A DNA stretch of 32,000 nt from Halomicronema hongdechloris C2206 (GTDB taxonomy: Bacteria > Cyanobacteriota > Cyanobacteriia > Phormidesmidales > Phormidesmidaceae), in the NCBI RefSeq assembly GCF_002075285.3, contig NZ_CP021983.2, positions 4,320,001-4,352,000 of the forward strand, read 5' to 3'. The position numbers were made by a program, and so were the translations under genes. This document shows positions 1-32,000 of the stretch, one piece after another. Numbering within the stretch: position 1 is the first letter of the stretch; each line of letters starts with the position of its first letter. Under the pieces are notes generated by a model, which was given only the letters and a program-made list of their open reading frames with translations, was not told the origin of the DNA and did not search any database.

Positions 1-1
1 A

Positions 2-331
2 GAGTTCTATCGAGTATTAAAGCCCGGCGGATACTGCTTCTTCACCGAGCCCAACATGCTCAATCCCCAGATTGCCGTGGAAAAGAACATCAAATGGATC
101 GGTCGCCGCCTACAGAATTCTCCCGATGAGACCGCCTTCTTTCGTTGGCAGATCGCCCGGTTGCTGAAGCGCAATGGATTTCGAGAGATCTGGGTGCGTC
201 CCTTCGACTTTCTCCATCCCGGCATTCCTGACAGTTGGATTCCAGCAGTGCAACGCCTGAGCAACCTACTCAGTCAGCTACCCCTGATTCGCGAGATTGG
301 CGGCTCTCTACAAATCTGTGGTCGCCGTTAA
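2..331 (+). CDS. class I SAM-dependent methyltransferase, C-terminal part (5' end lies outside the window)
   Basis: The frame is open from base 2 and reads EFYRVLKPGGYCFFTEPN..., the LKPGG segment typical of Rossmann-fold methyltransferases. Track ORF 56..331 is only its internal-Met tail. Stop TAA is at 329-331. Confidence 0.6.
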   Translation, partial: EFYRVLKPGGYCFFTEPNMLNPQIAVEKNIKWIGRRLQNSPDETAFFRWQIARLLKRNGFREIWVRPFDFLHPGIPDSWIPAVQRLSNLLSQLPLIREIGGSLQICGRR

Positions 332-1977
332 GGGACCGGACTCACCAAGGCCCAACCCCGAACTGTTCCCAGTCGCCGCAACGTGTCGGGTATGGTGGGT
401 ACCGCCGCCTCACTCACCCAGGCAGAATGCCCCGCCGGAATCGCCGCCACCGAGGTCAGGCGCTCGCCCCAATGGGAGGTATAGAATGATGCCAGCACCC
501 AAGTCTTGTGGTTAATGCCGGCCTGGGGAGCTAAGACGACATCGACGGTATGGTTGGCCAGGACCTCAGCCACCGCGGGTTGCTGGCAGAAAGCTTTCAT
601 GTCGGCGGAGTAGTTGCCCAAGAGTCCGCCGATCCCGGCCAAGCCAATGGCCAACCATGGTCCCAGAAACAGACTTAACAGCCAGGCCCGCACCGGCCGG
701 ATGCGAGACTGGCGAGACTGGTGATGCCAAGCCAACAACAGAGTAACCCAGCTCAGGCCCACTACCAGGGCTAAGCCACCATACCAGGTCAACTCTGGGC
801 CCAGTTCCGCCGCTAAAAAGTTCAAAGGCCCCCACTGTCGCAGCAGAATGCCCAAGCCGATGACACTGACTACACTGCCGCTGAGGCCATAGCCATAGCT
901 GGTTAGGGCCAGGGGTAGGCGCGATGCCCCCGGCCGGGTCCAACCCCGCATCAACTCAGCCAGGATGTACCCCCCATAGAGGGCGAAGAAAGGATAGAGC
1001 TGTAGGGTGTAATAGAGGGTCTTAGTGGGAAATAGCTGTAGTTGTAATAGTAGTAGTGCCGGATAGCCCAGCAGCAACCATTTATGCCCGATCAAGGGCT
1101 GCCGGCATAGCTTGATGATTCCCCACAGCACCAAGGGAGTCCACGGCAAGAGATTGGCTGGAATATTCCAGCCATAGTACCAAGGGCCGACCCCATGGTA
1201 GTCACCAGCGGCGGCTATCCCTAGGGTGCCAAAGATCTGTTGGAAAGGAACTACTCCGTGGGTCGTCCACAGCTGCCCAAACCAAAGCAGGACCAGACCT
1301 ATCCCCAGGCCCAACCCCAAGTAGAGCCCCGGGTTGTGCCAGTGGCGATGCTGGCGGTGGTTCAAGATCAGGTAGGGCAGCAGTGCGATCGCAGCTAACG
1401 CCACCATGAACCCCTTCACCAAAAAGCCCAAGCCCAGCCCCAAGCCCGCCAATAATCCCCAAACCCAGCGTTGAGGCCCCTTCCGTTCTGCTTGCAGCAG
1501 CGCCCAAATCATGATCAATTCAATCGCAACCAGGGGCATATCCTGGGTAGCCATATGCCCATATTGATTCCAGAGAATGAATGTACTCAGGCATAGCGCC
1601 GACAACCAGGCTGCTTGACGATGTAGCAGGCGGTAGCCAATGGCATAGGTGAGACAGACGCTAAGCAAACACGCCACCATACTGGGGATACGGGCCGTTA
1701 CTTCACTGATGCCAAACAGGCTATAGGCAGTGGCAATGAGCCAATGGATCCCCGAGGTCTTGTCATACATCAACTGCCCCCACCAGCGAGGCGTGAGCCA
1801 GTCCCCTAATCGCACCAGTCCCATGGCCAAAGTGGCATACCAGCCCTCGTCATGGGCCATCAGGCTAGCATGCCAGTTACTGGCCAGCAGCAACACCCCC
1901 TGCCAGCCCAGCAATCCAACGAAAATCCATCCCCTAGGAGACTGCGTCAGTTTCATCACCAAGACTCCGAGGAACAC
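328..1977 (-). CDS. GT-C fold glycosyltransferase, family 39 / ArnT-PMT-like polytopic membrane protein
   Basis: 549-codon ORF that is hydrophobic throughout with many predicted helices. It has an acidic first-loop motif (MAHDEGWY) as in ArnT/PMT-type enzymes. The track start is GTG at 1977; ATG at 1956, preceded by GGAG, is an alternative start. Confidence 0.75.
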   Translation of the reverse strand: MFLGVLVMKLTQSPRGWIFVGLLGWQGVLLLASNWHASLMAHDEGWYATLAMGLVRLGDWLTPRWWGQLMYDKTSGIHWLIATAYSLFGISEVTARIPSMVACLLSVCLTYAIGYRLLHRQAAWLSALCLSTFILWNQYGHMATQDMPLVAIELIMIWALLQAERKGPQRWVWGLLAGLGLGLGFLVKGFMVALAAIALLPYLILNHRQHRHWHNPGLYLGLGLGIGLVLLWFGQLWTTHGVVPFQQIFGTLGIAAAGDYHGVGPWYYGWNIPANLLPWTPLVLWGIIKLCRQPLIGHKWLLLGYPALLLLQLQLFPTKTLYYTLQLYPFFALYGGYILAELMRGWTRPGASRLPLALTSYGYGLSGSVVSVIGLGILLRQWGPLNFLAAELGPELTWYGGLALVVGLSWVTLLLAWHHQSRQSRIRPVRAWLLSLFLGPWLAIGLAGIGGLLGNYSADMKAFCQQPAVAEVLANHTVDVVLAPQAGINHKTWVLASFYTSHWGERLTSVAAIPAGHSAWVSEAAVPTIPDTLRRLGTVRGWALVSPVP

Positions 1978-2064
1978 TTACCCGTTCGGCCAAGGGAGTG
2001 TCCACAGCTATCAAGACATTACACAGGAAATAGCCCCGGATCAGGGTATTCCTGCCATGCCACT

Positions 2065-3354
2065 CTAGTCATCCGCCAGACTATCACCAATCGTTGACAA
2101 GGGCGCCAAGACCGTCAGTCCCTGGGAAATACATTCAATATCAACTGGCGTCATCCCAAAAATATCACCGTCAACCACCACTTTTTGAGGAGGGTCAGTG
2201 TCAATGCGAATGCGCCGGGTGCGAAGCCGGGTAATCTCATCATGGTCGCTGGGGGTATTCACCAAAGCCGAGGTAAACAGGCTGGTCAAGGCATTGATGC
2301 TCTGCAATGGGCTCTTACTAGTGGAAATCGTCACATCCAGGAGGCCATCATCAAACATGACCTGACCAAAACCCTGGGCCAACACCGACGTAGGTGGTGC
2401 CGCATTGGCTACAGTGATGGCGCCCGTCGTCACCTCCGTAGACTTATTATCCATCTCCACAGATGCCTGAAAGGGCTCAACGCCACCCACTTGTTGCATC
2501 CCAGCCAGAATATAGGCCAAGGGGCCAAGACGAGCCTTCAGGTCACGATTGGCCCGCTCTACCATATTGGCCTCAAAGCCAATACCTGCTAGCAAGACCA
2601 TCGCCTTGCCATTACACCGAGCCACGTCTATCAAACGAGTGCTACCCGCCAAAATAGTGGCGCAGGCATCTTGAAGATTGGTTGGAATCCCCAACGCCAC
2701 TGCAAAGGCATTGGCCGTCCCTCGGGGAATTACCCCCAAAGGCGTTGTCGTCTCAGCCAATCCACCAGCCACAACCGATACCGTACCGTCTCCCCCAGCC
2801 GCAATAATCAGATCTGTTCCTTGCTCCAGAGCCATCTGCACCTGCTGGGTCAGATCACGATCTGGATCCGTATAGATAACATTCAGTTGTATTTGGGGCT
2901 CAAGCAGTCGGCTAATCAAGGCGAGATCATTGTCAGGATTTCCCTGACCCGCCACGGGATTAAAGATCAAATGCCCTACCCGAGCCTTATTCAACTGAGT
3001 CAATACTGCTTCGGCTGTGGCCAAATTCGTTGCCAGGGGCACATTGTGCACCTCGCAAATCCGCAGCAACGCCTGGATATCGGGTTCGTGGGGCTGAGCG
3101 TATAGGGGATCAATTAAAAACACCACAGCAGCCACGCTGCCCTCAACCACTCGGGCTGAAATCTGGGCATCTCCCCCCAGGGGGCCTGACTGCATCCGCT
3201 CAACGGTCAGAGCCGCCTCCGCTTGAATGCGCTGCCCCGTCGTCCCCGTGGCGATCACGTGATAGCGACTCAAGATAGCCTTAAAGCGTTGAGCGAAGGC
3301 CACCATATCATCTTTCTTACCATCATGGGCAATCAGTGCCACACTGGTCGGCAT
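2065..3354 (-). CDS. fusion protein: methylglyoxal synthase-like domain + diacylglycerol/lipid kinase (YegS-type) catalytic domain
   Basis: The N-terminus reads ALIAHDGKKDDMV...ATGTTG...GPLGGDAQI...PHEPDIQALLR...HNVPLATN, which is the MGS pattern. The C-terminal half has IIAAGGDGT, the DAGK catalytic-domain glycine motif. ATG start at 3354. Confidence 0.75.
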   Translation of the reverse strand: MPTSVALIAHDGKKDDMVAFAQRFKAILSRYHVIATGTTGQRIQAEAALTVERMQSGPLGGDAQISARVVEGSVAAVVFLIDPLYAQPHEPDIQALLRICEVHNVPLATNLATAEAVLTQLNKARVGHLIFNPVAGQGNPDNDLALISRLLEPQIQLNVIYTDPDRDLTQQVQMALEQGTDLIIAAGGDGTVSVVAGGLAETTTPLGVIPRGTANAFAVALGIPTNLQDACATILAGSTRLIDVARCNGKAMVLLAGIGFEANMVERANRDLKARLGPLAYILAGMQQVGGVEPFQASVEMDNKSTEVTTGAITVANAAPPTSVLAQGFGQVMFDDGLLDVTISTSKSPLQSINALTSLFTSALVNTPSDHDEITRLRTRRIRIDTDPPQKVVVDGDIFGMTPVDIECISQGLTVLAPLSTIGDSLADD

Positions 3355-3460
3355 GGAAACAGGAGCCCGGAAGTAGGATTCCTATAATCCTACTGCGTGG
3401 TCACAGTTGATGGGGCATCTCGCAGCAGAAAAAAGATTACTGGAGCCTAAACGACAACGG

Positions 3461-3922
3461 TCACGATTCAGATGGTTCACTAGTCGCTTGGGCTACCCGA
3501 CTACCAAAAAAGTCGATGCGGTACGCGGTAATCTGCACTCCGGTCTGCTCTTCAACCTGTTGTAGAATCTCCTGAGGAAGCTCTACATGAATATCAATAA
3601 TTTGGTCTGTATCTAAGCAGTTGACGTGGCTATGAATATCGCTGACATGGCCATAGAGGCGACCATCGGAACGCTCTAAACACTCAATAATGCCTTGCTC
3701 AGAGAGCGCTTCTAAGTTCTGATAGACCGAGGTGTGGCCGATCTCTCGACCCTGGCGATTCAAGCGATCATAAATTTCTCGAGCCGATAAGTGCTCCTTG
3801 ACCTGCCAAAGTAGCTCTAGGATATAGCGACGTTGACGACTGAGGCGCATGCCAAGGCTTTGACAGCGATCAATTGCCTCCTCTAGGGAGCGAATGGGTT
3901 TTGCCGTAACTTGATTTTGCAT
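3461..3922 (-). CDS. Fur-family transcriptional regulator (PerR/FurC-like)
   Basis: 153 aa. Winged-helix segment HLSAREIYDRL...GHTSVYQNLEAL, His-rich metal site HVSDIHSHVNC, and C-terminal ...YRIDFFG. It lacks the usual paired CxxC motifs. Confidence 0.85.
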   Translation of the reverse strand: MQNQVTAKPIRSLEEAIDRCQSLGMRLSRQRRYILELLWQVKEHLSAREIYDRLNRQGREIGHTSVYQNLEALSEQGIIECLERSDGRLYGHVSDIHSHVNCLDTDQIIDIHVELPQEILQQVEEQTGVQITAYRIDFFGSRVAQATSEPSES

Positions 3923-3972
3923 CCTAACTCTCTCTCCCGATGGACAGAGGAATCACTGCAGATACCCCAAAA

Positions 3973-3988
3973 TGACGATCAATTATCA
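3973..3988. promoter_or_regulatory. candidate Fur-type operator (imperfect inverted repeat TGACGAT-CA-ATTATCA) upstream of the fur-family gene
   Basis: AT-rich imperfect palindrome 51-66 bp upstream of the ATG at 3922. Half-sites are TGAcgAT and TGATAAT (reverse complement). Confidence 0.3.
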
Positions 3989-4197
3989 AAATTGCATGTT
4001 TAGCTGACAGCACTAGCACTAATGCAGGCCAGCACTCCTTCAGCGAACCCTGCGCACCTAAGCGTCAAGACTGTGCTAGACCCACTTCCTTCGGATCCCT
4101 AAACGCAGCTTAGGCGGACAACTCGATAAGCCATACTCAGTACCACTTTAGCTTGGAATCTTAAACACTGTCTATTGTTGCTTACCAGAGGACACCC

Positions 4198-5793
4198 TCA
4201 TCCCTGGGGCATCCGATAGGAACTAGCCGCAGAGTCAGTCGATGTAGATTCAGTTGGCATAGACACCGCCGACTGGTCAGGGTTGGGCAGCGAAGATGTC
4301 GGCAACGCTTCATCGGCAATGGGAGATGGCATCTCCATGGCCGCGTCCACTTCCTCATGATCGAAGTTAAGGGTAGGGACAGCGGTCGATGGCAATCGCT
4401 CGCGATCAAGCCTGGTGACCTGAGGGGCAGTTTCTGCTTGCAGATCATCTACTGAAGCCGATGAGACGTCAGGGCCTTCCTGAGGAGATACCTCTACCGT
4501 CAAGGGATCTAGGGGAGTGGCAGAGCCAAGAGAGTCTGCAGGCACCGTTAAGGCTGAAGCGGCTTGATTTGAAGGCTGATCTTCTGAAGCCTGATCTAAA
4601 GACAAATCGAATATGATGTCGACATCTTCCTGGCTGGCATCTTCTTGGCTGAGGTCTGCCGCCAAATCCTGAGCAACTTTCATCGTCTCCTCAGGCGAGA
4701 ATTCAGCCGTCGTTGTGGTAGACGGTTGACTCTGTCGCGACTGCGAATAATGCTCTAAGGCTTGGGCAATGGCTCCCATGCGTCGCTCTTGATCGCGGCT
4801 GATGGAATGGATATTGTTGCCTAAACCAGGAGCATTCCACCGTTGTGTATCCGGGTCAATAAATGCTCGAGTGCGAGCCCAGGCGATCGCCTCTTCACCT
4901 TCCATACCCAGTTGACGAGCTTTGGCGAGCCAACCAATGTAATCGCCCTCACCAATAGCAGCCCAAGGTGATTGATTGGCCAGATCAATGCCATTGAGCG
5001 TTTCTGCTAGGGTAAGGCTGAGACCAGCAGCTGTAGCCTTTTTGTTGAGGAGCTCCGTTTGTCGCTGCAATCGCTGCAGCTGCTTTTGGTCGGCTTCCTC
5101 TGGAGCATTGGCACCATGCTGATAAGAAAATGTGCCCAGATTCCAGACACCATTGCCTGGATCGCGATGACCATAATAAGCGGGTGTTCGCTGGCCAGCT
5201 GGAGTGCGCGTGCCCTCGGCACTGCCAACGGCTCGAGCCACAAGGGAATCTGTCCCGCCGTCAAACAACTGCGACCAAGAAGATGCTTCTGATTGAGGGG
5301 CGACTGCCGGATCAGCAGTCGAGCCTCCATCTGAGGTTTCAGCTGCTGCGACGACCTGGTTAGGTGGGGGCTTGAAGGTAAGGGCAATGGGGGCGGGGGC
5401 AGGCGGCTTCGGCTCCTGAGCGTCTGACTGGGAGGAGGGTGTGACCTGCTTGGGAGAAGGGGGCGCTGGAGGTAAATTGGCAGGGGTGTCTGCCTGGGAA
5501 GATTTCAAGGCCATGGTCGTGCTGCCATCGTAGACACTTGCCGGCTGCGTGCCCCAATTTCTAGCAGTTGGTGGGTTAGCTGCAGCAGACGGGATCGGTA
5601 GTGGTGCCTCAGAGGGATCTCCTGGAGTTGACTCTGTGGAGGCGGGGGCAGGCTTAGCCACGGGCTCGGCTGCAGACACCTCTGGTAAATCAAAGTTAAG
5701 CGCAATATCACTGGCCTCAGCAGTAGGGGTAAATAACATTGCGATGGTGCTGGTGGTCAGGCTAGTAGCAAACAGGATGTGAATTGGTTTCAT
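4198..5793 (-). CDS. secreted Pro/Ala/Ser-rich protein with a possible lambda-lysozyme-like (lytic transglycosylase-type) central domain
   Basis: N-terminal signal peptide MKPIHILFATSLTTSTIAMLFTPTAEA, followed by low-complexity P/A/S linkers. The central block has VGSAEGT...GTFSYQ...WNAPGLG, which resembles the lambda R motifs WSEGT...GRYQ...LPGAGYG. The C-terminal tail is acidic. Confidence 0.55.
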   Translation of the reverse strand: MKPIHILFATSLTTSTIAMLFTPTAEASDIALNFDLPEVSAAEPVAKPAPASTESTPGDPSEAPLPIPSAAANPPTARNWGTQPASVYDGSTTMALKSSQADTPANLPPAPPSPKQVTPSSQSDAQEPKPPAPAPIALTFKPPPNQVVAAAETSDGGSTADPAVAPQSEASSWSQLFDGGTDSLVARAVGSAEGTRTPAGQRTPAYYGHRDPGNGVWNLGTFSYQHGANAPEEADQKQLQRLQRQTELLNKKATAAGLSLTLAETLNGIDLANQSPWAAIGEGDYIGWLAKARQLGMEGEEAIAWARTRAFIDPDTQRWNAPGLGNNIHSISRDQERRMGAIAQALEHYSQSRQSQPSTTTTAEFSPEETMKVAQDLAADLSQEDASQEDVDIIFDLSLDQASEDQPSNQAASALTVPADSLGSATPLDPLTVEVSPQEGPDVSSASVDDLQAETAPQVTRLDRERLPSTAVPTLNFDHEEVDAAMEMPSPIADEALPTSSLPNPDQSAVSMPTESTSTDSAASSYRMPQG

Positions 5794-5822
5794 CGCTCAA
5801 ATATGGGGGCTGACAACGACAT

Positions 5823-6335
5823 TCAAGGTCGGGCCGACTGTAAGGGCGGTTGCAGAGAACGTTCTAGGATATTGTTGGATGGTTCTACAATGGCCCAGGT
5901 GCCGTCCGGATGACGCCGCAAGGTGGCAAAATGCAATATTTCCCCTGAGCCCATCGTGTCTCCGTAGCGAACAGTACCCAGGTGAGGGCGACGCAGGCCG
6001 CAAAAGCGAAATAGGTAAGCCGGCACATCTGAACTGGAAAAGTAGACACAACTGGGCTGGCCAGCAGCAGGAGCTACCTCTCCATCAAACGGGGCATGAA
6101 CTGAATCTCCTCCCAGCTCAATGGAAACATCACCTAACCCGGCTGATACTAAATAGCCGGCCACTCGATCTCCTCGGTCTAGCTCCCATTGCTGCTGTAG
6201 CACTACATGGCGGGCTGGTGGAGCAGTAGGTGTCGCTTGGCACCCACTCAGCAGGGCCAGCAGTGCAATCCCTAAACCAATAGAGATGCCATTGTTTCGC
6301 CTAAATGCGAATTTCGTAGACCAGCCCCATGTCAT
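5823..6335 (-). CDS. lipoprotein, possibly a degenerate LytM/M23-like domain
   Basis: Lipobox LALLSGC after a basic and hydrophobic leader. The C-terminal segment HAPFDGEV...GTVRYGDTMGSGEILHF resembles M23 strands, but the full set of metal ligands is missing. Its start ATG overlaps the stop of the upstream gene (TAATG at 6333-6337). Confidence 0.55.
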   Translation of the reverse strand: MTWGWSTKFAFRRNNGISIGLGIALLALLSGCQATPTAPPARHVVLQQQWELDRGDRVAGYLVSAGLGDVSIELGGDSVHAPFDGEVAPAAGQPSCVYFSSSDVPAYLFRFCGLRRPHLGTVRYGDTMGSGEILHFATLRRHPDGTWAIVEPSNNILERSLQPPLQSARP

Positions 6336-6739
6336 TATTCAAAACTGAATCGATAGCCAGCATATTCGTCTTTTTCGTAGAGAATTACGAGTCTCGTCTT
6401 GGGATCAAAAGCCAAGGGATAGGCCTCCCGCTCTGCAACCACTCCAGAACGGACTGTCAATTCTGGTAAGCGGCAATAGGGTGCGGAAACTATCTGACGC
6501 ACCCGTTCTTTGGCGTCCCGCTCAGGGATTGTTAAGAGCTGGGCGAGTTGTTCTCGGGACAACTGAGCATTGGCCTGAACAATGGTCTCACACCCCTCAG
6601 TCGTGGTTGAGGTTGCTGACTCCTGTAGCCAAGAGCGCATCCCTTGAAAATCGAATAAAAGGCCGACCGTGGCAAATACCAGGCCACCAGCAATGAGAGG
6701 TGTCACGGATAGATGAGATGACGATTGACTAGATACCAT
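6335..6739 (-). CDS. small membrane-anchored hypothetical protein
   Basis: The ATG at 6739 follows a perfect AAGGAG 6 nt upstream; the track start 6760 is a TTG. It has one N-terminal TM helix (VTPLIAGGLVFATVGLLF) and its stop is coupled to the downstream lipoprotein gene. Confidence 0.6.
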   Translation of the reverse strand: MVSSQSSSHLSVTPLIAGGLVFATVGLLFDFQGMRSWLQESATSTTTEGCETIVQANAQLSREQLAQLLTIPERDAKERVRQIVSAPYCRLPELTVRSGVVAEREAYPLAFDPKTRLVILYEKDEYAGYRFSFE

Positions 6740-6796
6740 GGCAGCTCCTTTATCGGGCAATAGGAAGTAGGCGAAGTCAAAAAAGGAGGCTCGCTA

Positions 6797-7852
6797 CTAG
6801 AACCGACCACCTACGATTAATCCAGCAACGATTAAGAGGGTTCGATAGGCTAAGGTGATGTCGATGCGGGGGGCGAGGGTAGCTCGATAGAGCGCGAAGG
6901 TGGTGCAGGCAATCACAGCGACCACCACAAAAGACCACAATCCTGGATAGGCTGCTAACACCAGGTCTAGAGCTAAACGAGCAATTACCGCTCCAGCGAA
7001 CCAGAAACAGATTTCTGTCCACCCGAGGGAGGCGGAACGACGACGATTGGAGGAGCGATGGTCAATTACCAAGACTGGTCTTAGCTTGAACCAGATGTCA
7101 CGGATCAAACTCCATGGTTCTGCCAATAGGGTGCTTAGGCCCCAATCGTCCCATCCCGGCTGAGAAGCTTGACGATGCTCAGCGAAGGTGCGATCGCGCA
7201 GGGTCCGAGCCACATCATCGGCTTCTCGCTCTGGCTGATAGAGATCCGCCGGACGGTAGGACAGCACATAGGCGCCTTGGTCGTCCTGATTAACTTGGGC
7301 CAGGATAGCCGTGGCATAGTCGCATAGCGGTATCTCACCACGCCCCTGCTGCCGATGGATCCAAGCAACGCGCTCAGCGGCCCGTTTCATCTCTAACATG
7401 GCTTGCTCTTGCTGTTGAGACAGATCATTGATTCGATCGGCCATGCTCCGCAGTCGCTGCCAGTGCAGCATCAGATCCGGCGGTGATTCTAAAGGCAGGG
7501 TAGAGACTACCGCGTTAGAACTATCTGGCTGGGATGGAGGGGGTAGCGGGGCAGGGGAGGTCGTATATTCATGGCTAGCAGATCCATGGCTAGCAGATCC
7601 ATGGCTAGTAGATCCATGGCTGGCAGATTCATGGCTGACAGTCTGATGCCTAGAACGTTGCTTCAACTGAGCAACCGTTGTGGCTAACTGAGCCAAATGC
7701 GGTGAAGCTGCCGCTGCCGCAACTGGCGACGACTGAGGTGACGTCTCAATCTCTCCCCAATCTACAGGAGGGCTAGGAGTCGAGGCATAGGATTGGCGCT
7801 GCTGCTGCAACTTTTCTCGAATGGCTTGCAAATCCATATCAGACTCGCTCAT
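6797..7852 (-). CDS. hypothetical membrane protein with (S-A/T-S-H-G)n repeat and C-terminal TM helices
   Basis: 351-codon ORF with ATG at 7852. It has a coiled-coil-like N-terminal half, an internal repeat SASHGSTSHGSASHGSASHE, and about three hydrophobic helices at the C-terminus. Confidence 0.6.
   Translation of the reverse strand: MSESDMDLQAIREKLQQQRQSYASTPSPPVDWGEIETSPQSSPVAAAAASPHLAQLATTVAQLKQRSRHQTVSHESASHGSTSHGSASHGSASHEYTTSPAPLPPPSQPDSSNAVVSTLPLESPPDLMLHWQRLRSMADRINDLSQQQEQAMLEMKRAAERVAWIHRQQGRGEIPLCDYATAILAQVNQDDQGAYVLSYRPADLYQPEREADDVARTLRDRTFAEHRQASQPGWDDWGLSTLLAEPWSLIRDIWFKLRPVLVIDHRSSNRRRSASLGWTEICFWFAGAVIARLALDLVLAAYPGLWSFVVVAVIACTTFALYRATLAPRIDITLAYRTLLIVAGLIVGGRF
7570..7640. 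repeat. 15-bp tandem repeat (CATGGCTAGCAGATC), about 4.7 copies, in frame inside the 6797..7852 CDS
   Basis: Read directly: units at 7570-7584, 7585-7599, 7600-7614 and 7615-7629, plus a partial copy. They encode the SxSHG pentapeptide repeat on the minus strand. Confidence 0.9.
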
Positions 7853-7952
7853 GGCACAGGGGGCACTAGTAAAAGCATGTACTAGTTACTATACAGCTTT
7901 TTAGTACATGTGTACCACAAACTTCGGTAATGTGCCCTTAGCACACCGTGGC

Positions 7953-7977
7953 GGCAATGGACAGTCGGTCCATTGCC
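7953..7977 (-). terminator. GC-rich hairpin downstream of the SbcC-like gene (possible terminator or RNA-stability element)
   Basis: Perfect 10-bp stem GGCAATGGAC / GTCCATTGCC with a 5-nt loop, 56 bp past the stop at 8033. No clear U-tract follows on either strand. Confidence 0.3.
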
Positions 7978-8032
7978 CTTCCCAGCTCCCTAGCTTCCCT
8001 TGTGGTCATCGTTAAACCGGTGCTGCAGCCTG

Positions 8033-10795
8033 CTAGTCTTGCCGTTCCACTAGTACTAGGTTTTCGGTTACTTTTTCGAAGGTATCGTCATGGCTAATCA
8101 CGAAGAGCTGGCGGAAGGATTTGATGCGAGCGATGGCTTCCGCCAAGCTTTCTCGTCGAGCTCGATCCATATTGGTGGTGGGTTCATCAAAGAAAGCCAC
8201 ATCAATATCGGCTAAGACTTTGAGCAGGGCTAGGCGTACGGCCAGGGCAGCACACATCTGTTCGCCACCGGACAAATTTAAGAAACGACGGCGATGGGGC
8301 CCCTCTTGGACCTGAATCTCGTAATCTCGGGTCCAATCGAGGGCAATGTTGGGTCGGTTCAACAAGTCTCGCAAGAGTCGATCGGCTTCCCGGGTAATCT
8401 GCTGGACATAACGCTCAGTAATGCGTGGCCCGGCCTCTTTGTAGGTTCGACGGGCGACATTGATAAAGCGACGAATGCGATCGCATCGCTTCCGATCAGC
8501 CAGGGTGCGATCGCGGCGGGCCGCCACCTGCTTCAGGTCAGCAAGCTGCTGCTCCAACTCCTGTAGACGCTGCCGTTGCTGAGGCAGACTGCCGCCGAGG
8601 CGATCGACCTGAGACTGCAGCTCTCGATGGCGCTGTTCGATCTGGGCCAACTGCTGTGGGTCAACCCGCTGCTGCTGAGTTTGCAGTTGCTGCTGCACCC
8701 GAGCTAACTGGCTCTGATCAGCCGTCAACTCCGCTTGGGCCTGCTGCAACTCCGCCGCTACCCGAGGCTGGCGTTGGGCCTCCTGCTGATGCTGTAGATA
8801 TTGATGATAGCCGGCCTGATGAGTCGCCTGAATCTGCCGCTGCTGTTCTATGGCATCGTCTAAATCAGCAAAGGCCTGTAATTGCCGCTCCAGGTCTTTG
8901 AGGGTTTGCTGTAACCGCGCCTGGGTCGCCTGCATCTGGTTGTACTGCCGCTGCACCTGAGGCCGCTGCTGTAAGGATCGCTGCAGCACTTGGCCTTGCC
9001 CCCTAGGATCTTGCAGGGCAGCCAGAGCCGCCGTCAGATCCGATTGCTGCTGGTTCAAGGGGGCAGTGGCAGCCAGGGTTTCTGCCAAAGTAGCCAGGGT
9101 AGTCTGGAGCTGGGCCTGGTCAGCCTGGAGCTGCTGCTGTTGTTGTTGTTTCTCAGGCAGTTGGGCCACCGCGGCCTGCTGTCGATAGCGTTGCTGTACC
9201 TGCTGCTCCAGAGCTGTCAATTGCTGAGTCAAGATGTCGGGGTCAGTCTGCCCTTGCAGATCCGCCAGAATCTCCTGCAGGGCCTGCAGCATGTCCTGAT
9301 TCAAGGCCAACCCCGTCTCCAAGGCTTGCTCTAGGGAAGTCACTGCCTCTTGGGTCAGCAACGGTAGACTCTGCTGCAGTGAGGCCATCAGGGTCAAGAC
9401 GGCCTCCACCTGCTGCCGATAGTCCTGGTGACGGGTCTGATGGCGATCGACTAACTGCCGCAGATCGGCCTCAAATTGCTGGGCTGCCTCGAGACGGCTC
9501 AGGTGTTGGCGGATGCGATCGCATCGCTGCACCAACTCTGGCAAATCCTGCAACTGTGCCTGTTGAGTCTGCAGGGCATCTATCTGCTGCTGCACCTGAG
9601 TCAGGCGGCTCTCCAGGGTCGTCAATTGTCGCTGGGCCGCCTGGTGTTCCAAACGAGCTTGCTGCAGCTGTTGCAACTGCTGATTGACCTGGTTCAGCTG
9701 CGTCTCCACAGTTTGCTGCTGCTCAATGGCAGGCTGTAGTTGCTGCAACTCCGCCTCAGTCCGAGAAAAAGACTCCAGCTGCAGCTCTAACCGCGTCACC
9801 TCCGCCTGGTGCTGAGTCACCTGCCCTTGACACTGCCGATGCTGGCTGTCCAACCGTTGTCGAGCCTGATAGCGCTGATTCAGCTCGCCTAAAGTTGCCT
9901 CAGCTCCCTGGTAGGCCTCATAGGCCGACCGCTGAGTCTCACAGATCGCCACTGCCCGATTGGCCTGCTCCAGGCCCTGTTGCAATAGCTCCAAGGACCG
10001 TTCCCGTCCAGTCATTTCTGAGGTCAGAGTCTGGGCCTGGGTCTGCAATGCCTGCAACGCATCAACCTCCGCCTGGAGTTGTTGCCGTTGTGTCTGCAAC
10101 GCCGTCAAATCAGTCGTCAGCTGCTGCAGCCTAGCCTCATCGGCCTGAAGTTGGGCTTGGGCCTGGTGATGGCGCCGCTGCCACTCCGGCCAAGCCTGCA
10201 ACTGTTCCTCGTACTGGGCTAGATCCCGCTCTAGGGCTTGCACCTGGGCTTCGGCATAGCGCCGCAGGCCATTCAGCTGCTTGTATACAGCCTGATACTC
10301 ATCTACCTTGAGAATCTTGTCGAAGACCCCCTTGCGCTCCGCCGTCGGCAACAGGAAATCGGCCGTAAAGGTGCCCTGGGGCACGCCAATGGTGCGGGCA
10401 AACAACTGGGCTAGATCGGTTCCCGCTGGTACCCCCAAATGCTGCCGCAGCCACGGCATGACCTCATCTTTAATGCGGCTGTAGGGCAGCCGTTCCTGCA
10501 ATTGCGGATCATAGAGGGTATAGCCCCGGCTGGTGCAGCGCTGCACCTCGTAGGTGCGGCCATCCAGGGCCGAGACCAAGCACACCCGGGCCTGGGCACT
10601 GCTGCTGCCATTGCGAATCAAATCCTCCTTGGCATAGTCTCCCTGGTAATTAAAGAGCACCCAGGCAATGGCTTCTAGAATGCTGGTCTTACCGGCCCCA
10701 TTCTGGCCGCAAATGGCGTTGGTACCCGGCTGAAACTCGACGTGACGATCCCGGTGGGTTTTGAAATTGGTCAGGGTGACAGAGAGAATTTCCAT
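8033..10795 (-). CDS. SbcC/Rad50-like SMC-family ABC ATPase with a very Gln-rich coiled coil and no CxxC zinc hook
   Basis: Walker A GQNGAGKTS at the N-terminus. The C-terminus has signature LSGGEQ, Walker B VAFFDEPT and ISHD. About 650 aa of Q/L/A-rich heptad sequence lie between them. ATG at 10795 gives MEILSVTL...; the track start 10804 is a TTG. Confidence 0.85.
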   Translation of the reverse strand: MEILSVTLTNFKTHRDRHVEFQPGTNAICGQNGAGKTSILEAIAWVLFNYQGDYAKEDLIRNGSSSAQARVCLVSALDGRTYEVQRCTSRGYTLYDPQLQERLPYSRIKDEVMPWLRQHLGVPAGTDLAQLFARTIGVPQGTFTADFLLPTAERKGVFDKILKVDEYQAVYKQLNGLRRYAEAQVQALERDLAQYEEQLQAWPEWQRRHHQAQAQLQADEARLQQLTTDLTALQTQRQQLQAEVDALQALQTQAQTLTSEMTGRERSLELLQQGLEQANRAVAICETQRSAYEAYQGAEATLGELNQRYQARQRLDSQHRQCQGQVTQHQAEVTRLELQLESFSRTEAELQQLQPAIEQQQTVETQLNQVNQQLQQLQQARLEHQAAQRQLTTLESRLTQVQQQIDALQTQQAQLQDLPELVQRCDRIRQHLSRLEAAQQFEADLRQLVDRHQTRHQDYRQQVEAVLTLMASLQQSLPLLTQEAVTSLEQALETGLALNQDMLQALQEILADLQGQTDPDILTQQLTALEQQVQQRYRQQAAVAQLPEKQQQQQQLQADQAQLQTTLATLAETLAATAPLNQQQSDLTAALAALQDPRGQGQVLQRSLQQRPQVQRQYNQMQATQARLQQTLKDLERQLQAFADLDDAIEQQRQIQATHQAGYHQYLQHQQEAQRQPRVAAELQQAQAELTADQSQLARVQQQLQTQQQRVDPQQLAQIEQRHRELQSQVDRLGGSLPQQRQRLQELEQQLADLKQVAARRDRTLADRKRCDRIRRFINVARRTYKEAGPRITERYVQQITREADRLLRDLLNRPNIALDWTRDYEIQVQEGPHRRRFLNLSGGEQMCAALAVRLALLKVLADIDVAFFDEPTTNMDRARRESLAEAIARIKSFRQLFVISHDDTFEKVTENLVLVERQD

Positions 10796-10931
10796 AGGGG
10801 ACAATTAACCAAGGGGAATTCCCTCCTCAGGATACTGATTTCCTGGCTCTCCGTCCTCTGTCCTGCCTGGGCCCCCACCTCTACAAAGCAGTGCTTTCTC
10901 CTGGCCAGATAGGATGGCTCAGCTCCTCTGT

Positions 10932-10953
10932 TTATAGGCTTCTTATAGGCTTC
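10932..10953. repeat. perfect tandem duplication of the 11-mer TTATAGGCTTC
   Basis: Read directly in the 196-bp spacer between the STAND gene stop (11001) and the SbcC-like gene. Confidence 0.9.
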
Positions 10954-11000
10954 ACAGGCCCGTTTCCCTTCCCCTCGGCAACCCGCGGCGCTCGGGCCAT

Positions 11001-13532
11001 CTATGATCGGCTCTGCAGCAGCAACAGCAGGCTGCGGCGCTGCAAGTCTGTCTGGGCCATCACAATCGCCCGACTCAAACTGCGGCCAGTCAAGCTACCG
11101 GCTGAGGATTCGGCAGCCAGAGCCGTATCTGCCTGGGAAAACAGCCCTGGGATCCAGGAAGTTGCCCCATCTTCTCGGGGGGTCAGCGATAGGGATAATC
11201 CCCCCACTACAGCCAGGGGAAGCATCGTCGCCACCAGGGCCGTCCGCACCCGTTGGTAACGGCCGCTGCGACGGCTGTGACGAACATAGTCTTGGGCTAG
11301 GGTCGACAGCCAGGTGCGATCGCACTGGAGCAGTTGCTCCGCCTGCTGCAGCCGCGCCCTAGTCAGTAAATATTCTGGATGGTGGGTGTACCCCGCCTGG
11401 CGCCATTCCTGGGCCGCCGCGTCCAGCCGCCGCTTCTGGCGCAAGATGTCACGATTGTCCTGCAACCAGCCCTGTAGCAAGGGCCAGTGGCGAATCAACG
11501 ACTCGTGAACGATTTCTAAGGTTTGATCGAGCTGCAGGGGGGTCTCCATGGCCTGGTCAGCCCAGAGATGCCCTAAGGTCAAGCCAGCATTGTTCTGGCT
11601 CCGCCAAGCAATTTGCGGTAGATGCACCCCAGGGGACGGATGCTGGCGCTGCCGAGCACCGGCATGGTTTACTACCACTAGTCGGGCCGCTACCAGCTTT
11701 TCCAGCGTTCGCCCGATTAAGTCGGTGGAGAAATCTGCGTTGATCAGCTCTTCTGTAAGGGCACGGCGGCGGGTATCGTCTCCCCCTTCCCCCAGTTCAC
11801 ACAGGGCCAGAAAGATCCGTTGGGCCGCTTGCTGTTCCTGGACCGGCAGGTCTTCATAGATAGTCGTCGCGTAGTGAGTCAAGACATGGCGAATGCCACC
11901 GAGTTCGGCGTAGGCTTCTAGGGTGAGCCTCGGCGCCTCGTCATCGGGATCAATCTGACGGGCCTTCCAGAGACTGCGTAGGGTCTGCTGCAGGAGAGGT
12001 AGCTCTCCCGGTGCCCCTACGACATCTAGCAGCAGGCTGTAAATCAGATTCTTGTCATAGGTCAGCCCTACCTTCTCAGCCGGTTTCGTGATCGCCAGCT
12101 TCATCTGCTCGTAGTCCAACGGGGCGACAGCCAGGGTGTGGCGTCGCACCAGTTGCCTAAAGTCTGGGTAGTCGTTGAAATGTCCTAGGGCATCGGCACG
12201 CAGGGAAATCACGATCCGCAGGGGCGCCTCACTGGCTTGGCTGGCGCTTACCAACTGTTGGATGAATAAGTCCCGACAATGACGGATATCTTCGGTGTCA
12301 GGGCCCTGAAAAATTTGCTCCAGGTCGTCGATAATCAGCAACATCCGTCGATCGGGCCGTCGAGAGCCAGCCAAGCAGGCCCGTATCAGCTGGGTCAGTC
12401 CATCCTGGCCATTACAGAGAAACCGCTCGGCTTGCCGCAGTTGCTCTGCCCGCTCCAGCCCATCTGCCATGGGGTTGATAAATGCCTCGGCTAGGCAGCG
12501 CAGGGGCTCGTGATCGACGCTGACATATTGAATCTTCCAGTCAGTCCGCTCGGGGCGTTGACGCAGTTGATAGATCAGGCCGGCCCGCAGCAGGGAGGTT
12601 TTCCCACTACCCGAGGCTCCCACCACGGCACAGAAGGGCTGTTGGTATACCTTGTCGATCAACTGCTGGGTTAAGTCTTCCCGGCCGAAGAAATAGTCGC
12701 CATGGATATCGTCAAAGGGTTCCATGCCGCGATAGGGACAGAAGGCAAACCGTAATTGGCGCAGTCTTTCTAGGGCCGAGGTGGGCTTGCCTTGCACAAT
12801 CGTGGTGTCTCCAGAGGCGCGAGTCAAGACGATTTCGCTGCCGGAGCTTTCGAAGAGGGGCTGTTGCAGTTCGCCTTTGAGCCGCTGACTAACCCGCTCA
12901 GCCAGATGATAGTTGCTGACAATGCCCCCATCCGTGCGGTTGGGGTTGAGCCCGGCCACCAAAGCAGCCGTGAAGACACTGTGGGCATTGTCTAAGGCTT
13001 CGTAGGCGGCTTCGTACTCCCGGGAGGCCGCCATAAATAGGCGGTCGGTGCCATCTTGGGCCCCTGGGTCAGCCTCTAGAAAGCTCATAAATTCGCCGCT
13101 GTGGCAACAGTCTAAAATCACGACCCGTTGCCGTACCGGACTCTCTTGCAGCAGTCGCCGCAGCCAGAATAGCGAGATGCCGTAGCGCCCTTGGGCCGGG
13201 TTGGTATCGCTGGTGGCTAAATAGCCCTCCCGCACCCCAGCATGGCGCTGTAAGCCATGGCCCGAGTAGTAAAACACGGCTGTGTGGGGAATGTTTTTAC
13301 CGTTGGGCTTGAAGAGGTGTACCAAGGCCGCTTCTAGCTCCTCGGTGGTCACACCGGTCTGGAGACCCACCGAGGGCTTACCCGCGTGAATCACTTCGGG
13401 CAGTCGCCGGACTCGAAACTCTCCGTAGATTTGCAAGCAACTGGCCACGGCTTCAGCGTCTTTCGCTGGCGCACTCAATGATGGCAAGGCTTGGTAACTA
13501 TTGATTCCTACAATCAGTGCATCCCGTGACAT
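11001..13532 (-). CDS. caspase-like (peptidase C14, orthocaspase) domain fused to a STAND/NACHT-like P-loop NTPase, with a C-terminal TM helix and a short tail
   Basis: Caspase dyad context YYSGHG and LDCCHSG in the first ~170 aa. Then FCPYRGMEPF...FFGRE, Walker A GASGSGKTS and Walker B LLIIDDLEQ, followed by a helical region, a hydrophobic helix ALVATMLPLAVVGGLSLSL and 60 more residues. ATG at 13532 follows AAGGGG; the track start 13541 is a GTG. Confidence 0.85.
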   Translation of the reverse strand: MSRDALIVGINSYQALPSLSAPAKDAEAVASCLQIYGEFRVRRLPEVIHAGKPSVGLQTGVTTEELEAALVHLFKPNGKNIPHTAVFYYSGHGLQRHAGVREGYLATSDTNPAQGRYGISLFWLRRLLQESPVRQRVVILDCCHSGEFMSFLEADPGAQDGTDRLFMAASREYEAAYEALDNAHSVFTAALVAGLNPNRTDGGIVSNYHLAERVSQRLKGELQQPLFESSGSEIVLTRASGDTTIVQGKPTSALERLRQLRFAFCPYRGMEPFDDIHGDYFFGREDLTQQLIDKVYQQPFCAVVGASGSGKTSLLRAGLIYQLRQRPERTDWKIQYVSVDHEPLRCLAEAFINPMADGLERAEQLRQAERFLCNGQDGLTQLIRACLAGSRRPDRRMLLIIDDLEQIFQGPDTEDIRHCRDLFIQQLVSASQASEAPLRIVISLRADALGHFNDYPDFRQLVRRHTLAVAPLDYEQMKLAITKPAEKVGLTYDKNLIYSLLLDVVGAPGELPLLQQTLRSLWKARQIDPDDEAPRLTLEAYAELGGIRHVLTHYATTIYEDLPVQEQQAAQRIFLALCELGEGGDDTRRRALTEELINADFSTDLIGRTLEKLVAARLVVVNHAGARQRQHPSPGVHLPQIAWRSQNNAGLTLGHLWADQAMETPLQLDQTLEIVHESLIRHWPLLQGWLQDNRDILRQKRRLDAAAQEWRQAGYTHHPEYLLTRARLQQAEQLLQCDRTWLSTLAQDYVRHSRRSGRYQRVRTALVATMLPLAVVGGLSLSLTPREDGATSWIPGLFSQADTALAAESSAGSLTGRSLSRAIVMAQTDLQRRSLLLLLQSRS

Positions 13533-14139
13533 AATTCGCACCCCTTACAAGCGTCTAACCTTAATAAATAAAGTGAAGACTTTTAATGATGGCCACAGAA
13601 ATCACCATGTGCAAAAGCGATTTTCGGGCCAAAACAACAAAGCATTTTCGGGCAAGGAATTCTATTTCCTATGGCTCATAACTACTTGAGACCAAACCTT
13701 TTTATCTTGAGTGATTGCAGTCACATTGAAGATTGATTTAGGTCACAGTCCCATTTGAGTTGCCATAAACAATCCCTTCATCCCTGTGATATCAAGATAT
13801 CTGGGTTTTCATAAAAAACTTAAGAGGGGTAAGACCCTACATGTTTTGTCGATAGATTCGGGGAAAATACAATTTCTTTATCTCACCTTTAAATCTACCT
13901 CAGGAGAAACACGGATACGTTCGTAGAGCGATCAGCAAAAACCCTTAGTAAGCCCTTTTACAGGATTGATAATGCCAAGTAAGACAACCGCAATTAGACT
14001 TAATTTTGTCAACTCAAACCTTGATCATAAATCTTGCTTCAAGTCGGAAAATCAGTTGTTTTTGTTTGCTGGTTGTGTGAATAGACGCTGGGATACCTGA
14101 ACAACCAGCGAATTTGTGCCTATCTGTGCCGATGCGATC

Positions 14140-14164
14140 GCATCTCCATAGCATCTCCATAGCA
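14140..14164. repeat. 11-bp tandem repeat GCATCTCCATA, about 2.3 copies, abutting a HIP1 site
   Basis: Read directly, 60-85 bp upstream of the likely hydrolase start at 14225. Confidence 0.85.
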
Positions 14165-14224
14165 ATCACTGACAGCTTTGGGAATACCGTGGATTACCCT
14201 CTAAATAGATACCGAGGGCACATC

Positions 14225-15148
14225 ATGTTCGTTCCCCCTGACTTTGACGTCCGCTCTGTCGTTACTCCCTTGGGTACCATGGCGGCCGTGGTGCCTGGCC
14301 CAGAGGTGGTGCAGGCCGCCGATGATAGGCCATTGCTGGTATTTCTCCACGGCTTTGGTGGTGGCTCATCTCAATATGAGTGGTCACTGGTGTATCCAGC
14401 CTTCACCGCAGCGTATCGAGTGATTGCCGCCGATCTGCTGGGCTGGGGCGCCTCGGATCATCCCGCCCGTAATTACACCCTAGAGGACTATTTACAGTCC
14501 ATTCGGGCATTCCTAGCCCAGGTAGCCGATGGCCGCCCCGTGACGGTAGTGGCTTCGTCGCTGACGGCAGCGATGATCGCACGGCTGGCCAAGACGCATC
14601 CTGAGCAGTTTCAAGCCTTGATTTTGGTAGCGCCTGCTGGTCTATCGGACTTTGGAGAAGACTACGGAAATAGCCTGATTGCGCAACTGGTGAGAATTCC
14701 GGTGCTCGATCGGGTGCTCTATGCCAGTGCCATTGCCACCGAAGTCGGGATTAGCAATTTCCTAGAACAACGGCAATTTGCCAATCCCAGCCGGGTGACC
14801 CCAGAAATGGTCAAGGCTTATCTAAAGTCAGCAACTCAGCCTAATGCTGAGTATGCAGCCTTGGCCTTTGTGCGCGGCAACCTGTGCTTCGACGTGGCTA
14901 AGGATGTGGCGACCTTGACGGTGCCGACGGTCTTGCTGTGGGGTGAGCAGGCTCAATTGACGCCAGTGGAGCTAGGCCGTCGCCTAGCCGCGCTCAATCC
15001 TGAGGCCATTCAGGCATTGGAGGTGATCTCGGCTGTCGGCCTCACCCCCCAGTTAGAACAGCCAGGGGTGACCATCGGGTTGTTGTATAAGTGGTTGCCT
15101 CGATTGCATGCTGCAGGTAGCAAAGATACCCACACAACTACTGCTTAA
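14225..15148 (+). CDS. alpha/beta-fold hydrolase
   Basis: LVFLHGFGGGSS (oxyanion-hole HG region), a nucleophile-elbow-like VVASSLTAAM, and a typical length of about 307 aa. The track ORF begins at 14114, but that leader runs through HIP1 and tandem-repeat sequence, so ATG 14225 (MFVPPDF) is preferred. Confidence 0.8.
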   Translation: MFVPPDFDVRSVVTPLGTMAAVVPGPEVVQAADDRPLLVFLHGFGGGSSQYEWSLVYPAFTAAYRVIAADLLGWGASDHPARNYTLEDYLQSIRAFLAQVADGRPVTVVASSLTAAMIARLAKTHPEQFQALILVAPAGLSDFGEDYGNSLIAQLVRIPVLDRVLYASAIATEVGISNFLEQRQFANPSRVTPEMVKAYLKSATQPNAEYAALAFVRGNLCFDVAKDVATLTVPTVLLWGEQAQLTPVELGRRLAALNPEAIQALEVISAVGLTPQLEQPGVTIGLLYKWLPRLHAAGSKDTHTTTA

Positions 15149-15301
15149 CTGTCAGGAGGCAGTTAAGCAAGGACCAGAATATGCAGCTGGGGTTCAAAAG
15201 CCTGGTATAGCGTCGCAGAGCTTTGGGCCACGGGAGTTGCGCTGACGGGTAACGCTAATGCCCACCCAGAGGATAAACCATTTTACCTATGAGGCCACCA
15301 T

Positions 15302-15508
15302 CTAGGCGAAGAGAAGAATCACGACCAAGAAGCCGAGAGTTCCAACTAAAAAAGCCGGTGTATCGTTGGACTGCTGAGGTTTAGATGGCGGATTCAGATC
15401 TCGCTTGAAGTCGCAGCTAAGGCATTGGTAGGTGCCATCTTTAGGGCTAACAATGCTGCGTTTTCCACACTTGGGGCATTCGGTGACTGGGGCGGTAGAG
15501 ACGATCAT
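15302..15508 (-). CDS. small zinc-ribbon protein with C-terminal TM helix
   Basis: CPKCGK...x14...CLSCDF four-Cys ribbon and a hydrophobic tail AFLVGTLGFLVVILLFA. ATG at 15508 is preceded by AGGA; the longer track ORF starts at 15562. Confidence 0.5.
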   Translation of the reverse strand: MIVSTAPVTECPKCGKRSIVSPKDGTYQCLSCDFKRDLNPPSKPQQSNDTPAFLVGTLGFLVVILLFA

Positions 15509-15701
15509 GGTCCTGAGGAGAATAGGGGGCAATGGGGCTGGGACGCCTGTAGAACACTTCATCGTCCCGCTGATGCTTTCCAGAATGCTTATGGTTTCTC
15601 AATCTGTCGATGGAGAAAACCTCGGGAAAATTCAGGGGCTTGTTCAGCATTGCCAATGCCCTTGCCCTCTATCCTGGGTGTGTTTCTGGCAGCAGCTCTG
15701 A

Positions 15702-15962
15702 TTACTCGCCGCCGCTGGCAGTCTTCGTCCCAGAATCTTGCGTCAATGCCAGGGATATTGCTGCTTTGAGCTGTTGTGCCAAGATGCGTACACTAGGCTC
15801 GGTGAGCATGCCCGCATGGGTGCCCGGAATCTTTCGCACCTCAATGCCATCCTTAGCCATGCCGCTCCAACCGTAGTAGGGATCTCGGTAGGCCTGAATC
15901 CGTTTGATACTAGCTAAAAAGAGAGTTAATCGTCCAGGATAGGGAACCGGATTGTAGGCTTC
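15702..15962 (-). pseudogene. detached 3' fragment (last 86 codons + stop) of the NRPS thioesterase domain, separated from its gene by the IS630 element
   Basis: Minus-strand reading gives EAYNPVPYPGRLTLFLAS...GWSGMAKDGIEVRKIPGTHAGMLTEPSVRILAQQLKAAI...*, the C-terminal catalytic-His region of type I thioesterases. It has no start codon and joins 17113 in frame once the IS is removed. Confidence 0.8.
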
Positions 15963-15964
15963 TA

Positions 15965-17112
15965 TAGCAACCCTAAATGAGTTTAGAATGGGTAGTATAT
16001 AAATATCATCAAGCTGTCAATACAGTTGTACTCATGAATAGTTTTCAATTAGAACACCAACAAAAAGTAGATAATCGTGCTATTCTATCAGACTTTATAA
16101 GTAGTAATCCTGATTCAAGAGAGCTTAAGCGAGCATTGGCTGTAAAAATGGCATTGGAGGGTGAGCCATATTTTAAGATTACCAAATTTCTGGGAATAAA
16201 CAAGTCTTTTATTACATATTGGAAGAACAGATTCGAAGCACAAGGCATTGAAGGTATTAAACTCGGCTACCAAGGATCAAAAAGTTACCTAACCCCAGAT
16301 GATCGTACAGAAATTATCTCGTGGCTGAGAACCAGAAACTACTGGAACTTTGATGAATTAGTTTCATATTTAGATGAACATTATGATGTGATTTACAAGT
16401 CTAAGCAAAGCTACTATACACTTTTTTCGGAAGCAGGTATTAGTTGGAAGAAATCTCAAAAAACCAACCCGAAATCTGATCCAGCTCTAGTCAAAAAAAA
16501 AGAGAAGAAATCCAAGGATTTATCCGTCAAAACCAGTTCAAAATTTGAGTCTGGGGAATTGATTGTACTTTTTTTGGATGAGTGTCATCTCCTTTGGGGT
16601 GATGTTTGTGGATATGTCTGGGGCAAGACAGATATGCGAATCGAAATCCCTATTACAAACGAGAGAATCAGGCAAACATATTATGGCGCATTAAACTATC
16701 AAACAAAAGAATTTATTTTGCATCCTTACGAGAAAGGGAATGGAGAGAATACAGTTGCTTTTATGAAGTACTTGCAGGAACAAAATCCTGGGAAGCAAAT
16801 CGCATTAATTTGGGATGGCGCTAGTTATCATAAGTCACAAGAGATCAAAGATTTTTTAGCTACAGTCAATCATGGGAAGGAAGAGACAGAATGGCAATTC
16901 AAATGTATTCTATTTGCACCCAATTCACCAGAACAAAATCCAGTGGAAGATGTTTGGTTACAAGCCAAAAATTCATTGAGAAGATTTTGGAGGTTGTGTC
17001 GTTCTTTCCCCGCTGTAAAGTATCTGTTTGAGTTCTTTATAGATCATCAAAAGTTCGATTTTTCTAAAATAGAAGAATATTCACCTTGTTCATAAATCAA
17101 CTGGGATTGCTA
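15965..17112 (+). mobile_element. IS630-family insertion sequence (about 1.15 kb) with TA target-site duplication
   Basis: Terminal inverted repeats are TAGCAACCC... on the left and ...GGGATTGCTA on the right. TA sits at 15963-15964 and again at 17113-17114. There is a single DDE transposase ORF, and the element is clearly more AT-rich than its flanks. Confidence 0.85.
15977..17095 (+). CDS. IS630-family (Tc1/mariner-like DDE) transposase
   Basis: N-terminal HTH region, then LFLDECHL ... IWDGASYHKS ... PNSPEQNPVEDVW, the DD..E triad context of IS630 transposases. The real start may be the internal Met at 16034. Confidence 0.85.
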   Translation: MSLEWVVYKYHQAVNTVVLMNSFQLEHQQKVDNRAILSDFISSNPDSRELKRALAVKMALEGEPYFKITKFLGINKSFITYWKNRFEAQGIEGIKLGYQGSKSYLTPDDRTEIISWLRTRNYWNFDELVSYLDEHYDVIYKSKQSYYTLFSEAGISWKKSQKTNPKSDPALVKKKEKKSKDLSVKTSSKFESGELIVLFLDECHLLWGDVCGYVWGKTDMRIEIPITNERIRQTYYGALNYQTKEFILHPYEKGNGENTVAFMKYLQEQNPGKQIALIWDGASYHKSQEIKDFLATVNHGKEETEWQFKCILFAPNSPEQNPVEDVWLQAKNSLRRFWRLCRSFPAVKYLFEFFIDHQKFDFSKIEEYSPCS

Positions 17113-19458
17113 TAGTGCTTTCCAATGGGCGCGGCGGATGCGATTGACGGTGAGTTGTGCAGGGGAGGCGGAGGCTTGGGGACGATGCTGGGGCCAGAAT
17201 TTACCGCCGAAGTGGGCCAGCTTATCGCTGAGTTCCTTCTTCAAATAGGCGATCTGGTCATGGCGATCCATCTGCTCTAGATTGCTGAGTTTGACCGCGA
17301 TGCGATCGCGCCAGCTGGGAGATCCCGACGCCAGGCTCTGGGGTCCTTGCCGATCCAGAATGGCCACTAGGCCCACTGGCAACCCCTGGGCCCAGAGTTG
17401 CTGGGCCATTTCGAAGGCCACCATGCTGCCGAAGGAATGGCCCCCCAACAGGTAGGGTCCCTGGGGCTGTACGGCTCGAATCACCTCGATATAGGCGGCA
17501 GCCATGGCTTCGATGCTGTCGTAGGGGAGATCTTCACCATTGAGACCCTGAGCCTGGAGCCCATAGACTGGATACTCTGGGCCTAAATATTGGGCTAGCT
17601 GACGAAAGTACAGCACATTGCCGCCAAGCCCATGGACACAGAAAAAGGGAGGGGGGTCACCATGGGGCTGCAGAGGAACTAGGGTGGCCCAGGAAATGGC
17701 GGCGTCTTGGCGCTGCAGCACTCGGGCTAACTGCTGAATTGTGGGGGCCTGGAGCAAGGTGGCCAGGGGTAAGCGCACCTGGAATTGCTCTTCGATGCCG
17801 CTAAATAATTGCAGTGCTTGTAGGGAGGTGCCCCCTAGGTCGAAGAAGTTGTCGGTGACGCCGAGGGTTGGCTGGTTGAGTACGGCTGTCCAGAGATGTA
17901 ATAAGTGATTCTCTAGAGGGGTCTGCGGACTAATTAAGGCTGATGGGGCCAGTTTTGTCGATGGCTGGATGTGGGAAGCGAGGGGGGGTATGGGAAGGCG
18001 CTCAATAGGTTGCTCCAGATCCTGTGCGATCGCATCCAGGCAATGCTCGTAGGTTTGCAGTAGAGTAGCAATGGTATCCGAGTGAAATTGACTCTGACGA
18101 TACTCTAACCGGGCCACAAAAGTGTCTTGCCGTTGCTGCCAGAAGCAGGATAGGTCGAAATCGGTGGTCTGTTTAGGCAAGTGCAGAGGATAAACCGTTG
18201 CATTTGGTAGTTGCAACTGCCCCTGCCGGGCATCTAATAGGGCAAATAAGACCCGTGATAAGGCACTCGCGGTTACCCCTGACAACTCGCCTAATCGCTG
18301 AAAGGGGGCATCTTGATGCTCCAGAGCCGAGAGAACGACCTCTTTGACACATATCAATAACTGCTTAAAGCTGGGGAAATTGGAGAGGTCGCAGCGCAGC
18401 GGCACAATGTTGTTAAAATACCCCACGAGGGATTGTATTTCTGGCCGGTTACGGCCTGCAACCGGGGTACAGACCACCACATCTTCCTGCCCACCATAGC
18501 GATGAACCGTGGCCACAAAGGCAGCCAGTAAAACCGTGAAGGGAGTCGTGTGCAACTGAGCGGCTACCTGACTAATGGTGCTAGATAGTTGGGACGAAAG
18601 CACCAGAGTTTGGTCAGCGGCCCGATAATCAACCGGATTTGAGGTCAGAGCGTCTACCGGCAACTGCAGGGGAGCACACTTGGCCAACTGGTTCTGCCAA
18701 TAGGTCAGGTGAGGGACTAAAATGGCGTCTTGGAGCCATCGTCGCTGCCACAGCGCAAAATCAGCATATTGAATCGGTAGTGGTGACCAGGGAAGCGGCT
18801 GTCGAGTCTGAATAGCCTGATAAGCCATTCCTAAATCCCCCCAGAAAATGCCCTCTGAATGCCCATCAAATACTAGATGATGAATCCCCAAGCCCAGGAT
18901 GTAAGTATGCTCATCCAGCCGGAGCACAATTCCCCTGAGCAAGGGCGCATGGGTCAGGTCGAAGGGAGCATTTACGGCATTCTGAAGTATCTGCAGAGCC
19001 TGATGCTGACGGTCTTGAGCTGGCACAGATCGTAGGTCCAACTGAGTCAATGGGACTGCCACCTCGGCTTCAATCGCCTGCACCGGTTGACCATCAACCA
19101 CCCTAAAGGCCGTTCGTAGGGCCTCATGGCGGTTAATTACTGCGGCTAAACTGTGTTCTAGGATGTGGGGGTCGAAGTTGCCCCGAACTTGGAAGCCATA
19201 GGTAATCGTGTGAGCCCCTGGCCTCAGCGCTTCTAGGAACCACAAACGCTCTTGGGAAAAGGACAAGGGTAATCGCTGCTGGCGAGAGACTGGAGCTAAG
19301 GGGGGCGCCTGATTCTGGGCTGCCATGACTGCTTGAATCGCTTGCCAGAAGTCATGCTCAGGTTTTTCCGGTTGCCCTCTAGACACCTCATCAGGGATTG
19401 GAGCGCCCTCTGAGGATAGGGAAAAAGCGTGGGAATCGGATTGTTCTGATAACCCCAT
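17110..19458 (-). CDS. NRPS-like condensation - peptidyl carrier - thioesterase protein (no adenylation domain), 3'-truncated by IS630 insertion
   Basis: C-domain active site HHLVFDGHS, carrier motif LGGTSLQAL, and TE nucleophile GHSFGSMVAFE. The current stop TAG (17110-17112) is supplied by the IS terminus. Confidence 0.85.
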   Translation of the reverse strand: MGLSEQSDSHAFSLSSEGAPIPDEVSRGQPEKPEHDFWQAIQAVMAAQNQAPPLAPVSRQQRLPLSFSQERLWFLEALRPGAHTITYGFQVRGNFDPHILEHSLAAVINRHEALRTAFRVVDGQPVQAIEAEVAVPLTQLDLRSVPAQDRQHQALQILQNAVNAPFDLTHAPLLRGIVLRLDEHTYILGLGIHHLVFDGHSEGIFWGDLGMAYQAIQTRQPLPWSPLPIQYADFALWQRRWLQDAILVPHLTYWQNQLAKCAPLQLPVDALTSNPVDYRAADQTLVLSSQLSSTISQVAAQLHTTPFTVLLAAFVATVHRYGGQEDVVVCTPVAGRNRPEIQSLVGYFNNIVPLRCDLSNFPSFKQLLICVKEVVLSALEHQDAPFQRLGELSGVTASALSRVLFALLDARQGQLQLPNATVYPLHLPKQTTDFDLSCFWQQRQDTFVARLEYRQSQFHSDTIATLLQTYEHCLDAIAQDLEQPIERLPIPPLASHIQPSTKLAPSALISPQTPLENHLLHLWTAVLNQPTLGVTDNFFDLGGTSLQALQLFSGIEEQFQVRLPLATLLQAPTIQQLARVLQRQDAAISWATLVPLQPHGDPPPFFCVHGLGGNVLYFRQLAQYLGPEYPVYGLQAQGLNGEDLPYDSIEAMAAAYIEVIRAVQPQGPYLLGGHSFGSMVAFEMAQQLWAQGLPVGLVAILDRQGPQSLASGSPSWRDRIAVKLSNLEQMDRHDQIAYLKKELSDKLAHFGGKFWPQHRPQASASPAQLTVNRIRRAHWKAL

Positions 19459-19466
19459 GATCTTGC

Positions 19467-19730
19467 CTAAGCATCAACTGGAACACCTTGCTTCTGGCAC
19501 AGTAGGTGCATGATATTGCCTACTGTCTTGAAGTTCTCCAGAGTAATCTCGGTGGCCTCAAACTGCAGATTAAATTCAGTCTGCAAGCTGAAAATCAAGG
19601 TCATAGCGTTGATGGAATCCAGCCCCATTTCAAAGAGATTGCTATCTTCCTTGAGATTTTCCGGGTGGGCATAGGGCAGGATGGACTGAATAACGGCATG
19701 GATCCTTTGAGTAGTTGTATTAGAAGTCAT
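19467..19730 (-). CDS. acyl/aryl carrier protein
   Basis: 87 aa with the phosphopantetheine attachment motif GLDSINAMTL. It lies between the adenylating enzyme and the C-T-TE gene, with gaps of only 6-8 bp. Confidence 0.8.
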   Translation of the reverse strand: MTSNTTTQRIHAVIQSILPYAHPENLKEDSNLFEMGLDSINAMTLIFSLQTEFNLQFEATEITLENFKTVGNIMHLLCQKQGVPVDA

Positions 19731-19736
19731 GACAGA

Positions 19737-21167
19737 TTAAATGAGTTCTTTTCTTAAAATTTTGCCGAGAGGGCTGCGAGGAATCTGATCTCTAAATTCG
19801 ATTATCTTAGGAACTTTAAAGTTTGCCATCTGCTGGTGGCAATAGTCGATCAACTCTGCCGACTCACAATCCATTTGAGGTACTACAACGGCCTTGATGA
19901 CTGCGCCGGCATGGGGATGCTGTTTGCCGACAACTACCACATCTCTAACTTTATGATGTTGACGCAGGACTGTTTCCACTTCTAAGGGATCTACTTTATA
20001 GCCACCGGTATCAATAAAGATACGTTTTCGTCCTTGAATATACAGGTATCCAGCTTCATCTTTTTTGCCGAGATCTCCGGTGAAGAAGTATCCGTTGCGA
20101 AAGGCCCGATTCTCGGCGTCAGAGGCATGGCAATATCCCTTGGCCAGGGTCTCACTCTTGATCGCAACTTCGCCAACTTCACCAGCTGCCATGGGGCGAT
20201 CGGCGTCGTCCATGATGGTGATGTCGACGTTTTCCATGGGGCGGCCAATGGACTCGAGGGTTGCGATGGCCCTGGAGGGCCGATCTAGCCCCTCTGGGGC
20301 GGCTTCGCCAATGACCATCGCATCCTCACCGAGGTTAATGCTGACGGACCCTGCCTCGGTACAGCCGTATAGTTGGCGAATGGGAATGCCAAAACGGTGG
20401 TAGAACTTCTTAAAAATGTCTTGACTGAGGACACTTCCGGCTGAGATACAGAGTCGCAAACTAGAGAAGTTGATGGGGGCATCTTGGGGAGTAGTAGCCA
20501 GCACATTGTAGAGATAGGGCACTCCCGGAAAGATAGAAATCTGCTCGTGCTGGATCAGTTGGGTCACCTCGGCCCGACGAAAAACGAAGGGCACCTCCAC
20601 TAGAGCACCTGCCTTGACACTGGGCTCTAGCATGATCAAAGCGGCCCCGGCGCAGCTGGCCGCGAGCAGACATTCTCCTAAGCCATAGGCATGGTATAGC
20701 GGCACGAAGGCGAGAATACGATCGGTGGCTGTAATGCCCAGGGTGGTAACGCAATTATGGGCTTGATGGTAGAGATTATGCTGCGTGCGACAGAGGCGCT
20801 TTGGCTTGCCGGTGGAACCAGAGGTGTACTGGTAAACTACGGGGCCAGCAAATGAGTCAGAGGGTGACGTTGGGCTGAAATTGGAATCCTGCAGGTAAGG
20901 TGTAGGTTTGCCGATCTCAGCCTCTGAGCCTTGATCGCTGGCGAGATGGGACACCACCATCACCTGAATGGCCATGTCTAAGTCGTGAATCACACGACGA
21001 CAGAGATCGGCGTGGAAGGCATCGGTGATTATCAGCTGAGGGCGGCTGTCGGCCAGGCAGTGGCCTAACTCGCTGGGCTTCGAGCTGGGGTTTAAGAGCA
21101 GTGCGATCGCATGTAGCTGGGCCACTGCAAAAAAGCTGGCCACAAACTCGGGGCAGTTTGGCAGCAC
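19737..21167 (-). CDS. AMP-dependent acyl/aryl adenylating enzyme (ANL superfamily), 5'-truncated by IS5 insertion
   Basis: Motifs YTSGSTGKPKR, GYFFTGDLG, GRKRIFIDTGGYKV and PRSPLGKILRKEL. The open frame continues upstream to the IS boundary at 21206-21210 with no plausible native start. Confidence 0.85.
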   Translation of the reverse strand: MLPNCPEFVASFFAVAQLHAIALLLNPSSKPSELGHCLADSRPQLIITDAFHADLCRRVIHDLDMAIQVMVVSHLASDQGSEAEIGKPTPYLQDSNFSPTSPSDSFAGPVVYQYTSGSTGKPKRLCRTQHNLYHQAHNCVTTLGITATDRILAFVPLYHAYGLGECLLAASCAGAALIMLEPSVKAGALVEVPFVFRRAEVTQLIQHEQISIFPGVPYLYNVLATTPQDAPINFSSLRLCISAGSVLSQDIFKKFYHRFGIPIRQLYGCTEAGSVSINLGEDAMVIGEAAPEGLDRPSRAIATLESIGRPMENVDITIMDDADRPMAAGEVGEVAIKSETLAKGYCHASDAENRAFRNGYFFTGDLGKKDEAGYLYIQGRKRIFIDTGGYKVDPLEVETVLRQHHKVRDVVVVGKQHPHAGAVIKAVVVPQMDCESAELIDYCHQQMANFKVPKIIEFRDQIPRSPLGKILRKELI

Positions 21168-21210
21168 TAAGGCTACACAACTACCTGGCTCTACCTGCCG
21201 AGAATCTAAG

Positions 21211-22496
21211 GGGGACCTCGATTAATCAGTTTTCTTTAGCTAATGGCGTCTCATTTGAGACCGTCAAGGTGACTCAAAGAGAGTCCGAGACATTCCACCG
21301 AAAAAAGCTTCCCATTTTGACAAAAAAATAGGGTTGGAAGACCACGTTTAAGTCGATTTCCCGGCTTTAGGTCCGATTATCTTGCCAGTTCAGCCGATGC
21401 AGCACGTTGGGTTTCGAGACACACAAACCGCTTCAGGTTATACACCAGATTTTTCAGACCTAGCTGGGTCTGGGCACGGGCTAACCCGATGCTGCGCACC
21501 ACCTTGCCACCCATGCTGGTGACGACATCTCCGAAGATGTGCTCCACTCTGGCACGGGTTTTGGAGCGCTCTCGATTCGCGGTTTTCTGGGCCTCGCTTA
21601 AGGGGCGATTGCGATAGGCCCGTTCATTTATATGCGGCTCAAACCCTATCAATTTCAGCACCTCGACAATCAGCACGGAGAGATACGCACTATCGGCCCA
21701 AAGTCCATCGCCGCTATTATCCGCATCGAGCAACTCGCCCAAGACCTGCGAGTCATGGACCGACGCATCGGTGACGCTGTAACGGCGAATGAGCTTAAAG
21801 CCGGCATCACTATTGATGTGGTTTTTGTAGCCGTAGTGGGACGTTCCATTTTTCTTCGTCCATCGGGCGTCAACATCTTTTTGCGCGAGCTGATGAGGGG
21901 TCTCTTGCCACTCAACGGGAACCTCACCCTGCTTGAGGGTTTGGTTCTCCTCACGGGTGTTGCGTTGTTTGGGAACTGGAATCAAGGTCGCATCCACAAT
22001 TTGCCCATCCTTGGCGGCATAGCCTGCCCCTTGCAGATAGGCTCCAAACTGCTCGAACAACGCCTCCACCAAGCCGTGCTGCTGCAACTGTTCTCGGAAG
22101 AGCCACACCGTCGTTGCATCCGGGACTCTATCCTCAAGCCCCAAACCGAGAAATTGCATGAAGGACAGTCGGTCGTTGACCTGATATTCCAGTTCGTCAT
22201 CGCTGATGTTGTATAGCTTTTGCAGCACCAGCATCTTGAAGAGTAACAGGACATCGGTGGGGTTACGACCGGCCTGGCTTTTGCGCGGTTTCTCTCGAAT
22301 CTGCATCAGAATCGGACGAAAGGTCTCCCACGGCACCAGTTGATTCAACCGATTCAGTACCGCCTTCTTTTGCTCCAGTTTTTGCTGGCGCTCTTCGATA
22401 TCCCAGAATCCCTGCTGTCCCATGGCCTGCGTGCTTCAACAAAACCGACCTTATGATCTCATACTGAGATCGCTCTGGCTATTTTTCGAGGTGCCC
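21211..22496 (-). mobile_element. IS5-family insertion sequence (about 1.29 kb) with 4-bp target duplication
   Basis: Ends are GGGGACCTCGATTAAT... and the reverse complement GGGCACCTCGAAAAAT. They are flanked by TAAG at 21207-21210 and 22497-22500; the register is ambiguous with CTAA, a YTAR-type IS5 target. Confidence 0.8.
21377..22423 (-). CDS. IS5-family DDE transposase
   Basis: 348 aa. The N-terminal region LLFKMLVLQKLYNISDDELEYQVNDRLSFMQFLGL is typical of the InsH-like N-terminal domain. Then DATLIP..., ...WADSAYLS... and a C-terminal RARVEHIFG block. Confidence 0.85.
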   Translation of the reverse strand: MGQQGFWDIEERQQKLEQKKAVLNRLNQLVPWETFRPILMQIREKPRKSQAGRNPTDVLLLFKMLVLQKLYNISDDELEYQVNDRLSFMQFLGLGLEDRVPDATTVWLFREQLQQHGLVEALFEQFGAYLQGAGYAAKDGQIVDATLIPVPKQRNTREENQTLKQGEVPVEWQETPHQLAQKDVDARWTKKNGTSHYGYKNHINSDAGFKLIRRYSVTDASVHDSQVLGELLDADNSGDGLWADSAYLSVLIVEVLKLIGFEPHINERAYRNRPLSEAQKTANRERSKTRARVEHIFGDVVTSMGGKVVRSIGLARAQTQLGLKNLVYNLKRFVCLETQRAASAELAR

Positions 22497-22625
22497 TAAG
22501 GTATCCTTGAGTTCATTCACCCGCTGCAGTAGTTGGCTGTAAGTGAGTCGCCGTTGCCCATAGACCACGGCTAGTGTCTCGCCATGGTGTTTGACGGTGT
22601 GGTGAAGCATGGAGGTCAGCATCAT
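22497..22625 (-). pseudogene. detached 5' fragment (first 43 codons) of the adenylating-enzyme gene
   Basis: AGGAAcct-ATGATG start. It reads MMLTSMLHHTVKHHGETLAVVYGQRRLTYSQLLQRVNELKDTL, a typical ANL N-terminus. It ends exactly at the IS5 duplication and joins 21206 in frame. Confidence 0.75.
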
Positions 22626-22825
22626 AGGTTCCTACTGAGAAGACCAATCAGTGTCTTGAGGGCATGGCTCAGGACGTCTGGACGCTTAAGAGCTAATTTG
22701 CAAAGGAAATCTTAAAGAGCCGTCAAGGCAAGTGTTCTCAAGGCTTCTAGCGATCTTGCCGGAGTGTTCGCGGTGTTTCTGAAAACCTTGCTCTGACTAC
22801 TATTTAGGCGGTTTGCAAATCACCT

Positions 22826-23821
22826 CTAACAGCGGTCTGAGATGATGGCTTCGATTTCGATATTCAGTTCTGAACGACAAATATCAGATTGTAAATACAG
22901 CACCCGATCGTCTTCCCTAAGTCCAATCATTTGAGAGAATAAGCTCTGGATGTAGTCGGTATCTTCTAAGTGCCTGATATAGACCTTGAAAAAGCGCTCA
23001 TAATCATCACCATTGGGGAAAAAACTCCCATAGCTGTGGCGCTCACTGACAAATCCCATGGATTCAAAAATTAGGCTCATATTATCCAGGGTGGTATACA
23101 GCTGATCTGCAGTATCTTCTAGGGTTACGGATTGATGGCCCTTAATACTTGCCGTACCGGACAAATATCCCACCCGTTTACTGGCAACATCAACACAGGT
23201 ACCTCGAGCGAAGCTAGGGGGTCTAGGACCATAGCATCGAGGATATTGGTAGGCAGATACTTGCTCCGGATTTTCAATGTGCATCCCTGGCGTTTTGCCG
23301 GCGAGGAAATACATTACTAATTTAGTATCGTTGATACCGACAGCCGACGCTGCTGGCAATTTGCGGCTAAAATTGCTGCCCAGAAAATGCTCGAAGGCTA
23401 GGGAGCGACCCTTGCAAAAGGATCGATAGTTTTCGATACCTTGGGTTTCTCGATTGATAAAAGGCACATAGTGCCAAATACGGTACAGATGCCAATTTTG
23501 GGTGATGTCTAGAAAGCTTAGATAGGCATCGTAAACATCTCGTTCTAAAGGGAAGGTGGCATCTAGGACAATTCCTCCCGCCAAATGGTCTTCACCCTCG
23601 AGCAAGCAAAAGCCATTCTTCAGAGAAACCCTGCCGGGGATATCAGTAACACTTTCCTGGATTTGACGGCCAAGCGCAGGGATTTTCATATCTATTGTCA
23701 GGCCCCTATTGCTCCAGGATAGCCCAGTGCTTTTTTGATTAAATTGGACTGCCAAACCGTAATTACGATCATCTAATCGTCGAGAATCTGATTCATAAAA
23801 CAGTTGAGTTGACATTATCAT
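22826..23821 (-). CDS. FkbO/Hyg5/XanB2-like chorismatase (chorismate-transforming enzyme, hydroxybenzoate-forming family)
   Basis: 331 aa with LYRIWHYVPFINRETQGIENYRSFCKGR and ENPEQVSAYQYPRCYGPRPPSFARGT. From memory these match the conserved blocks of FkbO/Hyg5-family chorismatases. This is an eye-level assignment that needs an HMM check. Confidence 0.6.
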   Translation of the reverse strand: MIMSTQLFYESDSRRLDDRNYGLAVQFNQKSTGLSWSNRGLTIDMKIPALGRQIQESVTDIPGRVSLKNGFCLLEGEDHLAGGIVLDATFPLERDVYDAYLSFLDITQNWHLYRIWHYVPFINRETQGIENYRSFCKGRSLAFEHFLGSNFSRKLPAASAVGINDTKLVMYFLAGKTPGMHIENPEQVSAYQYPRCYGPRPPSFARGTCVDVASKRVGYLSGTASIKGHQSVTLEDTADQLYTTLDNMSLIFESMGFVSERHSYGSFFPNGDDYERFFKVYIRHLEDTDYIQSLFSQMIGLREDDRVLYLQSDICRSELNIEIEAIISDRC

Positions 23822-23892
23822 GATTCACTATTGATCAAAAGATATGAGTCACTTGCACAACCATGCCATGCCCTTAGCCATCGCATACATAC

Positions 23893-23914
23893 TATCCTCA
23901 CAGAGCTGAGGATA
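23893..23914. promoter_or_regulatory. 8-bp inverted repeat TATCCTCA-N6-TGAGGATA upstream of the chorismatase-like gene
   Basis: Perfect palindromic arms 72-93 bp upstream of ATG 23821, inside a 565-bp AT-rich spacer with no ORFs. Confidence 0.25.
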
Positions 23915-24386
23915 AGGGAGTAGACTTCATTGGGGATCATCTTTATTGGGGACTATTTAGAAAATCAGTATTGCCAGGCCCAAGGATCGTAAAAAATCGG
24001 GGCCACTTCAAACTAAACGACAATCTGAAACTTTATTTGGGTCAGAGCTTTATATTTAAGGCTGATCTGCCTCAGGCTGATTAGATTAAGTAAACAATTT
24101 TAGAGGTTTGGCACCTTGCCTTGCCTCATTGAAATCCAATCTCAGGCTGCCTTCAAGTCTTATCCGGAAACTTTACGAGGCCTTTACTAGGAATTAACTT
24201 TGGAGTTTTTTCTGAGTGGAAAACAGTCAGTCTGAGCATTGCTCGGCAAGAATGTCGCCTCCAGATCAGAATCGATGGCTGGCGGCCAGCGAACTCCGAT
24301 TTGGCTCTAGGCAAGGGTTGCCTAAGCAGAGAACCATGGCCACCAGTAGAGAGGCGGCGGCAGATTTCAGGGTTGGCCACGGTGTA

Positions 24387-25079
24387 CTAGGGGCTGGCAA
24401 GGCGAGCCACATAACGCTGCACCAGGCTGTCGATGCCAGTAATGGCGGTGCCCACAACGACGGCGTAGGCGCCCAGGTTAATGGCACGCCGGGCCATCTC
24501 CGGCGACGCCAGCCCCCCTTCACAGAGAATCGGCACCGACAGCTGCTCCACTAGGTGACTTAACAAGGTGAAGTTTGGCGGGGTCAGATGGCGTGTGGCG
24601 TCGGTGTAGCCAGATAAGGTGGTGCCAATCAGGTCGGCCCCAGCCCTAGAAGCTGCGATCGCAGCTTCTAGCGTATCCACATCGGCCATGACCGGTCGCT
24701 GTAGTTCCTCATGGATACGACGAATTAGCCCCGATACAGTGTCAGGGCCATGACGAGGGCGCTGGGTGGCATCGATGGCAATGATGTCGGCCCCGGCCTC
24801 TGCCACGGCGATAGCATGGTGAAATTGGGGCGTAATGTAAACCTCTATGCCCGGCATGGTGCGTTTCCAGAGGCCAATGATCGGGGCCTCGATTCGGGCC
24901 CGCACGGCTCGAATATGGGCAGGGCTGTCGATGCGCACTCCCGCTGCTGCCTGATTCACTGCTGCCTCAGCCATGGCTGCAATCACCTCTGGATGATGCA
25001 GGGGAGAGAAGGGGGGAGCCTGACAGGAGACGATTAAGCCCCTGCGTAGGGCTGCTAGGACATCATTGGCCGCTGCCAT
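24387..25079 (-). CDS. nanE: putative N-acetylmannosamine-6-phosphate 2-epimerase
   Basis: 230 aa TIM-barrel pattern: LIVSCQA...GVRIDSPAHIRAVR...PIIGLWKR...YITP...AGADIIAIDAT.RPR...GTTLSGYT. Confidence 0.8.
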   Translation of the reverse strand: MAAANDVLAALRRGLIVSCQAPPFSPLHHPEVIAAMAEAAVNQAAAGVRIDSPAHIRAVRARIEAPIIGLWKRTMPGIEVYITPQFHHAIAVAEAGADIIAIDATQRPRHGPDTVSGLIRRIHEELQRPVMADVDTLEAAIAASRAGADLIGTTLSGYTDATRHLTPPNFTLLSHLVEQLSVPILCEGGLASPEMARRAINLGAYAVVVGTAITGIDSLVQRYVARLASP

Positions 25080-25188
25080 GGGTTCTTATATCGATTGCCA
25101 GCTCTGGAAATACGGTCAGCACCTACCTTACGGCGATCCCTGTCGAAATTATGCCATCGTCGATGGACCCATTCCGGGGGGATAGGGT

Positions 25189-26301
25189 GTGGCAGATGTC
25201 CATGGCATAATGAGCCGTCTATGCACTTCACCGATTTTGAATATGACTGCGGCCCATCCCTTTACTGCTGACCTGACTCAACGGGGCTTAGACCCTTCAT
25301 CAGACCTCGAGTTTCAGCTTCCAGATCCTGAAGACGAGGGCATCTCGGAGCCAGAGTTTCGGCATCAGATCGAAACGGCTTGGCAGGTATGCGATCGCTT
25401 CGACCTGCAGACAGACATCTGGCGCGGTCGGATTTTGCGGGCGGTGCGCGATCGAGAAAAACGAGGCGGCGATGGTCGTGGCACCGGCTTTTTGAACTGG
25501 CTGAAGGAGCGCGAGATCACCAAGAGCCAGGCCTACAGCCTGATCGAGCTGGCCGACAGTGCCGACACCCTGTTGCAGGAGGGGTTGCTGGAAACCAAAG
25601 ATGTGAATCAATTCAGCAAGCGGGCCTTCGTGGAGACCGCTCAGTCGGCCCCAGAGGTGCAACACTTGGTCAGTGATGTGGCTCGGCGGGGGGATCGTGT
25701 GACCCGGCGGGAGGTGAAGCAGTTAGCCGATGAGTGGATGGCCATGTCGTCTGAGCTCTTACCCCAAGAAGTGCGAGAGAAGACAGCCAACAATACCATC
25801 CCGACTCGCTATGTGGCTCCGTTGGTACGGGAGTTAGAAAAATTGCCCGACCCCCATCAACAAACCCTACAAACCGAGGTGGCCCTCACCCCTGACTTGG
25901 ATACGGTCAAGCAGGTGACCTCAGAGGCCCGCTATCTGGCCAAGTACCTGGACTCTGCCACCCATGTGCAGGCCCTCAACACTGATGCCCTCGATCTAGA
26001 AATGGCCTTGGAAGAGGCGTTGCGGGTGGGCTGCCTCAATGCCACCGCCGATATGGTGAAACAGGCGGCTCAGTTGGAGCAGGCTGCCGCTAAGCTCTAC
26101 ACGGCCTGGAAGCGGCTGAATCAGCTGACGGAGCGGGTCTTTGTCGACAGTGGTGCCAGTACTCCCCACTTGCGATCGCTGCTCGATCACCTGGGTCCCC
26201 TGACCAGTTCCCTAATTGAAGTGAGCCTAGGGGAACCAGAGAGCCCCCTAGCTCAGCTGATCCGCCTGAAGATTCTCTCAGGCGATAGCGATGGGAGCTA
26301 G
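25189..26301 (+). CDS. hypothetical protein (conserved-looking, helical; possible HTH segment)
   Basis: A 370-codon ORF with coding-like composition and no family I can name. The start is uncertain: GTG 25189, ATG 25210 or ATG 25243. Confidence 0.55.
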   Translation: MADVHGIMSRLCTSPILNMTAAHPFTADLTQRGLDPSSDLEFQLPDPEDEGISEPEFRHQIETAWQVCDRFDLQTDIWRGRILRAVRDREKRGGDGRGTGFLNWLKEREITKSQAYSLIELADSADTLLQEGLLETKDVNQFSKRAFVETAQSAPEVQHLVSDVARRGDRVTRREVKQLADEWMAMSSELLPQEVREKTANNTIPTRYVAPLVRELEKLPDPHQQTLQTEVALTPDLDTVKQVTSEARYLAKYLDSATHVQALNTDALDLEMALEEALRVGCLNATADMVKQAAQLEQAAAKLYTAWKRLNQLTERVFVDSGASTPHLRSLLDHLGPLTSSLIEVSLGEPESPLAQLIRLKILSGDSDGS

Positions 26302-26402
26302 TCTGCCAAGCTAGAAGTAGGCCAGTAGGAGGCAGAAGGGGAACCCCATAGATTCAGCCTTTCTGCCCTATGCAATATCGGCGTTATTTATGCCGCCCAG
26401 CA

Positions 26403-27098
26403 CTAGGCCCCTTCCTCAGGGATACTTAAGGTAATACCAAACAGAATCCCGAGAACTCGATTCAAGTCATTAGGAACAGCATAAGCATTAATGTCTTTGT
26501 GGACCACCCTGGCCTGACGCTCGAATAGGCCAAACTTCCAGGTATCACCCGTGGTAACAGTGCCGTAAAGGATTGGAACGGGTGAGCTCGTCCACTGATC
26601 GAGAGCAATTAGCTCAACCGCAAGCTGGGTGAAGCCTTTAGCTAGATCGGCATTTTTGGCTTCGATCACAACCAGGCTTTGAGGAGTGGGAATGAAATAG
26701 TCAAAAGTGCCCTTGAGGCGAGGGTTGACTCGAACGGGATATTCAATTTTGAGTGGCGCTTGCATAAACTTGCAAACCGTTTTCAGAATGGGAAAGATTA
26801 ATGCCTCACGACGAGCTATTTCAGAAGCCGGATCAACCAACGTCAAATTTTCCTGAAGCTCAATCTCCAGGGATTTTGAGTCAATGGGAAGTCGCTGGGG
26901 TAGCTGCAGCGAAGCATTCTTCAAAGAGACATCAAATTCCGCCAGAATGTCCGCTGTATCGAAGGGCAGTTCTGCGTATTTGCTAAAGGTATAACTTCCT
27001 GCCGGGTCGAGAATTGGGGCTCTAGTCATCGCTGCCATCGCCTGCATGTTATCCGTCATCTTAGTGCAGATTGTCTGAGCTGCATCGAGCCGTGCCAC
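26403..27098 (-). CDS. PD-(D/E)xK nuclease-fold protein, HsdR_N-like domain
   Basis: Core reads ...GTFDYFIP...[12 protein letters not shown]...QLAVELIAL, a D...E-x-K arrangement as in type I restriction HsdR N-terminal-like domains. The start is uncertain: GTG 27098 or ATG 27059 and downstream. Confidence 0.55.
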
Positions 27099-27144
27099 CC
27101 ACGCAGGACAAGCTCAGTCGTTATATCTTTATCTTCAGAGAGGC

Positions 27145-28401
27145 ATGGTAGCTACCTTCATAGGAATCTCTATGGTTGATTTTGGGGTTGATTTTGGGGT
27201 TGATTTTGGTGCGATCGCACATCAGTACAAAACGGCACTCCTCGATAATGTCATCCCCTTCTGGGAACGGCACTCACTGGACTGGCAGCAGGGGGGCTAC
27301 TTCACCTGTTTAGATCGCCGAGGTCAGGTCTACGACACCGACAAATTTATCTGGTTACAGAACCGCCAGGTCTGGACCTTCTCGATGCTCTACAACTGCC
27401 TGGAGCCCCGCCAGGGCTGGCTGGATATTGCCGCCCACGGGGCCCACTTCCTAGCGGAGCACGGCCGTGATGCTGACGGTAATTGGTATTTCTCCCTAAA
27501 TCGGGCCGGCAAACCGCTGGTGCAGCCCTACAATATTTTCTCCGACTGCTTCGCCGCCATGGCCTTTAGCCAATATGCTCGAGCCAGTGGCCAGGACTGG
27601 GCTGAGGCCATGGCCCAGCAGGCCTATCAGACCGTCCTGAACCGCCAAGGCAACCCCAAGGGCCAGTACAACAAGGTATATCCTGGCACCCGGCCCATGC
27701 AGTCCCTGGCCCTGCCCATGATTTTGGCCAACCTCACCCTGGAGATGGCCTGGTTGCTGCCGCCTGAGCAAGTCGATCAGGTCTTAACCACCACGGTGGA
27801 GACGGTCATGAAGACCTTTCTCGATCCTGACCGGGGGCTGATATTTGAACATGTAGCTGCCGATGGATCGCTGATCGACAGTTTTGAGGGACGCCTGCTC
27901 AACCCAGGCCATGGCATTGAAGCCCTGTGGTTCGTCATGGATATTGCCCAACGCTACGGCGATCAGGCCATGATTCAACAGGCCGTGGAAGTGGTGCTGC
28001 GCACCCTAGACGTCGCCTGGGATCAAGACTACGGCGGCCTCTACTATTTCATGGATGTCAAGGGCCATCCCCCCCAGCAATTGGAATGGGACCAAAAGCT
28101 CTGGTGGGTTCATTTAGAGGCACTAGTGGCGCTGGTCATGGGCTACCGCTTAACCGGTCAAACGGCCTGCTGGACCTGGTATCAGCAGGTCCATGCCTAC
28201 GCCTGGGAGCAGTTTGCCGATCCGGAATATGGCGAGTGGTTTGGCTACCTAAATCGGCGGGGAGAGGTGTTGATGCCCCTGAAAGGCGGCAAGTGGAAGG
28301 GCTGTTTCCATGTGCCGCGAGCCCTATACCGCTGCTGGCAGGACTTCGAGGCCCTGGCCCGTCAATCTTCCTCAGTCACGATTTCGACTAGAGCTCACTA
28401 G
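27145..28401 (+). CDS. N-acylglucosamine 2-epimerase (AGE / renin-binding-protein family)
   Basis: 418 aa (alpha/alpha)6-barrel-type sequence: ...[15 protein letters not shown]...GGYF..LDR.G...[16 protein letters not shown]...[11 protein letters not shown]...WWVHLEAL...[12 protein letters not shown]...KGCFHVPR. Confidence 0.85.
27175..27210. repeat. 12-bp tandem repeat GTTGATTTTGGG x3 at the 5' end of the AGE gene (encodes VDFG x3)
   Basis: Read directly. It is in frame, sits immediately after the second ATG (27172) and immediately before a HIP1 site. Confidence 0.9.
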
Positions 28402-28788
28402 TACGCCATGGCAGAAGCAAGAAGGCTGCTGGCCCTGAGCATTATATGAAACCAGCTCATCGGTCTCAGAAAACCTCGTATCCATCTTTACCCCGGTTTC
28501 TCGACACAGTATATTGCCTCTGTCAGGGATGTAGGCCCTTGTTCCAGGCTAGTCCTGGAGAATCACCCGGAGAATGTCCCCGATCTGGAGCTGGACTTGG
28601 GATAGAATCGCTTAAATGCTTAGACTAGAAATCACTCTAGCCGGTACCTATGCTCGTGCCGGCGGCGGCTATCCCGGGCAAAGTACAGATCTAGCAGGAT
28701 GTTTCAACCTTGATGGGATACCCTGCAAATAGGACTAGGGGCCATGGGAAGAGGGTCCTGGCACGTATTCAGGATGTGAACACCACCT

Positions 28789-29184
28789 ATGAAAACGGTT
28801 TTGATTGTGGAAGACGACCTGATTAACGCTCGAGTATTCTCGAAGATTTTGACGAAGCGGGGGGGCTTGGCCGTCAAACATACTGAGGACGTCGACGAGG
28901 TGATGCAGATGGCTCAAAACCATGAGGTGGATGTCATCTTGATGGATGTTTCTCTGGCTCACAGCATGTACCAGGGCAAGCCGGTCGATGGCATCAAGAT
29001 TACTCAGATGCTGAAAGCTGACCCGGTTACGGCCGATCTCCCCGTGATTCTAGTGACGGCCCATGCCATGGATGGCGATCGGGAGAATTTCTTGGCCCAA
29101 AGCGGTGCTGACGACTATATTTCTAAACCTGTGGTCGATCATCAAGCCTTTGTCAACCAAATTACAGCCATCATTGATGGGTAG
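28789..29184 (+). CDS. single-domain CheY-like response regulator receiver
   Basis: 131 aa with LIVEDD, the phosphoacceptor context VILMDVSL, VTAHA and ISKP. Confidence 0.9.
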   Translation: MKTVLIVEDDLINARVFSKILTKRGGLAVKHTEDVDEVMQMAQNHEVDVILMDVSLAHSMYQGKPVDGIKITQMLKADPVTADLPVILVTAHAMDGDRENFLAQSGADDYISKPVVDHQAFVNQITAIIDG

Positions 29185-29217
29185 GGCAGCCACTAAGGGT
29201 GGCCCCGGAGGTAGCCG

Positions 29218-30066
29218 CTAGAGTTGGGCGATCAGCGATCGCACCACGGGGGCCTGGAAGAATGACTCGGTGGCTGCTAGCAGTCGGGCCCCCCAGAGGT
29301 TCTCTTCCAGAAAGTCTAAATCGGCATAGCGACCATCTTGCTCTAGGGCTTCGATGCCTAGCTGGATGGCTTCCCGGCGCTCACCACTGGCATAGCGGCT
29401 GACGGCAATGGCCAATTTGGGCTCCGGTTCCTCGGGCACTTGCTCTAGGGTCGCCTGCCAGCGCTCCAGGGCGGCTTCCGTCTCGCCTTGTTCATAGAGC
29501 ACCAGGCCAATGTTGTTGAGGGACGGCCAAAATTCTGAGTCCAATTCTAGGGAAGCTTCATACTGCTCGATGGCCTCTTTGTAGCGCCGGAGCTTGAAAT
29601 AGGCATTGCCCAAATCGAAGTATGCGCCAGCATTATCGGCCTCGATACGTAGTCCAGCCTCCAGGTAGGACACCGATTGCAAGTACTGTTCCTGGCGGAA
29701 ATGGGCCGTCCCCAAGGCAAACAATACCGCTGCGTCATTGGGAGCCAGATCATTGGCCTGCTCCAGGGCTGTAATGGCCGGCTCGACCTGATCAAGCTGC
29801 AGATAGAGACTGCCCAAGAGCGCCAAAATCGAGCTGTTATCAGGCACTAATTGGGCGGCCAACTGGGCTCGTCGTAGGGCCTGCTCATATTGTTGAAATT
29901 GAGCCAACTGCGCCGCTTCCTGGGCTAGCACCAGCCCCTGCTCTTCTAGCTGCTCGAAATCCAGGGGGAGCACATAGGGAACTAGGGCCTGGGCCATTGC
30001 GGCAGGCGGTGCCACCCACAGTCCCATCAGGGCCAACAGCGAAATCAGGGAGGTGCGCTTGATCAC
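29218..30066 (-). CDS. tetratricopeptide-repeat protein with signal peptide
   Basis: Leader LISLLALMGLWVAPPAAMAQA, followed by repeated 34-residue A/Y/L patterns such as AYFDLGNAYFKLRRYKEAIEQYEASLELD. GTG start. Confidence 0.8.
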   Translation of the reverse strand: MIKRTSLISLLALMGLWVAPPAAMAQALVPYVLPLDFEQLEEQGLVLAQEAAQLAQFQQYEQALRRAQLAAQLVPDNSSILALLGSLYLQLDQVEPAITALEQANDLAPNDAAVLFALGTAHFRQEQYLQSVSYLEAGLRIEADNAGAYFDLGNAYFKLRRYKEAIEQYEASLELDSEFWPSLNNIGLVLYEQGETEAALERWQATLEQVPEEPEPKLAIAVSRYASGERREAIQLGIEALEQDGRYADLDFLEENLWGARLLAATESFFQAPVVRSLIAQL

Positions 30067-30167
30067 GGTGTTACTTCCGAACTCACGACGGTGAATGGCC
30101 TGAAGTTAGCTTAGACGATATTACGGTCAATTGTTGGCCCCAGTGCTAAGACATCCCCGCATAGAAA

Positions 30168-31118
30168 TCAGGGATTTCCCAGGGCGGCTCGGGCATTGCG
30201 TCGCCACATCTCAGGCTTGATGCGGCGCAGGGCCGAGGCCGTGAACCGGCGGTTCCACTCGGCTTCCGATAGGGTAGCTAACTCGGCTAGGGAAGGGGCC
30301 ACGTTTTCAGGATAAGGGCGAAATTCGACCGTGTCAGTTTCTTGGGCAAAGCGCTGGTTCCAGGGACAGACATCTTGGCAGATATCACACCCAGCCACCC
30401 AGTTGTGGAGATTCTTCTGAATCTCGGCCGGCAAGGTGTCGGCCCGATTTTCGATGGTGTGGTAGGCGATGCAGCGGTTGGCATCCACCACGAAGGGGTG
30501 AGGAATGGCGTTGGTAGGGCAGGCCTCTAGGCAGCGGGTGCAGCTGCCGCAGTGTTCGGTGTGGGGGCGATCGGCAGCCAGCTCTAAATCGCTGAGAATT
30601 TCCCCCAGAAACACCCAGGAGCCATAGTCGCGGGTGATGAGGTTGCCGTTTTTGGCAATCCAGCCCAGCCCCGCCTGCTGAGCCCAGAATTTATCTTGCA
30701 CGGGGCCGGTGTCGACGTAGTAGCGCAGCTGACTGCTGGGGGCTTGCGATCGCATCCAGCCCACTAACGCCTTCAGCTTCTGGGTCATGACTCGGTGGTA
30801 GTCCCGGCCCCAGCCGTAGCGGGAGATCTTGCCGTAGGCGTCTCCTGGGGGCCGCTCATGATCGGTGTAATAGTTGAGGGCGACGCAGACGAGGGAGCGT
30901 ACCTCCGGCATCACCTGATGAATATCCTGGCGCTTGGGATTGGCCATCCAGGCCATATCGGCCTGATAGCCCTGGGTCAACCAACGCTGTAGGGCGGTGC
31001 GCATCTGGGCGATGGCCTCGCCCTCAGCCTCAGGTGGCGGCACGGCGGCAATCCCCACCCGATGAAATCCCAAGGTTTTGGCCTGCTGTTTGATGGCCTC
31101 AGCGGTTAAGGCACTCAT
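30168..31118 (-). CDS. queG: epoxyqueuosine reductase
   Basis: MSALTAEAIKQQAKTLGFHRVGIA... N-terminus, and two ferredoxin-type clusters CGSCTRCLEACP and CDICQDVCPWN. The 127-codon upstream extension in the track translates repeat DNA and is rejected. Confidence 0.9.
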   Translation of the reverse strand: MSALTAEAIKQQAKTLGFHRVGIAAVPPPEAEGEAIAQMRTALQRWLTQGYQADMAWMANPKRQDIHQVMPEVRSLVCVALNYYTDHERPPGDAYGKISRYGWGRDYHRVMTQKLKALVGWMRSQAPSSQLRYYVDTGPVQDKFWAQQAGLGWIAKNGNLITRDYGSWVFLGEILSDLELAADRPHTEHCGSCTRCLEACPTNAIPHPFVVDANRCIAYHTIENRADTLPAEIQKNLHNWVAGCDICQDVCPWNQRFAQETDTVEFRPYPENVAPSLAELATLSEAEWNRRFTASALRRIKPEMWRRNARAALGNP

Positions 31119-31203
31119 GGTCTTGCCAGTTGCGATGATCGAAGATCGGCCCCGGGGGCCATCGCAGCTTCCGTTGTTGGCATCATAACGTCTTGGCAGG
31201 ACG

Positions 31204-31245
31204 GAGAGGGAAGAGGGAAGAGGGAAGAGGGAAGAGGGAAGAGTG
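31204..31245. repeat. heptanucleotide tandem repeat (AAGAGGG)n, 4 perfect + 2 imperfect copies (STRR-like); G3N4 G-quadruplex-type motif on the plus strand
   Basis: Read directly. There are five GGG tracts separated by AAGA, 86-127 bp upstream of the queG start. Confidence 0.9.
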
Positions 31246-31278
31246 TAGGGTGTTGGCGGAGCCTGCCCGCAGGGCTTA

Positions 31279-31297
31279 GGGGTGATGGGGTGATGGG
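31279..31297. repeat. 8-bp tandem repeat GGGGTGAT, about 2.4 copies
   Basis: Read directly, in the same intergenic region as the heptamer repeat. Confidence 0.85.
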
Positions 31298-31587
31298 AAA
31301 GCAAGAAAGTAGCGTGGGTCGTTTTACTTAAGCGAGGGAGGTTATGAGTGACCAGGGAAGGACCCACGGGGAAAGGCTGAAGGCAAAAGGCAGAAGTCAG
31401 AAAGGTCCATCGCGCCCTGCCGATACGACGCGATGCCAACCAATAAGCCTGGAGGGCATAGGGTGGGGGGTTGGGTATTGGCGAAGGGCAGAAAAGCAAA
31501 GACTTCTGCAGACTCTGTTCGACAGCAGAGACGGCTGGTTAAAGTAAGAGCAATCCCAAATACGCATCTCCATGGAGTCGGGCTGCA

Positions 31588-32000
31588 ATGATGCTAACCC
31601 CTATGATCAGGCTGGGCAGTGTGTTCTGTAGTGCCGTGGTCTTAGCCATGGCTGCCCCATCCCTGAGGCGAAATCCCAAGCGCCTCCAGAGTCAGCCCCG
31701 CCGAGGCAACCGCTGAGGATGCTCCTGAGGCAGAGGCGGGGTCTTCCCCGATGCGGCCCTTTGAAGAGGTGATTGAGGGCTTTGAGCAACAGGCTGGCCT
31801 CTTTACCACCTATCACCAGCCCGACACTGGCGAAACCTATCTAGCCATTCAGCCGGAGCAACTCAACCGCGACTTTCTGCTGATTGCCACCCTCGAGTCT
31901 GGGGTGGGGAGGCAGGGTTATTTAGCGGCTGGCCCATCAATGACCTACTCATTCAATTTCACCGTGCCCCTGGCGACAAGGTGCAGCTAGTGGTGCCTAA
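31588..32000 (+). pseudogene. secreted zinc-metalloprotease-like protein (DUF5117-type N-terminal region), partial at the window end, apparently disrupted by two frame changes
   Basis: A signal-peptide-like ORF in frame 1 (MMLTPMIRLGSVFCSAVVLAMAAPS, stop at 31714). Frame 2 runs from 31667, with track ORF 31751..31990 reading ...AGLFTTYHQPDTGETYLAIQPEQLNRDFLLIATLESGVG. Frame 1 resumes from about 31909 and reads EAGLFSGWPINDLLIQFHRAPGDKVQLVVP to the window end. Confidence 0.45.

What the first reader, a model, noticed from the sequence alone, without database searches (positions are those of the whole stretch)
11001..13541. Caspase-STAND NTPase-TM protein with almost no sensor domain: candidate conflict or programmed-cell-death module
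Seen in sequence: an N-terminal C14 caspase-like domain has an intact His/Cys dyad context (SGHG, DCCHSG). It is fused to a P-loop NTPase (GASGSGKTS, LLIIDDLE) and a helical region. A hydrophobic helix follows, and only 60 more residues come after it.

Established knowledge: cyanobacterial orthocaspases and STAND NTPases with N-terminal effector domains are well-described architectural classes linked to cell death and anti-phage conflict systems. Relatives usually continue into WD40 or TPR sensor repeats after the equivalent of the LAAES...SLLLLLQS segment.

Inference: this copy is either a truncated derivative or a minimal membrane-tethered variant whose trigger is sensed differently. The 196-bp downstream spacer shows no recognisable repeat-domain remnant, only an 11-bp tandem duplication.
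Basis: partly seen in the sequence, partly recalled or inferred. Interest (0 to 1): 0.7.

Follow-up and report, generated by a model that had tools for sequence, protein, structure and literature searches.

The report
Membrane-anchored caspase–STAND protein, minimal tail
This cyanobacterial gene encodes an intact protease-plus-ATPase switch protein held in a membrane by one helix; unlike its relatives it has no sensor domain, it belongs to a known class, and in many species it sits next to a Rad50-like ATPase gene.

Summary
ORF 11001-13532 (-) encodes 843 aa; the true start is the ATG at 13532, not the GTG at 13541. It contains a Peptidase_C14 domain with a conserved His92/Cys143 dyad, a full-length nSTAND1 NTPase, one hydrophobic helix (residues 763-783) and a 60-aa tail. 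It is 100% identical to a Halomicronema hongdechloris protein that NCBI names 'sulfatase-modifying factor'.

WD40 relatives exist but form a separate clade (26 of 170 sequences). The query sits among 144 'short forms'. These carry a 30-325 aa proline/alanine/serine-rich tail after the helix, with no matching Pfam family, and no TPR.

The query's tail is among the shortest and has no detectable homologue. It is nonetheless under purifying selection (dN/dS 0.07; last 31 aa 0.03) against an 87%-identical sister species that ends four codons later. So it is a maintained minimal variant, not a decaying truncation.

The gene behaves like a vertically inherited lineage gene, not a defence-island gene. 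In 37 non-redundant loci a 920-aa Rad50-like ATPase without a zinc hook lies directly downstream.

The likely mechanism is NTP-driven oligomerisation activating the caspase at the membrane. The trigger is unknown. This is a new variant of a known kind.

The parts
11001..13532 (-). Complete CDS of the caspase-nSTAND1-TM protein (843 aa plus stop; start ATG 13532, not GTG 13541)
   Evidence: ORF list. 100% identical to the 843-aa P0001 from Halomicronema hongdechloris C2206. The start context is conserved with L001.
12846..13520 (-). Peptidase_C14 (orthocaspase) domain, residues 5-229
   Evidence: Pfam PF00656, 65.8 bits against a cut-off of 21.4. The AF2 model gives a caspase-type alpha/beta sheet. 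Foldseek hits MALT1 and the yeast metacaspase Yca1.
13254..13265 (-). SGHG motif containing the catalytic His92
   Evidence: His92 and Gly93 are invariant in 40 sequences. Coordinates.
13095..13112 (-). DCCHSG motif containing the catalytic Cys143
   Evidence: Asp141, Cys142, Cys143, Ser145 and Gly146 are invariant. Coordinates.
11388..12737 (-). nSTAND1 NTPase module (P-loop, helical and winged-helix parts), residues 266-715
   Evidence: Pfam PF20703, 351.9 bits, profile positions 1-376 of 379. Foldseek hits Cdc6/Orc1, the NRC4 resistosome and CED-4.
12594..12620 (-). Walker A, GASGSGKTS (residues 305-313)
   Evidence: Gly305, Ser307, Gly310, Lys311 and Ser313 are invariant. Coordinates.
12318..12341 (-). 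Walker B, LLIIDDLE (residues 398-405)
   Evidence: Asp402 and Glu405 are invariant. Coordinates.
11184..11246 (-). Predicted single transmembrane helix (residues 763-783), preceded by the basic stretch RHSRRSGRYQRVR
   Evidence: Kyte-Doolittle mean 2.0. K/R count is 6 before and 1 after. A hydrophobic segment and charge bias at this position were measured across 170 family members. It is part of the long AF2 helix 744-783.
11004..11183 (-). 60-aa C-terminal tail: a disordered part (785-822) followed by a predicted helix (819-842, SLSRAIVMAQTDLQRRSLLLLLQ). Lineage-specific.
   Evidence: No homologue in the family or among 1.84 billion representative proteins. No Pfam family. dN/dS against L001 is 0.07, and 0.033 for the last 31 aa.
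10805..11000 (.). 196-bp spacer to the next gene, containing the 11-bp tandem duplication GAAGCCTATAA x2 at 10932-10953
   Evidence: Sequence read. No remnant of relatives' tails in any frame. The spacer is only 83 bp in the sister genome. No convincing terminator or minus-strand promoter.
8033..10795 (-). Conserved downstream neighbour: a 920-aa Rad50/SbcC-like ABC ATPase with a long Gln-rich coiled coil and no CxxC zinc hook
   Evidence: Pfam SMC_N/AAA_23. NCBIfam Rad50 at 231 bits, below the cut-off of 700. Best PDB matches are archaeal Rad50 heads. None of 120 homologues has CxxC. It lies directly downstream on the same strand in 37 non-redundant loci.
13533..14113 (.). Upstream intergenic region with sequence islands conserved with the sister genome, including GATATCTTGATATC at 13788-13801. 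No partner ORF (EACC1- or Pepco-like) is present.
   Evidence: Alignment with L001. The only ORF here is 51 aa, with no hydrophobic stretch in its translation (ORF list). No Rfam match.

Best explanation
The gene encodes a functional, selectively maintained, single-pass membrane protein. The N-terminal orthocaspase and the nSTAND1 NTPase face the cytoplasm. One C-terminal helix anchors the protein in the plasma or thylakoid membrane. Only 60 residues lie on the far side.

It belongs to a vertically inherited group of orthologues in thin filamentous cyanobacteria (record titles name Phormidesmis, Nodosilinea and Leptolyngbya-type organisms). In this group the part after the helix is a short tail with no matching Pfam family, not the WD40 propellers of the sister clade. 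The Halomicronema lineage has reduced that tail further and evolved its own conserved terminal helix.

Inferred mechanism: like other STAND proteins (Apaf-1/CED-4, Avs), nucleotide exchange drives oligomerisation. This brings the caspase domains together at the membrane and activates them to cut substrates, leading to cell death or a stress response.

Because there is no repeat sensor, the trigger must arrive some other way: through the helix and tail, through the conserved cytosolic helical region, or from a partner protein. The adjacent hookless Rad50-like ATPase is the most obvious candidate partner.

Shown here: domain integrity, conservation, selection, phylogenetic placement and gene neighbourhood. 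Inferred: topology, oligomerisation, proteolytic output and trigger.
For: - **Domains and motifs.** Both domains and all catalytic motifs are intact and invariant.
- **Structure.** The AF2 model has pLDDT 78 with confident caspase, NTPase and long-helix segments. Foldseek links it to metacaspase/MALT1 and to Cdc6/CED-4/NRC4.
- **Membrane helix.** The hydrophobic helix scores KD 2.0. Positive-inside bias across the family is a median of 5 K/R before and 1 after. In relatives, 54 of 144 short-form sequences have at least two Cys in their last 45 residues, which may form a disulfide on the non-cytoplasmic side.
- **Selection.** dN/dS against an 87%-identical species is 0.08 overall, 0.07 for the tail and 0.033 for the last 31 aa.
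- **Placement.** The NJ tree places the query among the short forms, and the WD40 forms fall in one separate clade.
- **Neighbour.** The Rad50-like gene lies directly downstream in 37 non-redundant loci, while other neighbours change. In further loci it lies close by in a divergent arrangement. Pairwise distances of the two proteins correlate at r=0.93, Mantel p=0.001.
- **Literature.** The class, including 'transmembrane STAND ATPases' fused to proteases, is documented (PMC8195603, PMC7159879, PMC12642450).
Against: - No experiment on any member of this group was found.
- The helix is only moderately hydrophobic by a rough unweighted sum of biological-scale values (my own estimate of about +1.9 kcal/mol). 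Only 65% of short forms reach KD 1.6. No dedicated TM predictor was available.
- No known caspase substrate module (EACC1, Pepco, MBL) is adjacent. So the output is unknown.
- The Rad50-like gene is widespread and stands alone in 31 of 49 loci anchored on it. The adjacency could therefore be inherited gene order rather than function.
- Core-like, slow evolution and the lack of a defence island argue against a classical anti-phage role.
- dS is saturated (about 0.9-1.7), so dN/dS values are approximate.
Confidence: 0.6

Rival explanations
1. Two-gene system. The hookless Rad50-like ATPase and the caspase-nSTAND1-TM protein work together. For example, the ATPase detects DNA ends, damage or foreign DNA and switches on the membrane-bound caspase; alternatively, the ATPase is the caspase's substrate.
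For: - The gene lies directly downstream on the same strand, with a gap of 65-250 bp, in 37 non-redundant loci across several families, while the flanks differ.
- It is never next to the WD40 forms.
- A second, divergent arrangement keeps the two genes within about 1.6 kb.
- The two proteins' distances correlate at r=0.93.
- The best PADLOC hit for the ATPase is Lamassu LmuB (1.3e-39).
Against: - The ATPase family appears in only one cluster per named organism among the listed hits. It occurs without any caspase nearby in 31 of 49 anchored loci and in L088-L090.
- Some short-form caspase genes lack it.
- Correlated distances are expected for any two vertically inherited genes.
- The LmuB hit reflects general Rad50/SMC similarity.
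- No literature links the two.
Confidence: 0.25
2. Classical anti-phage Avs-like defence protein. Its sensor is the cytosolic helical/winged-helix region or the membrane, and infection triggers abortive cell death.
For: - STAND proteins with an N-terminal protease are experimentally shown defence proteins in other families (PMC12642450).
- nSTAND1 is described in conflict systems (PMC8195603, PMC10907252).
- There is a PADLOC 'caspase' hit (1.4e-15).
Against: - No Avs model is hit.
- There is no repeat sensor.
- There is no defence island.
- The gene shows orthologous, syntenic, slowly evolving behaviour: mean distance 0.37, lower than its Rad50-like neighbour, and dN/dS 0.08.
- No partner toxin gene is present.
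Confidence: 0.2
3. A degenerating truncation of a longer WD40-bearing or long-tail gene, that is, a pseudogene in the making.
For: - The tail is the fourth shortest among 144 short-form sequences.
- It lacks the C-terminal [IV][EQ][IV]W motif present in 114 of 144.
- Truncated WD40 forms do exist (P0098; E=1.5e-9 against the long-form profile).
Against: - All catalytic residues are intact.
- The tail is under purifying selection and its end is conserved in a second species.
- No remnant lies in the spacer.
- Similar very short tails (30-41 aa) occur in other branches that have intact cytosolic parts.
Confidence: 0.05
4. The hydrophobic helix is not a membrane span. It is a buried or coiled-coil oligomerisation helix of a soluble protein.
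For: - Hydrophobicity is only moderate in part of the family (minimum KD 1.08).
- WD40 propellers are usually cytoplasmic, yet they follow the same helix in the long forms.
Against: - The query has 20 uncharged residues flanked by a strongly basic N-side.
- Short-form tails are rich in Pro/Ala/Ser/Thr.
- The literature refers to 'transmembrane STAND ATPases' (PMC12642450).
Confidence: 0.1

Closest known systems
Cyanobacterial caspase-nSTAND1-TM-WD40 proteins (the long forms, e.g. L028, L044), described as a class by Kaur, Burroughs, Iyer and Aravind
   Same: They share the N-terminal Peptidase_C14, the full nSTAND1 module, the HESLIRxWPLL region and a hydrophobic helix at the same position. 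Identity over the first ~780 residues is about 50%.
   Different: The long forms carry 580-1060 residues after the helix: a helical cap plus at least 11 WD40 repeats. The query has 60 residues with no similarity to that region. The long forms fall in a separate clade and are never next to the Rad50-like gene.
Short-form orthologues (900-990 aa; e.g. Nodosilinea nodulosa P0092, Phormidesmis P0032)
   Same: The cytosolic architecture, membrane helix and downstream Rad50-like neighbour are the same.
   Different: They have 100-190 aa tails ending in a conserved SPxNPxxx[IV][EQ][IV]W motif, often with a Cys pair. The query and its sister species lack this motif and have an unrelated terminal helix.
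EACC1-caspase-STAND systems (e.g. Ktedonobacter KrAvs12 plus EACC1; PMC12642450, PMC7159879)
   Same: Both have a caspase domain fused to a STAND NTPase, and the caspase resembles the EACC1-associated type (NF047832, 101 bits).
   Different: The score is below the family cut-off of 140. There is no EACC1 gene upstream, no soluble repeat sensor, and the protein itself is membrane-anchored.
Apaf-1/CED-4 apoptosome with caspase-9/CED-3
   Same: Both combine a STAND-type NTPase switch with a caspase-fold protease. CED-4 and an NLR resistosome are structural hits.
   Different: Here protease and switch are one polypeptide, which is membrane-anchored and has no WD40 or LRR sensor. The homology lies only at the level of the AAA+/STAND and caspase folds.
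Characterised orthocaspase MaOC1 of Microcystis (per the reviews PMC5756287 and PMC8283722)
   Same: Both are prokaryotic C14 proteases with a His-Cys dyad. The Asp before the catalytic Cys (Asp141) suggests Arg/Lys specificity, but that is my inference, not a test.
   Different: From my own knowledge, MaOC1 has no NTPase module or membrane anchor; this was not checked here. The survey of 473 orthocaspases lists AAA_16 in 60 and TM helices in 67.

Membership tests
Peptidase C14 (caspase/metacaspase/orthocaspase) | Match to PF00656 above the gathering score | tested here: met
   65.8 bits against a cut-off of 21.4, covering residues 8-232.
Peptidase C14 (caspase/metacaspase/orthocaspase) | Catalytic His-Cys dyad in the canonical motifs after beta-strands 3 and 4 | tested here: met
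   SGHG (His92) follows strand 84-90 and DCCHSG (Cys143) ends strand 135-143 in the AF2 model. Both residues are invariant in 40 sequences.
Peptidase C14 (caspase/metacaspase/orthocaspase) | Caspase-hemoglobinase fold | tested here: met
   Foldseek hits MALT1 and the Yca1 and Candida metacaspases, with probability 1.0 and TM-score (target) 0.44-0.58.
Peptidase C14 (caspase/metacaspase/orthocaspase) | Proteolytic activity and P1 specificity | not testable with these tools
   This needs enzyme assays.
nSTAND1 NTPase (PF20703) | Full-length match to the family model | tested here: met
   351.9 bits against a cut-off of 27.1, profile positions 1-376 of 379.
nSTAND1 NTPase (PF20703) | Intact Walker A and Walker B | tested here: met
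   GASGSGKTS and LLIIDDLE are present, with Lys311 and Asp402 invariant.
STAND architecture in the usual sense (effector, NTPase, C-terminal repeat sensor) | C-terminal superstructure-forming repeats (WD40/TPR/LRR) or a lectin sensor | tested here: not met
   No Pfam family lies beyond residue 718. The tail has no homologue.
STAND architecture in the usual sense (effector, NTPase, C-terminal repeat sensor) | Nucleotide-dependent oligomerisation | not testable with these tools
   This needs biochemistry.
EACC1-caspase two-gene conflict system | Caspase of the EACC1-associated type (NF047832 at or above 140 bits) | tested here: not met
   101.3 bits, below the cut-off.
EACC1-caspase two-gene conflict system | EACC1 (single-TM) gene immediately 5' of the caspase gene | tested here: not met
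   The 580-bp upstream region holds only one 51-aa ORF, with no hydrophobic stretch in its translation. The next gene is a divergent alpha/beta hydrolase.
Avs (antiviral STAND) defence proteins | Match to Avs models, or a sensor domain that binds phage proteins | tested here: not met
   PADLOC gives only a generic 'caspase' hit and weak P-loop hits. No sensor domain is present.
Avs (antiviral STAND) defence proteins | Protection against phage | not testable with these tools
   This needs a phage challenge.
Lamassu (LmuA effector plus LmuB SMC-like ATPase), considered for the gene pair | LmuB-type SMC-like ATPase | tested here: inconclusive
   The neighbour's best PADLOC hit is LmuB (1.3e-39). 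However, it covers residues 4-475 only, and the protein scores better as Rad50 (231 bits).
Lamassu (LmuA effector plus LmuB SMC-like ATPase), considered for the gene pair | LmuA-type effector protein adjacent | tested here: not met
   The caspase protein hits no LmuA model.
SbcCD / Mre11-Rad50 (for the neighbour) | CxxC zinc hook at the coiled-coil apex | tested here: not met
   None of 120 family members has CxxC in residues 300-650.
SbcCD / Mre11-Rad50 (for the neighbour) | Adjacent SbcD/Mre11 nuclease gene | tested here: not met
   The four ORFs downstream have no Pfam, NCBIfam or PADLOC match. None is present in L005, L007 or L088-L090.

The most novel reading that the evidence does not exclude
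The membrane-anchored caspase-nSTAND1 protein and the adjacent hookless Rad50-like ATPase form a previously undescribed two-component module of filamentous cyanobacteria. It would couple sensing of DNA or chromosome state (damage, or foreign or replicating DNA) to a membrane-located caspase switch. This would be a sensor-less STAND protein that receives its input from an SMC-family partner, and a conserved lineage function rather than a mobile defence gene.
Probability: 0.18. Interest if true: 0.75.

Novelty: new variant of a known kind. Interest (0 to 1): 0.45.

Why it matters
STAND-caspase proteins are the bacterial counterparts of apoptosome and inflammasome machines. Almost everything known about how they are triggered concerns their repeat or lectin sensors.

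A widespread, slowly evolving group that keeps the protease, the switch and a membrane anchor but has little or no sensor raises the question of how a STAND switch is triggered without one. The Halomicronema protein is close to the minimal natural version, which makes it a convenient test case.

The recurrent pairing with a hookless Rad50-like ATPase, if functional, would link DNA surveillance to a caspase in bacteria.

On the practical side, the public annotation 'sulfatase-modifying factor protein' is wrong for this protein.

Tried and rejected
- **Remnant of the missing C-terminus.** I ran tblastn with the last 150 aa of 119 homologues against 10600-11400 and inspected all three frames. Nothing significant lies beyond the stop codon.
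- **Homology of the 60-aa tail.** All of the following were negative:
  - phmmer against the family's tails;
  - hmmsearch with a profile of the region after the helix in long forms (E=0.83);
  - hhalign (E=0.46);
  - Pfam;
  - phmmer against 1.84 billion representatives (0 hits).
  By eye, SRAIVMAQTDLQ resembles the long forms' SRARAAIAQSILQ and FSQADTALAAESSAGS resembles a WD40 blade. I dropped both resemblances as statistically unsupported.
- **Relatives' C-terminal motif as a relic WD40 blade.** hhalign gave probability 37% and P=3.6e-4. Both alignments were anchored on the Trp, so the test is biased, and the spacing is about 7 residues shorter than in a WD40 repeat. I left this as a hint only.
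- **Divergent alpha/beta hydrolase (14114-15148) as a caspase substrate.** Such pairs are described in PMC12642450. Here the hydrolase is conserved only in L001, L002 and L014 among the 87 loci searched and is generic by NCBIfam. I judged the adjacency coincidental.
- **Sequence search of the PDB.** Neither the protein nor the family profile gave anything useful. Only the fold search was informative.
- **Promoter/terminator scan of the spacer.** Not informative.
- **Rfam on the whole window.** No match.
- **Literature.** Nothing was found on Halomicronema caspases or on a caspase-Rad50/SbcC link.


Full report
**1. What is there**

The minus-strand ORF 11001..13541 is real. Every homologue begins MSRDAL. 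The ATG at 13532, preceded by GGGG, is conserved in the sister genome. The CDS is therefore 11001-13532, encoding 843 aa. It is 100% identical to a protein of Halomicronema hongdechloris C2206, which NCBI names 'sulfatase-modifying factor protein'. That name is not justified, because no FGE-sulfatase domain is present.

Pfam finds two domains:
- Peptidase_C14 at residues 8-232 (65.8 bits).
- A full-length nSTAND1 NTPase at residues 269-718 (351.9 bits, profile positions 1-376 of 379).

In a 40-sequence alignment at about 50% identity, the catalytic His92 and Cys143, the Walker A Lys311 and the Walker B Asp402 are invariant.

An AlphaFold2 model (mean pLDDT 78) gives a caspase-type sheet, a P-loop/helical/winged-helix module and one long helix at 744-783. 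Residues 241-250, 625-666 and 785-822 are disordered, and a low-confidence helix covers 819-842. Foldseek against the PDB returns Cdc6/Orc1, the NRC4 resistosome and CED-4 for the NTPase part, and MALT1 and the yeast metacaspase Yca1 for the protease part.

The hydrophobic segment at residues 764-783 has a Kyte-Doolittle mean of 2.0. It has six Arg/Lys in the 15 residues before it and one after, and 60 residues follow it. The 196-bp spacer holds no remnant of a longer C-terminus. It contains the 11-bp duplication GAAGCCTATAA x2 at 10932-10953.

**2. The family**

The protein search found 1721 relatives at E<=1e-10, and every source organism named among the best 120 is a cyanobacterium. I added 80 loci from species-representative genomes and extended each hit to its stop codon. 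This gave 170 distinct sequences, which fall into two classes.

- **Short forms (144 sequences, 807-1098 aa).** A hydrophobic helix at the same position is followed by 30-325 residues (median 134.5). These tails are rich in Pro, Ala, Ser and Thr, and the four scanned match no Pfam family. In 114 of 144 they end in a small motif, roughly SPxNPxxx[IV][EQ][IV]W. In 54 of 144 there are at least two Cys in the last 45 residues.
- **Long forms (26 sequences, 1324-1893 aa).** The same helix is followed by a helical cap and at least 11 WD40 repeats.

In a neighbour-joining tree of the first ~780 residues, the long forms make one clade and the query plus its sister sit among the short forms. No TPR form was seen.

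The family-wide positive-inside bias (median 5 K/R before the helix, 1 after) supports a topology with the caspase and NTPase in the cytoplasm and the tail outside. This is the same layout as PknB-type receptor kinases (my comparison). A 2025 preprint explicitly mentions 'transmembrane STAND ATPases' fused to proteases (PMC12642450).

**3. The tail of this copy**

At 60 residues it is the fourth shortest among the 144 short forms. The shorter ones are 30, 30 and 41 residues, and its sister species has 64. The query tail lacks the family's C-terminal motif. It has no detectable homologue:
- phmmer against all family tails;
- a profile of the long forms' region after the helix (E=0.83);
- hhalign (E=0.46);
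- Pfam;
- phmmer against 1.84 billion cluster representatives (0 hits).

Yet it is not decaying. The only close relative (P0002, 87% identity, from two JGI metagenomes, fully syntenic) ends four codons later. Between the two genes, dN/dS is 0.08 overall, 0.07 for the tail and 0.033 for its last 31 residues, which is as low as the caspase domain at 0.03. dS is near saturation, so these ratios are approximate.

Very short tails also occur in other branches that have intact cytosolic parts, such as P0086/L038 and L036. The ectodomain therefore appears dispensable or replaceable, whereas the protease, the switch and the anchor are kept. This favours 'minimal membrane-tethered variant' over 'truncated remnant'.

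**4. Context**

The neighbourhood is not a defence island. It contains a divergent generic alpha/beta hydrolase, an IS630-type transposase with low GC, NRPS genes, an IS5, a FUR gene and four conserved ORFs with no family match. There is no EACC1, Pepco or MBL partner gene. The caspase scores below the cut-off of the EACC1-associated type (101 against 140 bits).

The striking feature is the gene directly downstream (8033-10795). It encodes a 920-aa Rad50/SbcC-like ABC ATPase with a Gln-rich coiled coil. Its best PDB matches are archaeal Rad50 heads. NCBIfam gives Rad50 at 231 bits, below the cut-off. The best PADLOC hit is LmuB. None of its 120 closest homologues has a CxxC zinc hook, and no SbcD gene is adjacent.

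The evidence for an association with the caspase gene is as follows.
- A homologue lies on the same strand, 65-250 bp downstream of the caspase gene, in 37 non-redundant loci including this window. It is never next to a long form.
- Other neighbours are conserved only within one subclade.
- When loci were anchored on the ATPase in metagenome contigs, 18 of 49 had a caspase-nSTAND1 gene within 5 kb upstream. These comprised 11 in the same orientation and 7 divergent; L105 is an example of the divergent arrangement.
- The other 31 had none, as was also the case in L088-L090.
- Pairwise distances of the two proteins across 34 pairs correlate strongly (r=0.93, Mantel p=0.001). The caspase protein is the slower-evolving of the two, with mean distance 0.37 against 0.43.

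The pair is therefore co-inherited and its adjacency is retained while the flanks change. That pattern suggests a functional link but does not prove one. I found no paper connecting orthocaspases with SbcC, Rad50 or SMC proteins.

**5. How it most likely works**

Shown:
- intact protease and NTPase motifs;
- a membrane-type helix with cytoplasm-in charge bias;
- purifying selection on every segment;
- orthology with the short forms;
- the conserved neighbour.

Inferred from what is established for STAND proteins (Apaf-1/CED-4, and Avs with protease effectors; PMC12642450): nucleotide exchange drives oligomerisation, which brings the caspase domains together and activates them. Here this would happen at a membrane. 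The Asp before the catalytic Cys suggests metacaspase-like Arg/Lys specificity, but that is an inference.

With no repeat sensor, the input must come from one of three sources:
- the helix and tail (envelope or lumen state);
- the conserved cytosolic helical region (HESLIRHWPLL...);
- a partner protein, with the Rad50-like ATPase the obvious candidate.

The slow, vertical, syntenic evolution fits a conserved lineage function, such as regulated proteolysis or cell death under stress or DNA damage. It fits less well with a fast-turnover anti-phage gene, although that role is not excluded.

**6. Comparison and novelty**

The protein is a bona fide member of Peptidase_C14 and of nSTAND1. It does not meet the tests for the EACC1 system, for Avs or for Lamassu. 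It lacks the C-terminal sensor that is typical of STAND architectures.

Surveys have noted caspase plus AAA_16 in 60 of 473 cyanobacterial orthocaspases and TM helices in 67 (PMC8283722). I did not find the short-tail membrane-anchored subgroup, or its pairing with a hookless Rad50-like ATPase, described anywhere.

This is a new variant of a known kind, of moderate interest (0.45). The more novel two-gene reading has a probability of about 0.18.

Noticed in passing
window 8033-10795 (-), and loci L005, L007, L011-L027 and others: A 920-aa Rad50/SbcC-like ABC ATPase with a Gln-rich coiled coil. None of 120 homologues has a CxxC zinc hook, and no SbcD gene is adjacent. The family is common in filamentous cyanobacteria and very constant in length. 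It is the conserved downstream neighbour of short-form caspase-nSTAND1 genes.
   Followed up: partly
Relatives P0003-P0120, last ~40 residues (e.g. P0092, P0004, P0032): Short-form relatives end in a small conserved motif, roughly SPxNPxxx[IV][EQ][IV]W, present in 114 of 144. In 54 of 144 there are at least two Cys in the last 45 residues, suggesting a disulfide on the non-cytoplasmic side. No Pfam family matches. hhalign against a WD40 repeat unit gives only a weak, biased hint (probability 37%). The motif is absent from the window protein.
   Followed up: partly
L105 758-3397 (-) and 5001-7763 (+); also L096, L101, L106, L107, L147: There is a second arrangement in which the caspase-nSTAND1-TM gene and the Rad50-like gene are divergent and about 1.6 kb apart. 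A small 114-aa ORF lies just before the ATPase gene.
   Followed up: partly
window 4198-7852 (-): Four consecutive ORFs (351, 141, 170 and 531 aa) have no Pfam, NCBIfam or PADLOC match. By my reading of the translations, several have hydrophobic or signal-like segments and low-complexity Pro/Ser/Ala regions. The set recurs near the Rad50-like gene and a FUR gene in L001, L007, L038, L052, L082 and L090.
   Followed up: no
window 15977-17095 (+) and 21377-22423 (-): An IS630-type DDE_3 transposase sits in a block with GC 0.36 that is absent from the syntenic sister contig L001. An IS5-family transposase lies beside NRPS-type genes (17110-21167), whose products are shorter than in L001 (782 against 858 aa, and 476 against 519 aa). 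This could reflect IS-associated change.
   Followed up: no
window 13533-14113, e.g. 13788-13801: The intergenic region upstream of the caspase gene has several islands conserved with the sister genome, including the repeat GATATCTTGATATC. These are candidate regulatory sites.
   Followed up: no
P0098, P0102, P0120, L050 (about 856 aa): These relatives are genuine truncated WD40 forms. After the helix they keep the helical cap and about one WD40 blade (E=1.5e-9 against the long-form profile). L050 branches at the base of the long-form clade.
   Followed up: partly
L090 6734-7993 (+) (Leptolyngbya sp. PCC 6406): Here a trypsin-PDZ (HtrA-like) protease gene ends 8 bp before the Rad50-like ATPase gene. 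This is the position that the caspase gene occupies in other genomes.
   Followed up: no
window 11001-13532 (-): The public annotation of this protein as 'sulfatase-modifying factor protein' is unsupported, because no FGE-sulfatase domain is detected.
   Followed up: yes

Follow-up and report, generated by a model that had tools for sequence, protein, structure and literature searches.

A probably inactivated copy, in Halomicronema hongdechloris, of a cyanobacterial cassette for proposed hydroxybenzoate loading and C-T-TE release

The ambigol module ab5-ab10 of Fischerella ambigua 108b reportedly encodes a chorismate lyase, a stand-alone adenylation (A) enzyme, a DAHP synthase, an acyl carrier protein (ACP), the C-T-TE protein Ab9 and a halogenase. 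The condensation (C) domain of Ab9 is said to shift the ACP-bound aryl group onto the carrier (T) domain of the same protein, with the thioesterase (TE) hydrolysing it. The last module of syringomycin synthesis is also split and is composed of SyrB1 (A-T), the halogenase SyrB2, the shuttle SyrC and the terminal C-T-TE of SyrE (PMC8949500). Hyg5-type chorismatases (CH-II), which produce 3-hydroxybenzoate (3-HBA) only, carry the selectivity signature Gly/Gly/Cys, corresponding to G164/G231/C318 of Nat-hyg5, and Glu334 of Hyg5 is the catalytic glutamate (PMC7170507). The stretch of H. hongdechloris DNA analysed here, referred to as the window, is 32 kb long and contains four genes that probably represent a conserved cyanobacterial cassette for hydroxybenzoate loading and C-T-TE release, inactivated here by insertions. 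By analogy, this cassette may be an unstudied chorismatase-primed variant of the known ambigol-type system.

Gene layout and insertion sequences

The four genes are all located on the (-) strand in the order chorismatase, ANL ligase, ACP and A-less C-T-TE. The FkbO/Hyg5/XanB2-family chorismatase (22826..23821, 331 aa) is uninterrupted and its stop is separated from the ligase start by a 200 bp spacer (22626..22825), in which no Rfam family was matched and promoter-like or terminator-like sites were not commoner than in shuffled sequence. The ANL aryl-acid ligase gene is split into a 5' fragment of codons 1-42 (22501..22625) and a 3' part (19737..21210; ORF 19737-21167) with AMP-binding and AMP-binding_C matches, and the free-standing acyl/aryl carrier protein of 87 aa lies at 19467..19730 (PP-binding, 4.5e-12). 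The C-T-TE gene is split likewise, its 5' part (17115..19458, residues 1-781; ORF 17110-19458) matching Condensation, PP-binding and Thioesterase and its 3' part (15702..15964, residues 782-868) holding the catalytic His of the TE. An earlier reading of the same DNA from the sequence only had named these four gene products and proposed profile searches for them, and its identities are borne out by the motifs and by matches to PF21168, AMP-binding, PP-binding, Condensation and Thioesterase. The tight spacing that it described is exact for the gaps on either side of the ACP gene (6 bp, 19731-19736, and 8 bp, 19459-19466) but does not extend to the 200 bp between chorismatase and ligase. Its label of an orphan operon also holds, as no further NRPS, PKS (including KS) or tailoring gene was found within the 32-kb window.

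The ligase gene is severed after codon 42 by a 1286 bp IS5-family element (21211..22496, (-) strand) encoding a 348 aa transposase (21377-22423(-)) with DDE_Tnp_1 and DUF772 domains that scores 296 bits against NF033581 (cutoff 140). The element is bounded by terminal inverted repeats GGG(G/C)ACCTCGA and a 4-bp target site duplication (TSD), TAAG, at 21207-21210 and 22497-22500. The interrupted ligase ORF lacks the first ~56 residues and as it stands is N-terminally truncated, matching AMP-binding (4e-60) over profile positions 52-383 only. A 1148 bp IS630-family element (15965..17112, (+) strand), which encodes a 372 aa transposase (15977-17095(+)) with DDE_3 and HTH domains (NF033545, 186 bits, cutoff 100) and has imperfect terminal inverted repeats TAGCAAYCC and the TSD TA at 15963-15964 and 17113-17114, cuts the TE domain after residue 781, and the interrupted protein covers only positions 2-112 of the 226 in the Thioesterase profile. 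Since the ligase has lost its N-terminus to the IS5 element and the TE its catalytic His to the IS630 element, the pathway is presumably non-functional; judged from its sequence, the cassette in H. hongdechloris is probably insertionally inactivated and not working.

A need for repair had been implied in the sequence-only reading, and excision of each element together with one TSD copy does reopen both frames, yielding proteins of 532 aa (ligase) and 868 aa (C-T-TE) with all catalytic motifs intact. The joining of 22501..22625 to 19737-21210 restores a ligase ORF that starts MMLTSMLHH, and the repaired C-T-TE ORF ends at 15702, the position at which that reading had begun the operon. Conserved residues are lost at 14 of 98 invariant columns in the window and at 16 in the intact ortholog, and in a further set of 124 columns the losses are 11 and 9 respectively. 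This lack of further decay indicates that the two insertions are apparently recent. As the cluster is broken, its product is not to be expected from H. hongdechloris.

The visible AT-richness of the block, earlier taken as a hint of horizontal origin, applies to only two of the genes: the GC content is 45.0% for the chorismatase and 44.7% for the ACP, whereas the ligase (53%) and the C-T-TE (55%) are in line with the flanks (55.5-55.9%), and the lowest trough is the IS630 element itself (35.7%). The low GC content of the ACP gene recurs in other hosts, as does that of the chorismatase more weakly, and a related genome carries the cassette at the same chromosomal site (L168); the hint is therefore weak.

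The loading enzymes

The 331-aa chorismatase matches protein P0001 of H. hongdechloris at 100% identity and comprises an FkbO_Hyg5-like N-terminal domain (PF21168, 1.9e-20, 73.6 bits against a cutoff of 27) and a RidA-like C-terminal domain. The possibility that it might align only to generic RidA/YjgF proteins was raised at the outset, but residues 96-327 align to Hyg5 (5AG3, 1e-36) and FkbO (4BPS, 9e-28), with an identity of ~35% to Hyg5 over the C-terminal two thirds and 33% to FkbO, and the catalytic glutamate is kept. The latter is Glu322, which lies in an IEIE motif (codon 22856-22858) and corresponds to E334 of Hyg5. Two of the three CH-II selectivity positions also match, Gly222 (23156-23158) to Hyg5 G240 and Cys315 (22877-22879) to Hyg5 C327, and the first would be occupied by Ala160 (23342-23344) if a numbering offset of 9 holds, the Hyg5 residue being apparently Gly173. 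E322, C315 and G222 are invariant across 27 relatives of the window chorismatase, as are R114, E130, Y132, R139, R206 and H229, all of which are shared with Hyg5. The Ala/Gly/Cys pattern is common to chorismatases in xanthomonadin-like contexts. The score against TIGR04444 (NCBIfam) is 172.3 bits and falls under the curated cutoff of 325. Going by these comparisons the enzyme is a member of a divergent clade of the FkbO/Hyg5/XanB2 family; owing to the score below the TIGR04444 cutoff, the identities of ~35% and 33% and Ala160, the regiochemistry of its product is uncertain.

The reconstituted 532-aa ligase contains the motifs YTSGSTGKPK (170-179), PLYHAYG (212-218), LYGCTE (322-327), FTGDLG (418-423) and PLGKILRK (522-529); A3, A5, A7, A8, the A10 lysine and both subdomains are all present. 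It shares 75% identity with the intact 519-aa ortholog of L081/L168 and 43-75% with 16 cassette ligases, and an in-frame insertion of 45 nt that is lineage-specific lies at about 20264-20309. Its alignment with EntE spans the specificity helix, where the positions equivalent to EntE Tyr236/Ser240 are Y/E (V in one) in ligases that accompany a chorismatase and H/N in those that accompany a UbiC-like lyase. This co-variation of first enzyme and ligase pocket argues against 4-HBA as the product of the chorismatase. The 6-bp spacing, the strict co-inheritance and the co-varying pocket positions lend indirect support to the prediction that the ligase is specific for 3-HBA and loads the ACP rather than CoA. 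The ACP, which could be aligned with cassette ACPs from 10 other loci, carries its phosphopantetheine serine in a GLDS motif (19614-19616).

Related cassettes and the fate of the aryl group

An ortholog free of insertion sequences, as had been sought from the sequence-only reading, exists at L168/L081, which is fully collinear with the window and has flanks of identical content (NanE, GlcNAc 2-epimerase and QueG on one side; alpha/beta hydrolase, caspase-nSTAND and SMC on the other). The flank proteins are 82-94% and the cassette proteins 64-76% identical between the two. The same four-gene cassette occurs with unrelated flanks in at least eight other cyanobacterial loci, the minimal form being found at L002, L006, L009, L010, L169 and L170, and the four genes are thus syntenic in many genomes, where the earlier reading had considered that they might never be. 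A C-T-TE gene adjoins genes for a chorismate-utilising enzyme, an ANL ligase and an ACP in the window and at L002, L006, L009, L010, L081/L168, L169, L170 and L164-L166.

The first enzyme and the tailoring genes vary among these loci. Ambigol-like cassettes, whose ligase and C-T-TE are 49% and 41-42% identical to the window proteins, show the orders DAHPS, UbiC-like, ANL, ACP, C-T-TE, halogenase (L082) and halogenase, P450, UbiC-like, ANL, DAHPS, ACP, C... (L088), a layout that we take to match that of ab5-ab10. L164 and L165 are further tailoring variants, and the tailoring enzymes in UbiC-type cassettes include a halogenase, a P450 and an O-methyltransferase. L002 and L166 share a C-T-TE (78% identity) and a DRL (89%) but diverge in the ANL ligase (59%) and ACP (55%), and the FkbO-like enzyme of one is exchanged for a UbiC-like enzyme in the other, a swap of the loading module. 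L003 and L005 hold both types of first enzyme, while L011 and L013 combine closely related loading genes with a full C-A-T-TE. No tailoring enzyme such as a halogenase was found in the 32 kb of the window or in the other minimal cassettes.

The C-T-TE protein matches Condensation (3.9e-86, residues 60-491), PP-binding (5.4e-15, 519-580) and, from residue 604, Thioesterase, in this order and with a short C-T linker; no AMP-binding match was found in it, in agreement with its earlier description as lacking an A domain. It has a conserved N-terminal extension (DFWQAI, 19336-19353), the C domain motif HHLVFDG (18862-18882), a T domain GGTS with Ser545 at 17824-17826, and a TE with GHSFG (17428-17442), Asp702 (17353-17355) and, beyond the insertion, the catalytic His in GTHAG (15810-15824). 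The repaired 868-aa protein and its intact ortholog P0122 (858 aa) share 75% identity, and 60 of the 120 best C-T-TE homologs are 800-940 aa long. In a neighbour-joining tree of 129 C domains, which is distance-based and carries no support values, those from A-less proteins fall into a single clade that is separate from the C-A-T-TE proteins. Alignment shows HHxxxD, the T-domain Ser and the TE triad to be conserved across the A-less family, the TE nucleophile being a Cys in 8 of 60 members. The A-less C-T-TE proteins make up a large and coherent family, in which the first enzyme is either this type of chorismatase or a UbiC-like lyase.

It is proposed that the chorismatase would turn chorismate into a monohydroxybenzoate, with 3-hydroxybenzoate as the likeliest product and 4-HBA as a possible further one. 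The ligase would adenylate the acid and then thioesterify it to the free-standing ACP. By analogy, the C domain of the C-T-TE may take over the ACP-bound aryl group and place it on the T domain of the same protein, from where the TE would release it, with hydrolysis as reported for ambigol Ab9, the one characterised relative. The carrier-bound stage would be the apparent point of tailoring in related cassettes (by a halogenase, an O-methyltransferase and perhaps a luciferase-like monooxygenase). Since the last of these is also paired with chorismatases that lack nearby carrier genes, its substrate may be the free acid instead of the carrier-bound one.

In a cassette devoid of tailoring genes, loading at the expense of ATP followed by hydrolysis would return the starting acid, so the terminal step or the acceptor may differ there. 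With no tailoring gene in the minimal cassettes, more than one final chemistry is conceivable, which raises the question of the fate of the unmodified aryl-ACP at the C-T-TE. It is possible, though this is a tentative suggestion and the less probable outcome, that the A-less C-T-TE performs non-hydrolytic chemistry, either ester or amide formation to an unrecognised acceptor or self-condensation to depsides and oligo-esters. If true, this would amount to a class of small aryl metabolites that is so far unexplored and spread through cyanobacteria, and would give the C domain of an NRPS a new catalytic use.

The former type of chemistry was favoured in the sequence-only reading, according to which the aryl-ACP is the donor for a true condensation with an acceptor, be it one loaded in trans on the T domain or a free amine or alcohol, and the TE releases a small aryl-amide or aryl-ester. 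That reading had overlooked the closest system, the ambigol-type C-T-TE cassettes of the same clade. Its proposal received no direct support, is not the default given the ambigol-like relatives L082/L088, and appears unlikely. The free acid is reportedly the product of the characterised relative, the A-less C domains cluster apart from the C-A-T-TE proteins, and no A-T didomain, second A domain, second ligase or SyrC-like shuttle lies beside any of the nine minimal cassettes, whose flanks are unrelated. It stays a live rival, however, because a hydrolysis-only cassette without tailoring would be a futile cycle. The family-wide conservation of HHxxxD, the T-domain Ser and the TE triad places each domain under selection, the C-A-T-TE relatives at L011 and L013 should produce an aroyl-amino acid, and the second hydroxybenzoate-forming enzyme at L003 and L005 could supply a phenolic nucleophile. 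The C-T-TE of SyrE likewise obtains its substrate in trans (PMC8949500).

For self-condensation, the phenolic OH of the T-bound aryl group would accept the next aryl-ACP, and the TE would release or cyclise the depside or oligo-ester. This would explain both the conservation of a tailoring-free four-gene cassette and the retention of C, T and TE together, and the Cys nucleophile in 8/60 family members is of the kind that occurs in some non-hydrolytic TEs. The idea is inferential throughout, and nothing in the sequence points specifically to an ester-forming C domain; we know of no precedent and of no such cyanobacterial metabolites, and regard it as quite improbable.

Still less probable is a role of the aryl-ACP in starting a polyketide or aryl-polyene synthase encoded elsewhere, with the C-T-TE serving only for editing or as an overflow. 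The chorismatase, ligase and ACP do match the trio XanB2/XanA2/XanC as cited in PMC7170507, and Opitutaceae chorismatases with the shared PAASAVG/SGT/DICR pattern stand in a xanthomonadin-like context, adjoining AMP-ligase, MMPL, LolA-like, GT2 and acyltransferase genes (L038); the scanned proteins of that locus yielded no KS/CLF gene. However, neither the 32-kb window nor the 10 kb around the related cyanobacterial loci contains a KS or other PKS gene, and the C-T-TE is always inherited together with the trio.

Comparison with known systems

The preferred reading, loading of a hydroxybenzoate and its release through the C-T-TE, places the cassette closest to the ambigol module, with which it shares a homologous ANL ligase, an ACP and an A-less C-T-TE whose C domain falls into the same A-less clade. 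Compared with the ab-like cluster of Scytonema sp. HK-05 (L082) the identities are 49% for the ligase, ~42% for the ACP and 41-42% for the C-T-TE. The logic would be the same in both, leading from chorismate via hydroxybenzoate and aryl-ACP to the C-T-TE. The first enzyme of the ambigol type is a UbiC-like lyase, whereas that of the window is a non-homologous FkbO/Hyg5/XanB2-family chorismatase, and the ligase pocket residues differ (Y/E in the window type, H/N in the ambigol/UbiC type). The window cassette also lacks the DAHP synthase, halogenase and P450, and two of its genes are interrupted by insertion sequences. If this reading is right, then the ambigol-type scheme of loading, tailoring and release via an A-less C-T-TE is a modular family that is widespread in cyanobacteria, whose loading block (chorismatase or lyase, together with its own matched ligase and ACP) is swapped as a whole in front of a generic C-T-TE. 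It would also provide a simple genome-mining rule for hydroxybenzoate-derived products, for which L168, L006 and L169, among others, offer intact orthologs.

The analogy to xanthomonadin priming drawn in the sequence-only reading is upheld, as XanB2 (chorismatase), XanA2 (ATP-dependent 3-HBA:ACP ligase) and XanC (ACP) act in the same series as the window trio. Downstream, xanthomonadin synthesis relies on a type II PKS and the window on an NRPS-type C-T-TE, and the xanthomonadin genes (KS/CLF, MMPL, LolA-like, GT2 and acyltransferase) are absent from the window. The 3-hydroxybenzoate synthases Hyg5, Cuv10 and Nat-hyg5 (CH-II, 5AG3) have the same fold, family and catalytic Glu as the window chorismatase, in which the equivalents of Gly240 and Cys327 are kept. 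The window enzyme differs in its ~35% identity, its score below the TIGR04444 cutoff and the Ala at the putative first selectivity position, and its product would enter the ACP and C-T-TE rather than the loading domain of a modular PKS.

The syringomycin system resembles the cassette in loading through a stand-alone unit, in tailoring on the carrier and in handing the substrate on to the T domain within an A-less C-T-TE. There, however, the C domain joins an upstream octapeptide and the acyltransferase SyrC serves as shuttle, whereas the window has neither an upstream peptide nor a shuttle gene. EntE/EntB/EntF, DhbE/B/F and VibE/B/H share with the cassette the adenylation of an aryl acid, an aryl carrier and a C domain with an aryl-thioester donor. 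They differ in that the C-T-TE of the window lacks an A domain and with it an amino-acid acceptor, in that their aryl acid is derived by the isochorismate route rather than from a chorismatase, and in that the window has no transport genes.

The interrupted gene set

The cassette is composed of four minus-strand genes, which the ORF listing and profile searches identify as an FkbO_Hyg5-like chorismatase of 331 aa (22826-23821), an AMP-binding enzyme (the ligase), an 87-aa PP-binding carrier protein (ACP) and a protein with Condensation, PP-binding and Thioesterase domains but no AMP-binding domain (C-T-TE). The sequence-only reading had placed intergenic gaps of 6 bp and 8 bp among these genes, and both are exact on the ORF coordinates. 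No further NRPS, PKS or obvious tailoring gene is encoded across the 32-kb window, the whole of which gave zero matches to Rfam families, and a scan of 15000-24600 returned promoter and terminator counts the same as those of shuffled sequence. A siderophore-type aryl-capped NRPS is ruled out by the lack of an A domain and of transport genes. A SyrC-like shuttle role for the alpha/beta hydrolase encoded at 14114-15148 was dismissed, since its gene recurs only beside the cassette of the close relative L168 and accompanies none of the others. Elsewhere in the window, a 15-nt tandem repeat (ATCCATGGCTAGCAG, ~6 copies, 7567-7656) lies inside an uncharacterised 351-aa ORF (6797-7852, minus strand).

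As found, the ligase ORF matches its Pfam profile only from position 52 onward, while the TE domain ends at position 112 of the 226 in the Thioesterase profile. The ligase fragments are separated by a 1286-bp IS5-family element (21211-22496) with a 348-aa transposase (NF033581, 296 bits), the TIR GGG(G/C)ACCTCGA and a TAAG duplication, and the TE domain is interrupted by a 1148-bp IS630-family element (15965-17112) with a 372-aa transposase (NF033545, 186 bits) and a TA duplication. Excision of each IS together with one copy of its duplication yields a 532-aa ligase, in which core motifs A3, A5, A7, A8 and A10 are all present, and an 868-aa C-T-TE ending at 15702, which retains HHLVFDG, the T-domain Ser545 and the TE residues Ser675, Asp702 and His831. 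In the genome as it stands, the N-terminus of the ligase and the His of the TE are both missing, so the pathway is expected to be inactive in H. hongdechloris. A search of the window found no more IS copies or repeats; the published genome comprises 5,577,845 bp at 54.6% GC with 123 IS-related ORFs (PMC6416890). The IS630-family element has a GC content of 35.7% within this 54.6% GC genome, which suggests its recent arrival from a low-GC donor.

Inheritance and distribution of the cassette

IS-free orthologous loci, for which the sequence-only reading had proposed a search, were found in L168, a 154-kb metagenome contig, and in the locus L081. Both encode the chorismatase, a 519-aa ligase, an 87-aa ACP and an 858-aa C-T-TE with no IS, and their neighbours match those of the window on both sides. 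Between the window and the IS-free ortholog the flank proteins are 82-94% identical and the cassette proteins 64-76%. Departures from columns that are invariant across the rest of the family are no commoner in the window proteins than in the intact ortholog (14 versus 16 of 98 and 11 versus 9 of 124), and both IS insertions therefore look recent. Judging from this comparison and from the common flanks, the cassette is vertically inherited at this chromosomal site. L168 and L081 also conserve a further gene pair of the window, in which a caspase-like (Peptidase_C14) nSTAND NTPase (11001-13541, minus strand) adjoins an SMC/AAA_15/AAA_23 ATPase (8033-10804, minus strand); the pair is possibly a defence-type module.

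The block had also been described as AT-rich and, on that ground, perhaps of horizontal origin. The first part holds for the chorismatase (45.0% GC) and ACP (44.7%) genes, both under the flanks (55.5%), but not for the ligase (53%) or C-T-TE (55%), and the deepest GC trough in the region is the IS630-family element. In GC the ACP gene ranks below its ligase and C-T-TE neighbours both in the ortholog and in each of four low-GC hosts that were checked. For the chorismatase gene the shortfall is clear in the ortholog but only slight in those four hosts. Because the low GC of the ACP, and less so of the chorismatase, recurs in this way, composition is weak evidence of recent transfer, and with the cassette vertically inherited at its site the strong form of the horizontal claim is rejected.

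Scanning one genome per species with the chorismatase alignment gave 80 loci, and in the nearest 16 a homologous ligase adjoins the chorismatase wherever the contig reaches far enough. L002, L006, L009, L010, L169 and L170 each carry the minimal cassette, made up of chorismatase, ligase, ACP and C-T-TE. The genes flanking minimal cassettes are unrelated between hosts, and this, with the patchy distribution, speaks more strongly than GC for mobility of the cassette over longer time spans. Other loci add a luciferase-like monooxygenase (L164, L005, L008, L012, L015) or a UbiC-like lyase and DAHP synthase (L003, L005). In L007, L011, L013 and L016 the chorismatase and ligase form one fused gene, and L011 and L013 have a C-A-T-TE in place of the C-T-TE. 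The fused genes of the Caldora/Symploca loci L013 and L016 are 90% identical; in L016 (14275-20909) a C-T-TE is followed by a second C-A... gene, and in L013 (14189-14563) only a remnant of ~124 aa matching the C-T-TE N-terminus stands ahead of the C-A-T-TE. A conserved two-gene unit is found in L018-L027 from Richelia, Oscillatoria, Aetokthonos, Okeania and Prochloraceae genomes (for example L023, 10001-12023, and L024, 10001-12012), where a chorismatase with the Hyg5 signature directly precedes a luciferase-like monooxygenase 74-79% identical to that of the C-T-TE cassettes, and ligase, ACP and C-T-TE are all missing within 10 kb.

The chorismatase product

Overall, the window chorismatase, for which CH-II, CH-III and CH-IV were weighed as candidate subfamilies, is about equally identical to Hyg5 and to FkbO. 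It aligns to Hyg5 with Glu322 as the equivalent of the catalytic Glu334, and Gly222 and Cys315 correspond to two of the three residues that make up the signature of the CH-II chorismatase subfamily (PMC7170507). All 27 relatives compared keep Glu322, Gly222 and Cys315. At what is putatively the first signature position the window protein has Ala160, and Ala is likewise found there in Opitutaceae chorismatases from a xanthomonadin-like context; in a more distant cyanobacterial clade, whose only partner is the monooxygenase, the residue is Gly, as in Hyg5.

Three independent observations argue that the chorismatase product is other than 4-hydroxybenzoate (4-HBA). Firstly, L003 and L005 encode a chorismatase and a UbiC-like lyase together. 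Secondly, L002 (184-8590) and L166 (2596-11604) have in common a DRL_cat oxidoreductase (89% identical), an RTX-repeat GDSL lipase (65%) and the C-T-TE (78%), but their loading blocks differ, that of L002 being chorismatase, ligase and ACP and that of L166 UbiC-like lyase, ligase, DAHPS and ACP, with the ligases 59% and the ACPs 55% identical; this pair is a clean case of module exchange. Thirdly, the ligase residues aligned with EntE Tyr236/Ser240, positions that DhbE structure work reportedly links to aryl specificity, are Tyr/Glu (Val in one) in every one of the 13 ligases that accompany a chorismatase, and His/Asn in each of the four that accompany a lyase. The simplest candidate for the predicted product is 3-hydroxybenzoate. 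The window ligase also has a 45-nt in-frame insertion (~20264-20309, minus strand) that inserts 15 extra residues (MVIGEAAPEGLDRPS) behind the LYGCTE motif and is missing from the close ortholog L081 and from 15 of 15 other cassette ligases.

The C-T-TE family and product release

Among the best 120 matches to the repaired C-T-TE, 60 are A-less proteins of 800-940 aa, and a neighbour-joining tree of C domains groups nearly all of these 60 in a single clade separate from the C-A-T-TE proteins. In the family alignment every member keeps the T-domain Ser and, within HHxxxD, the leading His and the Asp, and the second His is almost always kept; the TE nucleophile (window residue 675) is Ser or, in about 8 of 60 A-less C-T-TE proteins, Cys, and a previously unremarked N-terminal stretch, DFWQAI..QNQAPPL, is conserved. 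Two A-less proteins, P0125 (1207 aa) and P0126 (1178 aa), carry an extra PF20408 domain between C and T.

Members of the A-less clade also occur in cassettes opened by a UbiC-like (Rv2949c-like) lyase. Scytonema HK-05 (L082) has DAHPS, lyase, ligase, ACP, C-T-TE and halogenase, and L088, the only informative locus from a metagenome scan with the C-T-TE alignment that otherwise returned almost only generic multimodular NRPSs, has halogenase, P450, lyase, ligase, DAHPS, ACP and C...; both loci match the gene order reported for ambigol ab1-ab10. L165 includes an O-methyltransferase and L166 has no tailoring gene. In ambigol biosynthesis 4-HBA is reportedly chlorinated while bound to the ACP, passed by the C domain of the C-T-TE Ab9 to the carrier domain within that protein, and freed through hydrolysis by the TE.

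In the nine minimal cassettes without any tailoring gene, hydrolysis by the C-T-TE alone would spend ATP merely to remake the acid. Tailoring enzymes may work in trans, the TE or C domain may take another nucleophile, as the sequence-only reading proposed in favour of an aryl-amide or aryl-ester product, or aryl groups may be joined one to another. That reading was confirmed in its gene set and partly supported in its interpretation. The window carries a chorismatase-primed version of a known carrier-and-release cassette, and two IS elements have inactivated it there. A related logic to the Ab9-type transfer is documented for syringomycin, in SyrB1/B2/C and the C-T-TE of SyrE (PMC8949500).
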